From positions 1,120,001-1,184,000 of the forward strand of contig CAWCAG010000005.1 in NCBI GenBank assembly GCA_963793425.1: 64,000 nt of DNA, read 5' to 3'. The stretch is from an uncultured cyanobacterium (GTDB taxonomy: Bacteria; Cyanobacteriota; Cyanobacteriia; Cyanobacteriales; CAWCAG01). The notes below the pieces were generated by a model. The model saw only the letters and a list, made by a program, of their open reading frames with translations, did not search any database and was not told where the DNA came from. Positions 1 through 64,000 of the stretch are shown here, piece by piece. Each line of letters begins with the position of its first letter. Position 1 is the stretch's first letter. The position numbers and the translations under genes are program-made.

Positions 1-773
1 ATAGCGTAGATGTAGTAAAAGATGGCTTCTGGTGTGGGAATATAGCCAAGTTTGTTTTTGATGGCGGTGAGGAAGTTTGAGGAGAAGTTGGGAGTTTTTT
101 CTACGAAAAGGTTGCCTTGTTGATTTTGGGTGTTGGGATAAAGGTAAAGAGGAAAAAAATAGCTTCTATCGTAAACAGCAGCTATTTTATGTTAACTACA
201 GATTAAATCAGTAGCTAAGATAGCAAAAGGTTCCTTTGTTTGCCGAGTTGTAACCAAAGAAATGTTCTCTTGAGTCATATGTTGATTAACTTCAGATCGA
301 GGTCTATCTACAAAATTGAAGTCATAGAATAGCCAGCGTGTATCGAAAGGACTGTATAAACATCTAATAACTAATTGTTTCCACTTCTTGTTAAGTCTCA
401 GGATTTTTGCAGCATCATTGAAACACCAATTCTTAGTATCTTTTATGTTTAGAGTTCTTGCTATATGATCTATTTGTTCCAACTCATACTCGATTATTGT
501 TTTAAACTTATTTATTAAAACGAATTTATCAAAATCTATTACTAAAAAGTTTCTAGCAGTATTCATGCAGCTAGAATTAACAGGCATAATATCAGTAATT
601 TTCCAACCTGCCTCATACTCTGATTTGCATTCTTTATTCTGTGGAATAAACAGATAAAAAGGTGCTTCAGGGCTTAATTCTGCCCACTCAACTGTAGTCA
701 CATCATGTTCTTGAAGATAGCGATATTTATCTTGCCTTGAACCCCAAACATGAGTGTGATAAATCTTTGCCAT
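1..773 (-). pseudogene. Type ISP/IIG-like restriction-modification C-terminal specificity (TRD) moiety; in-frame TAA at 192-194; runs off the window start
   Basis: Begins AKIYHTHVWGSRQDKY and contains YSPFDTRWLFY and RPR motifs. After the stop the same frame continues HKIAAVYDRSYFFPLYLYP...PEAIFYYIYA, typical of this family's C-terminus. Confidence 0.8.
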
Positions 774-779
774 AGTTGC

Positions 780-1142
780 TCAAAAAGGAAGGATACGAAC
801 TCTTGATTGTGTTTCATTAATTGTAATCAAAGCACCTAATTCGAGGAAATTGCGAGTTTGATTAATTGCATCAATAACAATAGTTTCTAAATAATCGGGT
901 AAAACATTTTGAGTGCGAACTTGAATTACACTAGGTCTAATCGCCTGGGTTGCTGCTAGTAATGCCCCAAAGTCCAAATCGTGGGTGAAAACAATATATT
1001 CGTGTGTACTTGCCCATTGCATAATCTCTCGATCTACTGCACCTGGATCGCCTACAGATGACCAATGAATAGCATCAATTTCATGTTTAGCAAATACATT
1101 TATCCAATCAGGTGAAAGGTTCATATCAATTAAAATCTTCAC
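780..1142 (-). CDS. DUF5615 family PIN-like toxin (VapC45-like)
   Basis: MKILIDMNLSP...D..I...A...IVFTHDLDFG motif; overlaps the upstream DUF433 gene by 4 nt. Confidence 0.85.
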   Translation of the reverse strand: MKILIDMNLSPDWINVFAKHEIDAIHWSSVGDPGAVDREIMQWASTHEYIVFTHDLDFGALLAATQAIRPSVIQVRTQNVLPDYLETIVIDAINQTRNFLELGALITINETQSRVRILPF

Positions 1143-1369
1143 GATGCACTTAAAGGGATCTCTATTTCCTCAACACGCCATGCAGCATAGGCTAAAGACT
1201 CTTTTAAGTCTTGAAGTTCTAAATAAGGATAAGCTTGTAAAATTTCCTCATGGGTTCGCCCAACAGCCATCAAACCCAAAATCATACCGACAGTAACTCT
1301 CATCCCTCGAATACAAGGTTTACCTCCCATCACTTCTGGATTAAATGTAATACGTGCAAGTTTTTTCAT
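1139..1369 (-). CDS. DUF433 family antitoxin
   Basis: RITFNPEVMGGKPCIRGMRVTV...EEILQAYPYL...LAYAA signature. Confidence 0.9.
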   Translation of the reverse strand: MKKLARITFNPEVMGGKPCIRGMRVTVGMILGLMAVGRTHEEILQAYPYLELQDLKESLAYAAWRVEEIEIPLSAS

Positions 1370-1432
1370 TCTTCTTACTTCTGTAACTTTTCCATAGTTA
1401 GGGCATTTCTAAAAAGTTTACGCTTAAAGAAA

Positions 1433-1696
1433 TCAACCTTTCACTTTCTCCAAACATTCTTCAAAGTCATCCCCTGCCCATCCATCCATGTTCTCTAACA
1501 CCTCTAATAAGCTACTTGCGTTAGAAGGAGGCTGTTTAGTTTTTGTAGGCTGAGGATAACGAGACTTAAGAAAAACAAGGAAATCTAAAGTGATCGCTAA
1601 AATCTCTTCCGGGGCTTGGGCAATTTCTTGGCGTAACTGTTCTCGAATTGGTATTTCTGTAGATGTAAGTTTTGTTTCTAAATTTTGAGTTTCCAT
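1433..1696 (-). CDS. DUF2281-like small antitoxin-type protein
   Basis: EIAQAPEEIL...LDFLVFLKSR and C-terminal GWAGDDFEECL, typical of cyanobacterial DUF2281-like proteins. Confidence 0.6.
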   Translation of the reverse strand: METQNLETKLTSTEIPIREQLRQEIAQAPEEILAITLDFLVFLKSRYPQPTKTKQPPSNASSLLEVLENMDGWAGDDFEECLEKVKG

Positions 1697-1708
1697 AATA
1701 TTCCTGCC

Positions 1709-3559
1709 TCAATTAACAGACTTAGGGTATTTAACCATGATAGCGATCGCAACTCCTTGTTGAATATCAAAAACATTCTGATCAGAAGAGCCATCGGGAG
1801 AAACTTCTTTTTTCTTACTGTTGCCATGCAAATCTGTTAAATAAATCTCATCAAAAGTTTTCTCTAAACTCTGACGCATTCCCCGAAATGTAGGGTTATC
1901 TAAATAGCCATGATTAGTAATAAAAGCCAAAATACCGCAACCTGTGCGCTCAATGCGCCATTGCCCAAACCTGATAAATTTTACATAATCATCTTGCAAG
2001 CCTTTCGGATTTCTTTCCTTCAGTGGTTGACCGTCAACTTGATAGTAATCATTCACCAAACCCCTAATCCATTCCCCAGTATTCCCCGACTCATAGGAAT
2101 AAGGAGGATTGCCCAACACCACCATCACCGGGGCATCTCGCTTAATTTCCGAGGCTTCATTGGCTTCTTGCGCCACAAACTGCCCAAACAAAACCTCAGA
2201 CTTCTTCATCGCTTCATCTAGGGTATTGGTTAGATAAATACCTAACCTTTGTTTGTTCGTAAACTGGTAGCCCAATTCTTGTAATTGTAAACCTAATTTG
2301 AGGTGGGCGATCGCATAGGGAGCCATCAACAATTCAAAACCAAACAAGCGATTAAGCAAATGTTCCTGAACATAATTATCCCACTGATTCGTCATACCAA
2401 TCGCTTCTAAATTGCGGTAAATCTGTTTAACCACTTCATACAAAAAAGTACCTGTACCCGTTGCCGGATCAAGAATTTGTACCCTCGGCTTTTGCGTTAG
2501 GGGATCTTTGGCATTATCAGCCAACCCTAGGGGCAAATCGAAATATTCCTTAAGAATCCTATCTACAGAACGAACCATAAAAGACACCACAGGTTCTGGT
2601 GTATAATAAACCCCTCGACTCTTTCGTAGCTTAGCATTGTACGCAGCTAGGAAAGTTTCGTAGAAATGTACCACCGGATCTTCTTGACGAGTACGTTGCC
2701 CAAAGTTCGCCAAAATACTGCCCATATCAACCTGAGACAGCAATTGCACCAAATCATCAATTGCCCAATCAATCTGACTCACTGCATCGGTTTCGACGAT
2801 CGTATTAAACAATCGCTTCAAAAAAGGATTCGTAGCCGGAATATAAGTAGCTGCCGTGCGACGAGTAAAAGCTTCACCGCCGGGATTTTGAGCATGGCCT
2901 ACCCTTGCAGCAAACAGCCCATAAGAAATAGTCTGGGCATACATATCCGCAAAGTCAGCATCATTAAGATTTGGTAGCAACACTTCACTAAAACCCTGCT
3001 TAAGCTGCTGCAACTCTCCCTCTTTTCCTTCTAAACTAAGAACAGTTGCAGTAGCTAAGCGAATTACCTTTGTTAACCTCGCCATCTGTTCGGCCAAATC
3101 TTCAGGGCTATGGATAATTTCGCCCTTATAGTTAAGAAACTGTTCCAACAGGGCAGCAGTTTTTTCTGTATCTTTTACTTCTAGTTTGTTGCCCTCACGT
3201 TCCGCTACAATCTCCTTAAGTCTACGTTTACCGTTAACATACCAACGAAACTCTAAATAATTAGTCAAAATCAGATTAGGAAACGCTTCTCGATAACGTT
3301 TTAGTTGCTCAGTTTTTTCCACCTGATTCAAATCTAAACCGACATCTTTCGCCTCGACATAGCCAATCAACAAATCCCGTTGCGTAACAGTAAAGTCAGG
3401 AATCCCCGCCTTATTGCCCTTCTCCTCAATCACCCCATCAATTCCTTGAGAGGGATTATCAAGCAAATCTTTCAAAGCGGGATAATGACTGCGTTCACTC
3501 CCTTTTTTGAGGTTCTTTTGAATCGACTTGAGGTAAGCAGTAAAGGAGATAGAGGGCAT
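1709..3559 (-). CDS. Type ISP/IIG-like R-M enzyme N-terminal part: PD-(D/E)xK nuclease-like domain plus N6-adenine methyltransferase
   Basis: PDF...GYVEAK nuclease motif; RGVYYTP, ILDPATGTGTF (motif I), GNPPY (motif IV), DDYVKFIR, DLHGN, NVFDIQQGV. Confidence 0.9.
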   Translation of the reverse strand: MPSISFTAYLKSIQKNLKKGSERSHYPALKDLLDNPSQGIDGVIEEKGNKAGIPDFTVTQRDLLIGYVEAKDVGLDLNQVEKTEQLKRYREAFPNLILTNYLEFRWYVNGKRRLKEIVAEREGNKLEVKDTEKTAALLEQFLNYKGEIIHSPEDLAEQMARLTKVIRLATATVLSLEGKEGELQQLKQGFSEVLLPNLNDADFADMYAQTISYGLFAARVGHAQNPGGEAFTRRTAATYIPATNPFLKRLFNTIVETDAVSQIDWAIDDLVQLLSQVDMGSILANFGQRTRQEDPVVHFYETFLAAYNAKLRKSRGVYYTPEPVVSFMVRSVDRILKEYFDLPLGLADNAKDPLTQKPRVQILDPATGTGTFLYEVVKQIYRNLEAIGMTNQWDNYVQEHLLNRLFGFELLMAPYAIAHLKLGLQLQELGYQFTNKQRLGIYLTNTLDEAMKKSEVLFGQFVAQEANEASEIKRDAPVMVVLGNPPYSYESGNTGEWIRGLVNDYYQVDGQPLKERNPKGLQDDYVKFIRFGQWRIERTGCGILAFITNHGYLDNPTFRGMRQSLEKTFDEIYLTDLHGNSKKKEVSPDGSSDQNVFDIQQGVAIAIMVKYPKSVN

Positions 3560-3619
3560 GGAGTCAGTTTTCTCATTGAGTTACTATTTCTATTATCTGA
3601 TGCCAAAACCCCAAGAAGA

Positions 3620-5434
3620 TTAAGCCGGAATAGTTATTTTCTCTTCCCCCGCCAAAGTAAAAGCCCCATGAACCGCTTTTAAAGCGATCGCACCTTGTTC
3701 TTCATCGACAACACAGCTAATTTTAATTTCTGAGGTAGTAATCATTTGAATATTAATTTTATCCTTAGCCAAAGCTGCAAACATCTTTGCTGCCACCCCT
3801 GGTTGCCCCACCATACCAGAGCCAACAATACTCACTTTCGCAATCTTAGTATCTACCAAAATTTCTCCGCACTGAAGCTCCTTTGCTACTGCTTGTAGGG
3901 TTTTCTGAGCAGTTTGAGCATCTCCTTGGGCTACAGTACAAGCAATATCGCGACAAGCAACCCCATTAATGATTCGGCAGCGTTGGGATTGAATAATCAT
4001 ATCCACACTAATATTTTCCTTCGCTAACAAGCTAAACACCTTTGCTGCCATACCAGGTTGATCAGGGATATGTCGAATAGCAAGACGGGCTTGGTTAACA
4101 TCAAGGGCAACTCCCCTCACTGGTACTAGTTGCCCCTTTGCCTTCCTCGGTTGAGTTTGCCGAATTGCTGAACTATTAATTTCAAAAGCACGACACAAAG
4201 CTGTTGCAGCGCGATCGCTATCTTCCTGGTGGATAATACAGCTAACCTTAACCTCAGAAGTGGAGATCATTTCGATATTAACTCCAGCTTCTGCCAGTGC
4301 CGTAAACATCTTAGCTGCAATCCCAGGGCGGCCAATCATTCCTGCCCCAGAAATAGTAATCTTAGCAATACCTCGCTCTACCATCACCTCTGCTTCATTG
4401 TGGCTAGTACCCATTTGAGAGCGCAAAGCAGGGGCGATCGCTTCGGAGACAGCCTCTGCTTGATTGAGAACAGCGTTTACCACAGTGAAGGCAATATCAT
4501 TGCTATTCCCTTCATGGATCGATTGAATAATTAAATCCACATCAACATTTTGTTGGGAAATTTCTCCGAATAATTGAGCAGCAATACCGGGGCGATCTGG
4601 AACTCGCAACAGAGCAACTTTGGCTTGATCCGTATCCAATTCCACACCATCCACCGCTTTGGTGATTTCCAAACCTACCAAAGAACGAGGTTTGGGGCTA
4701 GGGGAAACCACCTTTGTTCCTGGTTCATCACTCCAGCTTGAAAGTACTAGGAGGGGAACACCATAATTACGGGCAATTTCCACCGCACGGGGATGCAACA
4801 CCTTAGCCCCTAAACTAGCTAACTCCAACATCTCATCACTAGTAATTTGCTCCAACAACCTTGCTGACGGTACAATGCGAGGGTCAGTGGTGAGGATGCC
4901 AGGGACATCGGTATAAATTTGGCAACAATCAGCTTTTAAGGAGGCTGCTAAGGCAACAGCAGTAGTATCAGAACCTCCTCTTCCCAAGGTGGTTATTTCC
5001 AATTCTTCTTTACTCGTTATACCCTGGAAACCAGCCACCACCAAGACTTTGCCTTCTCCTAAATGGCGCTGCATCCTTTGGGTATTGATCTCCAAAATCC
5101 GAGCGCGACTATAGGCAGCTTCTGTAACGATACCAACTTGAGCCCCAGTAAGAGAAATAGCAGGTTGTCCCAATTCTTGCAAAGCCATACTTAATAGGGC
5201 AATGGAAACCTGTTCCCCCGTAGAAAGGAGCATATCCATTTCCCGACGACTAGGATGACTAGAAATTTGTTGGGCTAAACCAACTAGAGTATTAGTGGTT
5301 TTTCCCATAGCAGAAACCACTACTACTACTGAATTACCACCTTGAATTGTTTTGCAGATCCGTTGAGCAACTGCTTGAATCCTTTCTACGGAACCAACGG
5401 AAGTACCACCGTATTTTTGGACGATTAGAGCCAT
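3620..5434 (-). CDS. lysC: Aspartate kinase (cyanobacterial type with four ACT domains)
   Basis: VQKYGGTSVG, TTLGRGGSDTTA, YTDVPG and repeated ACT motifs. Confidence 0.97.
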   Translation of the reverse strand: MALIVQKYGGTSVGSVERIQAVAQRICKTIQGGNSVVVVVSAMGKTTNTLVGLAQQISSHPSRREMDMLLSTGEQVSIALLSMALQELGQPAISLTGAQVGIVTEAAYSRARILEINTQRMQRHLGEGKVLVVAGFQGITSKEELEITTLGRGGSDTTAVALAASLKADCCQIYTDVPGILTTDPRIVPSARLLEQITSDEMLELASLGAKVLHPRAVEIARNYGVPLLVLSSWSDEPGTKVVSPSPKPRSLVGLEITKAVDGVELDTDQAKVALLRVPDRPGIAAQLFGEISQQNVDVDLIIQSIHEGNSNDIAFTVVNAVLNQAEAVSEAIAPALRSQMGTSHNEAEVMVERGIAKITISGAGMIGRPGIAAKMFTALAEAGVNIEMISTSEVKVSCIIHQEDSDRAATALCRAFEINSSAIRQTQPRKAKGQLVPVRGVALDVNQARLAIRHIPDQPGMAAKVFSLLAKENISVDMIIQSQRCRIINGVACRDIACTVAQGDAQTAQKTLQAVAKELQCGEILVDTKIAKVSIVGSGMVGQPGVAAKMFAALAKDKINIQMITTSEIKISCVVDEEQGAIALKAVHGAFTLAGEEKITIPA

Positions 5435-5445
5435 GAACTTAAGAG

Positions 5446-5478
5446 TAAGTAATAAGTAATAAGTAATAAGTAATAAGT
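5446..5478. repeat. Heptamer tandem repeat (TAAGTAA) x4.7, STRR-like
   Basis: Directly visible; the same unit recurs at 16071-16102. Confidence 0.9.
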
Positions 5479-5603
5479 TTGATTTCTTGTTTTTCCCGGA
5501 AATTAACTAAACTTTTTAACTTAATTACTCGCATTCGTGATTTATTTAGATAGAATACTACAAATCAAGTTCATTAAGGATGAATTCCTAAATTCCCTTA
5601 ACT

Positions 5604-5930
5604 TTATGACGAAATGTCATTGTTTCTTTTGATGAAGGTAGCAATCTCCCAAGCTTTTGTTCTTAGCTCATTTAGAAGATTGTTCTTCTCTATGTAGCCA
5701 GGTTTCCAGGCAAATTTACCATCCTTCAAGCCTTGACAAATAACCAAATCATTGAATGAACCCATTCCTCCATAAGCACCAAGAAGATATTCGATCCCTG
5801 AATAATCTGAGTTCAATAATCTTCTCTTCGATTCTACTATCTGGCTGTGCCAACCAGTTTCTCCATCACTATCAAGTAAGGATGCTATTTGATCGAGGAC
5901 AGCAATAAGTTGTTCTATTTGGGAATCCAT
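5604..5930 (-). CDS. DUF6966-like small protein
   Basis: YGGMGSFNDLVI motif. Confidence 0.6.
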   Translation of the reverse strand: MDSQIEQLIAVLDQIASLLDSDGETGWHSQIVESKRRLLNSDYSGIEYLLGAYGGMGSFNDLVICQGLKDGKFAWKPGYIEKNNLLNELRTKAWEIATFIKRNNDISS

Positions 5931-5966
5931 TTCCGTACATTTTTTCTCCTTTGTAGCTGCTATAAC

Positions 5967-6824
5967 TTAAAATCTCATCTCTGACAGCTTGCTAGTTGGC
6001 GGTAAATCTAAAGGGATAGCCCCCAACAAACCTTTACGAAAATCATTTAACAGTTGACAAGCTGCCCTTTCTTGGTCACCTTTGTAATTAAGTTGAGCTA
6101 GTTTATCTAAATACTCTTCCCCACTAAACTCATCAGCTTCTAATTGATAGCGAGATTGCAAAGCATCAGCAAAATCAAGTTCTTGTAACAATTCCACAAA
6201 AGCAACTGCAACCCTTTGGTTATCATAGGATGCTTCTCCTATATCATCACAAATAGCCAACTTAATAGCATCTTCTTGATCCTCCAAGCGCCAAGGAATA
6301 ACTCCCGGTGCATCCAACATCTCGATTTGGTCTGAAATACGTACCCAATGGAGTTGCTTCGTTACCCCCGCACGACGGGCGCTAGCCACAGCTTTACGAC
6401 CTACCAAACGGTTAATCAGAGCAGATTTACCCACATTAGGAAAACCAATCACAACAGCACGAACTGGACGAGGGCGCATCCCGCGATCGCGCCTACGTTG
6501 GTTCATCTGCTTCCCTGCATTCTGGGCTGCTTTGATGATTTGTTTAATCCCTTTACCTTTTTGGGCGTTGGTAAAATAAACTTCTTCTTCTTCTAATTGG
6601 AACCATTCTTGCCAAGCTTGTTTAAGATCAGCAGGAATCATATCCACTCGATTAACTACAAGTATTTTGGGCTTATCATTAATCCAATCTTCTACTTGAG
6701 GATGATGGGAAGTAAAAGGAATTCTCGCATCCAAAACTTCTAAGACAACATCAACACGCTTGAGTTGTTCTTTGAGTTGTCTTTCTGCTTTGGCAATATG
6801 CCCCGGATACCATTGAATGAGCAT
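5967..6824 (-). CDS. ylqF: Ribosome biogenesis GTPase YlqF/RbgA
   Basis: IQWYPGHIAKA, DARIP, GFPNVGKSALIN, DAPG; circularly permuted GTPase. Confidence 0.96.
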   Translation of the reverse strand: MLIQWYPGHIAKAERQLKEQLKRVDVVLEVLDARIPFTSHHPQVEDWINDKPKILVVNRVDMIPADLKQAWQEWFQLEEEEVYFTNAQKGKGIKQIIKAAQNAGKQMNQRRRDRGMRPRPVRAVVIGFPNVGKSALINRLVGRKAVASARRAGVTKQLHWVRISDQIEMLDAPGVIPWRLEDQEDAIKLAICDDIGEASYDNQRVAVAFVELLQELDFADALQSRYQLEADEFSGEEYLDKLAQLNYKGDQERAACQLLNDFRKGLLGAIPLDLPPTSKLSEMRF

Positions 6825-7033
6825 TTAATTGTTGGTTGCTAATTGCTAATTGCTAATGGTAACAAATAGAGGTACTCCAAACACAAATGAATTGCCCCTA
6901 ACTTGAAGACTTAGACGCTCTTATAAAACCTCTATGGCTAGGGATTTAATAATTGTATACTTTTAAAAAGGCAAAAAACAGGGATACAATCTTGCTGCAT
7001 CCCTACTTAAAAAATCAATTGATTGTTGTATAT

Positions 7034-8254
7034 TTATGGAGCTAAAGCGCTACCCCGCAACAAGCTACCGATAGTTTTAGCCGTAATCTTCATTTGAATT
7101 AAAGGATTAGCGGGAACTACAGTTTTGTAAAGGTAACTATCAAAAGTCAGCTTCTGTACATCTTCATCAGCACACATCTCTACAAAAGCTTCCCTAGTAG
7201 CATTGGTGCGATAAAAGACTCTTTGTAAGATATCTAATACCTTGTAAGTCATACCATACTTCTTATCCCAATGCTTGAGGTAGAGTTTCAGATCCGCTTC
7301 TGTAGGAATGGTAGCACCGTTATTGGAGGTTTCCACAATAGTTTCGGCACACATCCGGGCGGATTTAGCAGCAAAGTAAATACCTTCACCAGAAGATTTA
7401 GTAACTGTACCGGCAGCATCTCCCACCAAAGCAACTCTACCCTGCACTCTGCGGGGTCTAGGATGCTCAGGAATAGGATGAGCTTCTACTTTGATTATTT
7501 CGCCCCCAGCTAACCTTTTAGAGGCACGGGCGCGGATACCAGCTTGTAGCTTTCTGATATCTGCTTTATTAACCTTCATTGTGCCAGTACCGACAGCAAC
7601 ATGGTCATATTTGGGGAAAACCCAAGCGTAGAAGTCGGTGGAAACATCATCGCCGACATACATTTCTGCCAAGTTATGGTAATAAGCCATCTTATCTTCT
7701 GGCAAACGAATCCTTTCTTGGAAGGCGATCGCATAGTTATAATCCCCAGCATCAATGGCTTTGGCGATGCGAGAATTAGCCCCATCTGCCCCAATAACCA
7801 CATCAGCCTTTAAGGTTTTCATAACCCCCATTTTGCTACCGTTGGAGTGGTCTGCATAATGGAGAGTGTAAGGCTGTTTATCTGAAGAAGGAATATCTAA
7901 TTTATAAACAGTACCGTTAATTAAATTTGCCCCTAATTTAGCGGCGCGATCACGCATGAAGCCATCTAAGACTTCCCGGCGACACATACCAATATATTCA
8001 CCTTCGTTTTTAATATTGATATCAACCTCGACATTAGATGGCGAGATCATTTTCATATTTCTGACCTTACGGTCAATAATTTTTTCTGGTAAATCAAATT
8101 CGCTCACCATACAAAGAGGAATTGCCCCTCCGCAAGGCTTCGCATTATCTAGCTTACGCTCAAATAAATAAGTTTCAATACCCGCTTTTGCTAAGACTTC
8201 AGCAGCCGAAGAACCAGCCGGCCCTGAACCAACAACAGCAACCCTTAATACCAA
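7034..8254 (-). CDS. chlP: Geranylgeranyl reductase
   Basis: RVAVVGSGPAG, AKPCGGAIP, EAHPIPEHPRP. Probable TTG start at 8254 behind AGGAGAAAG (the ORF track extends to 8293). Confidence 0.97.
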   Translation of the reverse strand: MVLRVAVVGSGPAGSSAAEVLAKAGIETYLFERKLDNAKPCGGAIPLCMVSEFDLPEKIIDRKVRNMKMISPSNVEVDINIKNEGEYIGMCRREVLDGFMRDRAAKLGANLINGTVYKLDIPSSDKQPYTLHYADHSNGSKMGVMKTLKADVVIGADGANSRIAKAIDAGDYNYAIAFQERIRLPEDKMAYYHNLAEMYVGDDVSTDFYAWVFPKYDHVAVGTGTMKVNKADIRKLQAGIRARASKRLAGGEIIKVEAHPIPEHPRPRRVQGRVALVGDAAGTVTKSSGEGIYFAAKSARMCAETIVETSNNGATIPTEADLKLYLKHWDKKYGMTYKVLDILQRVFYRTNATREAFVEMCADEDVQKLTFDSYLYKTVVPANPLIQMKITAKTIGSLLRGSALAP

Positions 8255-8479
8255 GGTCTTTCTCCTTTTCGCTCCTTTAGCTACGAAAAGCATCCTATCA
8301 CGAGGATTTCGTCTTGGCCAGCTTCAGCCTAACGTTGCAATAGAGCTTAACAACAATGGTAATAATACTTAACAGTTATCAATGAGCAGTTATTAATGAT
8401 TAGTTATTAGTTGTCAGTTACTGTTTCCCTATATATGCTAGGCTAGCTCCGATTAATAGTGCTTGTGGGGAGTGAGATT

Positions 8480-9523
8480 ATGGCTAAATTAAAGGTGGGT
8501 TTGTTGTTTGGTGGTTGTTCTGGTGAACATGAAGTTTCTCTTAGTTCGGCAGGGGCGATCGCAACAGCTTTAAGTAAAGGAGAAAATGCTGCTAAATATG
8601 AGGTATTGCCTTTTTATATTCAAAAAGATGGTATATGGCAAGCTGGGGAAATTGCTCAAAAAGTATTAGACTCAGGAAAACCTCGCCAGGAAACAGGGGG
8701 TAATCTCTGGAGTTTTCCTCCCCAAGCAGCAGAGATTGAAGTTTGGTTTCCTATACTCCATGGCCCCAATGGCGAAGATGGGACAATTCAGGGCTTACTT
8801 ACTCTTATGCAGGTTCCTTTTGTCGGTAGTAATGTTTTAGGATCTGCTGTAGGAATGGATAAGCTGGCGATGAAGTCTGCTTTCTCTACTTTAGGACTTC
8901 CCCAAGTTAAATACATGGCGGTTTCCCGTGAGGAAGTATGGTCAAACCCCTGCGTATTCACGAAACTTTGCGATGATATCGAAGAAAAGTTAGGTTATCC
9001 CTGTTTTATTAAACCAGCTAACTTAGGTTCTTCTGTCGGTATTACTAAAGCGAAAACCCGTAGTGAGTTAGAAGCGGCTTTAGATAGTGCCGCTAGTTAT
9101 GACCGACGCATAATAGTAGAAGCAGGAGTAGAAGCGAGGGAAGTAGAATGTGCTGTTTTGGGTAACGATAATCCCAAAGCCTCTGTACCCGGAGAAATCA
9201 CCTTTAACAGTGAGTTTTATGATTATGAAACCAAGTATACCGAAGGCAAAGCAGAGTTAAAAATTCCTGCCCCAGTTTCTCAAGAAATTACCACTAAAAT
9301 GCAAGAAATGGCTATTGAAGCTTTTCTGGCTGTTGATTGCGCGGGATTAAGTAGAGTTGATTTCTTCTATGTAGAAAAGACTAGGGAAATTTTCATCAAT
9401 GAAGTGAATACTCTTCCTGGTTTTACTGCCACGAGTATGTATCCTCAACTTTGGGAAGCTACAGGTATTCCTTTTTCAGAGTTAGTTGATAAGTTAATTC
9501 AGTTGGCTTTGGAGCGAAAGTAA
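8480..9523 (+). CDS. ddl: D-alanine--D-alanine ligase
   Basis: [51 protein letters not shown] at 8480 preferred. Confidence 0.97.
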
Positions 9524-9532
9524 GGCAAATTA

Positions 9533-10273
9533 TCAAAAGAGGACATACCGAAAACGAACCACGATAGTTGAACCCAAAGCAATAGCAAAATGAACTCCCA
9601 TCGGCCAACCTATAGAAACCAAAAACCAGTTTAAAAATTGCTCCAACTCTGGAGATACAAAGTCAAATATACTCATCGCACCAAAGACGAGATTAAGAAA
9701 TATAGCAATGGGCAAGTAGATCGGAGGAAGCCAGAATAAGAGCATTCCTGACCCTGGGGCTGTCGAAGCACCTTTACTAAGCAACCTAAACAGAGCAATC
9801 CCAATACAAACGAAGAGGAATATCAGGCCACTTTGAGAGAGGAGTACAGCTTTAGGGGCTGCAATGGTTTTGGCAATGCTGGCAAAGCAAGTCAGAGGCA
9901 CAAAAACTATTCCCAAAGGTAACCATCCCCAACTCATGGGATTAACTAGAGATTTATAGCAGTCAGATAATATTGCTCTAAGCTCTAATCTAGATTTGAT
10001 ACTATAAGGGGCGAAATTGGAATTTTTCCAAACTTCCCGTAACCCTTTAAATTGCAGAATGAGGCCAATAATTAGCCAAAAGCTACCCAAGATTAAGACT
10101 AAAAGAGGCTGGCTTGTTTGAATTAGCTCTAGTACGGTAAAACCTATAAGTGTTAGTGAAGGTAGTACCAATAGTAATTTCCAATCGGCGATCGCATAGC
10201 TGAACTTTGTAAAATTTGCAAAAGCTATCAGGAGGGCAAGAATAAAGAAGACAATAATATTAAGTAGGAACAT
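9533..10273 (-). CDS. Hypothetical multi-pass membrane protein
   Basis: 246-aa ORF with several hydrophobic segments. Confidence 0.6.
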   Translation of the reverse strand: MFLLNIIVFFILALLIAFANFTKFSYAIADWKLLLVLPSLTLIGFTVLELIQTSQPLLVLILGSFWLIIGLILQFKGLREVWKNSNFAPYSIKSRLELRAILSDCYKSLVNPMSWGWLPLGIVFVPLTCFASIAKTIAAPKAVLLSQSGLIFLFVCIGIALFRLLSKGASTAPGSGMLLFWLPPIYLPIAIFLNLVFGAMSIFDFVSPELEQFLNWFLVSIGWPMGVHFAIALGSTIVVRFRYVLF

Positions 10274-10400
10274 AGGAGTAAATAAATTAGGGACTCATTC
10301 TTTTTTATCCTCTTTGAGGGTGAAAATAACCCTTGGATGTGTACCTTAGTAAATTGGAGGCATAGATTAGTTATCAAGGATTTATTGAGATGATTTCTTG

Positions 10401-10868
10401 TTAATTCTGTTCTGTTCGTAAAACTCTAAACGGCTGATTGCGACTCTCCCATGTATGAATAAGCGAGTAAAGTTGTGTTTGTTGGAAATAAACTTCTTCA
10501 TAGGCAAGTCGCAAGCTACGTTCAAGATTAATAGGGTTAACATCAGCAGTATTGTTAGAGCCAATAGTTTAAAGTAAATTGGAGTTTCGATCTTGCGGAG
10601 TAGCAAGGCGATCAAAGTCCGCATCAACAATTGCTAAAATTCCCTTAAAATTCGATTCCTTCTCCAATATTTCCAAAATAGAAATTGCCCGCAATTTACT
10701 AGAAGGTTTTCCTGAAGTAGTTACTAACTCACAGCTTGAGTTATTAACAAAACGCTCATAAAATATTTTATCTGAACGCCCTTCTACTAATAGAAATGTT
10801 CCCTGATAAATACTTCGTCTTAAACGGATTTGGTTAGCAACACGGTCAACTGTAAGTAGATTCCTCAC
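10401..10868 (-). pseudogene. DUF4435 (TOPRIM-like) protein with an internal deletion and stop
   Basis: N-terminal LLVEGRSD...IVDADFD. After TAA (10569-10571) the same frame reads the family-like C-terminus LERSLRLAYE..F..TQLY..I..WE..NQPFRVL, ending at the stop at 10401. Confidence 0.7.
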
Positions 10869-11507
10869 TATTCTGGCCTCTTCAGTTCAACCGTTAAGTC
10901 CCAACGATCTTGAATAATATCTGGTGAATGAGTAGCCATTAAAATATCTAAGTCTGCAAGTTTAGTTATTTCTTTTAAATCCTCTAAAAACTGAATCTGC
11001 CATCCTACATGAAGAGAAAGTTCAGGTTCATCAATCATTACTAATGAGTTAGGTTGAACTTTAAACAGTAATTCATATAAAAGGACTAGTTCATGTTGTT
11101 CGCCTGATGAGAGATCAGTTGGTGAAAGTTTTTTTGCCTCAGTAGATGAATCATCATAGAGTGTTGCGAAAATAAATCCTTTGTCTTTGCTAAACTTTAT
11201 CTCTTTATAAGAGTAAGCAAATTTCTTATTGATAATTCTCCTTAGTAAGTCAATTTTTCTGGCAGTTTCCGCAAATACATTTAGTTTTTTCTCTACATTT
11301 TCAACATAGACAGATAAAGCATTTTTAGTACTTTCATCTATGTCTTGAGCTTGAATTTGAAATTCTGCTTCTTCTTCTTTATCTAAAAGTCCTACTTCTA
11401 TAAGACGAGAACGAGTTGACTCCAATTTATTTAATTTTTGACGAAGTTCTTCATCTGTTAAGTCTACCGAGGGTTGCTGTTTAACAACCCTCAAAGGAAA
11501 CGTTCTA
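10868..11507 (-). pseudogene. AAA_15/AAA_21-type ABC ATPase, C-terminal fragment
   Basis: Has signature LSSGEQH, Walker B MIDEPELSLH and H-loop ATHS, but no Walker A; the family-like sequence begins abruptly at RTFPLRVVKQ. Confidence 0.75.
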
Positions 11508-11705
11508 TAATTCTAAATTCCCTAAAAGGAATCTTTTGCAGTTCTGAATATTGGGAATTAAAGAAGCCATTGATGGGTTGACAGTTTGTTTCCATAAACT
11601 AGATTGAATGTCCATCATTTGAGAAACTACTGGCATGAGATTCAGGTGCGATCGCTTACAGTCGTAATTTGAAGTTGACGGCTGAACAAGTGCTGAGAAT
11701 GAGAT

Positions 11706-12248
11706 ATGAATAATTTAACAGACTTTCTATTGAAACGTCCTGGCTATGCCGTCAAGCGCCTCATACCAGAAGATGCAGATATTCTTCAGAGACTATATGA
11801 GCAATGCAGAGAGTTTTTCATCTTAACTGATGGGCTGCCATCTTCACCGACGGCGGCTCGTGAAGAATTTGATGATGTACCAGAAAGCAAAACCCCAGAG
11901 GACGTTTACATCTTTGGCTTGTTTGATGCAGAGAACAACTTATTAGGCGCGATCGCAGCAGTGCAGCACTATCCTGATACCCAAACTTGGTGGATTGGGC
12001 TAATGATACTTGCTCCTGAATACAGATGTCAAGGCTTAGGAGCAGATTTTTACAGGGCATTTGAGCATTGGATTGCAGCCCAGGGAATATCCCAAATATC
12101 TTTGGTAGCCCTTGAAGAAAACAAGCTAGGGTTGCAGTTTTGGCAGAAAATGGGGTTCGAGGTGATTCGCAAAACACCCCCGCGACAATACAAAGCCAAA
12201 ACCCATGAGGTTTATGTATTAAGCCGTGCAATTGGTAGAATTGGTTAA
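11706..12248 (+). CDS. GNAT family N-acetyltransferase
   Basis: IGLMILAPEYRCQGLG acetyl-CoA motif; N...FWQKMGF. Confidence 0.9.
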   Translation: MNNLTDFLLKRPGYAVKRLIPEDADILQRLYEQCREFFILTDGLPSSPTAAREEFDDVPESKTPEDVYIFGLFDAENNLLGAIAAVQHYPDTQTWWIGLMILAPEYRCQGLGADFYRAFEHWIAAQGISQISLVALEENKLGLQFWQKMGFEVIRKTPPRQYKAKTHEVYVLSRAIGRIG

Positions 12249-12352
12249 GCCACAAGCAGAAGTGACTATGAAGCCATGAAGTAAAAATCAATTCTCCAGC
12301 CTGGGGATCTTTTTGCAATGGAGTTCTTTTTCTTTTGAACTTCCCATTAGAT

Positions 12353-13338
12353 TTAGACAGGTAGAGAAGTAGGAAAAGTAAAAGAAGGAGAGAGATTTAA
12401 TAAAGTAGGATTTATGTAATCGCTTTGCATACCATAGTCGTACATTGCATACTCTATTTGGAGAATGAGGCGATCTTGTTTTTTGGGGGTAATTCCTTTG
12501 TGGAAATAAAGGGGATCTTCAACAAAACCAAAACCTGCTTCACCACAAATAGTCAGGATATTTTCCTGCCCATAATATTGAGCTATTTCTACATCTGAAT
12601 ACCCTCTACGAATTAGTTCGTGAGTTAACTTTTTTCTCGGCAGACTGTACGTAACAAAAACATGAGGCCCGCTCTCGTCATCTACTTTAGTGATGTAGAA
12701 GAAAAATTTCAAGAAACGAGAATCATCTAAATCATAATGAAAAACTTGGGCAGCTTTACGTTGGCTAAAAAAGTCTGTGTTTCTAGCAAAACTCCACCAC
12801 AACTGGTTGCCAATGTGGTAAGGTTGTGTTCCTAAATATTGCTCTGCGATCGCTAATAATTTAGGATCACGGGCTAATTTGGCAATTCCAGGACAATTTA
12901 AACCTGTATTAAAATAGTTTCCGGTAGAAAGGTTTTGTTGTATATATGATCAGGGAGATATTCTTTTTGCCCATAATAAAAACCTTGTTGAGCTTTTCTA
13001 TTCCCATAGCAAGGACTGTTTAAAGCGAAATCAAGAATTTCTTGACGCAAGTTTGCTGGTAAATTAATTCCCAGAGAAATACCCTGTGTTGTTAAAGAAG
13101 TGACAACTTGCTCTATGCTTGATTCACTAAATAAAGTCTGAGTTTGAGTAATACTTTTTGAGGGAGAATAAGAGAATTGTCGCCAAGAATTGAATAAAGT
13201 GCGTATGAATGTGAAGCTACATAAATAGCGCATAAATAACCATTGAGGATTAAGAGTTAAACCTTTATAAAGTTCAACTGAGTGTTCTCGCAAGCTATAT
13301 AATCTATGGGTTAGTTTGGGGATTAATTTTACTATCAT
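12353..13338 (-). pseudogene. PhyH-like 2OG-Fe(II) dioxygenase, frameshifted
   Basis: FHYDLDD..FLKFFFY..VD..SGPH and HKG motifs. The two ORFs join into one frame if 2 nt are removed from the TA tract at 12941-12947. Confidence 0.75.
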
Positions 13339-13741
13339 GTAACTTAGGTTAGAGAGTGTTGGCTTGAATGTTCTGACAATAATAACTAATTATAAGTTTC
13401 TTGGTTAAAAGAGTTGTAAAGTAAGATTATCAGCTAGTGTTTTACTCTCAATGACAGAAATAAAGAAGAGTAAAAAGGGTTTAAATTTGTTAGGAAAAAC
13501 GGCAGGATATTCAAGCATAATTTAATGATTGACAATTGCCATGTCCACCGCAGGCTTGGCCTACGCAACTTTAACCAGTCAAAAACGTGCAGTATTTGAA
13601 GCTTCAGAAATTTATTTAATGAGGGGAAAACAACCAATAAAAGTAGGAAAAACAAAAAGTGTAGGGCAAGGTAATTTGTCTTTAATAGCACAAAATGCAG
13701 GACACATTCGTTTACTGCATTAAAACAATCTTTAGCGCTGT

Positions 13742-13831
13742 TTAGTCAGTGCTAAATTTAGCCATAATGGTAAGTTTGTTATTACTTGATCACGGGATGG
13801 GGCAGCGAAGGTGTGGAAGTTTGAACCCTAA
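13742..13831 (+). pseudogene. Single WD40-repeat remnant
   Basis: Translates LVSAKFSHNGKFVIT*SRDGAAKVWKFEP*. Confidence 0.55.
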
Positions 13832-13843
13832 TGCTTTCCTCTT

Positions 13844-14629
13844 TCAGTTTGCTTCAAAGCCATACTCCTCAAACACGGCTTTAGCTTCAGCAGAGAAAAG
13901 AAATTCAACCAATTCCTTAGCTACTTCAGGGTTGGCACTATCCTTAACCACGGCGACAGGATAAACAATGGCAGAGTGACTGCTTTCTGGGGCGATCGCA
14001 ACTATTTTTACATCAGGGGCAACCGTAGCATCAGTTAAATAAACAATTCCGGCATCAACATTACCTGTGGCCACATAATAGAGAACCTGACGCACATCTT
14101 TACCATAGACCACTTTAGCTTGAATAGCAGTACTAATCTGCAAACTCTTGAGAATTTCCTGGGCATACTTACCAGCAGGGACACTTTCCGGTTCCCCTAA
14201 AGCAATCTTCTTTACTGCTTCGGTGGTTAAATCGGCAAAGCTATTAATGGTTTGGTTATCCTGGGGAACAATTAATACCATTTGATTTTCAAGTAAATTC
14301 TGGCGAGTCCCCTTCAGCAACAAACCTTTATTTTGCAAAGTATCCATCTGTTGGCTTGCAGCAGCAAGAAAAACATCTACCGCCGCACCCTGTTCAATTT
14401 GTCGTTGTAGAGAACCAGAAGAAGCAAAGTTATAGGTGATAGTGGTTTGAGGGTGCTTCTGTTCGTATAAAGGCTTGATGGTTTCTAAAGCATCCTTAAG
14501 ACTAGCTGCTGCGGAGATTGTTAATTCTGTGTTTTGCGAAAGATTATTTTGACGACAGCTAATCAATAAAAAAGTTAAGCAGATTCCCAAAAATGCCAAT
14601 CGCCAATAATTTTTCTTGTTGTAACCCAT
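13844..14629 (-). CDS. modA: Molybdate ABC transporter substrate-binding lipoprotein
   Basis: Lipobox LISC, ISAAASL, FASSGSLQRQIEQGA, P.SVPAGKYA, DAGIVY.TD. Confidence 0.95.
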   Translation of the reverse strand: MGYNKKNYWRLAFLGICLTFLLISCRQNNLSQNTELTISAAASLKDALETIKPLYEQKHPQTTITYNFASSGSLQRQIEQGAAVDVFLAAASQQMDTLQNKGLLLKGTRQNLLENQMVLIVPQDNQTINSFADLTTEAVKKIALGEPESVPAGKYAQEILKSLQISTAIQAKVVYGKDVRQVLYYVATGNVDAGIVYLTDATVAPDVKIVAIAPESSHSAIVYPVAVVKDSANPEVAKELVEFLFSAEAKAVFEEYGFEAN

Positions 14630-14738
14630 AAAATTCAGTTTAACAATTAGCAACTAGCAACTAGCCATTAACAATTAGCCATTAGCCATTAGCCAAATAT
14701 AAAGGTAAAATAGTGAGTCTCAACAATCTGCTCTACTA

Positions 14739-16076
14739 ATGCCAACTCAACCTACTAAAATTATTGTATTAGATGACGACCCCACAGGTTCTCAAACCGT
14801 TCATAGTTGTTTGTTATTGATGCACTGGGATGTAGAAACCTTGAGGTTAGGCATTCAGGATCAATCTCCTATCTTTTTCATCCTTACTAATACCCGTGCC
14901 TTAACTCCCCAAAAAGCAGAGGCTATGACGCGGGAAGTTTGCCGAAATCTTAACCAAGCTTTGAAAGCAGAAGAGGTAAAAGATTTTCTGGTGGTTAGTC
15001 GTTCTGATTCTACCTTGCGGGGACATTATCCGGTAGAAACCGATGTGATTGCTGAAGAATTAGGGCCTTTTGATGGTCATTTTCTCACCCCAGCTTTCTT
15101 TGAAGGGGGCAGAATCACTCGTGATAGTGTACATTACCTGATGGTTGCGGGAAAGGAAGTCCCCGTCCATGAAACAGAGTTTGCCCAGGATTCTGTTTTT
15201 GGCTACCACCATAGCTATTTACCAGATTATGTAGCAGAGAAAACCCAAGGTAGAATTAAGAGTGAGGAAGTAGAACGCTTTTTATTACCAGATATTCGCC
15301 AAGGTTGTCAGGAGAAATTAAAGAAATTAACGGATAATCATTGTGGTGTGGTGGACGCAGAAAGCCAAGCAGATTTAGACCGTTTTGCCACAGATGTCTT
15401 AGCTGTAGCCACAGAAGGAAAACGCTTTTTATTCCGCAGTGCCGCTAGTTTATTAACTTCCTTAGCCAATTTAGGTCAACAGCCTGTTGCAGCCAAAGAT
15501 ATGGCCCAGTATACACCGACAGATCAACCCGGTGTAGTTTTGGTAGGTTCCCATGTTGAGAAAACTACTCAACAATTAACGCAATTACTGAAAGAATCAG
15601 AAACGGTTGGTATAGAGGTAGAAGTAGCTAAGTTAAGGGATGATTCTCAAATCAAAGATGAATTGTTACAAAAAGTCCTCACAGAAGTAAAAAAAGTTCA
15701 TTCTCAAGGCAAAACTCCCGTTATTTATACTAGTCGAGAAGAATTAACTTTTGAGAATATCCAGAAACGCTTAGATTTTGGTGCAGATGTTTCTCAGCTA
15801 TTAATGGATATTGTTAAGGGATTACCGAAAGACATTAGCTTTTTAATTAGTAAAGGAGGAATCACTTCCAACGATGTTCTTAGTACTGGTTTAAACTTAA
15901 GATCCGCTAGACTATTAGGTCAAATTCTACCCGGATGTTCTTTAGTTAAAACAGATTCTAATCACCCCCAATTCCCCAATCTCCCCGTAGTATTATTCCC
16001 CGGTAACGTCGGTGATGAGCAAGGGTTAGCAACCGCTTATAAACGACTAAGGAGTGACAAGGTGACTGGAAAGTAA
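14739..16076 (+). CDS. Four-carbon acid sugar kinase family protein (DUF1537/YgbK-like)
   Basis: VLDDDPTGSQTVH, SRSDSTLRGH, ISKGGITS, FPGNVG. Confidence 0.9.
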   Translation: MPTQPTKIIVLDDDPTGSQTVHSCLLLMHWDVETLRLGIQDQSPIFFILTNTRALTPQKAEAMTREVCRNLNQALKAEEVKDFLVVSRSDSTLRGHYPVETDVIAEELGPFDGHFLTPAFFEGGRITRDSVHYLMVAGKEVPVHETEFAQDSVFGYHHSYLPDYVAEKTQGRIKSEEVERFLLPDIRQGCQEKLKKLTDNHCGVVDAESQADLDRFATDVLAVATEGKRFLFRSAASLLTSLANLGQQPVAAKDMAQYTPTDQPGVVLVGSHVEKTTQQLTQLLKESETVGIEVEVAKLRDDSQIKDELLQKVLTEVKKVHSQGKTPVIYTSREELTFENIQKRLDFGADVSQLLMDIVKGLPKDISFLISKGGITSNDVLSTGLNLRSARLLGQILPGCSLVKTDSNHPQFPNLPVVLFPGNVGDEQGLATAYKRLRSDKVTGK

Positions 16077-16102
16077 TAAGTAATAAGTAATAAGTAATAA
16101 GT
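16071..16102. repeat. Heptamer tandem repeat (AAGTAAT) x4.5 overlapping the upstream stop codon
   Basis: Directly visible. Confidence 0.9.
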
Positions 16103-16168
16103 TAAGAATATACCATTCCCGATTCTCTCTTTATCTAGCAGATGTCTAATGTTTAATGACCAATCCAA

Positions 16169-16201
16169 GTAGGGTGCTGTTAGCCGTAGGCGTAACGCAC
16201 C
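16169..16201. repeat. GTAG-headed REP-like palindrome
   Basis: GTAG-GGTGC-t-GTTA-GCC-gta-GGC-g-TAAC-GCACC. Confidence 0.65.
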
Positions 16202-16212
16202 ATCGAATCAGA

Positions 16213-16254
16213 TAAATGTTAAATGTTAAATGTTAAATGTTAAATGTTAAATGT
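16213..16254. repeat. Heptamer tandem repeat (TAAATGT) x6 containing the minC start codon
   Basis: Directly visible. Confidence 0.9.
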
Positions 16255-17005
16255 AAAACGTTCCCAGGTAAGTTTAAAAAGTCAAGGAGAACAGCTACAG
16301 TTAATTTTACCTAGCCAACCTGTAGAACCTGGAGAAAATAATTGGTCTGAAGTTTGGTTGCAATTAAAGCATCGCTTAAATGGTAGCGAAAAGTTTTGGC
16401 AACCGGGTACAAAAGTCCATTTAGAAGCGGAAAACCAGTTACTTGATGGTAGACAACTCCAAGCTATTTCTGATGCCCTGCAAGCAGTGGAATTAAAGCT
16501 GGAGAAGGTTTATACCTCAAGACGACAAACGGCAGTGGCTGCGGCGACGGTAGGTTATTGCGTAGAACAAAATGTTCCTGCTTCTTCATTTACTTCTGCC
16601 CCAGAAGCAAATGATAGCCCACCTTGGGCCGAACCGTTATATTTACAAACTACCATCCGTTCGGGAGTAGAAATACGTCACCCCGGTACGGTAATTGTTT
16701 TAGGAGATGTTAACCCAGGAGGGGCGATTATTGCCGCAGGAGATATTTTTGTTTGGGGCCATTTACGGGGTATTGCCCATGCTGGTTCTCAAGGGAATCG
16801 CCAATGTCGGATTATGGCTTTACAAATGAAGCCTACCCAGTTGAGAATTGCCGATGATGTAGCTAGAGGCCCCGCCCAAAATCCTCAGCAACTTGAACCG
16901 GAATTAGCCTATGTAACTAAATCGGGTATTCATCTTACCAAAGCTCTTGATTTTATGAGAACTCACTCTTTTGCTGATCAAAAGGTTGGTTGGACGAATT
17001 CTTGA
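16244..17005 (+). CDS. minC: Septum site-determining protein MinC
   Basis: TIRSGVEIRHPGTVIVLGDVNPG, VWGHLRGIAHAG, PTQLRIA; first gene of the minCDE order. Confidence 0.93.
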   Translation: MLNVKRSQVSLKSQGEQLQLILPSQPVEPGENNWSEVWLQLKHRLNGSEKFWQPGTKVHLEAENQLLDGRQLQAISDALQAVELKLEKVYTSRRQTAVAAATVGYCVEQNVPASSFTSAPEANDSPPWAEPLYLQTTIRSGVEIRHPGTVIVLGDVNPGGAIIAAGDIFVWGHLRGIAHAGSQGNRQCRIMALQMKPTQLRIADDVARGPAQNPQQLEPELAYVTKSGIHLTKALDFMRTHSFADQKVGWTNS

Positions 17006-17039
17006 CTAAAATATTGAAAATCAAAAACTAAAAATTAAT

Positions 17040-17834
17040 ATGGTTAGAACTATTGTCATCACTTCCGGTAAAGGAGGGGTGGGTAAAACTACTGTTACTG
17101 CTAATTTAGGGGCGGCGATCGCGAAAAGGGGTCATAAAGTAGCCTTGGTTGATGCAGATTTTGGACTGAGAAACTTAGATTTACTCCTCGGTTTAGAAAA
17201 TCGGGTTGTTTATACTGCCGTGGAAGTTATTTCTGGGGAGTGTCGTATAGAACAAGCTTTAGTTAAGGATAAACGGCAACCGGGACTCGTTTTGTTACCA
17301 GCAGCACAAACCCGTAACAAAGAAGCTGTCACCCCAGATCAAATGAAGGCAACTATTGCCCAATTGAGTAAAAAATTTGATTATATTCTCGTTGATAGTC
17401 CCGCCGGCATTGAATTAGGTTTTCGCAATGCGATCGCAGCAGCTAATGAAGCTATCATTGTTACTACCCCAGAAGTATCGGCGGTGCGAGATGCAGATCG
17501 GGTGATTGGTTTGATTGAAGCCAATAATATCAAAAAAATTCGCTTAATTGTCAATCGCCTCAAGCCAGCTATGGTACAGGTAAATCAAATGATGAGTGTA
17601 GAAGATGTCTTAGAAATTCTCGCTGTACCTTTAATTGGAGTTGTTCCCGATGATGAGAGGGTTATTGTTGCTAGCAATAAAGGCGAACCCTTAGTTTTAT
17701 CAGAACAAATCACCTTACCAGGCATGGCTTTTGATAATATTGCTCGTCGTCTAGAAGGGGAGAAAGTTCCGTTTTTAGATTTAATGGCAGCCCACGATAA
17801 TATTCTTAACCGTGTTAAGCGTTGGTTTCAGTAA
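17040..17834 (+). CDS. minD: Septum site-determining ATPase MinD
   Basis: TSGKGGVGKTT, DFGLRNLDLLLGLE, DSPAGIE. Confidence 0.98.
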   Translation: MVRTIVITSGKGGVGKTTVTANLGAAIAKRGHKVALVDADFGLRNLDLLLGLENRVVYTAVEVISGECRIEQALVKDKRQPGLVLLPAAQTRNKEAVTPDQMKATIAQLSKKFDYILVDSPAGIELGFRNAIAAANEAIIVTTPEVSAVRDADRVIGLIEANNIKKIRLIVNRLKPAMVQVNQMMSVEDVLEILAVPLIGVVPDDERVIVASNKGEPLVLSEQITLPGMAFDNIARRLEGEKVPFLDLMAAHDNILNRVKRWFQ

Positions 17835-17920
17835 GTAATAGGTAAGAGGGGATGAAGAAAAGTGAATAGGAATTTTTTTAGACTTAATTTACAACAAATG
17901 CTATCAAAGGGGTCATCTTC

Positions 17921-18196
17921 ATGATCAGCGAACTTCTCGAACGACTTTTTAATTTTAAATCAACCAGTAGTCGCAGCCAAGCGAAAAATCGCCTTAAGCT
18001 CATTATTGCTCATGATCGCGCCGGTTTAAGCCCAGAAGTACTTAATTCTATGCGCCAAGAAATCTTGGAAGTAGTAGCCCGCTATGCAGAAATAGACATG
18101 GATCATTCTGAATTTTCTTTAGAAAGCGACCAAAGAGCTACAGCACTGATTGCTAGTTTACCAATTAGACGCATTAAAGAGCAATCAACTAATTGA
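17921..18196 (+). CDS. minE: Cell division topological specificity factor MinE
   Basis: [13 protein letters not shown]...EILEVVARY. Confidence 0.96.
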
Positions 18197-18563
18197 TTTT
18201 CTTATCTAAGATTCAGTTCTTTTTAGATAAAACTCGCTAAAATATATTCTATCGTTGGAAATTATCTTAGCTATAAGAACAAAAACTGAGGCAAATGATA
18301 AATGCTATTGGGAACTTTATTAAATTCACCTAAGTCAAAACCGACTAAATAGGCAAAAGTTTACAACTAAAAAGCTAAAGCAATTAGCCAGCTTAGCAAA
18401 AAATTATGTCCTTAAAAAGCTTTATTAAGAAGACTTTTTTAAAGGCTTATTTTTCTTTTTTTTCTGCTTCATATCTCTAATTAACTCTTAAGAGTTTTAT
18501 AGCTACTTATTCTTAAGTTAGTTAATCAATTTATTAATCTACCAGGTAACGAGTCTCTATTGT

Positions 18564-20099
18564 ATGAACATCTCTTTTTATAAACATTTCTCAACCTATT
18601 TAGTTAGTGCCGCAACATTATTTGTTGGTACAACCTTTATTCCCTCAGCCCAAGCAACTACTCTTACTGGCTTTTCCACCAGTGGCAATCAAATGGGCGG
18701 CATGAAAGTAACAGTAAATTTCTTCAATGGTACTTCTCAAACTTCCACTTGGCAACCTTTAGGGGGAGAATTAGGAGGGGCTTCTGGTTCTGGTTGGTCA
18801 CTCAATCAAAGTGGAAATACTTATGGTTCTTTCAATAATCCTTGGAACTTTAGCTATACAGGTGGTAGTAGCGTAGCTGCTTTATTCATCGACGCTGTTG
18901 ACGGCAACACAGTTTTTGATATTGTTTCCAGTAACACCTCAAGCCAGAATACACCAAATTCTGCTGAAGGTTGGCCATTTCAAACCTCCTATGGCACTGC
19001 CCCTAGCCGTTATGGTTACTCAGTTCCTATTGATATTTCCAAAGGAGACTTATTTGGCAGATTATCTCTATTTTGGGATAGTGGTTTTTCCGGTAGTATG
19101 GGCTTTCTTGCCGATACAGACAGTGGTAAGGCTGATGATCCTGTAACAGCAAGAGATCCTATACCTGCTTTGCCTCCTCCACCTAATGTTGCACCCACCG
19201 CAGGTATATCTATCCCTAGAATCAATGAAGGACAAAATGCCACTGCTTACCTTTCCGCCACTGATCCTAATACAGATAGTATTAATTTTTACCTCAATGG
19301 TAATTATGTAGGGACAGACGCAACTACCTCTGGCACTCGCACTTTAAATACTAATTTAGGCTTTTTTGCTGATAATGGCACTGTTGGCTACACTAATCAA
19401 GTTCAAGACTCTCAGGGGGCTTGGAGTGCTGTAGTTGCTGCGAACCTCATTGTCGATAATGTTGCCCCTGTTCTCACTCAATTTGACCTTTCTGCCTATA
19501 CAATCAATGAAGGTGAATCTGTATCAGCTTTCTTGAGTAGTACAGATCCTGGGGCAGATTCCATTAACTTTTTTCTAAATAGTGGTTATATTGGTACTGA
19601 TTTAAACACATCTGGTACTCGTAGTTTTAATCATGATTTAGGAACCTTTGCTGATGAAGGAATTTTTACTTATACAGCAAAATCTCAAGATAAAGATGGC
19701 GATTTTAGTGAAGAAATAATCAGAAACTTAAAGGTTTTAAATGTTGCCCCAACTATAGTTAGTTTGACATCAGATTTAGAAATTTACCAAGAAGAATTCT
19801 TCATGTTTGATGCTGTGGCTACTGACCCAGGAGTTAATGATATTTTGACCTATATGTGGGACTTGGATGGGGATGGTGAATATAATGATTTCCTTGGTAA
19901 TAGCGGCAATTGGTCTTTTACTGATGTGGGGATTCAAACTGTTGGTTTAAAAGTAACTGATGGCGATGGTGGCGAAGCTTTTTCTTCTTTTAATGTTACG
20001 GTCAATCAAGTACCGGAACCCTCTTCTATTCTTGGTATTTTGGCGTTAGGGGCGGGAGGCTTTTTGATGAAACGTAAAAAGAATCAGTCTTCTCATTAG
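18564..20099 (+). CDS. Secreted PEP-CTERM protein with Ig-like/PKD repeats
   Basis: Signal peptide ending AQA; three NVAP-initiated repeats; WDLDGDG PKD-like motif; C-terminal VPEPSSILG-TM-KRKK. Confidence 0.88.
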   Translation: MNISFYKHFSTYLVSAATLFVGTTFIPSAQATTLTGFSTSGNQMGGMKVTVNFFNGTSQTSTWQPLGGELGGASGSGWSLNQSGNTYGSFNNPWNFSYTGGSSVAALFIDAVDGNTVFDIVSSNTSSQNTPNSAEGWPFQTSYGTAPSRYGYSVPIDISKGDLFGRLSLFWDSGFSGSMGFLADTDSGKADDPVTARDPIPALPPPPNVAPTAGISIPRINEGQNATAYLSATDPNTDSINFYLNGNYVGTDATTSGTRTLNTNLGFFADNGTVGYTNQVQDSQGAWSAVVAANLIVDNVAPVLTQFDLSAYTINEGESVSAFLSSTDPGADSINFFLNSGYIGTDLNTSGTRSFNHDLGTFADEGIFTYTAKSQDKDGDFSEEIIRNLKVLNVAPTIVSLTSDLEIYQEEFFMFDAVATDPGVNDILTYMWDLDGDGEYNDFLGNSGNWSFTDVGIQTVGLKVTDGDGGEAFSSFNVTVNQVPEPSSILGILALGAGGFLMKRKKNQSSH

Positions 20100-20144
20100 T
20101 AAATACAAGGGGGGCATCTCAATATTTGTAAAAACACGCTTATT

Positions 20145-20358
20145 TTAAAAAGAATCTTCCTCTTCTAAATCATCCGAAGAGTTCTGAACAATGAAAAAGC
20201 AACGACTATACTTCGCCCCTGGCTCTAAATTCCAACTACCAACCCAAGGATTTACTGGATTGTTATCCTCTGCTGTAAAGTTTACAGCAACCTCATACTG
20301 ACCAGGTTCAAGGATATATCTTCCCACCAGCCCCTTGTCAGGGCAGGATTCTGGAGGT
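20145..20358 (-). pseudogene. Probable 3' fragment of a hypothetical gene abutting an IS-end remnant
   Basis: Open frame PPESCPDKGLVGRYILEPGQYEV...YSRCFFIV with no good start; begins at the IS-like end. Confidence 0.35.
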
Positions 20359-20407
20359 TCACCGAAAATAATGGGTTTGAAGCCCCGTCCTTTTAGGACG
20401 GCTTTTT
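20359..20407 (-). mobile_element. Solitary IS200/IS605-like right-end hairpin (may also terminate malQ transcription)
   Basis: Minus strand reads AAAAGCCGTCCT-AAA-AGGACGGGGCTTCAAACCCATTATTTTCGGTGA, resembling cyanobacterial IS605-family ends from memory. Confidence 0.5.
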
Positions 20408-20412
20408 ATTGA

Positions 20413-21918
20413 TTATTGAGGCCCACGACCATAAAGATAAGTTAACTCTTTGAGGCGATCGCACAACTGTTGGTTTAAATCCCCACTTTTGTAACGCCAA
20501 GCCCAATTACCTTCAGCCTTACCCGGAGCATTCATTTTCCCTTCTGTACCTAAGCCCAAAACATCTTGTAAAGGAATAATCGCATTATTAGCTATGGTAC
20601 TTAAAGCCAGGCGAATTAGGCTCCAATGTATGCCTTCTGGACAAATACAACCCAAATAATCAATCACTCGTTGTTTTTCTTTTTCACTACGCTCTTCATA
20701 CCAGCCCACAGTTGTATTATTGTCATGAGTTCCTGTATAAGCGACACAGTTACGGGAAGCGTAGTTAAAGGGTAAAAAAGCGTTAGCACGGTCAGAATCA
20801 AAAGCAAACTGTAAAATCTTCATCCCCGGAAAGCCAAACTTATCCCGCAAAGCTTCTACTTCTGGGGTAATCACTCCCAAATCTTCGGCAACAATAGGAG
20901 GCTGCCCTAATTTCTCCCTGAGTAGGGTAAAGAAAGCCTCTCCAGGGGCTTCAATCCATTTTCCTTCAGTAGCAATGGTTTCTCCCTTTTCCACTGCCCA
21001 AAACGCTTCAAAGCCCCGGAAATGATCAATACGCATAACATCTACATAATCGAGCATTCCTTCAATACGTTGTATCCACCACTGAAAATCATTTTTCTCT
21101 AGTTGTTCCCAGTCATAAACAGGATTGCCCCAAAGTTGCCCTGTGGCACTAAAATAATCGGGAGGAACCCCCGCCATCAAAGCTGGTTCTTTTGTTTCTT
21201 CATCTAAGCAAAAAATTTCTTGATGGGCCCAGACATCAGCGCTATCATGGGCAACATAAATGGGAATATCCCCAAAAATTCTGACTCTTTTTTCATTTGC
21301 ATAAAGTTTGAGATGCGACCATTGACGAAAAAATTCTGACTGGAGGTACTTATGATGAAAAATCTCTTGCTCAAGCTTTTGTTGCCACTTAGAAATAGCG
21401 ACGGGTTGACGTTGGGAAATCTCTTCTTCCCAATTATTCCAACTAGCACCTTTTTGATCAGCTTTTATGGCCATAAACAGAGCATAATCATCTAGCCAAT
21501 AACTATGGAGAGTACAAAATTTTTCAAATTCTGCCTTTCTCGACTCAGAAGCCCTGCTCTGAAAATTATCGCTAGCCTTTTCCAGCAAAGGCATCTTAGT
21601 TTCAATAACTAAATCGAAATCTACCGAATCTACAGGAAATTCTGGTAAATTAGCTAAATCTGCTTCATCTAGCAATCCTTCTGAAACCAACCACTCTAGG
21701 TTAATAAGCAAGGGATTTCCCGCTAAGGCAGAATAAGCTAAGTAAGGAGAGTTACCAAACCCTGTCGGTCCTAGAGGTAAAATTTGCCAAAGCTGTTGTC
21801 CACTCTCAGCTAAAAAATCTACAAAGTTATAAGCTTCTTTACCCAAATCCCCAATACCAAAACGACTAGGTAAAGAGGTAGGATGTAACAAAATACCACT
21901 AGCCCTTGAAGGAATCAT
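20413..21918 (-). CDS. malQ: 4-alpha-glucanotransferase (amylomaltase, GH77)
   Basis: RASGILLHPTSLP, GVPPDYFSATGQLWGNP, RIDHFRGF, AEDLG, YTGTHDN. Confidence 0.97.
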   Translation of the reverse strand: MIPSRASGILLHPTSLPSRFGIGDLGKEAYNFVDFLAESGQQLWQILPLGPTGFGNSPYLAYSALAGNPLLINLEWLVSEGLLDEADLANLPEFPVDSVDFDLVIETKMPLLEKASDNFQSRASESRKAEFEKFCTLHSYWLDDYALFMAIKADQKGASWNNWEEEISQRQPVAISKWQQKLEQEIFHHKYLQSEFFRQWSHLKLYANEKRVRIFGDIPIYVAHDSADVWAHQEIFCLDEETKEPALMAGVPPDYFSATGQLWGNPVYDWEQLEKNDFQWWIQRIEGMLDYVDVMRIDHFRGFEAFWAVEKGETIATEGKWIEAPGEAFFTLLREKLGQPPIVAEDLGVITPEVEALRDKFGFPGMKILQFAFDSDRANAFLPFNYASRNCVAYTGTHDNNTTVGWYEERSEKEKQRVIDYLGCICPEGIHWSLIRLALSTIANNAIIPLQDVLGLGTEGKMNAPGKAEGNWAWRYKSGDLNQQLCDRLKELTYLYGRGPQ

Positions 21919-22099
21919 AAAATTTTTCTATATTAAATACCTTGGGAATTTTGACACAAAAATTGGTCAAATGACGAAAAAAGTTTAGAATCGTCAAAAA
22001 AGTCTGGCAAGAAGAATTTAATATGGAAACAAAATAGTTTGTCAGTAAAAGAGTGAATCAGCGTATCCTCGATTTGTATAGGTTAAATAAATAGAATCC

Positions 22100-23200
22100 A
22101 TGTCTCAGGATGCCAGTAAAAACCAACTATCTGCTACTAACCAAACTTGGTCAGCAGAAACTGATGCCGATAAATTGATGAACGATCTGTTTTCAGATAT
22201 TGATCGGATTTTAGAAGGCGGTAGTAAGTTGCCGACGCAAACAGCACAACCAGACTATGTTTCTCTGCAAAACATTGTCGTTCCTGCTGCAAGTTTGCCT
22301 CCAGCTTTAAGAGAATCCTCAGAATTACTAGAACAGTTATCTGAAGATACTGGGAAGACGGAAGTTTTGACCCCGGAAGAGGAAAAAGCTCGTTCTCCTC
22401 GTCGTCAGGTTACAGTTGTAGAAAAAGCTCTGTTCGGTACAGCTTGTGCTTCTCTAGTTGCTGTAGTTGCTTGGTTATTCATTCAAAATAAGCTCCGCAT
22501 ACCTTTTTTCGCTAACGGCAGCAAGGAAATAACCCAAGTTAGTTCAGTTCAAGATGAAGATCCCTTTGCTAGGTATATGAAGCAGTCCTTAGATGCCATT
22601 GAGAGTCAAGCCAAGGCTGCTCAAGGAGCTAATGGGGCTGTTCCCCCTGGAGTGCCTCCTAGTGTACCTCCTTACCCTCTCCCCAGCAGTTTTCCTGTTG
22701 CTCCTCAAGGACAAAAAACTTTAGAGCGAGTTTATATTCCTGTTTTTCCCCCTAATCAGAATCCCTCTGCGGGGGCAGCGTTGCGAGCAAATCCTCAAGT
22801 TAGTCCTAGCCCTCAATCGAGTTCTCAGTCATCTCAACCAGCAGCTAAACCTGCTTCCAAGCCCGCAACTACTACCCAACCAGCAGCTAAACCTGTTCCC
22901 AAACCATCACCTTCTGCTAGTACTCCTCCTCAACCCTCTCCTACTACTCCTGATTCTACAGAAGCCCCAGCTAATGCTGCGACGGCAACTGCTCCCCTTG
23001 CTAACCATACTTTAGTAGGAATACTAGAGTTAGGCGATCGCTCAGCAGGTTTGTTTAAAATTGATGGCGTTACCCAACGCATCATGCTTGGGGAAGATAT
23101 TGGTTCAAGTGGTTGGAAATTGGTATCTGTCATTAACGAAAAGGCAACCATTCGTCGTAATGGAGAAGTACGTTCTATTTATGCAGGACAAAGCTTTTAG
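22100..23200 (+). CDS. Conserved cyanobacterial single-TM, Pro-rich protein
   Basis: ADKLMNDLFSDIDRIL N-terminus, TM segment, ERVYIPV, C-terminal LVGILELGDRSA...GSSGWKLV domain. Confidence 0.75.
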   Translation: MSQDASKNQLSATNQTWSAETDADKLMNDLFSDIDRILEGGSKLPTQTAQPDYVSLQNIVVPAASLPPALRESSELLEQLSEDTGKTEVLTPEEEKARSPRRQVTVVEKALFGTACASLVAVVAWLFIQNKLRIPFFANGSKEITQVSSVQDEDPFARYMKQSLDAIESQAKAAQGANGAVPPGVPPSVPPYPLPSSFPVAPQGQKTLERVYIPVFPPNQNPSAGAALRANPQVSPSPQSSSQSSQPAAKPASKPATTTQPAAKPVPKPSPSASTPPQPSPTTPDSTEAPANAATATAPLANHTLVGILELGDRSAGLFKIDGVTQRIMLGEDIGSSGWKLVSVINEKATIRRNGEVRSIYAGQSF

Positions 23201-23281
23201 TATAATTAGGTTAAAATTAACTTCTGACTTAACTAAATCTGATCAGAGAAGGCTTACGCCAATAACTTTTAACTTCAGCAA

Positions 23282-23872
23282 ATGGGCTTATTTGACGATT
23301 TCAGTCGGTTTTTTGAAAGCCGATTAGACGAGTTTCTGCGCGATCATCCCCATCTAGAGCTACAAGCCCTAGATGAACAACTCCGGGAGCAAGAAAAGGA
23401 TACTCTGCGCCTACTTATTGATTTGCAACACCAAGAAACGAAACTTCAAGAGGAGATTCTTTCCCTTGCCAAAGATATCCAAACTTGGCACTCCCGGATT
23501 AGTAAAGCTAAAAGTGCAGGGAGAGAGGACTTAGCCAAAGCAGCCCAAGAAAGGGAGGAATCTTTACTACGCTTAGGAAATCAGCGCTGGGGACAAATGC
23601 AAGGGGTTAAACAGCGTATCGTCAATGCCAAAGAACTTTTGCAACAAACCCAACAGAAAAGAGAAGAAGTACAAGCAGAAGCAGCTAGAGTCAAAACCGA
23701 ACAGGCAAAAGCCCAAAATACCCCTTCTTCAGAAAGTTACGGTTGGAATCAAGGTTATACAAATTCCAATACAGATAATTATAGTCGCGCCGCAGATCCT
23801 TTAGATGGTCAGTTTCAGCGTTGGGAATTGGATAAAGAACTTGAAGAGATGAAACGAAATTTGGGTAAATAG
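23282..23872 (+). CDS. TIGR04376 family (PspA-like coiled-coil) protein
   Basis: MGLFDDFSRFFESRLDEFLR.HPHLEL...DPL..QF.RWE. Confidence 0.85.
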   Translation: MGLFDDFSRFFESRLDEFLRDHPHLELQALDEQLREQEKDTLRLLIDLQHQETKLQEEILSLAKDIQTWHSRISKAKSAGREDLAKAAQEREESLLRLGNQRWGQMQGVKQRIVNAKELLQQTQQKREEVQAEAARVKTEQAKAQNTPSSESYGWNQGYTNSNTDNYSRAADPLDGQFQRWELDKELEEMKRNLGK

Positions 23873-24062
23873 CCAGCGTGATTAAGTGCCAAGGAAACTT
23901 ACTACTCTGCCAATTTTCAATACAAGTTTAGGTTTTCAACAAAGGGGCGATCGCGTGGTTTTGCTACGTATAAGATTTTCCAACTTATATTGCTAGATAA
24001 AGCAAGAGCAATTACTCCACTTGGCTTTTGCTTTAAAACAATCTAATCAGCTTTGAGCAAAG

Positions 24063-27000
24063 ATGACTAATCCTAAAACCCTAACTATTTCAGGCTACCA
24101 AATTCTCAACCAGATTTATGAAAGTAGTAACTCTTTGGTTTATCGGGGTATTCGAGAAAAGGGAAGCCAACCTGTCATCATCAAAGTACTGAAGCAAAAT
24201 TATCCTTCGCCCCAAGAATTAACTCGCTACAAACAAGAGTATGAAATTACCCGCAATCTGAATTTGCCTGGGGTAATTAAAGCATGGGAGCTACAACCAT
24301 ATCAAAGAACAAACGGAACGATTAATAATTTTCCTTTGGGTTCTAACGATCACAGTGATCGCTTTCAAATTCCCCAAAAACTCTACGGTAGAGAAAAAGA
24401 AGTTGCCCAGTTGTTGGAAGGTTTTGAGAGAGTAGCATTTCCCCTTGCCCCCCTTGGAAAAGAGGATCTATCCAAGGCGAGGAGCGAATTAATGCTGGTT
24501 GCTGGTTATTCTGGCATTGGTAAATCAGCTTTAGTGGCAGAAGTTTACAAACCCATTACCAAGAAACGAGGCTACTTTATTGAGGGGAAGTTTGACCAGT
24601 TTCAGCGTAATATCCCTTATTCCGCCATTGTCAGCGCTTTTAAAGCCTTGATGCAGCAACTTTTTACAGAAAGCAAGGCGCAGCTTCAACAGTGGCGAGA
24701 AAAGCTGTTAGAGGCGTTAGGGAGTAATGGACAAGTTGTTATTGATGTAATTCCGGAAGTAGAGCTAATTATTGGCAAGCAGCCTCCTGTAACCGAGTTA
24801 GGGGCAACGGAATCACAAAACCGCTTCAATTTAGTTTTGCAGAACTTTATTCGGGCGTTTTGTAGCGTTGAACATCCTTTAGTAATTTTCCTTGATGATT
24901 TGCAATGGACTGATGGTGCTACTCTCAAATTGCTTGAATTGATTATTACAGATCAGCAAAGTCAATATTTATTTGTGATTGGCGCTTATCGAGATAACGA
25001 AGTTAGTTCTAGCCATCCTTTGATGATGGTATTAGATGAGAGCAAAAAACAAGGAGCAACGGTTAATCAAATTACCTTAGCACCTTTACAAAGCGAAGAT
25101 ATTAACCAATTAGTTGCTGATACTGTACATAGTGATCTTGAAACAGCTAAACCCTTGACGGAATTAGTACAGCGCAAAACTAACGGTAATCCTTTTTTTG
25201 TTAATCAATTTCTCAAAACTTTGTATTCAGAAGATTTGATTAGTTTTAGCTTGACTAAGAGTTGTCAATGGCAGTGGAATTTGGCTCAAATTGAAGCCCA
25301 AAACATTACAGATAACGTGGTGGAGTTGATAATTGATAAAGTTAAGAAACTGCCAGAAGCAACTCAACAGGTTTTACGTTTAGCAGCTTGTGTTGGGGCT
25401 GATTTTGATTTAAAAACTCTAGCAATTATTCTTCAAAAGTCTACCCCTAGTATTTTTCAAGATTTATTAGAAGCCCTATTATCAGATTTGATTCGTCCTA
25501 TTTCAGATTTGGATGAGCAACTCTTAATTCAAAAATATCAGTTCGAGCATGATCGGGTACAACAAGCTGCTTATGGGGCTGCTTTAGATTATTTAAGTAA
25601 GGGATTAAGGCTACTTACTGCCGATAGTTGGCAACAAAAATATGACTTAACTTTAACTCTTTATTCTCAAGCAACAGAAGCCGCCTACTTAAGTGGTGAT
25701 TTTGAGCAGATGGAACAATTAGCAGAAATTGTCCTCAATAATGCCAAAACTGTGCTGGATAAAGTGAAAGTTTATGAAGTGAAAATGCAAACCAGCATGG
25801 CACAAGCCAAATGAACAGGCGATCGCGAGGGCAAGAGAAAACGAATTCATTCAAGAAGAAGCCTTAGCTTATGAGTTGGCAGCGAAGTTTTATTTCCAGC
25901 GAAACAGAGAAAAGTTTGCCCAAACTTATCTGCAAGAAGCCCACTATGGTTACAAATGCTGGGGTGCTATTACTAAAGTCCAAGAGTTAGAGGCAAAGTA
26001 TCCCCAATTCATCAGACAACCGGCCCCAACCACTAGCACAATAACTACTACAACTTCAACTGGTACTCAGATCGGAACTGTCTTAGATTTAGCTACAGTA
26101 ATGAAAGCTTCTCAAACTATTTCTAGTGAAGTTTCCCTAGACAAACTGCTGACTAAATTGATGCAAACTTTAATCCAAAATGCTGGGGCGCAAACAGGTT
26201 TTCTACTTTTAGAAAAGTCAGGGAGTTGGGTTATTGAAGCTTCAGGAAAGATTAATCAAGATGAGGTGATAGTATTACAATCTTTGCCTCCAGAAAACCA
26301 ACTTCCTATTTCAGTCATTAACTATGTTACCCGCACCCAAGAAACTCTAGTCTTTCATGATGCCAGGGAAGAAATTCAAAATCCCCAAGGAAAGTTTCAT
26401 AATCCTCATGAATCCTATATTATAAACAATCAAAATAAATCTTTATTATGCGCCCCTCTAATTAATCAAGGTACACTTAACGGTATTATTTATCTCGAAA
26501 ACAACCTAGCCACTAATGCTTTCACTTCCAATAGATTAGAACTAATTCAACTATTATCAGGACAGGCAGCCATCGCCATAGATAATGCCAGACTGTATAA
26601 CAACCTTGAACAAAAAGTTAGCGATCGCACTCAAGAATTAAAAAATACCCTTGATACCCTCAAAGCAACTCAAGAGGAACTAATTCAATCAGAAAAAATG
26701 GCAGCTTTAGGACAATTGATTGCCAACATTGCCCATGAAATCAATACTCCTTTAGGAGCAATTAAAGCTTCTAGTAATAATATTTCTTCCGCTTTAAATA
26801 AATCCCTGGAAATCTTACCTTCATTACTAACTAAACTTTCTGGGCAACAACAAGTTGATTTTTTTGCTTTAAGAATTAAATCAAGTGTGGACAAATTTAA
26901 TTCATAATGCTATCCAAGCAATGAACAACCAAGGCAAGTTAGATATTGTAGTTGCTCAAGAAAATGATTATCTAGTTGTAAAAATAACTGATTCTGGCAG

Positions 27001-27190
27001 TGGTCTTCCCGAAGAACTTAAAGAGAAAATTTTCCAACCTTTTTTCACAACTAAACCTCAAGGAGAAGGTAGTGGTTTAGGATTAGATATTGTCAGAAAT
27101 ATTGTTAATAAACACCAAGGAAAAATAGAAGTAGCAAGTCAGCCAGGACTAACAATATTTAGTGTTTTGTTACCAATAGATGGGAGCTAG
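24063..27190 (+). pseudogene. HstK-type Ser/Thr kinase-AAA ATPase-GAF-histidine kinase with multiple internal deletions (fragments 24063-25814, about 25812-26871, about 26872-27190)
   Basis: Kinase N-lobe only; LYGRE, GYSGIGKS, FLDDLQW, GNPFF, HDRVQQAAY; GAF domain; H-box AHEINTP; ELNQVWTNLIHNA, PFFTTK, GSGLGL in shifted frames. Confidence 0.85.
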
Positions 27191-27266
27191 GGTGATGGGG
27201 AGCTAGGGAGCTTGGGAGATGAGGAGATAAAACTATTAGCCATTAGCCATTAACCATTAACCAAAA

Positions 27267-27563
27267 CTAGTCTTGCTTAATCTTGAAAGAAATAGGCTTA
27301 GGAGATTGAGAAATAGCTTGAGAAGGGGAAGGGGGGAGAGGCTGAACTTCTTGAGAACCTAATTGAGGATCAACAGACATAGATTGGGGTGGATTTAAAA
27401 AAGCAATACCTTTTTCGTAATTAGAAGCCAGAGCTAGAAATGCTCCTCCAAAAACATAAATAGGTAAAGGTAAAGTAAAATCTTTCACCCATTGATAAAA
27501 TTCAGCAACTCCTAATAATACTAAAAAGCTAGCAGCCCAAAATCTCACGTTCAAAAACCTCAT
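27267..27563 (-). CDS. Conserved cyanobacterial small membrane protein
   Basis: W...F.VL.GVAEFYQWVK.FTLPLPIYVFGGAFLALASNY; start uncertain (the ORF track gives 27629). Confidence 0.7.
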   Translation of the reverse strand: MRFLNVRFWAASFLVLLGVAEFYQWVKDFTLPLPIYVFGGAFLALASNYEKGIAFLNPPQSMSVDPQLGSQEVQPLPPSPSQAISQSPKPISFKIKQD

Positions 27564-27662
27564 ATCAAGTAGATTATTCAAAAAAGGCGATCGCGAGATT
27601 CCCCTTTGAAAGTATCTCGCGACTAGCACAATTAATAGTTGATTTTAACCATAACCAGCCAA

Positions 27663-28664
27663 CTAAACCTTAGCTGCCACTTTACTCTCAGCAGAAGTTA
27701 AACGCTCGTAAACCTCACGTATCTTCAAGCCAACCAGAATTTGGAATAGTCCCGAACCATTTTTAGAGCCTGGATAATCCCGACGCTTAAGTAATAGTTC
27801 AGTCATTTCACCATAGTAGCGAGTTGCTGTATTACTCAAATGGCTTTCGATGTAGATCATTTCTTCGAGGTTATCGAATTGACCATCAACTTCTAAAATA
27901 GAAACTTCGTTGCCTTCAAAATTATCAGGGCCATAGTACATCTTAATACCAGGATAAGCACAAGTTAGCTTCCGCCCACAAGGTCGCCAGTCAATAGTAG
28001 AACCTTCGTCGAATAAGTATACTGTATCAAAATCTGGTATTTCTTCTTTTTGAACTAGACGTACCCGTAAAAGCTTACTTTCCTTATCATCAGTTAACTT
28101 GGTTGGTAACACTTGAATAACCACATCAGCGTGTTGCTTTTGTGGTTCAATATAAGCCGTGAAATCGGGTCTTCTCGCATTAATCGAAGCTAAGATATCC
28201 TCATAAGTATGTCCTCGCTCGGCCATATCTCGCTGAATTTTCCAGTTAATCTTGACCTCATCGCTGATATCTAGATAAACACCAAAATCAACTAATTCTC
28301 TAACTCTTTCGTCATATAAAGGGTGCAAACCCTCAATAACAACAACTTTATTCGGTTCAACTCTTTCGGGAGGATCGAGTTCCCCTGTTTCGTGGTTATA
28401 AATAGGTTTGTCTATTGCCTGACCATTTTTGAGAGCTTTAATTTGCTCATACATCAGGTCAAAATTATTGGCTTTCGGATTGAGTGCAGTGACTCCGGCT
28501 TTTTTCCTGCCTTTGCGATCAAGACTATGATAATCATCCAAACAGATAACCGTCATAAACTCTTCACCAAACAAATCGTTGAGGCGGCGTAAAAATGTCG
28601 ATTTACCGCATCCAGAGTCCCCCGCAACACCAATCAAAACCACACGATCAAACTTAGTGGTCAT
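27663..28664 (-). CDS. prk: Phosphoribulokinase
   Basis: GVAGDSGCGKSTF, CLDDYHSLDR, KIQRDMAERGH. Confidence 0.98.
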   Translation of the reverse strand: MTTKFDRVVLIGVAGDSGCGKSTFLRRLNDLFGEEFMTVICLDDYHSLDRKGRKKAGVTALNPKANNFDLMYEQIKALKNGQAIDKPIYNHETGELDPPERVEPNKVVVIEGLHPLYDERVRELVDFGVYLDISDEVKINWKIQRDMAERGHTYEDILASINARRPDFTAYIEPQKQHADVVIQVLPTKLTDDKESKLLRVRLVQKEEIPDFDTVYLFDEGSTIDWRPCGRKLTCAYPGIKMYYGPDNFEGNEVSILEVDGQFDNLEEMIYIESHLSNTATRYYGEMTELLLKRRDYPGSKNGSGLFQILVGLKIREVYERLTSAESKVAAKV

Positions 28665-28953
28665 AGCTTCCCTCTATACAAAACTGAATATACTAAAAAG
28701 TATTAAGCAAGTTAAAATCCTGCCCCTGGAAGTCACTTCCTCTAGGGAATTTTCCTTACAAGGCTGAGTGGGATTGGAATATCTCGCCCAGTACTTATGC
28801 TAAAGTAGCCAGTGCATTTTGGCTAAAGAAAACATTAAATTGACTCAATATTGACAGTTTATGGGTTGCAAAACAAGTATCTTCTGTAAAAGAAGTTCTG
28901 AAAAGGGCTATTTAATATAACCCCAACTCTACGGCTAGCTACGCTAGCAATGA

Positions 28954-29031
28954 TACGCTTTATAAAGCGTAACTTCTTCTTAAGCCTCAGCTAATCATCA
29001 ATGAAATATTGATGATTTGAGCAGAAGAAGT
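28954..29031. promoter_or_regulatory. Perfect 18-bp palindrome plus a long hairpin upstream of petH
   Basis: TACGCTTTATAAAGCGTA (28954-28971), then ACTTCTTCT..CTCA..AATCATCAAT-gaaat-ATTGATGATT-TGAG-c-AGAAGAAGT. Confidence 0.55.
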
Positions 29032-29059
29032 AGGCTGTGAGATGCAGCACATTTAATAA

Positions 29060-30274
<1,215 letters not shown>

Positions 30275-30318
30275 TTTTCCCTAACTGGATTTGTAGCAAC
30301 TAATATTTCCGATGAACA

Positions 30319-30376
30319 AGCGCGTTAGTATTTTCGGTGAAGGCTGAAAGGTACTAACGCGCTAAGTTCGTTTTTG
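30319..30376 (+). terminator. Stem-loop after petH
   Basis: 12-bp perfect inverted repeat AGCGCGTTAGTA/TACTAACGCGCT followed by a T-rich stretch. Confidence 0.6.
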
Positions 30377-30583
30377 GTTGTACAAAAAATAAGAATTAAG
30401 TTAAATTTAATTAAGATAGATGTGCTTTTAGGAGGCATTTATTCTCAAACAACCTTAAGTGTTTTTGACAAAAAAGCAATTTTATACTAAAGAGGTTTAA
30501 TTATTCAATCTTAAAAACCAACTTTTTAGCTTTCAATATCCAATAATTGTCAAACTAAGTATCTTAGAAACTAAATAAAAAAT

Positions 30584-32470
30584 ATGAAATTTTCCTGGAG
30601 AATCGTACTGCTTTGGACGTTACCAGCTTTAGTCATCGGCTTTTTCTTTTGGCAAGGAACCTTTGCTTCAGCTACAACCAACATGACTAACAACACAGCC
30701 AGTACTCGCATGACCTATAGTCGGTTTTTAGAGTATTTAGATGCAGGCAGAGTTAGTCGTGTTGACTTATTTGAAGGAGGCCGCACAGCCATTGTGCAAG
30801 CGGCAGACCCAGAATTAGATGATCGAGTCCAAAGATTACGAGTAGATTTACCCGCCACTGCTCCAGAATTAATTACTAAACTTAGGGATGCTAATGTGGC
30901 TTTAGATGCCCATCCTGCGGGTAACGAAGGAGCTTTGTGGGGCTTTTTGGGTAATTTAATCTTCCCCATCTTATTAATTGTGGCTCTATTTTTCCTCTTC
31001 CGCCGCTCCAGCAATATACCAGGAGGCCCTGGACAAGCCATGAATTTTGGTAAATCCCGCGCTCGTTTCCAAATGGAAGCTAAAACTGGGGTTTTGTTTG
31101 ATGATGTAGCTGGTATTGATGAAGCCAAAGAAGAATTACAGGAAGTAGTTACCTTCCTTAAACAGCCGGAACGTTTCACAGCAGTAGGCGCTCGCATCCC
31201 CAAAGGTGTATTATTAGTGGGGCCTCCAGGAACAGGTAAAACTCTACTCGCCAAAGCGATCGCCGGAGAAGCAGGAGTACCTTTCTTTAGTATTTCTGGT
31301 TCAGAATTTGTGGAGATGTTTGTTGGGGTTGGGGCCTCTCGCGTTCGAGATTTATTTAAGAAAGCCAAGGAAAATGCCCCTTGTCTCATTTTCATTGATG
31401 AAATTGATGCTGTGGGTCGCCAAAGGGGTGCAGGTATTGGTGGAGGAAATGATGAACGGGAACAGACCCTCAACCAGTTATTGACAGAAATGGATGGTTT
31501 TGAAGGCAACACCGGAATCATCATCATCGCCGCCACCAACCGTCCCGATGTCTTAGATTCTGCATTATTACGTCCAGGACGTTTTGACCGCCAGGTAATT
31601 GTTGATGCCCCTGACTTAAAAGGACGTATAGGAGTCCTAGACGTTCACGCACGCAACAAGAAGCTTGCAGAGGAGATTTCCTTAGAAACCGTTGCCAGGC
31701 GCACTCCTGGCTTCACAGGGGCTGATTTAGCCAACTTACTTAACGAGGCTGCTATTTTAACCGCCCGTCGTCGCAAAGAAGCCATCACCATGCAAGAAAT
31801 TGATGATGCGGTAGATCGGGTAGTTGCGGGGATGGAAGGCACTCCTTTAGTAGATAGTAAGAGCAAGCGTTTAATTGCTTACCACGAAGTTGGTCACGCT
31901 GTGGTAGGAACTTTACTTAAAGACCATGACCCTGTACAAAAAGTCACCCTGATTCCTAGGGGGCAGGCACAGGGTTTAACTTGGTTTACCCCTAATGAAG
32001 AACAAGGTTTAACCACCAGGGCGCAGTTAATGGCCCGAATCGCTGGTGCTATGGGGGGCAGGGCAGCAGAAGAAGAGATATTTGGCGATGCAGAAGTGAC
32101 TACTGGTGCTGGAGGTGACTTACAACAAGTTACTGGCATGGCTAGGCAAATGGTAACTCGTTTTGGTATGAGTGATTTGGGCCCTCTTTCCTTAGAAGGA
32201 CAACAGGGAGAAGTCTTCCTTGGGGGCAATGCTATGAACCGCGCCGAATATTCAGAAGTTGTTGCTGCTAAAATTGATGACCAAGTTCGCATCATTGCTG
32301 AACATGGTCATAACTTAGCTAGGGAAATAGTTAGGGAAAATCGCGAAGTGATGGATCGCTTAGTAGATTTATTAATTGAAAAAGAAACCATTGACGGCGA
32401 AGAGTTTCGGCAAATTGTTGCTGAGTATACTGATGTACCGGAAAAAGAACAGTATGTGCCTCAGTTGTAG
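30584..32470 (+). CDS. ftsH2: ATP-dependent zinc metalloprotease FtsH (FtsH2 type)
   Basis: MKFSWR..LLW N-terminus, [20 protein letters not shown]. Confidence 0.95.
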
Positions 32471-32533
32471 GAAGAAGGGAGTGGGGAGTAGGGAGTAGGC
32501 AGCAGCCCTTTCTGCTTCAACAATTAGGTTATG

Positions 32534-32569
32534 GGAGAAGGCGAGGAGAATCGCTTTCTCCTTTTTTTT
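32534..32569 (+). terminator. Intrinsic terminator after ftsH2
   Basis: GGAGAAGGCGA/TCGCTTTCTCC stem followed by T8. Confidence 0.75.
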
Positions 32570-32605
32570 GTTGTTAAGGAAACGTGTAAACATCCCATTC
32601 TTGAT

Positions 32606-32669
32606 GTAGGGGCGACCCAATTGTGTTGATTTATGGGGTACAAAAACAAGGTAAATGGGTCGCCCCTAC
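32606..32669. repeat. GTAG-headed REP/MITE-like element
   Basis: 14-bp perfect terminal inverted repeat GTAGGGGCGACCCA/TGGGTCGCCCCTAC. Confidence 0.7.
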
Positions 32670-32821
32670 GTTTTGGGAATAGTGCGATCGCAGACTAAAT
32701 ACGTTCCTGTATCTACTGGATTCTACTCCTGTTTAAAACCGTTAATTTTTCTTAAATCCTGGAACAAAATACCTGGGAAATTTATCTAGAAATAGGGTCG
32801 AACTATAAAATTATTTCTATC

Positions 32822-33490
32822 ATGTCTAACTTTAAATATGGTCGCTTTGGCATTTCTTTACTAGTTGTTTGCGGTGCGATTGCCACTGCAACAACTCCTT
32901 TACTTACAGCCATTCCTGCTTCTGCCCAACTGTTTCCTGCCCAGGAAAATAACAATGTTACTCCGCAACCAATAGTTATGCCTGCTGCAACAACTTTACC
33001 CGTTGAATACAAAGAAGCGGAGAAAATCATTCTCACCAAAGAAGAAACCGTTCCTTTAACCCTGACGGTAGCAGCAAATATTAAAAACAAACAAGGAGAA
33101 GTTTTAATTCCCTATGGCAGTGAAATTATTGGGGAATTACAGCCTAAAGATGGTGGCTCTCAGTTTGTGGCCCAAGAATTAGTTATTAGTACAGAAAAAC
33201 GACAACCTTTACAAGCCACTTCTCAAGTTATTACTCGCACAGAAAAAATTAATGAAGGAACTGATACAGGAGATATTCTGCAAGGGGCAGCTATTGGTGG
33301 TGCAGCAGCAGCAATAATTGCTCTGATTACCGGAGATAATTCTATTGATCTTTTGGAGGTTTTAGGAGGAGCAGGTTTAGGGGCGTTAGGAGGGATTCTC
33401 CTTGGTGGCAAGGAAACTGAGGTTATTTCCATCAACCCTAACGAAGATTTAAAGGTGACTTTGCTTGAAGATTTAAGTTTAGAAAATTAA
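32822..33490 (+). CDS. Secreted conserved cyanobacterial protein with a glycine-zipper segment
   Basis: Signal peptide ending ASA; ILQGAAIGGAAAA...VLGGAGLGALGG. Confidence 0.75.
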   Translation: MSNFKYGRFGISLLVVCGAIATATTPLLTAIPASAQLFPAQENNNVTPQPIVMPAATTLPVEYKEAEKIILTKEETVPLTLTVAANIKNKQGEVLIPYGSEIIGELQPKDGGSQFVAQELVISTEKRQPLQATSQVITRTEKINEGTDTGDILQGAAIGGAAAAIIALITGDNSIDLLEVLGGAGLGALGGILLGGKETEVISINPNEDLKVTLLEDLSLEN

Positions 33491-33651
33491 GGCAAATTTA
33501 GTTGATTTATAGTCTGGAATTTAGTTTAAACCAGATGTAGAAATACAGGGAAAAGTATTGAGTAGTTTAGTGATTTGGCTGCTCTTTATTTCCTATGGTT
33601 AAAAACTTTACTACTTTCTTCATCTAATACTATTTCATAAAAATATTGAAA

Positions 33652-35055
33652 ATGCACAAACAATTTTTCGGAAAACTATCTCTATTCGTATTTATTTTCA
33701 CAGCAACTCCAGGTTTGCTTCCTGCTGGCCCCAACTCACCTTTTTGCCCTCCTGCTGCTTGGGCTAGTAATAGGCATTTCGGTCAAGATGGTCGTGATGG
33801 CAGGGATGGCGAGACTGGCAGAAAAGGTCAATATGGAGAAAATCGCGAGATTTTTGTGGATGGTTCCCCTTTGAATCTCGACATCTCCGGTTCGGATGGA
33901 GAGGAAGGATATGATGGTGAAGATGGTGATCGTGCTAATTGTCACAACCAACCTAGAGATGTACGTCATGACTTAGAAGCTGCTGATGGGGGTGATGGTG
34001 GCGATGGGGGTGATGGTGGCGATGGGGGTGATGGCGGTATTCTTACTGTTTATTACAACAATATTGCCGACTTACGCCAAATTAATGTCCGTGCAGAAGG
34101 AGGAAGAGGAGGAGAATCAGGAGATTCTGGTTATGGTACAGCAGGTTGCAGTTGTCGGTGGCGACGTTGGGAGAAACGAACTTGTACTGGCAATCCAGGA
34201 GATCCTAATTATAGTTGCAAAACTGAAGAATTTGACTGTGAAGATGGGGAAAATGGCAGAGATGGTAGACGAGGTAGAAGAGGTAATAAAGGTGAATTGG
34301 GCAGGTTAGCACTAGTTAAAGACAATCAAAGATTAGCAGCAGATCAACCAACAGCTAATGTTTCTCTCTCTTCAGCCGCAGATAGGACTATCTCTTTATC
34401 TAAAAATATTTGGCAAACTCGGCGGGGGGCAAATTCTCTTTTAGCATCTGGTTCTATTATTAGCGATGAATATGATGAGTTTGTTGAACGTGTTGAAGGG
34501 GAGTTTCAGGTAGTTTGGAATGCTTCGCGCCCAATTACAGACTTTTATAATCAAAATCTTAGCTTAACTCTTGAGGGTCGCAACGATGTTAATATTGTTT
34601 CCCCTGAAGATGTTTGGTTAGAAAGTGAAACTTCCCAAAATAATGGCATCACTCAACTTAATATCACCAAAGCTGTTTTACGTCAAGAAGCAACTCAATT
34701 AACTAGGGCTGATTTTGCTGGTAATCGTTCTGGCTTAACTTTTAGCCTTATTGACAAAGCCAGACAGTCTGATGTCCTTGCTACTCAATTCCGCATTAAG
34801 TATCGTACAGGCAAAGACAGAAGTGGACCAAGACCTGATTCTGTGTTTAATTACACCACTAGATATGAAGGGACGATTCCTGGGGAACTAGTTAAACTGG
34901 AGGGACAACGCTTTACCCTAGATTTGGGTAAACTTCCTATTGATAGCGAATATCTTAGACCAGGAGTTAATGTTGATCTTGAAATTACGGCTGTTCGTTC
35001 TTTAGGAGGACGTTCGGCTGAACAAACCATTTCTTGGAAAGGAGAGATTGATTAA
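33652..35055 (+). CDS. Secreted collagen-like (Gly-X-Y) repeat protein
   Basis: GQDGRDGRDG, GGDGGDGG, GENGRDGRRG, Cys-rich knot; DNA repeat at 33985-34038. Confidence 0.8.
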   Translation: MHKQFFGKLSLFVFIFTATPGLLPAGPNSPFCPPAAWASNRHFGQDGRDGRDGETGRKGQYGENREIFVDGSPLNLDISGSDGEEGYDGEDGDRANCHNQPRDVRHDLEAADGGDGGDGGDGGDGGDGGILTVYYNNIADLRQINVRAEGGRGGESGDSGYGTAGCSCRWRRWEKRTCTGNPGDPNYSCKTEEFDCEDGENGRDGRRGRRGNKGELGRLALVKDNQRLAADQPTANVSLSSAADRTISLSKNIWQTRRGANSLLASGSIISDEYDEFVERVEGEFQVVWNASRPITDFYNQNLSLTLEGRNDVNIVSPEDVWLESETSQNNGITQLNITKAVLRQEATQLTRADFAGNRSGLTFSLIDKARQSDVLATQFRIKYRTGKDRSGPRPDSVFNYTTRYEGTIPGELVKLEGQRFTLDLGKLPIDSEYLRPGVNVDLEITAVRSLGGRSAEQTISWKGEID

Positions 35056-35099
35056 GGCCGCATCCTCTAGCAATATATACAAGTTTTCGGAGAAAATTA

Positions 35100-36083
35100 A
35101 TGAAGAAAGTCTTTTTAGTCGGTTCCCTAATGCTTCTTTTGGTAGGATGTGGTAACAAGGATTCTGCTTCTAATAAGTCTGTTAGCAGTGTTGGTACTCA
35201 GAAGTCTGAAGCGGCGGTTGAGTCTCAAGATTCTCAAGCAGTTGTGAACACAAAAGTAGAATTAATTAACCCAGGTGCTGAACCCAGACAAGAGTTACGT
35301 TTTGCCCCCAAGGTAAATCAGGAACAAACTGTCCAGATGAATATGCAAATGGAGATGAGTATGTCTTTAGCGGGGCAAACCCAACCTGCTTTTAAGAGTC
35401 CGCAGATGCAGATGACGGTGGAAGCGAAGGTAACAGATGTAGATGAAAATGGCGATATCCATGTTGATTTTTCCTATACCGATGCTGATGTTGTTGCTGA
35501 CAGCAATACTTCCCCTGAGATGGCTGAGGCGATGCGTAACCAAATTAAACAAATCGTCGGCTTCAAAGGTTCTATGGTTGTAGATTCTATGGGTAACACC
35601 AAAGATGTGAATTTTGACTTACCTGAAAGCGTTGACCCCAACAGCAAGCAGATGTTGGAACAGATGTTAAACTCCTTAAAACAATTATCGTCCCCTGTTC
35701 CGGCTCAAGCTGTGGGAGAAGGGGCAAAGTGGCAGGTTGATAATACTTTAACGGCTAATGGCATTACTTTAGACCAAGTTTCTACCTACGAAGTAGAAAG
35801 CTTACAAGGAGATACTGTTACCCTAAAAACCACTGTACAACAACAAGCAGACCCCCAAAAAGTTAGTCCTCCTGGTTTGCCTCCCAATGCTTCTATTAAC
35901 TTGCAATCTCTAAATTCCCAAGGCGAAGGTACATTCACCATTAAGTTAGACCAAATCTTGCCTACCAGCGCAACTATGGCCATAACTTCCGATACACAAA
36001 TGGCGGTTAAACAACCCGATAGTCAAGAGGAAATTCCTATGGGGATGAATATGGTGATGAATATGAGTTTGCAAGGGCAGTAA
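35100..36083 (+). CDS. Lipoprotein, DUF6263-like
   Basis: Lipobox LVGC; ELINPGAEPRQELRF, P.QAVGEGAKW. Confidence 0.7.
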   Translation: MKKVFLVGSLMLLLVGCGNKDSASNKSVSSVGTQKSEAAVESQDSQAVVNTKVELINPGAEPRQELRFAPKVNQEQTVQMNMQMEMSMSLAGQTQPAFKSPQMQMTVEAKVTDVDENGDIHVDFSYTDADVVADSNTSPEMAEAMRNQIKQIVGFKGSMVVDSMGNTKDVNFDLPESVDPNSKQMLEQMLNSLKQLSSPVPAQAVGEGAKWQVDNTLTANGITLDQVSTYEVESLQGDTVTLKTTVQQQADPQKVSPPGLPPNASINLQSLNSQGEGTFTIKLDQILPTSATMAITSDTQMAVKQPDSQEEIPMGMNMVMNMSLQGQ

Positions 36084-36110
36084 AGTATTCTGTTTTATGA
36101 AGAGGTTTGT

Positions 36111-36695
36111 ATGGTTAAACAGTTTGTTGCAATCCAAAAACATAATTACACTCCAGAAGAATATCTAGAGTTAGAAGCTAAAGCTGAATATAAAAGTGAA
36201 TATTTAGATGGGAAAATTATTCCTATGACAGGAGGCACTACCAATCATAATAAAATCGCTGGTAACTTTTATCGTCAGTTTCCTTTAACTATTGCTGGCC
36301 AAGATTATGATATTTATATAGGCGATGTGCGCCTATGGATTCCTGAATATCGCCATTATACTTATCCAGATATCATGATAGTTGAAGGAGAGACTGTTTA
36401 TGAAGGGAAAGGTACAACTACAATTACTAATCCCTTAATTGTTATGGAGGTTTTATCAAAATCTACCCAACAAACTGATAAAACTTCTAAATTTCGTTAC
36501 TATCGTTCTCTTCCTAGCTTCCAAGAATATATTTTAGTCAATCAATACAGTTATTATGCAGAGCAATATGTAAAACAAAAAAACGAACAATGGCTACTGC
36601 GTGACTATCAAGGAGAAGAGTCGATTTTAGCTTTGGCTAATCTAGAATTTGAAATTTCTTTTCTAGAGTTATACAAAAGGGTTAGTTTTACTTAA
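36111..36695 (+). CDS. Uma2 (DUF820) family endonuclease
   Basis: YTPEEYLELE..SEYLDG.I..M.GG..NHN, YPDI, EVLS.ST..D...KF..Y. Confidence 0.92.
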   Translation: MVKQFVAIQKHNYTPEEYLELEAKAEYKSEYLDGKIIPMTGGTTNHNKIAGNFYRQFPLTIAGQDYDIYIGDVRLWIPEYRHYTYPDIMIVEGETVYEGKGTTTITNPLIVMEVLSKSTQQTDKTSKFRYYRSLPSFQEYILVNQYSYYAEQYVKQKNEQWLLRDYQGEESILALANLEFEISFLELYKRVSFT

Positions 36696-37336
36696 AAAGA
36701 TTGATGTTTTAGGAAAGGGCGAGTACATTGAGTCTTCTTTGAGTCCTACTTTTCCTTGTTTTCTTATTGTTGAAGGGATTGAGCAGTTTGTGCAATGAGT
36801 TTAAATGCGGCTTTCAGGGAACTCCAGAAAAGAAAGCACCGATGAGAGGCAATTGAGCAAATAGTATAAGCAATAATATGTCTAAATTAATTTTTAGATT
36901 AAATCTTTTGAATTTACATAACTTCAACTTAAAATTTGTCAAGGCCAGAAAGTTGCTGCAAAAGACGCATTTGTGTGGTTTAATGGAATAATTAAAAAAT
37001 CATACTGCTCCTCTTGTATGCAAAATTTATATCTAATCCTTACAAGCAAGCTAAACCGTTGATTAAGCTACCATTTTCCTCAAAATTGTAGTGATTAGAA
37101 CTACTTTGTTAATCAAATATTGAGGGCGATTACAAAAGTTTTTTTGACAAATATGACTCTTTGGCTTAAAGTGTGTAATTTCAAATTGTGACCTTTGTCT
37201 CTAAACATTCAACGGAACACAAAAAAGCGATTAAGCATTGGTGACAAGTCAAGCAAAAGCACAAGTAGAATCATCTCCCTAGCTCCCCACCTCCCCCTGT
37301 ACTATAATCTCTTCAGACATCTATTTTTCCGAAATA

Positions 37337-38740
37337 ATGACCGAGCAACCCCGTAACCGTCAGGAACTCTATGATCTTGTTCGCGCAAGAGGGAAACAAG
37401 AATTTATTTTAGAAGAAATGACTCGCTTGGGTTTTTGGCCAGAGGAAGGAGAAATTCCCCAAGATCCGGCTGATGAAATCCGTCGCACAGGAGAGATTCG
37501 CAGAGAGTTAGAGCTGTTACGGCAAGAAAGTTCCCGACTTCACAACGAAAAAGCCCTTCGTAAAGAAGCTTTGAAGCAGAGGTTAGCAGAATCTCGGCGC
37601 AAACAGGCGGAAACCAAAGCAAGGCGGGAAAGAGAGCGACAGGAACGCGCAGAAGCTTGGCAGCAACGACAAGAGCAAGATATTGTTTATTTAGGGGAAG
37701 GAGTTTCAGGGGGACTTAATCATACCAACTGCGACGAAGAAAGGTTGCAATCGCGAGATTTACCACTCCTGGGAACAGCCCAGGAAATTGCCCAAGCAAT
37801 GGAAATTAGCATCGGGCAGTTGCGTTTCCTCGCTTTTAACCGCAAAACAGCTACTATCTCCCATTACATACGCTTCAAAATTCCGAAAAAGACGGGGGGA
37901 GAGCGACTAATATCGGCTCCTTTGCCGAAGTTAAAACAAGCCCAACACTGGCTTTTAAGCAATATTTTAGCAAAAATAGCCATTAATGATGCCGCTCATG
38001 GTTTTCGCCGCGATCGCTCTATAGTAACCAATGCTCAACCCCATGTTGGTGCTGATATTGTGATTAATTTTGACCTTAAGGATTTTTTCCCTTCTATCTC
38101 CTACAAAAGGGTTAAAGGATTGTTTCGCTCCTTCGGTTACTCAGAAGCTGCCGCCACTATTTTCGCTTTGTTATCTACCGAAGCAGCATTAGAAACAGTA
38201 CAACTAGATAATCAAACCTATTATGTCGCTTTAGGAGAGCGTCATTTACCCCAAGGCTCCCCGGCTTCCCCCGCTATTTCTAACCTTCTCTGTCGCCGTT
38301 TAGATAAACGCTTAACCACTGCAGCCGCAGAATTAGGCTTTACCTATACCCGCTATGCCGATGATCTCACCTTTTCAGCTTCTGGCGATCATCTCCGCTA
38401 TGTTTGTAATCTCCTTCGCCGTACTGAATCAATTGTTAGTCATGAAGGTTTTACCATTAACCCAGAAAAAACCAGGATCTTACGTCGCAAATCTAGCCAA
38501 TTAGAAGTAACTGGAGTTGTGGTTAACGAATTTCTTAACTTAGACCGTAAAACTCTCAAGCGCTTCCGTGCGACTTTGTACCAAATTGAAAAAGATGGCT
38601 TAACGGGAAAAACCTGGGGAAATTCCAACGATCTCCTGGCAGCAATCCAAGGTTTCAGTAATTTTGTGGACATGGTTAATTCAGTTAAAGGAAGCCAGTT
38701 TCAAGCACAAGTTAAGCGTATTAAGGAAAAGTGGTGTTGA
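37337..38740 (+). CDS. Retron-type reverse transcriptase (Mx162-like, long charged N-terminal extension)
   Basis: IPKKTGGER, AHGF, NAQPH (NAxxH), DLKDFFPSI, LPQGSPASP, YTRYADDLTFS, VTGVVVN. Confidence 0.9.
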   Translation: MTEQPRNRQELYDLVRARGKQEFILEEMTRLGFWPEEGEIPQDPADEIRRTGEIRRELELLRQESSRLHNEKALRKEALKQRLAESRRKQAETKARRERERQERAEAWQQRQEQDIVYLGEGVSGGLNHTNCDEERLQSRDLPLLGTAQEIAQAMEISIGQLRFLAFNRKTATISHYIRFKIPKKTGGERLISAPLPKLKQAQHWLLSNILAKIAINDAAHGFRRDRSIVTNAQPHVGADIVINFDLKDFFPSISYKRVKGLFRSFGYSEAAATIFALLSTEAALETVQLDNQTYYVALGERHLPQGSPASPAISNLLCRRLDKRLTTAAAELGFTYTRYADDLTFSASGDHLRYVCNLLRRTESIVSHEGFTINPEKTRILRRKSSQLEVTGVVVNEFLNLDRKTLKRFRATLYQIEKDGLTGKTWGNSNDLLAAIQGFSNFVDMVNSVKGSQFQAQVKRIKEKWC

Positions 38741-38839
38741 AAATCCGTTTAACTTTTGCTCAGACTAAAAAAGACTGCTGCTATCACAATTAAACATAAA
38801 AGAGCCAAGGGAACCAAAAGATTTAAAGGTTCGATCATC

Positions 38840-39589
38840 TCAAAAGGGAAAGGCAAATTTTTGGGAAGAAGCTTGTGTAGAATTAACTTGAGCAACAGCT
38901 TCTGCTAGAGGAACCAACCGTACTTCTTGCTGTTCTACCCTTACTTGATAAGCTAAACTATGGGTAAAGTCCAAAGCAGTCAGCCAGCCACTTTTACGGT
39001 GATAAGCTCCGGTATCAATATCTAACCAGCCCGGCCCTGAAGCGATTTTTCCTGGAGGTACTCCTGGTAGGGTAAAGGTAATGGTATGTCCTGTAATAAT
39101 TAATTTATCAGGAAAATAAGGTTTAGTGGTGCGGTGAAACTCTTCCCTAATCCAACAAAACTGTTCAGAAGTTTGTTGATCTAAAGGTAAATTAGGATTA
39201 ACTCCTGCATGAACCAGCCAAATATTCCCTAAATCGAGATAATTGGGTAAAGTGCGTAGCCATTCAATATGCTCTTTAGGAATACCTTCTTCCCCATAAC
39301 TAGCTATGGTGGCATAACCACCACTATACAGCCAAGCTTGTAGCGCTGCTTCAGAAGTAAATTCTTGATCCAAAACAGCAAGTAACATATCTTCGTGGTT
39401 GCCTAAAATACAAGAATAGTTATTCTGCATTACTAACTCAATTACTTGAGAACTTTTTGGTCCTCTATCAATAAGATCCCCAAGGAAATATACTCGATCT
39501 TGCTGTCCAGGAGCAACCGCTTCCAATAATATTTTCAAAGCATCGTAGTGACCATGAACATCACCAATCAAAATCTGGCGCTTTGTCAT
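38840..39589 (-). CDS. Ser/Thr protein phosphatase-type metallophosphoesterase
   Basis: GDVHG, GDLIDRGP, GNHE, VHAG, GHT, DTG. Confidence 0.93.
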   Translation of the reverse strand: MTKRQILIGDVHGHYDALKILLEAVAPGQQDRVYFLGDLIDRGPKSSQVIELVMQNNYSCILGNHEDMLLAVLDQEFTSEAALQAWLYSGGYATIASYGEEGIPKEHIEWLRTLPNYLDLGNIWLVHAGVNPNLPLDQQTSEQFCWIREEFHRTTKPYFPDKLIITGHTITFTLPGVPPGKIASGPGWLDIDTGAYHRKSGWLTALDFTHSLAYQVRVEQQEVRLVPLAEAVAQVNSTQASSQKFAFPF

Positions 39590-40034
39590 TGCTGCTGTTT
39601 ACACTCTCAAACTGAACTTAAGTGCTAGTACTGGGAAGCTCCCTGCTTTTTGCTTAACTAGCCTAGAGATGACTAACTATCAATGGATACAAACCCAAAG
39701 TAACCAAAATTTTGGTTTCTCTTAGATCGCCCCTCAAGTGAGGTTGTGTTGTCCAAAAGTTAGTACTACTTCCCTTATTTTGCCCTTAGCCTCAATATTA
39801 GTTCCTATTGGGATAAATAGAATCTGCAAAAAGTAAAATTAGCAATAAGTTTTAGGGATAAGCTGTCACACAGAAAAAAATGCTTGTTTGATGTTGAGGT
39901 GATGGTGATACCAAATCCTAGTGAGCGGCATGACTTATCTGTGAGGGTACCGAAGCGTTGCCGTTAGGTTACAGGGAATAGGGAGCAGGGAGTAGGGTTT
40001 GAGAAATTTTCCAGTAGATTTTATATTAGCTAAT

Positions 40035-40214
40035 TTAGTTTGCTACTTTTACTAAGCCGCGTTCTACACCATAAAACAACCTTTTAATTAAGGTGCGCTC
40101 AGTTTCTTCAATACCGTCTTCTTGTAAAAGAGATGTGATTAATTTTTGCTCAACAAGAGAAATAATGCGGGCAGACATGATTTGGCAGAACAGCTCTTGG
40201 ATATCGGTCTTCAT
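40035..40214 (-). CDS. Small (59 aa) cyanobacterial hypothetical protein, missed by the ORF track
   Basis: MKTDIQELFCQIMSARIISLVEQKLITSLLQEDGIEETERTLIKRLFYGVERGLVKVAN; EEE..I.RL.Y.V.RG-type C-terminus. Confidence 0.6.
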   Translation of the reverse strand: MKTDIQELFCQIMSARIISLVEQKLITSLLQEDGIEETERTLIKRLFYGVERGLVKVAN

Positions 40215-40425
40215 GGCTTCTCAAAAATTGCGTGTTGACTGAAAACTTTGTTTCCCTTATGTATATAAGTATCGACTTTGTGAGCTACTATTTCCGTGAC
40301 TCAGTAATTATATTGAAGTGATAAAAGTTTGTTTTTGTAGTGACCGCGATCGCACCCTAATTTTCTCTTTTTAAAAGTAATCTTTTCTTAGCAACTAAAT
40401 AAAAATATCTGTTTTATTCACTGTT

Positions 40426-41145
40426 TTAAAAGGTTCGCAAAACTACTCCATCTAAGTTCGCTCCCAATAAATTAGCTCCATCTAAATTAGCTCCACTTAG
40501 GTCTACACCTGTTAAATCTGTTTGACTTAAATTTGCTTCCTCTAAATTAGCGCCGCTTAAATCTGCCTTACGGAAGTTGGCTCTTCCTAAGTTAGCTCCG
40601 GTAAGATTAGTATCAACCAAATCTGCTCCTAAAAAGTTTGCCCTATCTAAATTAGCTCCGGTTAAGTCTGCTTGGCTCAGATCCGCTCCGGTTAAGTCTG
40701 CTTGACTGAAATTACTTCGCAAACCGATGGCTTGAGCAAGATTAGCTCCCACAAGGTTAGCTTGGCTAAGATCAGCCCCAGTGAGGTTAGCTCTAACTAA
40801 GTTAGCTTTGGTAAGATTAGCTTTGGTAAGATTAGCTCGCATTAAGTAAATTTTTTTCAGACAAACTCGACTGAGATTCGCTTCTTCTAAGTCTGCTTGA
40901 ATACAAATTGCTTCTGTTAAGTTGGCTCTAGTTAAATCTGCTTTAACTAAATTAGCCTCGGTAAAATTTACTCTAGTAAGGTTAGCTTCGAGGAGTTCGG
41001 CTAAAGAGAAGTTTACTTTAGTTAAATCCCTCTCGGCTAAAACAACTCCAATTAAGTCAGGTACTAACTGGAGATTTTCAATTCTCCAGTTATTCCAGGT
41101 GATGATGCCTTGATCTAACAGAGCAATATGGTTGGGATCAGCCAT
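40426..41145 (-). CDS. Pentapeptide repeat protein
   Basis: A(N/D)LxX repeats throughout; WNNWR N-cap. Confidence 0.95.
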   Translation of the reverse strand: MADPNHIALLDQGIITWNNWRIENLQLVPDLIGVVLAERDLTKVNFSLAELLEANLTRVNFTEANLVKADLTRANLTEAICIQADLEEANLSRVCLKKIYLMRANLTKANLTKANLVRANLTGADLSQANLVGANLAQAIGLRSNFSQADLTGADLSQADLTGANLDRANFLGADLVDTNLTGANLGRANFRKADLSGANLEEANLSQTDLTGVDLSGANLDGANLLGANLDGVVLRTF

Positions 41146-41517
41146 GTAAAAGTAGGGTTTCGGATGAAAATTAACTTTTGTTAAGTTTAATTGTAAAGGA
41201 ATTTCAAGAAAATTAACAATTAGTTAATGTTTCATTAGTTTGCGTTATTATATCTAACTAGTTTGATAATTTGGATAGCTAGTGATTACTCCTAGTAGTC
41301 CTATCCCGAAAGGCTCATGTTCAGCTACTATTCTGGCAAGAATTCAGCAAGGTGGTTTGGTTTCTAGGCGTTTGAGCAATGATCACAAAGATGCACTCAG
41401 AGCTTTTTTAGAATTATCTTAGAAGCATTTGAGTGTTTTCATTTGGATAAGTTAGGCTTTAGCAAGAAAAATAGCTAATCTAAATTTATATCTTTTGGGA
41501 TAAAATAAATTACCTCC

Positions 41518-42018
41518 TCAACTTTGCCAAGCTCTTTGTAACATTTGCCAAAGAGTTTGTACAGATTGCTTAAGTTGACGCTTGCGTTCCCACTTCAAAA
41601 AATCTTGTTCATAAGCTTCTCCTTTGCTTTGATAAGTTCTCCAAGCACTCAGAGAGAGAAACATACCAGAAATCAAAAGAGTATATACTGACCAAGAAAG
41701 ATGACTAGAACTGATTGAGTTGAGACTTACTAAAAAGACATTGATAATTGCATACTTGGCAACTTTCTGTTGTAGCTTTTCTTTTCGGTATAAATTAAAA
41801 GTTTGCCGTCTTTGGTCTATAAGTTGCTGAGATAGCCAATCTTGTTCCGCTTTCTGCATACATTCAAGGGGAATTTCTAATTCTGTGGCAATCTCCCAAA
41901 GTTCTTCTCTAGAAAACTCTTCTCGATCAGCTTGGCGAGTGATTGCCAGTTGCAGAATTTGTTGCAGTTGTTCTTGATTATAGGATGAGGGGGTTGAAAG
42001 TTCTGAAGCTGACATCAT
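41518..42018 (-). CDS. 2TM domain-containing protein
   Basis: QQILQLAI..Q..EFSREELWEIA.EL.I; two TM segments; YEQDF.KW. Confidence 0.8.
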   Translation of the reverse strand: MMSASELSTPSSYNQEQLQQILQLAITRQADREEFSREELWEIATELEIPLECMQKAEQDWLSQQLIDQRRQTFNLYRKEKLQQKVAKYAIINVFLVSLNSISSSHLSWSVYTLLISGMFLSLSAWRTYQSKGEAYEQDFLKWERKRQLKQSVQTLWQMLQRAWQS

Positions 42019-42273
42019 GCGATTACTGGGTTTGGGTTACAGGTAAGCGTCGCTGGGGTGAAGCAGCATTTACAAAGAAAATGGTCTAGGAATCCTAGTT
42101 ATATTATGCCTAACTTATTGAGGTAATGGCAGATCCTGAATTTGTCTTCATAACCGAACTTTAAAGGACGGCATTTACGGCAATCTGTTTGCGGTGGTTA
42201 TTTTTACACTTCGTTACAATGTTTTTATGGAGAAATAAAGTTTTTCCTAACTTAAGAAAAAAGGTCATTATTT

Positions 42274-43395
42274 ATGAACAATAATATTCGTGTTGGTAAT
42301 TTATTTGGTATTCCTTTCTTTATTAATCCCTCCTGGTTTTTAGTACTAGGATTAGTTACTTTATCTTTCGGGGGGCAGCTAGCTGGGTTTCCTCAGTTAT
42401 CAGGATTAGTACCTTGGATTTTAGGATTAATCACAGCTTTGTTATTGTTTGCTTCAGTATTGGCCCATGAATTGGGACATAGTGCTGCAGCTATTCAACA
42501 AGGAATTAGCGTCAAATCCATAACTCTTTTTATCTTTGGTGGTTTAGCTTCTTTAGAAAGGGAATCAAAAACTCCTGGAGAAGCCTTTCTCGTTGCGATC
42601 GCAGGGCCGTTAGTTAGTTTACTATTATTTGGCTTATTTACTATCTTGGCCCTCACCACAGGCGTTTCTGGACCTTTAGCAGTAATCATTAATCTGCTAG
42701 CTTCTATTAATTTAGTTTTAGCTTTATTTAACTTGCTGCCAGGTTTACCTTTAGACGGTGGTAATATTCTCAAAGCTTTGGTTTGGAAGGTTACCGGAAA
42801 TCCCTATAAAGGTGTAGTTTTTGCTAGTAGAGTTGGTCAGTTTTTTGGTTGGCTAGCAGTAATGGTCGGCGGCTTAGCTATCTTAGGAATTAGCCCTGTG
42901 GGTAGTTTCTGGACTCTATTAATTGGTTTCTTTTTACTACAAAATGCAGGATTTTCTGCCCAGTCAGCTAACCTTCAGGATAAACTCAACAATTTAACTG
43001 CCGCAGATGCAGTAATTCCTAACAGTCCAGTTATTTCTGCTGATTTGAATTTACGGGAATTTGCTAATAACTATGTAATTGGTAATGGTAAATGGCGTAA
43101 GTTTTTAGTAACGAATGAAGCCGAACAACTAATTGGTACTGTTGTTGTTGATGATATGAAATTAGTTTCTACCTCTTTATGGCCAGAAACTTCTATCCAA
43201 GAAGTGATGAAATCAACGGCTGAAACAATTACGGTGAATGCCCGCCAATCTCTTTTAGAAGTTGTACAATTACTTGAACAAAAAGAAGTTCAACAGCTAC
43301 CAGTTATTAGTGAAAATGGTACTGTGGTAGGGTTATTAGAAAAAGCATCAATTATGAGCTTATTACAAAAGCAGGGACAAACTAATCCTGCTTAA
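42274..43395 (+). CDS. Site-2 protease (M50) with CBS domains
   Basis: HELGH, AGP.VS, FNLLPGLPLDGG; C-terminal CBS pair. Confidence 0.93.
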   Translation: MNNNIRVGNLFGIPFFINPSWFLVLGLVTLSFGGQLAGFPQLSGLVPWILGLITALLLFASVLAHELGHSAAAIQQGISVKSITLFIFGGLASLERESKTPGEAFLVAIAGPLVSLLLFGLFTILALTTGVSGPLAVIINLLASINLVLALFNLLPGLPLDGGNILKALVWKVTGNPYKGVVFASRVGQFFGWLAVMVGGLAILGISPVGSFWTLLIGFFLLQNAGFSAQSANLQDKLNNLTAADAVIPNSPVISADLNLREFANNYVIGNGKWRKFLVTNEAEQLIGTVVVDDMKLVSTSLWPETSIQEVMKSTAETITVNARQSLLEVVQLLEQKEVQQLPVISENGTVVGLLEKASIMSLLQKQGQTNPA

Positions 43396-43422
43396 AGCTT
43401 AATACCAAGTAAAATAATTGAT

Positions 43423-43471
43423 GTAGAGACGTTAAACTTAACGTCTCTATTTCTTTAGAGACGTTAAGTTT
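43423..43471. repeat. GTAGAGACG-type REP-like palindrome with three arms
   Basis: TAGAGACGTTAA/TTAACGTCTCTA and an alternative 16-bp pairing AAACTTAACGTCTCTA/TAGAGACGTTAAGTTT. Confidence 0.7.
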
Positions 43472-43557
43472 TACTATACAAATATACATAGGAACTGATA
43501 TATTCATCTGCCCAAGTAAAAAAGAAAACCTTGAATATTTTGCGAACTTAATTTTTA

Positions 43558-46011
43558 ATGCTGCTTCAATACTTTGAAAACCGCCCCAATCTTGCTGTTA
43601 ATTATGTATTAACCAGTACTTCCATATCTCTAAACTCCTTTTTGTGGTTTTTACTTATCCTTGCTTTGGTTTTGCTTTTTGCCAGATTAAGAAAAGTCAA
43701 GGAAAGAAACAATGAGGTTATTTTACGAGATCGCTACATAAGTGCCTTGATTGAGGTTCAATTTGAGTTACTAGCTTATTTAGGCAATTCCCACAGTTAT
43801 GAAAAAATTATCTTGACTTTAGGAAAAGCAGCCAGAGCTAGTCGAGTCTATATTTGGGAAAGTGACCTAAATAAAGAAAGTTCACTAACTCATTATCAAG
43901 TAGAATGGTGCGCTTCAGAAATTGCTTCTCCTAAAAAAGATCGTCTTTCTCAAACTTTTTACCAAGAAATACTTGCTAATAGAATCTCTTTTTTTTCTCA
44001 AGGTCAATATCTCCACGAAGTAGTTGAGGATTTACCAGGATTGGAAAAGAATTTTTTTATAGCTAGAGATGTTTTGTCGGTTTTAATCTTTCCTTTAATG
44101 GTTAACAAAGAATGTTGGGGAATTATTGGTTTTGAGAACTGTCTAGAAGCTAAGTTGTGGGAATCTATAGAAATAACTTGGTTACATTCATCCGCTAATG
44201 CTATTGCTTTAGCTCAAGCAAATCAAATTAGTAAAGAAGAGTTAGAAAAAGTCAATTTTCAACTAGAAGAAAGAGCAACTGAACGTAGTGCAAAGCTAAT
44301 TCAGACTAACGAAAAGCTTTTAAAAGAGCTTACACAAAGAAAGCAAATTCAAGAAAACCTTATTGAAAGCCAATTATCTTTAACTACTATCAATAGAATA
44401 TCCACTGGTATTATTGATGATTTATCGATTGAAAAAATTATAGCAGAAACTTTTCAAAGACTAGGTAAATATTATTTAGATATTAGTATAGCTTACGCAG
44501 TAAGGCATGGTAGAGGAGAGTTAGAAGTCAGATACCATTATAGTCATCCTGGAAGTAATGATAGTTTAATCGGCAAAAAAATAGAGCTTAATGTGGTTCC
44601 TAATTGCCTAGAAAATCTCTCCAAAGGAGCCATGATTATAGCCAATGATATAAGCAAAGAACCACAACTGCTTCCTCTTTTACCTCAACTTTCTAACCAT
44701 CAAATTGGCAGTTGGCTAGTTGCTTCCCTCCATAATAGTAAAAAGTTTTTTGGTTTAATCTACTTCTATACCTCAGAACCAAGAAACTGGAGTTATTATG
44801 AAATTTCTACTTTAAAAGAATCTGCTAAATATCTGTCCATTGCCCTTAAAAATTATCAAACCGAAACACAATTGCAAGAATATCGTAATCATCTTCAGCA
44901 GCTAGTTCAAGAACGCACTCAGTCTCTAGTAAAAACAAACCAGAAACTCAAAAAAGAAATTAGCGATCGCTTACAAGTTGAAGAAGCTTTACGCCATAGC
45001 GAAGATAGATTTAGAGTAACTTTTAATCAAGCTGCTATAGGAATCATTCAGACTGATTTAAAAGGAAACTTCCTTAACATGAATCCTAAGTTTTGCCAAA
45101 TCATTGGTTATTCTCGGAGTGAACTTCTTACCAAGAATATCGAGGAGATTACTCATCCTGATGATCGGGAAAATTCTTGGCAGTTATTTAGCCAATTATT
45201 AGCAGGAGAGACTTCTACATTTGTTCTAGAAGAGCGTTATGTCTGTAAAAATGGCAGCCTTATTTGGGCTAATTCAACTGCTTCTTTAGTCTATCTTCCT
45301 AATGGCAAACCCCACTATACTATCGGTATTATTGAAGATATTAGTGAGCGCAAAGAGATAAAAGAGAAAATCAAAGCTTCTTTACGAGAAAAGGAAATTC
45401 TCCTTAAAGAAATTCATCACAGAGTTAAAAACAACTTACACATAATTTCTAGCTTACTAGACTTACAATCTGACTATCTTGAAGACGAACGTTTTTCTAG
45501 TATTTTTGCCGATAGTCAAAGTCGCATTGAAACTATGGCCTTAGTTCACGAACAGCTTTATCAATCTAAAGATTTGAGGCAAATTAATCTAGAAGATTAT
45601 ATACATCGATTAATGGACAACTTAGCTATTTCCTACAACTGCGATTTGAGTATTATCTCACTGTTTGTAGAAGTTGAACCTGTCATTCTCAACTTAGAAA
45701 CAGCAATTCCCTGTGGTTTATTAATTAATGAATTAGTTACTAATTGTTTCAAATATGCCTTTCCCTATGGACGTAGCGGCAAAATTCACATTAAACTTCA
45801 ACAAAATACTGAAAAAAGAATCTGTTTAGCGGTTTGGGATAATGGTGTTGGCATTCCCCCCAGCGTTGATTGGCAAAATTCTAACTCTTTAGGCTTAGAA
45901 TTAGTGCATACATTAGCTGAGCAGTTGCACGCTGAAATAACTCTTGATCGTAAAAATGGTACTTCTTTTACTTTCAGATTTTTTCAACTCAACTACAAAG
46001 CCAGATTTTAA
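43558..46011 (+). CDS. GAF-GAF-PAS sensor histidine kinase (HisKA_2 type)
   Basis: ITHPDD PAS; KEIHHRVKNNL; MALVHEQLY; NELVTNCFKYAF; DNGVG, SLGL. Confidence 0.92.
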   Translation: MLLQYFENRPNLAVNYVLTSTSISLNSFLWFLLILALVLLFARLRKVKERNNEVILRDRYISALIEVQFELLAYLGNSHSYEKIILTLGKAARASRVYIWESDLNKESSLTHYQVEWCASEIASPKKDRLSQTFYQEILANRISFFSQGQYLHEVVEDLPGLEKNFFIARDVLSVLIFPLMVNKECWGIIGFENCLEAKLWESIEITWLHSSANAIALAQANQISKEELEKVNFQLEERATERSAKLIQTNEKLLKELTQRKQIQENLIESQLSLTTINRISTGIIDDLSIEKIIAETFQRLGKYYLDISIAYAVRHGRGELEVRYHYSHPGSNDSLIGKKIELNVVPNCLENLSKGAMIIANDISKEPQLLPLLPQLSNHQIGSWLVASLHNSKKFFGLIYFYTSEPRNWSYYEISTLKESAKYLSIALKNYQTETQLQEYRNHLQQLVQERTQSLVKTNQKLKKEISDRLQVEEALRHSEDRFRVTFNQAAIGIIQTDLKGNFLNMNPKFCQIIGYSRSELLTKNIEEITHPDDRENSWQLFSQLLAGETSTFVLEERYVCKNGSLIWANSTASLVYLPNGKPHYTIGIIEDISERKEIKEKIKASLREKEILLKEIHHRVKNNLHIISSLLDLQSDYLEDERFSSIFADSQSRIETMALVHEQLYQSKDLRQINLEDYIHRLMDNLAISYNCDLSIISLFVEVEPVILNLETAIPCGLLINELVTNCFKYAFPYGRSGKIHIKLQQNTEKRICLAVWDNGVGIPPSVDWQNSNSLGLELVHTLAEQLHAEITLDRKNGTSFTFRFFQLNYKARF

Positions 46012-46108
46012 CTTATACATTAAGATATGCGCGATCACAAACACCTTTCCCTGATGCTAGAAATAACCAGAGCAAGAAAGTCTCAGCAAAATCGCTAAAA
46101 CTATTTTT

Positions 46109-47251
46109 ATGCTGACAGTAAACAAGCAGGTGAATCAGGAAAGACAACATACTTCCCCAGCCAAAATCTTGGTTGTAGAAGATGAGTTGATTGTTGCCAA
46201 AAACCTGACTCGTAGCCTAGAAAAACAAGGCTATCATGTAACGGGAGTAGCTAGTTCCGGGAAGCTAGCTATTGAAAAAGCAAGAGAAACCCAGCCTAAT
46301 CTAGTTTTAATGGATATCACTCTTCAAGGGGATTTAGATGGTATCGAAACTGCCGAGATCATTAGCTCTCAACTTCATATTCCCATTATCTATATGACAG
46401 CCCACGCTGATGATTCTACTTTAGATAGAGCCAAAAGAACAGGACCCTATGGTTATTTAGTCAAGCCTTTTAAACCTCAAGATACCAAAACTACCATAGA
46501 AATGGCTTTAGCTAAACATAGTGCCGATCAACAAAGGGAAACAATCCTTTTAGAAGAAAAAGAACTCAACACTCTTAAAACTCGCTTTCTTTCTATGGCT
46601 GCCCATGATCTCCGGACTCCTCTCACTGCGATCGCGGGTTCTGCGGAATTGCTCAATTTGTATAGCCAAAAGGGTGATTTTAAGCAAAAAGGTGAAAAAT
46701 GTTTCCATCGTATTCAAACAAGTGTAGATTGCATGAATCAGATGCTGGAGGATCTCTCTATTTTAGGTGAATCTCAATTAGCACAATTACCTTTTAACCC
46801 AGTTTCAGTCGATATTGTAGCATTTTGTCAAGATTTAGTCAACGAATTTCAAACTATTTCTCAAGCTCAAATTATCTTTATTGAGGACAGAAAAAACATT
46901 CAAGGGCAAATGGATATTCAGGGTTTGCGCCACATCTTAATGAATTTGCTTTCCAATGCCATCAAATATTCCCCTGATGAAGACACCATTGAATTCACTC
47001 TTACTTCTGAAAATAAAACAGCTATCTTTGTAATCAAAGATCAAGGTATTGGTATTCCTCAAGAGGACTTAGAACGTCTTTTCGAGCCATTTTGTCGTGC
47101 AAAGAATGTCGGAAAAGTTAAAGGTAGCGGCTTAGGACTAGCAATTGTTAAGCAATTTGTTGATCTTCACAAAGGTACAATTAAAGTTGAGAGTCAAATT
47201 GGTCAAGGAACTACTTTAACTCTAACTATGCCTTTAATAGCTTCGTCGTAG
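46109..47251 (+). CDS. Hybrid response regulator/histidine kinase
   Basis: Receiver ILVVEDE, LMDI, KPF; H-box HDLRTPL; NAIKYS; GSGLGL. Confidence 0.93.
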   Translation: MLTVNKQVNQERQHTSPAKILVVEDELIVAKNLTRSLEKQGYHVTGVASSGKLAIEKARETQPNLVLMDITLQGDLDGIETAEIISSQLHIPIIYMTAHADDSTLDRAKRTGPYGYLVKPFKPQDTKTTIEMALAKHSADQQRETILLEEKELNTLKTRFLSMAAHDLRTPLTAIAGSAELLNLYSQKGDFKQKGEKCFHRIQTSVDCMNQMLEDLSILGESQLAQLPFNPVSVDIVAFCQDLVNEFQTISQAQIIFIEDRKNIQGQMDIQGLRHILMNLLSNAIKYSPDEDTIEFTLTSENKTAIFVIKDQGIGIPQEDLERLFEPFCRAKNVGKVKGSGLGLAIVKQFVDLHKGTIKVESQIGQGTTLTLTMPLIASS

Positions 47252-47260
47252 TTAGTAAAT

Positions 47261-47626
47261 TCAAGTCCAGGACTTCAAAATCCAGCCACAAAGGATACCC
47301 AAGCCTCCAAACCTAACCGCTTGCCAGAAAGGTTCCTTGAAGCTACCCCAGCTAAACAAACGACTTTCTAAGTTGAGTTCAATAGTTTCTAGTTCCTGTT
47401 GAACTTGTCGTAATTCTGCTTTAATTTGCTGGTAATTACTAGAACTACGTTTTTGTTTGTGGAGTTGCTTTTGTTCTTGCTGAAGCTGTGTTTGCCTATT
47501 TTGCGAATGAGTCACCTGCTTATAGCGTTCCTTAACAGCTATCAATAATTCTTCAACCTCTAATAAAGCTTTCTCTATTTCTGGATCGCCATTTTCTAAG
47601 AATTTTGGCTCTTTAGGTGGATTCAT
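47261..47626 (-). CDS. Conserved cyanobacterial coiled-coil protein with C-terminal TM
   Basis: ELNLESRLFSW..FKEPFWQAVRFGGLG. Confidence 0.75.
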   Translation of the reverse strand: MNPPKEPKFLENGDPEIEKALLEVEELLIAVKERYKQVTHSQNRQTQLQQEQKQLHKQKRSSSNYQQIKAELRQVQQELETIELNLESRLFSWGSFKEPFWQAVRFGGLGILCGWILKSWT

Positions 47627-47703
47627 CTGTTGCCATAGAGTAGTATTTAGATTGCGGCGATAAACTTAAAATCTTAACTTCAACATTTCTATCACAAAAA
47701 TCT

Positions 47704-47997
47704 ATGTCTCAACTAACCCAGCGATCGCACTCCCAAGCAACTCTAGATGAAGTGAGTACCCTAGAGTTGGCACAAGCCCTGGCAGAGCGCTTAAGCATCA
47801 AGCCTAATGATTGGCATCGTCTTAAAGCTAACCGCCCTGCCCAAGCTAGCCAGCAAGCTGCCGCAGCTTTAGTCTTCTTATTAAGAGACAACTCCCAAGA
47901 GGCATTAGTGAGATTTAAGCAAGCTGTAGGGTGGTTAGATCGTTCTATTTCTGCTCCTCCCTGCCCGACTCATGGGGCCAAGAAAGACCAAGCTTAG
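47704..47997 (+). CDS. DUF6439 family protein
   Basis: LELAQALAERL.I.PNDWHRLKANR...PPCPTHG. Confidence 0.75.
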   Translation: MSQLTQRSHSQATLDEVSTLELAQALAERLSIKPNDWHRLKANRPAQASQQAAAALVFLLRDNSQEALVRFKQAVGWLDRSISAPPCPTHGAKKDQA

Positions 47998-48000
47998 GGT

Positions 48001-48453
48001 TCAGGTTACTAAAGTAGGTCTTAGCTTAGTTTTCCTCATCTGCTTGTAAAGCATCAACTGAGTTCCTTGAGAGTTCCAATTAACTTCATCAAAAACTTGG
48101 TTTAAGATACAAAGTCCTCTACCGCTTTCAGACTCTTCTGGAGGCAAGTGTTCTTCTGGATGAATGCTGCACTCGCAAGTAGGAGCAAAACCAGAACCTT
48201 CATCAGAAATAATCCAAAAATAACTATCCTCTAAGATGGAAAATTCTACTGCGACAGTTTTGCTAGGGTCGAGCTTGTTACCATGCTTAGCAGCATTAAC
48301 CAGTGCCTCTTGCAGTCCTAACCTCAACTCGGCTTGCAACTCACCAGGTATTTTAGCCAGAAGTAAATCTAGAATTGGACAAAGATAGAGGGTAGAGGCA
48401 AAGCTCATTTTAGACCATTCTTGTCTACTTGGAAGCATTGATATAGCAATCAC
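48001..48453 (-). CDS. pmgA: Anti-sigma-factor-like regulator PmgA
   Basis: SFASTLYLCPILDLLL, LGLQEALVNAAKHGN, ESGRG; GTG start at 48453 behind AGAGG. Confidence 0.88.
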   Translation of the reverse strand: MIAISMLPSRQEWSKMSFASTLYLCPILDLLLAKIPGELQAELRLGLQEALVNAAKHGNKLDPSKTVAVEFSILEDSYFWIISDEGSGFAPTCECSIHPEEHLPPEESESGRGLCILNQVFDEVNWNSQGTQLMLYKQMRKTKLRPTLVT

Positions 48454-48486
48454 ATCATAAACCTCTAGCTTTGATAACAAAAGAAG

Positions 48487-49873
48487 GTGAACTACCTACA
48501 CTGACCTGACGGTACAGTGTAGGCTTCCTGCCCAACAGAAAGCGTAGTAGTGGATTTCTTGCGTCCTCCCTTACTCCGACTTACATCTGGGCGACAGGCT
48601 TTATCCCCCGTTCCAGAGGTTAAAATTCGTAGTCCCTCATCTCTGAGGTTAATAGATGCATTCACATCCCTATCATGTTTTGTATGACAGTTTTCGCAAG
48701 TCCAGAATCTTATATTTAGCGGTAAACTGCCAACTTGATTCAAGCACATACAACAGGTTTTTGAACTAGGGAAAAATCTATCAACTTCCTGATATATTTT
48801 TCCTGACATTTCTGCTTTGTATTTCAGCATTGTGCAAAACATTGCCCACCCTACTTGATGGATGGATTTAGCCAAACAATGATTTTGCATCATGCCTTTA
48901 ACATTGAGATTTTCAACCACAATAACTTGGTTTTCGTTGACCATCCTACGAGATAGCTTGTGTAGAAAATCTTCACGACAGTTAGTTATTTTTCTATGAA
49001 CTCTAGCAACTTTCCTTCTGGCTTTAATACGGTTATTAGAACCTTTCTGTTTTCTAGATAGTTGCTGCTGTTTTAGCTTTAAATTCTTTTCATGTTTGGT
49101 TAAAAATCTAGGATTATCAAACTTTGACCCATCACTAGTAACGGCAAAGTGGGTCAACCCCAAATCAATACCTATTGCTTTACCATCAATGCTTGCAGAA
49201 GGTTTATCCTTGCCATCGTTAAACACAATAGCCGCAAAATATTGATTGGAACAATTTTTGGATATGGTTACAGTTTTAACTTTTCCATCAATCGGTCTAT
49301 GAATTGTTGCTGATACACTCCCTATTTTAGGCAGAATTAAATAATTATCAGCAACCTTGACGTTTTGAGGATATTGTATTGACTGCTTACCATGTTTTGA
49401 TTTGAATCTAGGGTATTTAGCTCGTTTTTCAAAGAAATTATTGAAAGCTACACCCAAATTTAAGCAGACTTGTTGCAAGCATTGTGAATAAGTCGAAGTT
49501 AACCATTTATACTCTTTTTTTAACTGGGGAATTATCTTTTTTACTGCGTAGCCAGATAAACCCTTACCAGTTTCTTTGTATGTTTGATTCATCAAATTCA
49601 GGCAGTAATTCCAAAGCCAACGACAACAGCCAAAAGACTGCGCTAGAGACTGCTGTTGTTGGGCATCTGGATATAACCTGACTTTGACGACTTTTAACAT
49701 ATTAGAGTAAACAAAGTTTGCTATAAAAGAGTATAACATTTCTATTTGTTCGTTTCCTCCATGTTTTGCTCCCTGTTCTTCCTGCGGAAGAATTTAGTCA
49801 CAAAACTGTCGTCAACTCACGCGCAATTCATCTCAACACTTACCGCGAAGCGGAAGTGTGAGGCTTCTTGCTG
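48487..49873 (-). mobile_element. TnpB-only IS200/IS605-family (IS1341-like) element
   Basis: Left-end hairpin at about 49831-49863 preceded by TTGAA; right-end hairpin CCTACACTG..CAGTGTAGG ending GTAGTTCAC; no tnpA; left boundary inferred. Confidence 0.8.
48492..49700 (-). CDS. tnpB: RNA-guided endonuclease TnpB
   Basis: HTH KVRLYP..Q, RuvC-I GIDLG, RuvC-II VENL, Zn ribbon CCMC/CENC, RuvC-III DRDVNA. Confidence 0.95.
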   Translation of the reverse strand: MLKVVKVRLYPDAQQQQSLAQSFGCCRWLWNYCLNLMNQTYKETGKGLSGYAVKKIIPQLKKEYKWLTSTYSQCLQQVCLNLGVAFNNFFEKRAKYPRFKSKHGKQSIQYPQNVKVADNYLILPKIGSVSATIHRPIDGKVKTVTISKNCSNQYFAAIVFNDGKDKPSASIDGKAIGIDLGLTHFAVTSDGSKFDNPRFLTKHEKNLKLKQQQLSRKQKGSNNRIKARRKVARVHRKITNCREDFLHKLSRRMVNENQVIVVENLNVKGMMQNHCLAKSIHQVGWAMFCTMLKYKAEMSGKIYQEVDRFFPSSKTCCMCLNQVGSLPLNIRFWTCENCHTKHDRDVNASINLRDEGLRILTSGTGDKACRPDVSRSKGGRKKSTTTLSVGQEAYTVPSGQCR

Positions 49874-50196
49874 TTCAAGCTAAATATTCTATTTCTAGCT
49901 CTATTATAACCAAACTGAGTACAAATACGTCAATTGATTGTCCATAACTATTCATTTCATGACCATCATTCCTTTGGTTCTTTTCCTGTTAAAGCCCAAA
50001 CCAAATAAGCTTTTTGAGGTGAAAACTTCTTACCTGTATTGAGGTGACGTACCTGAAAATGGAGATGGGGCCAGTGCTTCTGCCTGTATTTCCTGTTTTC
50101 CCTACTAATTTTCCTGCTGCTACTTCCAAAGGAGAGCTGTTAGTCTTGTCTGCACACCAAGACAGATGCAGAACATCAAATTGTAGTTCAGGTAAA

Positions 50197-52266
50197 CTAG
50201 GAGAAGTCATTGTCGCCACTTCCCCTCTTACGGGCTTGGACTGCGGCTTTGAGTACCTTAACTTTATAAGGATCAGTATCCTTGCGTCTGATCAGACGAT
50301 GTCCTTTGATAGTGGCACAATGGTCTTCAAGACATCTTAACCAGCCCTGGAGATGTGAAATACTACTCAAGTCATCTAATAGGCCCCAGTCTTGTTCCTG
50401 GCGGCTGAGACGGGCAAACTTTTCATACAAAGGATAATCTGTCGTAACTAAGGTTTCTTTTTGGTGCAGAATAGGGGGATTATCAGGCTCATATTCCCAA
50501 TAACTGACGTGTAAGTCTCGTAAGTCTATTTGCATACTAGTGTGAAGAAGGGGATGAGATTCTGTATCAAAATCTGGGTAAAAGAGGTAAGAAATCTTTG
50601 GCTTGCGGCTATGAAACTTAATTAAGGTTACTTCTTCCATTCTGCCGATGGTGCGGCTGGCACAACCTTCATAAAGTCGTAGCAAAGGGTTAAGGTTTTC
50701 CAAAGAACTAATGTGTACGAGGAGAGAGTTACGCTGCTTCTGCCCGATCTTACTATGTAAACAACACTCGGCAATCACTTCTGGATCACCAAGGCTAAAT
50801 AACATATCTTCTGCCTCAAAAGTTGCTTGGCGATAGCTACCAAATAGGCCTTTAAAATCTTCTTTCACCGTAGGGGCAAATTCTCTTAACTTGGGACGGC
50901 GATTCAATTCAGCCAAGGCTAAATAAAGTTGTAAATCTTGGCGACGTTTTGCGGCGATCGCCTCCCACTCTTGAGGTTCTGTTACTTGTAAAATTACTTT
51001 GAAGGCTCGGCGCAAAGTACCAAATTCTTCTTTAAGGGCAACTTCTTGGGCTAACTCTCCTTTGACTGGTAAGCGTCCTCGTTCAGTGAAAAAGGCCATC
51101 AAGGGGTTAAGTAATTCTTGATAATCTTCAAAACTTCTAATGGGTTTGCGTACCTTTGGAGTGATAGCCCTAGAACGGAAGCGGGAAGCACGGAAAGTTT
51201 GGGCTTGGGTTTCGTTACGAAAAACGAAGTAAATTCCCAACCCCACCGGGATAGCATCGGCGTTAAGAACCTGGTCAATATAACTTTTTAACTCTTCTTG
51301 TTCATAATACTTTTGAAACGTGCTGCGGTTGGTGATTACCCCATCTCCATAGGCAATTTGTCCTCTGCTGCTGCTACTAATTAAGACTTGCGCTGCTACA
51401 ATCAAAACCTGTTGAGTTAGTTCCCAGGCTCTTACAAGGGCTTCCCGCCGTTCTGCCAAGTCTTCTATAACGTTGATAATATAACCCAAGTTGACCACAG
51501 CAGAAGATGTTGGGGCTGTTTCTGGGCGATAATAGGGGTCCCAACCAGAACTCTGATAACCTTTTTTAGCCATGCGTTCGACATCTCCTCCCCAACCACA
51601 ACCATAGTCAAAGAAAGTTGTATCAGGGGAGAATAAGTCGGCTTCTAAGGCTAAACGGACAGGACGGGAAAGAGACTTACGTACCATTGCTGCTTTGTGG
51701 CGTTCAATCTTGATGGTACGAGTTTTGAAGGCTTTGTGCAGCGGACAAGCGAGATAATGTCCTTGTAACTCTACACCGTAGTTAGCAAGGCGTTGTTGCC
51801 ATTCCTTTTGAGTACCGATGAAGCGAGATTTATCTAATAAACCCAAAACTTCTTCAGTGGAAGTAAGTTGGGCAAATTTCTGGTAAAGAGGATAGTCAGG
51901 AGTGACAAAAGCTTCTTTGCGATGCAGTATGGGAGGATTTTCTGACTTACTATAATCTCGATAACTAGTTGCCAAACTCAGCACATCTACCTGAATACTA
52001 CTTTGTAGGGCTGGATGGGGATCTTCATCAAAATCTGGATAAAAAAGATAGGAAATCTTTGGTTTGTTAAGGTTAAATTTAACCAAGGTAGCTTCAGCTA
52101 ATTGTTTGCTAGTTTCCCTAACTCGGCTTTCATAACTTCGGAGTTGAGGAGCAAGGCAACTCAGAGCAGAAGTATGCACGTATAAAGCAGTAGGAAGAAG
52201 TTTACCAACTTTACTTTGCTGACATAGTTGCCAAATTTCACCCTTGGGATCAAGATTGGAAAGCAT
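50197..52266 (-). CDS. DNA phosphorothioation-associated putative methyltransferase (TIGR04096-like)
   Basis: RHKAA..R..LSRPV, FFDYGCG.G.D, GWDPYY, VNLGYIINVIE, TFQKYY.Q.EL; duplicated ISYLFYPDFD/NPPILH domain. Confidence 0.82.
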   Translation of the reverse strand: MLSNLDPKGEIWQLCQQSKVGKLLPTALYVHTSALSCLAPQLRSYESRVRETSKQLAEATLVKFNLNKPKISYLFYPDFDEDPHPALQSSIQVDVLSLATSYRDYSKSENPPILHRKEAFVTPDYPLYQKFAQLTSTEEVLGLLDKSRFIGTQKEWQQRLANYGVELQGHYLACPLHKAFKTRTIKIERHKAAMVRKSLSRPVRLALEADLFSPDTTFFDYGCGWGGDVERMAKKGYQSSGWDPYYRPETAPTSSAVVNLGYIINVIEDLAERREALVRAWELTQQVLIVAAQVLISSSSRGQIAYGDGVITNRSTFQKYYEQEELKSYIDQVLNADAIPVGLGIYFVFRNETQAQTFRASRFRSRAITPKVRKPIRSFEDYQELLNPLMAFFTERGRLPVKGELAQEVALKEEFGTLRRAFKVILQVTEPQEWEAIAAKRRQDLQLYLALAELNRRPKLREFAPTVKEDFKGLFGSYRQATFEAEDMLFSLGDPEVIAECCLHSKIGQKQRNSLLVHISSLENLNPLLRLYEGCASRTIGRMEEVTLIKFHSRKPKISYLFYPDFDTESHPLLHTSMQIDLRDLHVSYWEYEPDNPPILHQKETLVTTDYPLYEKFARLSRQEQDWGLLDDLSSISHLQGWLRCLEDHCATIKGHRLIRRKDTDPYKVKVLKAAVQARKRGSGDNDFS

Positions 52267-52477
52267 ATTTCAGTTATTACCCTATCAAGGAAGTAGCACC
52301 CTATTATTCCTAATGAGAACATAATACCAGTTCTGAAAACTAGCGCTACCGATTTTCTGGCTATTTTCTTGGCTTTTATTATTCCCAAAAAGCTTTTAAA
52401 AGTAGCAATTAGTTGATTTCCTGTTCCCCAAAAAAGTTTCTGTATAAGTAACTAAGTGTTTAATTAATAGTTAGCTT

Positions 52478-52717
52478 ATGCAGATTAAATATTCATTACT
52501 AATAAATAGTCTATTGTTGGCTATAGTAACTCTAAACCCACATAATAGTGAAGGAAATTTTAGTATTTTAAAAGAAAATAATAACTTTGCTTACCGTAGT
52601 TGCAGAGTGAAGCTCAGTGGCTGTCGTGGCGGTACTGGTAGAAGAAGGATTATGTCTGCGATTCCTGACCAAACAGATAATCTTAATAGTAGTCTCACTG
52701 CTTTAAAAGTATCTTAG
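52478..52717 (+). CDS. Small secreted peptide, PatX-like candidate
   Basis: Hydrophobic N-terminal signal followed by CRGGTGRR. Confidence 0.45.
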   Translation: MQIKYSLLINSLLLAIVTLNPHNSEGNFSILKENNNFAYRSCRVKLSGCRGGTGRRRIMSAIPDQTDNLNSSLTALKVS

Positions 52718-52727
52718 CTTATTCTGA

Positions 52728-53489
52728 TTAAGATAGCCTTAAGCGAAGAAGTAAATCGTTTAATGCTTCCTTGGCAGTCGCCTTTTCTGGTAAATGACTC
52801 TTTTCAGTAGCTTCTTTTAAGGCACTTTCTAAGCGTTCGTACTCTTTTCGATAAAAAGTTAAGTCAGTTTCTTTTAAAAAAGCTTTTTCTTGCCCTTCTA
52901 CTTTTTGCTCAATAAGTTCTTGCAGATAAGATAACTGAAATACTTCGTTTAAAGTCAGTAAATTTGCTTCCACTTTCCCTGTTTGCATGAGATGAATACC
53001 TGTCAACAACACACGGTAAACATAAAGTAAAGGTTTAACTTGTCGGGGTTGCTTTTTCTCAAACAGTCGCCATTGGGTTTTAGCAAACCCAAGATAATGG
53101 TAAGAATGATAGCTAGTAAGGCAATCATGAGCAATTACTTTTAGTTCTGCATGAGCTGCGGTAGTCTGTAGAATTAAAGGAGAGTAAAGCTGCTCTAAAA
53201 CGTAGCCATTTCTGGTTAGTAATAAAGTAAAAAACTTCTTGATATCATGGGTGACTAAATCAACTTCTATGCCCTCTTTAGTCTCAGATAATTCAATAGT
53301 TTCATGAGACTTATACAAACCAACAACTTCTACTGCTGGTAAAATATGGACTCCCCGTAAGTCGTAATCTGAATCTGCTGAAGGAAAACCATATAAGTGT
53401 GCGCCGCTAATAGTAACAAATAACAAAGGATAAGGCTGATTTTTGATGGTTTCTGATAATTGCTTAATCATAATTTTTCTAGCTATCAC
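52728..53489 (-). CDS. RlaP/YcgL-like Pol-beta nucleotidyltransferase
   Basis: ISGAHLYGFPSADSDYDLRGVH, NGYVLEQL, KPLLYVYR. Confidence 0.85.
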   Translation of the reverse strand: MIARKIMIKQLSETIKNQPYPLLFVTISGAHLYGFPSADSDYDLRGVHILPAVEVVGLYKSHETIELSETKEGIEVDLVTHDIKKFFTLLLTRNGYVLEQLYSPLILQTTAAHAELKVIAHDCLTSYHSYHYLGFAKTQWRLFEKKQPRQVKPLLYVYRVLLTGIHLMQTGKVEANLLTLNEVFQLSYLQELIEQKVEGQEKAFLKETDLTFYRKEYERLESALKEATEKSHLPEKATAKEALNDLLLRLRLS

Positions 53490-54412
53490 CTCTTCTTTAC
53501 CTGTAAATGTCTTGCTTTAATTAAAAAAGCATTAGCTTTTTCATAATCAGGACGTTCTGGTAAAGAAGTCTGAGAAAATGCTAAGTCAAACTCTTTATGT
53601 AGTTTAAGTCTCCAAGCATTTACTTCTTCCCAAGGCATTTCTCCATTGCGAATCCCTAATAAATGTTGTCGATATTCTTCAACTTCAACGGGAACAAAAC
53701 CTTCTTTAAGCACAGTTATACCTGACAGTAACAAACGAATTAAGTGCATAGCGTGTTTCAATTTAACTTGCCCCTTAGTACGTAAATCCTGTTCCATCTT
53801 CTTAAACTGGGACATCACGTAACCGTTGTAAGTTTGATATACCAATTGAGAAAGAAACATTTCTCTTTGAGACAATAATTCTTCTCCCAAAGGAGTAGCT
53901 TTTTCTATTAAAGGTGTATAAAGACATTCCAAAACATTAGGATTAGCTTTTAAAGCGAGAATAAGAAACTTTTGTAATTCCCAATAACATTCTTGAGTAG
54001 CATCATTTTCGATTTGTTCTGGAATACCATAAAGTGACCAATGAATGGTAGCAGGAGGAAGATAAATACCCCGAATATCGGTATCAGAGTTAGCATTATC
54101 TAAGCCAAAAGCTTTAGAACCAACGATGCAACGATAAATTGTATAATCAAATAAGTTTAACTCTGCCAACATATCTTCAGCAGCAAGAAAACCTTCTTTT
54201 TGAAAATGCTTACGGATACTAAATTCTTGGCGATGTAAAGTAACTTCTGCATGGTTAGGAAGACGAACTCTATAAGCGTGAGAATTATCTGTAGGTGCTT
54301 TAATAATAACTCCCACTGCCCCCCGTAAACAGATTATTTCCTGGGCAGAATTTTTGACTTCCCGACGAGCAACAACTTGTGTACCTTCGGGAATAATGAG
54401 GTGGGGATTCAT
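53486..54412 (-). CDS. RlaP/YcgL-like Pol-beta nucleotidyltransferase with an N-terminal beta-rich extension
   Basis: VGSKAFGL...SDTDIRGIY, KANPNVLE.L, KHAMHLIRLL, LPERPD. Confidence 0.85.
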   Translation of the reverse strand: MNPHLIIPEGTQVVARREVKNSAQEIICLRGAVGVIIKAPTDNSHAYRVRLPNHAEVTLHRQEFSIRKHFQKEGFLAAEDMLAELNLFDYTIYRCIVGSKAFGLDNANSDTDIRGIYLPPATIHWSLYGIPEQIENDATQECYWELQKFLILALKANPNVLECLYTPLIEKATPLGEELLSQREMFLSQLVYQTYNGYVMSQFKKMEQDLRTKGQVKLKHAMHLIRLLLSGITVLKEGFVPVEVEEYRQHLLGIRNGEMPWEEVNAWRLKLHKEFDLAFSQTSLPERPDYEKANAFLIKARHLQVKKR

Positions 54413-54461
54413 TTTTTAAGTGATAAGTTAAAAAAATTTCTAGCTATTCTCTATTTCGTAA

Positions 54462-55358
54462 TTAAACACAATAAGCTAAAGCAAAACGTTCTACTCCTGA
54501 CAAATCAGGAATAATTTTTATATCTTGATAACTGCCTTGCTGTTGTAAAAGATCACGAACTTCTTCTGATTGCCCTATCATCATCTCAATCATAAAAATC
54601 CCCCCTGAATGGAGATAATCAGGAGCAGTAGTAACCAAATATCTGATACAATCTAAACCATCTTCCCCACCATCTAAAGCGAGATGAGGTTCATGTTTTG
54701 CCACTTCTGGTTGTAATTTAGCCACCGAAGTAGTGGGAATATAAGGCGGGTTAGAAATCATCCCCTTCACTTTGCCTTGAAGATGAGTTAGAGGTTCCCA
54801 CCAAAAACCTTGATAAAATTTGATTTGCCCAAAACCTAATCGATTAGCATTAGCTGCAGCTACTCTTAAAGCTGCGGCACTAAAATCTACAGCATGAATA
54901 GTAGCATCAGGGAAAACCTCCGCTAATCCTAATGCGATCGCGCCGCTACCTGTACCCAAGTCTACCCAATCTCCCCTTCTCAATTCTGGAGAATTGCCCG
55001 CAGCATTCACAGCTAGATCAATTAAACATTCTGTTTCTGGGCGAGGAATCAATACATCTGAGGAAACTTCTAGCCGAAAATTTCTCCAAGAACTTTTCCC
55101 TACCAGATATTGTACTGGTACTCTGGCAGAAAGACGTTGCTGCCAAAGTTGAGCTAGTTGGGGTAAAGAATAATCACTCTGAAGCTGAGAACACTCTTCA
55201 AAACTTGACAAACGCAATGCCAAGCTATCAAGTTCTGTTACTTCTTGCAACAACCAGTCTACCTCCTGGGGAGGTACAGAAGCAGCGATCGCCCCTTGCT
55301 TAGCTTCATACCTCCAAACAGCGAGTTGTTGCCCTGATACTAACTTCATCCCATCCAC
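54462..55358 (-). CDS. prmC: Release factor glutamine methyltransferase
   Basis: PVQYL.G, VLIPRPETE, DLGTGSGAIA, SNPPY, EPHLALDGG.DGL. Confidence 0.96.
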   Translation of the reverse strand: MDGMKLVSGQQLAVWRYEAKQGAIAASVPPQEVDWLLQEVTELDSLALRLSSFEECSQLQSDYSLPQLAQLWQQRLSARVPVQYLVGKSSWRNFRLEVSSDVLIPRPETECLIDLAVNAAGNSPELRRGDWVDLGTGSGAIALGLAEVFPDATIHAVDFSAAALRVAAANANRLGFGQIKFYQGFWWEPLTHLQGKVKGMISNPPYIPTTSVAKLQPEVAKHEPHLALDGGEDGLDCIRYLVTTAPDYLHSGGIFMIEMMIGQSEEVRDLLQQQGSYQDIKIIPDLSGVERFALAYCV

Positions 55359-55366
55359 TTTATAGC

Positions 55367-56164
55367 TTAATTTCCAGGGTTATTACTGGGTTGCCCCCCT
55401 TCTTGCTGTTTGAGCAACTCTTGCACTAAAGACTCCGCTTCTTGGGATCTAACCAAAAACATATTTTTAATCGCATCGCCGCTTTCATTCTCAAATAGCT
55501 CAATTACATACTCTAAAGGCAAAACCCTAATTTGCACATCAGAAGCCATTCCTGGTTCTTGTTGCTTAAAAAGTTCTGCTAATTTTTGGGCTTGTTCCTT
55601 TTCAAAAAAGAGGGGGATTTGATCACTTCCTGGTGCAGGCAAGTAGATTTCTTGCTTTTCTGACTGTCCTTCCCTTTGAACTTCTACCGTCGCAAAAAAT
55701 AATGGCACTCCCCTAAACTGACTCACTTCTTGCCCTTGCTGCTTAAGAAGACTCACCGCCGAATTCACCTCTTGCTGTATCGGTACAAACCGAAAATCAG
55801 GGCTATCAGTTTGTTGAGATGCTTCCTTAACTTTTTGGTAAATATCTGGTAGAGAAACAATAACTAACTGTGCTTCTTGGGCGATATCTGGGTTAGTTTG
55901 TTTTAACTGCTCAATAGCTGCTTCTGCATCCTTCAAGCTCAAGAATAAATTAGCAATACCCTTTTCTTGTCCTTGTCTAACCGTTAGTAGAGGTAAGCCT
56001 TCACTATCAGTAATGCTATAAATAGGAACCCCTTGCAAATTATCAATAACTTCCGTTTCCGGTAAAGCCATGGAGTTCGGGCTAACGCCAAAAACGACTC
56101 CAACCATAGTGCTGCTGACTAAACCTAGTGTGGCCGCAAAACGAATTAATGCTTTCATGTTCAA
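55367..56164 (-). CDS. Tic22 family protein
   Basis: Signal peptide; L.GVPIYSITD..G.PL, F.FVP..EV..A, F.GVPLF, IPLFF.KE. Confidence 0.85.
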   Translation of the reverse strand: MNMKALIRFAATLGLVSSTMVGVVFGVSPNSMALPETEVIDNLQGVPIYSITDSEGLPLLTVRQGQEKGIANLFLSLKDAEAAIEQLKQTNPDIAQEAQLVIVSLPDIYQKVKEASQQTDSPDFRFVPIQQEVNSAVSLLKQQGQEVSQFRGVPLFFATVEVQREGQSEKQEIYLPAPGSDQIPLFFEKEQAQKLAELFKQQEPGMASDVQIRVLPLEYVIELFENESGDAIKNMFLVRSQEAESLVQELLKQQEGGQPSNNPGN

Positions 56165-56260
56165 TTACCTCAAAAACTATTTGTAATTAGAAAAGTATCG
56201 CTTTAAGTAATATGGCGAGGACATAAACAATAGACTTCTAAACCTATCTACTAGTTTCCT

Positions 56261-57001
56261 TCACAAGGATCTCAAAAATTCTAAGGATTCTTCCGTTGGC
56301 TCTAAAATCATCTTACGCACTGTCTCGCTATCTTCTGTTTCAAAACGATTCAATATTAAGTCTAAAGAAGTAACACCAATCTCTAGCTGAAGAGTTAAAT
56401 CTGGATGTTCTCGTCTAAATTCAGCTACCATTTCCTCAGCCGCCTTTTTTTCAAAAAACAAAGGAATTACTGACGTGTCTTGCTCCTTTCTTTCTAAATA
56501 AGTAATTTGCAGGTCATCCCATCGTTTAATGCTCACGAAAAATAGAGGTACTCCCTGGAATTTTCCTGACTTTGTCACAGCTTCTGCGGCAGTTCTTTCA
56601 GCCGCAGAAGCTGCCGCCAAGCTAGGAGTTACGCTAAATACAGAGCTATTACTCTTTTGAGTATCTTCTTTGGTAAGTTGATAAATATCTGCTAAAGAAA
56701 CTGCCCTAACTTGTAGCCTTTCTACAAGTTCACTTTTGCCCAAAGCTTGTCTCTGGTTAATAAAACTTTGAGCATCATTTTGGCTAACGAATACAGGTTT
56801 TTCACGACTTGTATTATCTACCAAAGTTACTAAAGGAGAGCCTTGCTCATTAACTATAGCGAATACCACCACTACTCTTAATTTTTCAACAATCTCTTCT
56901 TCTGATATAGCTAAAGCTTGTTGGTTAAAAGCAAAAATAGAGCTGAGGAAAACACCACTAATCAAACTCAGGGCTGTACTCTTATTAGTTAAAAATTCCA
57001 T
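56261..57001 (-). CDS. Tic22 family protein (second paralog)
   Basis: A.SEEEIVEKL..V.VFAI...G.PL, FQGVPLFF, IPLFFEK. Confidence 0.8.
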   Translation of the reverse strand: MEFLTNKSTALSLISGVFLSSIFAFNQQALAISEEEIVEKLRVVVVFAIVNEQGSPLVTLVDNTSREKPVFVSQNDAQSFINQRQALGKSELVERLQVRAVSLADIYQLTKEDTQKSNSSVFSVTPSLAAASAAERTAAEAVTKSGKFQGVPLFFVSIKRWDDLQITYLERKEQDTSVIPLFFEKKAAEEMVAEFRREHPDLTLQLEIGVTSLDLILNRFETEDSETVRKMILEPTEESLEFLRSL

Positions 57002-57121
57002 AGCTTAACTTTTATTAACCCTTGAGGTAGATTCTGACTTAACTCAATTAACCAAAGTCCATGTGTTCTAATAGCGCTTTGCTATTAAAATAACACTTCA
57101 TTATTTCTTAAAAATCTTCCA

Positions 57122-57195
57122 TCGGGATGACAGGATTCGAACCTGCGACATCCTGCTCCCAAAGCAGGCGCGCTACCAAGCTGCGCTACATCCCG
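57122..57195 (-). tRNA. trnP: tRNA-Pro(UGG)
   Basis: CGGGATG/CATCCCG acceptor stem, anticodon arm CCTGC-TTTGGGA-GCAGG, T-loop GGTTCGAATCC; CCA not encoded. Confidence 0.97.
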
Positions 57196-57256
57196 TGTAT
57201 ATAGCTCATCTAGTATAACTTACTTTCCCGTTTTTTACTAGTAAAGATCATCAAGT

Positions 57257-57781
57257 TTAGTCGGGATACCAGAACATACCTTTAATGCCTTCTGGATCTA
57301 AAAGGAAACCAAGTTGACGATAAAAGTCCACTACTTGAGGATCAGCAAAAAGAGTAATATTACTAATATCTTCTCCTTTAAGTTTTTTGATTATATACTT
57401 CATCAATCCTTTGCCAAATCCTTTACCCTGATAATCAGGGTGAACTACAACATCCCAAATTGTCGCATTAAAGGCATAGTCAGACGTAGCTCTAGCAAAG
57501 CCAATCAAGCGCCGCCTGCTGCCTCTAACTTCCCACATAGATACAACCAAAAAACTATGTTGGAGAGCTTTTTTTACTTTTCTTAGGGGACGACGAGACC
57601 AACCAACGGCATCGCATAACTCCTCTAGTTCATATAAATCAAGCTCTCTATCCGTACTAAATAGTATTTTGGGTTGGCGGACGCTATCGTTAAGTTCTTG
57701 AAACGCCTCGCTTTCCGGTGCTATTGTTGCCGATGCAGAGACAGCATCAGAATTACTAAATAAATTTTTCCAAAACCCCAT
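57257..57781 (-). CDS. GNAT acetyltransferase, Ycf52-like
   Basis: [43 protein letters not shown]. Confidence 0.9.
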
Positions 57782-58246
57782 GCCTATTTGGCTAAGTTAG
57801 GTGATTTCTTTGCTGCGCTAAGGTAACTCAACGCAATATTTCCTGATTGTAGACGAATCTAAGGACTTAACCTACCCAAGGTATAGGGGTAGAAGTCCTA
57901 GCTTAAGTAGCAAAGCCTCCCAAGCGTTAAGATACCGTCTCAAGGTAATCGCTATAATCAACTTACGTAGACTACACAAACTACTTTAATACAGTCAAAC
58001 TTTACAAACATACCATAAGTGAGCAATAGTGAAGGTTCGTTTACCTTTTCTTGATCTAAACTTAAAATCCACGATTTAGATATTAGCACAACAACGAACT
58101 CTTATTCTTCACATATACTCATTTCTAAGTAAGCTCAGCCATCGCATGATTTGAATTAGACTGGGTTTATTAAAAACTTTCTGGAGCTAGTTGAACATCT
58201 CTCTTGCTCCTTGTTCATCCTATCAGGCAAGACCTAAATAACCCTT

Positions 58247-58975
58247 ATGGCTGCGGGTTTAAAATCATCTACCTTGGAACTCTTAAAGCGCTTTAATAGA
58301 GCGTTTCCCAAGTTCTATGAACAGTTTGTTAGTAGTGAAATACAACTACAGAACCTGCGGTTAGCATATCGGCTCTACCGAACTAAACGGGCAGTGATTG
58401 AACTTAAACCAGAAGGCTCTAAAAGTGCTTTGCATTTTGCTTACCGTAATCAGTCTTTTTTGCTGAGCGATATTTTTGGCGTACTTCATGCCTATGGCTT
58501 AACCATCCACAGTAGTCTGAGCCTTTATGGTCAAATAAAACCACCAATGCTAGTATTCCTCAAATTGGTGGTTTCTCGCGGTAGCAAAGCTCTAACAGAA
58601 CAAACAGCAGATAATGTCTGCCGAGCCATTAGGGAAGCCCTAGCAGGAAGATTTGAAGTAGAAGAAATGCTCGCAGTAGAATTTAACCTTAATGCCGGTT
58701 TAGAGCAGGTAGAAACAGAGTTCTATATAGATCCGGTTTTCCATCTTCCTGCACTGTTAATAGAGGCAGATAACCAGCCCGGCCTTTTCTACAAAGTAAT
58801 GTACACCATTTGGCAAGAAGATTTGCTAGTTGTCAATGCTAATTTACTAGTCTGGCGTGGTCGTACTCGCTTAATCCTTTATTTACTAGGGCCTAACGAA
58901 AGCTTAATCCCTGAATATCTTGGCCAAAAAATCGCTGAAAGCGTACGACAAAGATTACTTGGTCAGCAATTTTAG
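58247..58975 (+). CDS. Conserved cyanobacterial protein with two ACT-like domains
   Basis: YRNQSFLLSDIFGVL..YGLTIH and EADNQPGLFYKV ACT-like starts. Confidence 0.7.
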   Translation: MAAGLKSSTLELLKRFNRAFPKFYEQFVSSEIQLQNLRLAYRLYRTKRAVIELKPEGSKSALHFAYRNQSFLLSDIFGVLHAYGLTIHSSLSLYGQIKPPMLVFLKLVVSRGSKALTEQTADNVCRAIREALAGRFEVEEMLAVEFNLNAGLEQVETEFYIDPVFHLPALLIEADNQPGLFYKVMYTIWQEDLLVVNANLLVWRGRTRLILYLLGPNESLIPEYLGQKIAESVRQRLLGQQF

Positions 58976-59000
58976 AGGCTATAACTGATACGATTAACAT

Positions 59001-59939
59001 ATGGTAACGATAGATATTTTGGGAGTTCCTCATACTTATGAGCTTACACCTCCCGTTCCTCAACCATCAAAAGCTGTATTAGTTTTTATTCATGGCTGGC
59101 TTTTGAGCCGCCGGTATTGGAACCCCCTTATTGAGCAGTTGTCAACAAGTCATCAATGCTTAACCTATGACTTGAGAGGATTTGGAGATTCTCAAGAAAA
59201 TCCCACTGACAATCCCACAAACAGTTCTAGGGAGCCTGATTTCTCTCGCTTAACTCCTCAAAATACTCAGGATTCTAGTAGAGGAAATTACACTTTAGCG
59301 GCCTACGCGCAAGACTTACGTTTTCTACTGCAAAAGCTTCACATAGAAAAAGCTTGGCTTATAGGTCATTCTCTAGGAGGAAGTATAGCTGTGTGGGGAG
59401 CCGAGCTTCTTCCTGAACAAGTTCAAGGAGTTATTTGCTTAAATTCTGGAGGCGGCATTTATCTTGAAGAAGAGTTTGAGCGCTTTCGCTCTGCGGGGAA
59501 ACAACTCGTTAAACGTCGTCCTTCCTGGCTGAAACAGGTTCCCTTGATGGATTTTATATTTTCAAGAATCATGGTAGAGCGCCCTTTGAATCGCTATTGG
59601 GGACGACAAAGACTGATTGATTTTGTAGCAGCGGATACTAAGGCGGCGTTAGGATCTTTACTAGATTCAACAACAGAAAAAGAAGTTCATCTTTTGCCTC
59701 AAATTGTCTCTCGTTTGAAGCAGCCAGTTTACTTTTTAGCTGGCGCTAAAGACAAAGTTATGGAACCACAATATGTTCGTCACCTAGCTAGCTTTCATCG
59801 GTCATTCGGTAACTGTGGTGATAATGTTATAGAAATATCTGGTTGCGGCCATATGTCTATGGTAGAAAGAACAGATGCCGTTGCTTCAGAAATTAGTATA
59901 ATTTTGCAAAATCATGAACTTTCTCTACCTACGCTCTGA
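59001..59939 (+). CDS. Alpha/beta hydrolase
   Basis: FIHGW, DLRGFG, GHSLGG, CGH. Confidence 0.92.
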   Translation: MVTIDILGVPHTYELTPPVPQPSKAVLVFIHGWLLSRRYWNPLIEQLSTSHQCLTYDLRGFGDSQENPTDNPTNSSREPDFSRLTPQNTQDSSRGNYTLAAYAQDLRFLLQKLHIEKAWLIGHSLGGSIAVWGAELLPEQVQGVICLNSGGGIYLEEEFERFRSAGKQLVKRRPSWLKQVPLMDFIFSRIMVERPLNRYWGRQRLIDFVAADTKAALGSLLDSTTEKEVHLLPQIVSRLKQPVYFLAGAKDKVMEPQYVRHLASFHRSFGNCGDNVIEISGCGHMSMVERTDAVASEISIILQNHELSLPTL

Positions 59940-60154
59940 ATAACAAATATTTGTTATTTATCGTCAATATTGTGTAACAATAACAGTATGATCTTAGCTT
60001 TAAAGCTCCATATTAAGATAAAAGGAAAATTTCCTCCCTAACTTTTAGATAAAATCACAATTGCAACTTTTGAGAATTTCTACTCAAATAAAAATTAGGT
60101 TAACCCGGTTGTTACGAAAATTGCCAGAAGATTTTTGCTTAGGAGAATTCATCT

Positions 60155-60466
60155 ATGCTACACCGCAAGATTTATCAACTCTGTGCAGATGGTCATGAAG
60201 TTTGTATTTTTTTGCGGGACCAGCAACGCTGGATAGAAGGCGCTCGCATCCTCCATCTTGAAGGTGATTTAGTCACTATCCGCTACGAAATCGACGAAGA
60301 TGATGAAATTAGTTCTTGGGAAGAAATGGTGCGATTAGAGAGCATCGGTGCTATCACTCGCAAGCTAGCCTCTGTACCAAGAGGAAATGCAGATGTTCTC
60401 ATTTCTGATGAATGTCCAGAAGCTGAGCAAATCCATCCCCATTCTCCAGATTCTAATCAAGAGTAG
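60155..60466 (+). CDS. DUF6679-like conserved cyanobacterial protein
   Basis: MLHRKIYQLC.DG.EV.IFLRDQQRWIE...SWEEMVRLESIG. Confidence 0.75.
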   Translation: MLHRKIYQLCADGHEVCIFLRDQQRWIEGARILHLEGDLVTIRYEIDEDDEISSWEEMVRLESIGAITRKLASVPRGNADVLISDECPEAEQIHPHSPDSNQE

Positions 60467-60490
60467 CTGCATCCCAATCGATTATCAAGG

Positions 60491-62113
60491 TTATAGCTCC
60501 TCAGATTCAAAAACAGGACAGTACCCCTCTGGGGTTACCTTGAACCCATAAAGGGGGGAAGCTTTATTCCAGCAGCGTTGCCCCCTTTGATGAAGACAGT
60601 TACCGCAGCAGTCTACCTCTGCTAAAATTCTTGCATCGTCGCTCTGGCTTAACAATTCTCGTTGAGATAAACCCCGTAGAACTAGTTCCTCCCCTTGCCA
60701 ACGAGCTTCTATTAGCCCAGTATCCCCAAAGTTATTCCAGCGAGAATCTGTGGCAATTGAACTAGGTAAGGTTATGCTTACTCCAGTTTCTAGTTCACTC
60801 AATTGTCCTTCATAATAAATCTCTGGGGGAGGGGCTGGTTGAATGAATGTTTCCCCAATCGGCAGTTCGACTAAAGTACCTGCTAGGGGAGAATGTAAAT
60901 GGTAACGGTTTTGTAATTCTTCCAAACTAGTCAAATCTGCTAAATAAGCCGGGGAACCGTGGACAAAAACAACATGTTGAGGGCGTAAGTTATGAATTAA
61001 CTGTGTAGTTCCTTGGCGATCGCTGTGTTGGGCAAGGAGATAGGTTTCTGTCCTCAAATTTTGATCAGGTTCCTCCTTAAGTAAATATTCGAGATACTCC
61101 GGTAGCAAGATTAACCAGGACTCCCTGTCAAAGTAGGGGTTATTTTGCCAATCACCACCAATATCGGTCAGGAAAAGACATGGTTTTTGCTCAAATTGAA
61201 GAATTTGTTGCCAATTATCAAGACGACGCATTCTGGGGCGAACTCGTTCATCCCAAAATAGAGGTTGATGTTTAGCAAAGTTCTGAACTGAGGCTGGAAA
61301 TTCAGGTAAAAGATTTAAGTAGCGATCGCAACCTCTAGCAACTTTTTCATCTACCCATATATCCAAATCTCGCCCTGTAAATTGGTGATGAGAGCGCAAA
61401 AGTTTGAGAATTTCTTGCCCCAAACCTAAGGGAGGAACAGGCATCAAGACACTCTTATTCTGAGCGATCGCTTGATTAATTCGTTCCATCAATTGCTTTT
61501 CCTGCTGCCTTCGACGGGGGTGTCTTGCTGTACCGTAAGTACCTTCTACGATCAGCACATCTGGAGATAAGCTACGCAAAGCGTCCACCGATAATCCCTC
61601 TACTAACTGAGAGTTAGACAGGAAAAAGTCTCCTGTATAGAGCAAAGTATAGGAACGCTGATAGCTAGTATAGGTGAGGGCAATAGCTGCCGCTCCTGGT
61701 AAATGCCCTGCCGGAAAAAGTTGAGCTACTAAATTATCACCAAATTCAATGGGAGAATACCAAGGTAAACTTTTGCAGAACTTTTTGATCTCCTGGGAAG
61801 GTAAGTCAGGCCAATTAAGGGGCAGAAGTTCTACTGTTACTCCACTCGCGTAAATTGGTATTTGAGGAAAAGCTTGGTGTAAGAGCCAGATACCTTGAGC
61901 ATGGTCTTTATGGGCATGGGTACACAAAACCATCTCTGCTGGAGGATTAATACTACGGAGGGCAGAAATGTCCTCTAAACCGCAATCAAGAAGAATGCGA
62001 TGAGGACCCATTCTAATTAAAAGACATACTCCTTCAGAACTATCTCCTGAACCATAGATAAAACAACTTAGCTGATTCTCAGCATCAGAGGATGCCTGGT
62101 AGTTTCTACTCAT
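60491..62113 (-). CDS. MBL-fold/beta-CASP metallo-hydrolase (putative RNase) with a C-terminal Cys cluster
   Basis: LLDCG, THAHKDH, AGHLPGA, YTGDF, EGTYG, VFVHG. Confidence 0.88.
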   Translation of the reverse strand: MSRNYQASSDAENQLSCFIYGSGDSSEGVCLLIRMGPHRILLDCGLEDISALRSINPPAEMVLCTHAHKDHAQGIWLLHQAFPQIPIYASGVTVELLPLNWPDLPSQEIKKFCKSLPWYSPIEFGDNLVAQLFPAGHLPGAAAIALTYTSYQRSYTLLYTGDFFLSNSQLVEGLSVDALRSLSPDVLIVEGTYGTARHPRRRQQEKQLMERINQAIAQNKSVLMPVPPLGLGQEILKLLRSHHQFTGRDLDIWVDEKVARGCDRYLNLLPEFPASVQNFAKHQPLFWDERVRPRMRRLDNWQQILQFEQKPCLFLTDIGGDWQNNPYFDRESWLILLPEYLEYLLKEEPDQNLRTETYLLAQHSDRQGTTQLIHNLRPQHVVFVHGSPAYLADLTSLEELQNRYHLHSPLAGTLVELPIGETFIQPAPPPEIYYEGQLSELETGVSITLPSSIATDSRWNNFGDTGLIEARWQGEELVLRGLSQRELLSQSDDARILAEVDCCGNCLHQRGQRCWNKASPLYGFKVTPEGYCPVFESEEL

Positions 62114-62201
62114 GCTCCCCTCCCAAAATTACTATTTCCTTAAAATCCTCCAGCCATAACATCCATAACCTTATTTTTGTTTAAGTATCATTCATAATCT
62201 T

Positions 62202-62324
62202 TCAATGAGCAGAACCATTGCCATGGTAGTTGTCTGAATCATAAAACCCATTCTTAGTAGCAAAAAAGAGGCTAGATAGGGTAAAAATAGCCGTTAAAAC
62301 TATCAAGACTAATTTGACATCCAT
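62202..62324 (-). CDS. ndhP: NDH-1L complex small subunit NdhP (40 aa), missed by the ORF track
   Basis: MDVKLVLIVLTAIFTLSSLFFATKNGFYDSDNYHGNGSAH matches the NdhP C-terminal signature NGFYDxDxYHGNGSAH; alternative ATG at 62333. Confidence 0.92.
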   Translation of the reverse strand: MDVKLVLIVLTAIFTLSSLFFATKNGFYDSDNYHGNGSAH

Positions 62325-62441
62325 AACTTTCATTGACCTCTACTGACTATATACATTCATGATAAGGCAAATACTGCTTAGGCAATTTTTACAAAAGCTC
62401 ACAACCTTAAGTATTTCATAAAGTTTAGATTTACCCAAATT

Positions 62442-64000: not shown

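Follow-up and report, generated by a model that had tools for sequence, protein, structure and literature searches.

A probable type XIII retron with its four parts scattered over a cyanobacterial chromosome

Introduction

The gene at 37337..38740 of a 64-kb stretch of DNA from an uncultured cyanobacterium (the whole of this stretch is here called the window) is probably the reverse transcriptase (RT) of a complete type XIII retron of the Mx162/Ne144 kind, the four parts of which are scattered over the chromosome and the RT of which acts on a template encoded in trans. What was observed, and what this reading is based on, is that the four unlinked parts belong to the type XIII families, are each present, intact and in single copy, co-occur and are under purifying selection. 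By definition, a retron is a contiguous msr-msd-RT cassette with its effectors alongside, and detection and engineering both proceed from this arrangement; the textbook model has the parts transcribed together, with the RT presumed to bind the transcript that encodes it. An initial annotation of this DNA had described the gene as an orphan with no partner genes. The genome, however, contains a single intact SWIM_XIII gene, a single intact WGR-HEAT_XIII gene and a single type XIII-like msr-msd at three distant loci. Nor is the system an undescribed one, as had been proposed, since the RT belongs to the type XIII of both PADLOC and Mestre et al. (2020, PMC7736814).

The RT gene and its product

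The features of the gene are as follows (all on the + strand).

37337..38740 (C5:1157337-1158740), type XIII retron RT gene, 467 aa, intact, ATG start (ORF list, PADLOC RT_XIII)
37337..37756, N-terminal extension, aa 1-140, a conserved mini-module and then a long charged helix (RT_XIII profile, alignment, model)
37880..38521, RT catalytic domain, aa 182-395 (Pfam RVT_1, E 1.1e-25)
38010..38017, HIP1 octamer (sequence match)
38030-38044, NAQPH motif, aa 232-236
38354-38365, YADD motif, aa 340-343
38507-38515, VTG motif, aa 391-393

The PADLOC profile RT_XIII (PDLC02956) matches the open reading frame over aa 2-466 with an E-value of 7.6e-192 and 636.5 bits, the runner-up being RT_other with 310 bits, and a search of the whole genome with the same profile gave this gene as the sole strong match. 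By its sequence, the protein is full-length and belongs to the Mx162/Mx65/Sa163/Ne144 clade of type XIII retron RTs. Type XIII comprises Retron-Mxa1/Mx162, Mxa2/Mx65, Sau1/Sa163 and Nex2/Ne144, and its RTs correspond to clade 10 in the classification of Mestre et al. (2020, PMC7736814). Much of the initial description of the protein held up: the frame is intact, it matches RVT_1 and its NAxxH, YADD and VTG motifs (the first as NAQPH) are invariant in an alignment of 38 RT homologues; the match to RT_XIII over the full length makes it an RT of the Mx162/Sa163 kind and includes the extension of about 140 aa, which is therefore real; and the host HIP1 site is where it was said to be, HIP1 sites being found 35 times in the window against 0.21 expected. 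The closest solved structure to the RT core is that of the Ec86 retron RT (E 3e-43, aa 136-417).

A group II intron RT or maturase had been discounted from the start, and rightly so: the maturase model TIGR04416 gives 72.4 bits on this protein, below its cut-off of 300, and Rfam finds no intron RNA in window positions 30000-46000. The group II-like RTs of this genome are separate frames of 658-670 aa.

The N-terminal extension occurs in the RTs of Mx162, Mx65, Sa163 and Ne144 and is described by Simon et al. (2019, PMC6868368) as being of unknown function. Across the 38 homologues, M1, P5, E10, L11, Y12, L25, M28, G32, F33, W34 and P41 are invariant. An AlphaFold2 model of low confidence (mean pLDDT 60.8, pTM 0.33) places two short helices within aa 8-30 and a long helix at aa 44-115, with a pLDDT of 76-83 over aa 51-110 in this same low-confidence model. 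The prediction of a complex between WGR-HEAT aa 1-880 and RT aa 1-120 gave scores of 0.18 and 0.01 against a mark of 0.32, a result that weighs neither for nor against an interaction. The initial annotation had offered this domain as an effector that might replace the partners, but the extension is equally conserved in RTs encoded in full operons.

The RT locus lacks the other parts of a retron

The surroundings of the gene contain the following features.

36111-36695, + strand, Uma2 gene, upstream flank of the RT (ORF and Pfam)
36696..37336, no strand, AT-rich spacer of 640 bp without a retron ncRNA (covariance model at most 9 bits with filters off; no Rfam match)
36860-37163, no strand, dispersed repeat of about 300 bp within the spacer, with 12 further copies in the genome
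37144..37172, + strand, promoter-like TTGACA-17-TAAAGT, a consensus match only (10 of 12 positions)
about 37192-37298, no strand, rearrangement breakpoint within the spacer relative to the congener G001 (genome comparison)
38840-39589, - strand, metallophosphatase gene, convergent with the RT (ORF and Pfam)

The flanks are thus the Uma2 gene and the convergent phosphatase gene, as first described. The decay ascribed to neighbouring accessory genes found no confirmation: the immediate neighbours, for Uma2, the metallophosphatase and a DUF6263 protein, are open frames with near full-length matches to their families. That the partner genes and the msr-msd do not adjoin the RT was borne out. There are no SWIM, WGR or HEAT genes in 27000-49000, and the msr-msd covariance model (see below) finds no element in the window, its best score being 13.4 bits at 11105-11208, which was taken as chance. 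With filters off, the model gave nothing above 9 bits in 35500-40000, and a search of Rfam over 30000-46000 with E-values up to 10 returned five sub-threshold chance matches and no retron family. The spacer was also considered as the site of an ncRNA, and this candidate was dropped: when the 700 nt 5' of the RT were compared by blastn with the equivalent region of 76 relatives, only the start of the coding sequence matched. Promoter-like sites near the RT, of which there are six against 4.0 +/- 1.9 in shuffled sequences, are not above chance. In G001, the part upstream of the breakpoint sits on another contig.

These observations bear on the proposal that the gene is a true orphan which has lost its retron context and which constitutes a system of a new kind, working with a non-canonical template or through the N-terminal domain of the RT. 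The window of 64 kb does hold neither a partner nor an ncRNA, the AT-rich spacer 5' of the RT runs to 640 bp, which is long, and the N-terminal extension has no assigned function in the account of Simon et al. (PMC6868368). Yet the spacer, in part a dispersed repeat, lacks conservation already at the level of the genus, the extension is no better conserved here than in full-operon RTs, each canonical part is present, intact and in single copy, elsewhere in the genome, and the four parts occur together in 33 of the 37 genomes that have any of them. A true orphan is accordingly very improbable.

The partner genes and the ncRNA are encoded at distant loci

A search of the genome for SWIM, WGR and HEAT partners and for a retron ncRNA, which the initial annotation had proposed, found all of them, at distant loci and none beside the RT.

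C5:626677-626925, strand not given, msr-msd-like ncRNA of 245 nt, single copy, about 530 kb from the RT (nhmmer, covariance model)
G000:C9:699175-700851, strand not given, SWIM/DEDE protein gene (SWIM_XIII), intact open frame (PADLOC profile)
C9:833599-836754, strand not given, WGR-HEAT protein gene (WGR-HEAT_XIII), intact open frame (PADLOC profile)

The SWIM_XIII profile has one match in this genome (G000), with 812 bits over profile positions 1-503 of 509. The protein carries CxCx12CxH at aa 517 and a Pfam SWIM match, together with Dx7Dx4Ex32D from aa 140, the last acidic residue lying at a spacing of x38 compared with the published x37. The WGR_XIII profile matches one protein with 1203 bits over positions 1-970 of 973, the 23 remaining matches having at most 20.7 bits, and this protein has Pfam WGR and HEAT_2 matches. 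Sequence searches found no solved relatives of the type XIII SWIM or WGR-HEAT proteins. The two genes are 133 kb apart on contig C9, while the RT is on C5. The initial annotation had also envisaged a merely displaced operon, with an msr-msd in the spacer upstream of the RT; the canonical partners do indeed exist, but they do not form one operon, all four parts being apart, and the spacer holds no msr-msd.

The ncRNA was recognized through the compact operons of relatives. At 43 of the 80 loci compared, the stretch between the SWIM and RT genes contains a noncoding element of about 240 nt, in each case on the same strand as the RT. In G000, nhmmer gives the copy at C5:626677 an E-value of 4.5e-61 (next match, 2.8), and a covariance model, which was built from these elements between SWIM and RT rather than from published type XIII models, gives it 240.9 bits (next, 13.4). 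The Nannocystis loci have the same ncRNA at about 75% nucleotide identity. The predicted fold of the G000 copy has an a1/a2 stem of 18 bp together with one msr hairpin and one long msd hairpin, at an MFE of -105.2 kcal/mol (z -8.8), and none of 200 shuffled sequences folds as well. Over an alignment of 31 copies, 92.3% of cells are paired as against 34-47% when the partners are slid; double changes affect 36 of 53 pairs as against 15-23, and the covariation score is 0.379 as against 0.11 or less. All 31 copies have an a1/a2 duplex of 10 pairs or more, which in 22 of them beats all 200 shuffles. The alignment gives no confident position for the priming G; the sequence CAGC follows a1 in many copies but is not conserved in all 31.

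The element lies between genes, preceded by a match to a sigma-70-like promoter and followed by a U-run. The promoter match, TTGACT-17-TAAAAT, ends 6 nt 5' of the ncRNA, and its -10 box is retained in G001; a T-run 3' of a2 occurs in the majority of the 31. The sequence that immediately follows the ncRNA is, in G000 as in G001, a minus-strand ORF and not the RT. Uma2 genes flank the RT and the ncRNA alike, in a genome with 96 Uma2 matches.

A trans-encoded RNA template, one of the possibilities raised at the outset, is thus the likely solution, the ncRNA existing in a single copy at C5:626677 and none lying beside the RT. The other, a non-canonical RNA, does not fit, since the RNA at this site is the very element that lies conserved between SWIM and RT in the compact operons.

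Selection on the dispersed parts

In the congener G001, the RT, SWIM, WGR-HEAT and ncRNA are on four contigs, in the same four-locus layout as in G000. Between the two genomes, dN/dS is 0.083 for the RT, 0.063 for the SWIM protein and 0.171 for the WGR-HEAT protein, with dS at about 0.5-0.56. These ratios indicate that all three proteins have been under strong purifying selection while unlinked. The ncRNA is 95% identical between the two genomes, with two compensatory pair changes. Similarity between them ends 33 nt 5' of the ncRNA and 39 nt 5' of the ATG of the RT.

Distribution, layout and descent in the order

Among 151 genomes of the order, all four parts were found in 33, some of them in four and none in 114. 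A full-length RT is present in 35 and the ncRNA in 36. SWIM and WGR are found in one and the same set of 35 genomes, of which 33 also have the RT and the ncRNA, whatever the linkage, although related genomes are not independent and the statistical weight of these counts is therefore overstated. The incomplete sets are those of G012 (RT and ncRNA), G109 (RT only) and G082 and G143 (without a full-length RT), all four being assemblies of 250-640 contigs. In five named genomes chosen for a bare RT locus, the remaining parts are without exception present at other places, namely a single SWIM, one or more WGR and a single ncRNA. Those of Moorena bouillonii PNG are at three loci, and in Chlorogloeopsis fritschii PCC 6912, the RT lies about 1.56 Mb from a WGR-SWIM-ncRNA group.

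The layout of the 33 complete sets is compact in 13, has the RT detached from a WGR-SWIM-ncRNA group in 13 and both RT and WGR detached in two, and has all parts apart in five (G000, G001, G063, G120 and G154). The RT is therefore unlinked from the ncRNA in 20 of the 33, which in 16 of these 20 is deduced from parts that lie on different contigs of fragmented assemblies. Where they share a contig, the distances are 3.38 Mb (G006), 640 kb (G080), 27 kb (G117) and at least 45 kb between all parts (G154).

Could the dispersal be an artefact of the assembly or binning of a metagenome-assembled genome, the parts being truly adjacent? The genome does seem to be metagenome-derived, its sequence being found in sediment metagenome runs, and many of the surveyed assemblies are fragmented. 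Moreover, public contigs aligned to the window break at the repeat 36898-36938 just 5' of the RT, and they bridge the Uma2-RT junction solely via an overlap of 19-30 nt inside the repeat. Against this, the 430 nt immediately 5' of the RT are bridged by independent public contigs and contain no ncRNA; the RT, SWIM, WGR and ncRNA each lie well inside contigs of 1.1-2.2 Mb, the ends being hundreds of kb away; and the sequence 3' of the ncRNA leads into the minus-strand ORF and not the RT, in G001 as in G000. Detached layouts also exist in complete or near-complete genomes (G006, G080, G154, Chlorogloeopsis fritschii PCC 6912, Calothrix parasitica NIES-267 and Moorena bouillonii PNG). An artefact is thus the least credible of the explanations and hardly to be entertained.

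The RT phylogeny that had been called for follows host taxonomy. On a careful tree, the detachment label changes six times, and the starred branches force at least three changes, which indicates that RT detachment arose repeatedly, at least three times, with the parts kept each time. Recombination between repeats or between Uma2 genes is one way in which the dispersal might have come about; the ncRNA, SWIM and WGR loci, however, have no copy of the 300-bp spacer repeat.

Another explanation is that the four genes are leftovers of a broken operon, kept separately or in the course of being lost, and that the distant ncRNA is no specific template of the RT. The break-up of an operon often precedes gene loss, four of the 37 genomes with any part have only some of them, and the absence of the system from 114 of the 151 genomes means that loss is frequent. 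However, all three proteins remain under strong purifying selection, and the ncRNA has kept its 95% identity, with compensatory changes, at a dS of about 0.55 after dispersal. The SWIM and WGR sets are identical, 33 of the 35 genomes have the RT and ncRNA as well irrespective of linkage, and the parts were retained at each of the three or more detachments. Furthermore, we know of no use for an msr-msd RNA that lacks its RT. The leftover explanation is therefore unlikely, if less so than a true orphan. That the RT tree tracks host taxonomy fits the vertical inheritance noted for type XIII by Mestre et al. (PMC7736814).

Comparison with known retrons

The genome taken as a whole holds what characterizes type XIII: the RT motifs, the extended N-terminus, the SWIM/DEDE protein, the WGR-HEAT protein and the msr-msd. 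The RT family is shared, with its N-terminal extension, NAxxH, YADD and VTG; the accessory families are the same, namely a SWIM/DEDE winged-helix protein and a WGR and HEAT/ARM protein; and the msr-msd is of the same build, at about 245 nt compared with the 241 nt of the Mx162 primary transcript (PMC6868368). The difference is one of arrangement. The usual cassette runs WGR-HEAT, SWIM, msr-msd, RT, whereas here no part is linked to another. Judged as retrons in general are, by an ncRNA contiguous and co-transcribed with the RT, the locus departs from the pattern, the two being about 530 kb apart and the window having no match; similarly, calling of the PADLOC type relies on co-localised accessory genes, and here SWIM and WGR-HEAT are on another contig. 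Given the distance between ncRNA and RT, the finding is filed as a variant of the type XIII retron.

The nearest precedent for the split itself is artificial. In engineered systems such as CRISPEY, the msr-msd and the RT are expressed from separate units, the RT acting in trans on a separately transcribed msr-msd, such that co-transcription is not needed for the chemistry (Simon et al. 2019, PMC6868368). These are, however, laboratory constructs of the Ec86 type, while the present arrangement is natural, stable over speciation and extends to the accessory genes; efficient trans action of the RT in nature may be inferred by analogy with these constructs. The "orphan" retrons of the Ec107 branch described by Mestre et al. 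(2020) resemble this case in having an RT locus without an adjacent accessory gene but differ in that, in that account, most of their hosts lack accessory homologues and the ncRNA is beside the RT, whereas here the accessory genes are elsewhere and the ncRNA is detached. The Ec86 RT (7v9u, 7v9x, 8qbk), the best solved relative of the core at aa 136-417, differs in its effector (type II-A) and in lacking the N-terminal extension.

Cyanobacterial retrons were termed putative by Simon et al. (2019, PMC6868368). A search of the literature found neither a report of a natural unlinked retron nor any work on cyanobacterial type XIII retrons nor a paper on an anti-phage test of type XIII; unlinked loci may be listed in journals behind subscription or in the supplementary tables to Mestre et al. 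(2020).

A possible mechanism

We infer from the parts and their co-occurrence that reverse transcription occurs in trans, that msDNA is made, that a complex forms and that the whole has a biological role. The ncRNA would be transcribed on its own and would fold via its a1/a2 end repeats to form the msr hairpin and the long msd hairpin. The RT, translated from its own mRNA, would find this RNA in trans, prime at the 2'-OH of a guanosine beside the a1/a2 stem and copy the msd hairpin into an msDNA with an estimated length of about 130-145 nt. By analogy with other tripartite retrons, the RT-msDNA particle might then act with the WGR-HEAT protein and the nuclease-like SWIM/DEDE protein.

As to what such a system is for, we lean towards a vertically inherited, chromosomally fixed module of immunity or genome surveillance rather than a mobile defence island. 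A broader proposition, to which we give about even chances, is that the type XIII retron of the Cyanobacteriales is no mobile cassette but a domesticated, vertically inherited multi-locus system of the chromosome in which the ncRNA has its own promoter and terminator, the RT works in trans and the WGR-HEAT and SWIM/DEDE proteins are recruited from still other loci, with the unlinked state being the commoner one and reached repeatedly.

Implications

The type XIII parts are intact, selected and co-occurring though unlinked, and this is the majority state in one large order, so that nature itself offers evidence for the ability of a retron RT to find a template encoded in trans. If the broader proposition is true, contiguity is no requirement of retron biology, and many "orphan" retron-type RTs elsewhere may belong to scattered systems that are invisible to tools based on co-localisation. 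The scattered layout explains one class of "orphan" RTs, and calling by neighbourhood, in the style of PADLOC or DefenseFinder, will under-count such systems. Chlorogloeopsis fritschii PCC 6912, Calothrix parasitica NIES-267 and Moorena bouillonii PNG are culturable strains in which the RT and the ncRNA might be deleted separately. Vertical descent and the loss of clustering, taken together, speak for a fixed function in the host over a horizontally traded defence island, and this bears on the old question of the purpose of the myxobacterial-type msDNAs.

The reverse transcriptase and its surroundings

The reverse transcriptase (RT) encoded in the window is, with high probability on the evidence of gene content and conservation, one of the four parts of a complete type XIII retron whose components are all scattered over the genome. 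The initial annotation, in which this RT was an orphan without partners and possibly part of an undescribed system using a template encoded in trans, had the template right, since the RNA is indeed distant; the orphan state and the novelty were not borne out, the type being known and the partners present. The features concerned are the following (window positions):

36111-36695, + strand, Uma2 gene
36860-37163, dispersed repeat of about 300 bp in the spacer upstream of the RT gene
37337..38740, + strand, RT gene (ATG start, 467 aa)
38010, HIP1 site inside the RT gene
38840-39589, - strand, metallophosphatase gene, convergent with the RT gene

The reading frame, both flanking genes and the HIP1 site agree with the initial annotation, but the decay that it attributed to neighbouring genes was not confirmed: the immediate ones have open frames and match their families over nearly the full length. 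The Pfam RVT_1 domain covers aa 182-395, and the NAxxH, YADD and VTG motifs described earlier occur as NAQPH (aa 232-236), YADD (340-343) and VTG (391-393), invariant across 38 homologues. The N-terminal extension was likewise found; it has about 140 residues ahead of the RT domain, in which a low-confidence AlphaFold2 model (mean pLDDT 60.8) places a pair of short helices (aa 8-30) and a long one (aa 44-115).

The best PADLOC match is RT_XIII, over aa 2-466 (636.5 bits, E 7.6e-192; runner-up model 310 bits), and by profile search RT_XIII is single-copy in the genome. Another possibility was a different retron type or a group II maturase, for which the NCBIfam models all score under cut-off. 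The closest solved structure to the catalytic core is that of the Ec86 RT. Together, these results make the window RT a member of a known family, of which the N-terminal extension, judging from the homologues, is a general trait and not a peculiarity of this protein. Simon et al. 2019 report such an extension for myxobacterial RTs in the section concerned (PMC6868368), and Mestre et al. 2020, in the relevant part, equate type XIII with RT clade 10, which includes Mx162, Mx65, Sa163 and Ne144, and give it an ncRNA structure of its own (PMC7736814).

Ahead of the RT gene, a stretch of 700 nt shows no similarity to the upstream regions of 76 relatives, and an ncRNA covariance model finds no real match over the window. 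The repeat in this spacer has 12 further copies in the genome (69-84% identity) and at least 12 in the congener G001; a rearrangement breakpoint between the two genomes lies just downstream of it (about 37192-37298), and public contigs end at it. Public contigs span 430 nt upstream of the RT, and the Uma2 junction is spanned through the repeat only. A contig from an independent sample (run X3) matches from the start codon (37337) on and has 255 unrelated letters upstream instead, pointing to a strain or relative in which the context differs again.

Partner proteins

Eighty related loci were fetched, nearly all cyanobacterial and 66-76% identical, and their ORFs were clustered. Two genes recur upstream, matching the PADLOC models WGR_XIII (1290 bits) and SWIM_XIII (823 bits); Mestre et al., in the part concerned, link type XIII to a DEDE/winged-helix/SWIM protein and a WGR + HEAT/ARM protein (PMC7736814). 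Both exist, intact, in the window's own genome (G000), 133 kb from each other and on a contig, C9, that differs from the RT's (C5):

C9:699175-700800, SWIM_XIII, 812 bits, intact open frame, sole match
C9:833599-836736, WGR_XIII, 1203 bits, intact; the other 23 matches reach at most 20.7 bits

The SWIM protein has the CxCx12CxH motif and a DEDE spacing mostly as published, and Pfam finds WGR and HEAT_2 in the WGR-HEAT protein.

In about 14 related loci (including L006:7913-9895, L008, L010, L028, L033, L044, L057 and L085), an RNase III gene (Ribonuclease_3 + dsrm) immediately precedes the RT in the same orientation, and some loci also have an NYN-domain gene between the ncRNA and the RT. A link of these genes to ncRNA processing is possible.

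The msr-msd-like RNA

A noncoding element some 240 nt long (66-83% identity) is common to the RT relatives and extends to Nannocystis (about 75%) and Pyrinomonadaceae (about 66%). It occurs in 43 of the 80 loci, on the RT strand every time and mostly right after SWIM. A profile search of G000 gives a single match (E 4.5e-61; next E 2.8):

C5:626683-626920, the genome's own ncRNA copy

A covariance model scores this copy at 240.9 bits, against 13.4 bits for the second best in the genome; copies outside its training reach 237.8 bits (G001) and 226.8 bits (G006, another genome of the order). In the predicted fold (MFE -105.2 kcal/mol, z -8.8), an a1/a2 stem of 18 bp closes the element, which contains an msr hairpin and a long msd hairpin, a build like that of published msr-msd transcripts, among which the 241-nt Mx162 transcript, as given in the relevant part of the source, is comparable (PMC6868368). 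In 31 copies taken together, pairing holds in 92.3% of cells and compensatory double changes occur at 36 of 53 pairs; when the partners are slid, these figures become 34-47% and 15-23. The covariation score is 0.379 (at most 0.11 with slid partners), and the a1/a2 duplex of at least 10 pairs is kept in all 31 despite differing sequence.

The own copy looks like an independent transcription unit, on the basis of its intergenic position between two minus-strand ORFs, a promoter-like match (TTGACT-17-TAAAAT, by consensus only, ending 6 nt ahead at L095:5643-5671, with the -10 box retained in G001) and a T-run behind it (L095:5915-5925). A T-run directly after a2 is conserved in most copies, compact operons included (columns 308-316 of the alignment of copies). 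The ncRNA may be a separate unit everywhere, even in compact operons, which would ease its detachment.

Uma2-family genes, of which G000 has 96 matches, adjoin both the RT (36111-36695) and this distant ncRNA (L095:4820-5587 = G000:C5:625819-626586); this could be coincidence or a hint of rearrangement hot spots. Two msr-msd-like copies are present at L025, L029, L061, L080 and L081 and in genomes G005, G017, G055, G061, G077 and G116, typically one after SWIM and the other just before the RT or elsewhere, and a single RT may serve two templates.

Dispersal in the congener and across the order

In G001, the RT, SWIM, WGR-HEAT and ncRNA lie on four contigs. The dN/dS between the two genomes is 0.083 for the RT, 0.063 for SWIM and 0.171 for WGR-HEAT, at dS of about 0.5-0.56, and the ncRNAs are 95% identical with two compensatory changes. 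On the upstream side, similarity stops 33 nt from the ncRNA and 39 nt from the RT, and the window DNA upstream of the RT is found on another contig in G001. The dispersal is thus older than the species split, and all four parts have been retained in both genomes since.

Among 151 genomes of the order (G000 plus 150, each at least 90% complete), which as relatives are non-independent samples, full-length RT_XIII occurs in 35, the ncRNA in 36, and SWIM and WGR in one and the same set of 35. Four-part sets are complete in 33, partial in 4 (G012, G109, G082 and G143, assemblies of 250-640 contigs each) and absent from 114.

Layouts of the 33 complete sets
Compact: 13
Only the RT detached, WGR-SWIM-ncRNA block intact: 13
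RT and WGR each detached: 2
No two parts linked: 5 (G000, G001, G063, G120, G154)

The RT is therefore unlinked from its template in 20 of the 33. The split is proven in G000 and, on single contigs, in G006 (3.38 Mb), G080 (640 kb), G117 (27 kb, opposite strands) and G154 (all parts at least 45 kb apart), the other unlinked layouts being deduced from parts on different contigs of fragmented assemblies. It measures about 1.56 Mb in Chlorogloeopsis fritschii PCC 6912 and about 1.19 Mb in Calothrix parasitica NIES-267, and Moorena bouillonii PNG has its parts at three loci. Each of five named genomes, chosen for their bare RT locus, carries a single SWIM, one or more WGR and a single ncRNA at other places. 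The congener, the co-occurrence and these named genomes say that the scattered parts would still form one system.

In 38 of the related loci, the sequence reaches at least 9 kb to either side of the RT: the set is full in 21, the RT stands alone in 13, RT + ncRNA occur in 3 and SWIM + ncRNA + RT in 1. A careful RT tree agrees with host taxonomy, and the RT-alone label changes 6 times on it (bootstrap range 6-8), at least 3 changes being forced by well-supported branches. No full-length RT relative was found on phage records (none of the 11 matches reaches 80% coverage); 9 of 56 matches on plasmid records are full-length, solely on replicons of 0.75-2.8 Mb, none cyanobacterial.

L042 (JBLNEP010000209.1), labelled as an Actinomycetota MAG, has an RT that nests among those of Oscillatoriales (73% identity to the window's); the contig is probably cyanobacterial and wrongly binned. 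Scores of about 525-540 bits mark a second lineage of shorter RT_XIII-like proteins, whose match begins at profile position 77-93 (G008:C1:2836446-2837561, G022:C60:125735-126832, G070:C1:4027467-4028531 and G082:C324:1018-2109). In G008, it adjoins a weak ncRNA-model match (51.8 bits), and the genome gave neither a SWIM nor a WGR match.

Proposed mechanism and role

The presence, intactness, constraint and co-occurrence of the four parts are established directly here. The mechanism would follow retron biochemistry as set out in the relevant parts of two sources (PMC7736814, PMC6868368): the ncRNA would be transcribed alone and fold; the RT would bind it in trans, with priming from a guanosine 2'-OH beside the a1/a2 stem; the msd hairpin would be copied into msDNA of about 130-145 nt, a length estimated from the fold; and the RT-msDNA particle would act with the WGR-HEAT and SWIM/DEDE proteins. 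In engineered split retrons, an RT supplied in trans is functional, according to the passage concerned (PMC6868368). A natural split architecture was not found in the literature searched.

Type XIII is listed among defence systems; literature searches on the type found no defence test of it. The naturally split type XIII architecture is, judging from these layouts, frequent in Cyanobacteriales. That this retron is single-copy, scattered over the chromosome, inherited vertically and host-like in its sequence features speaks for a fixed host module.
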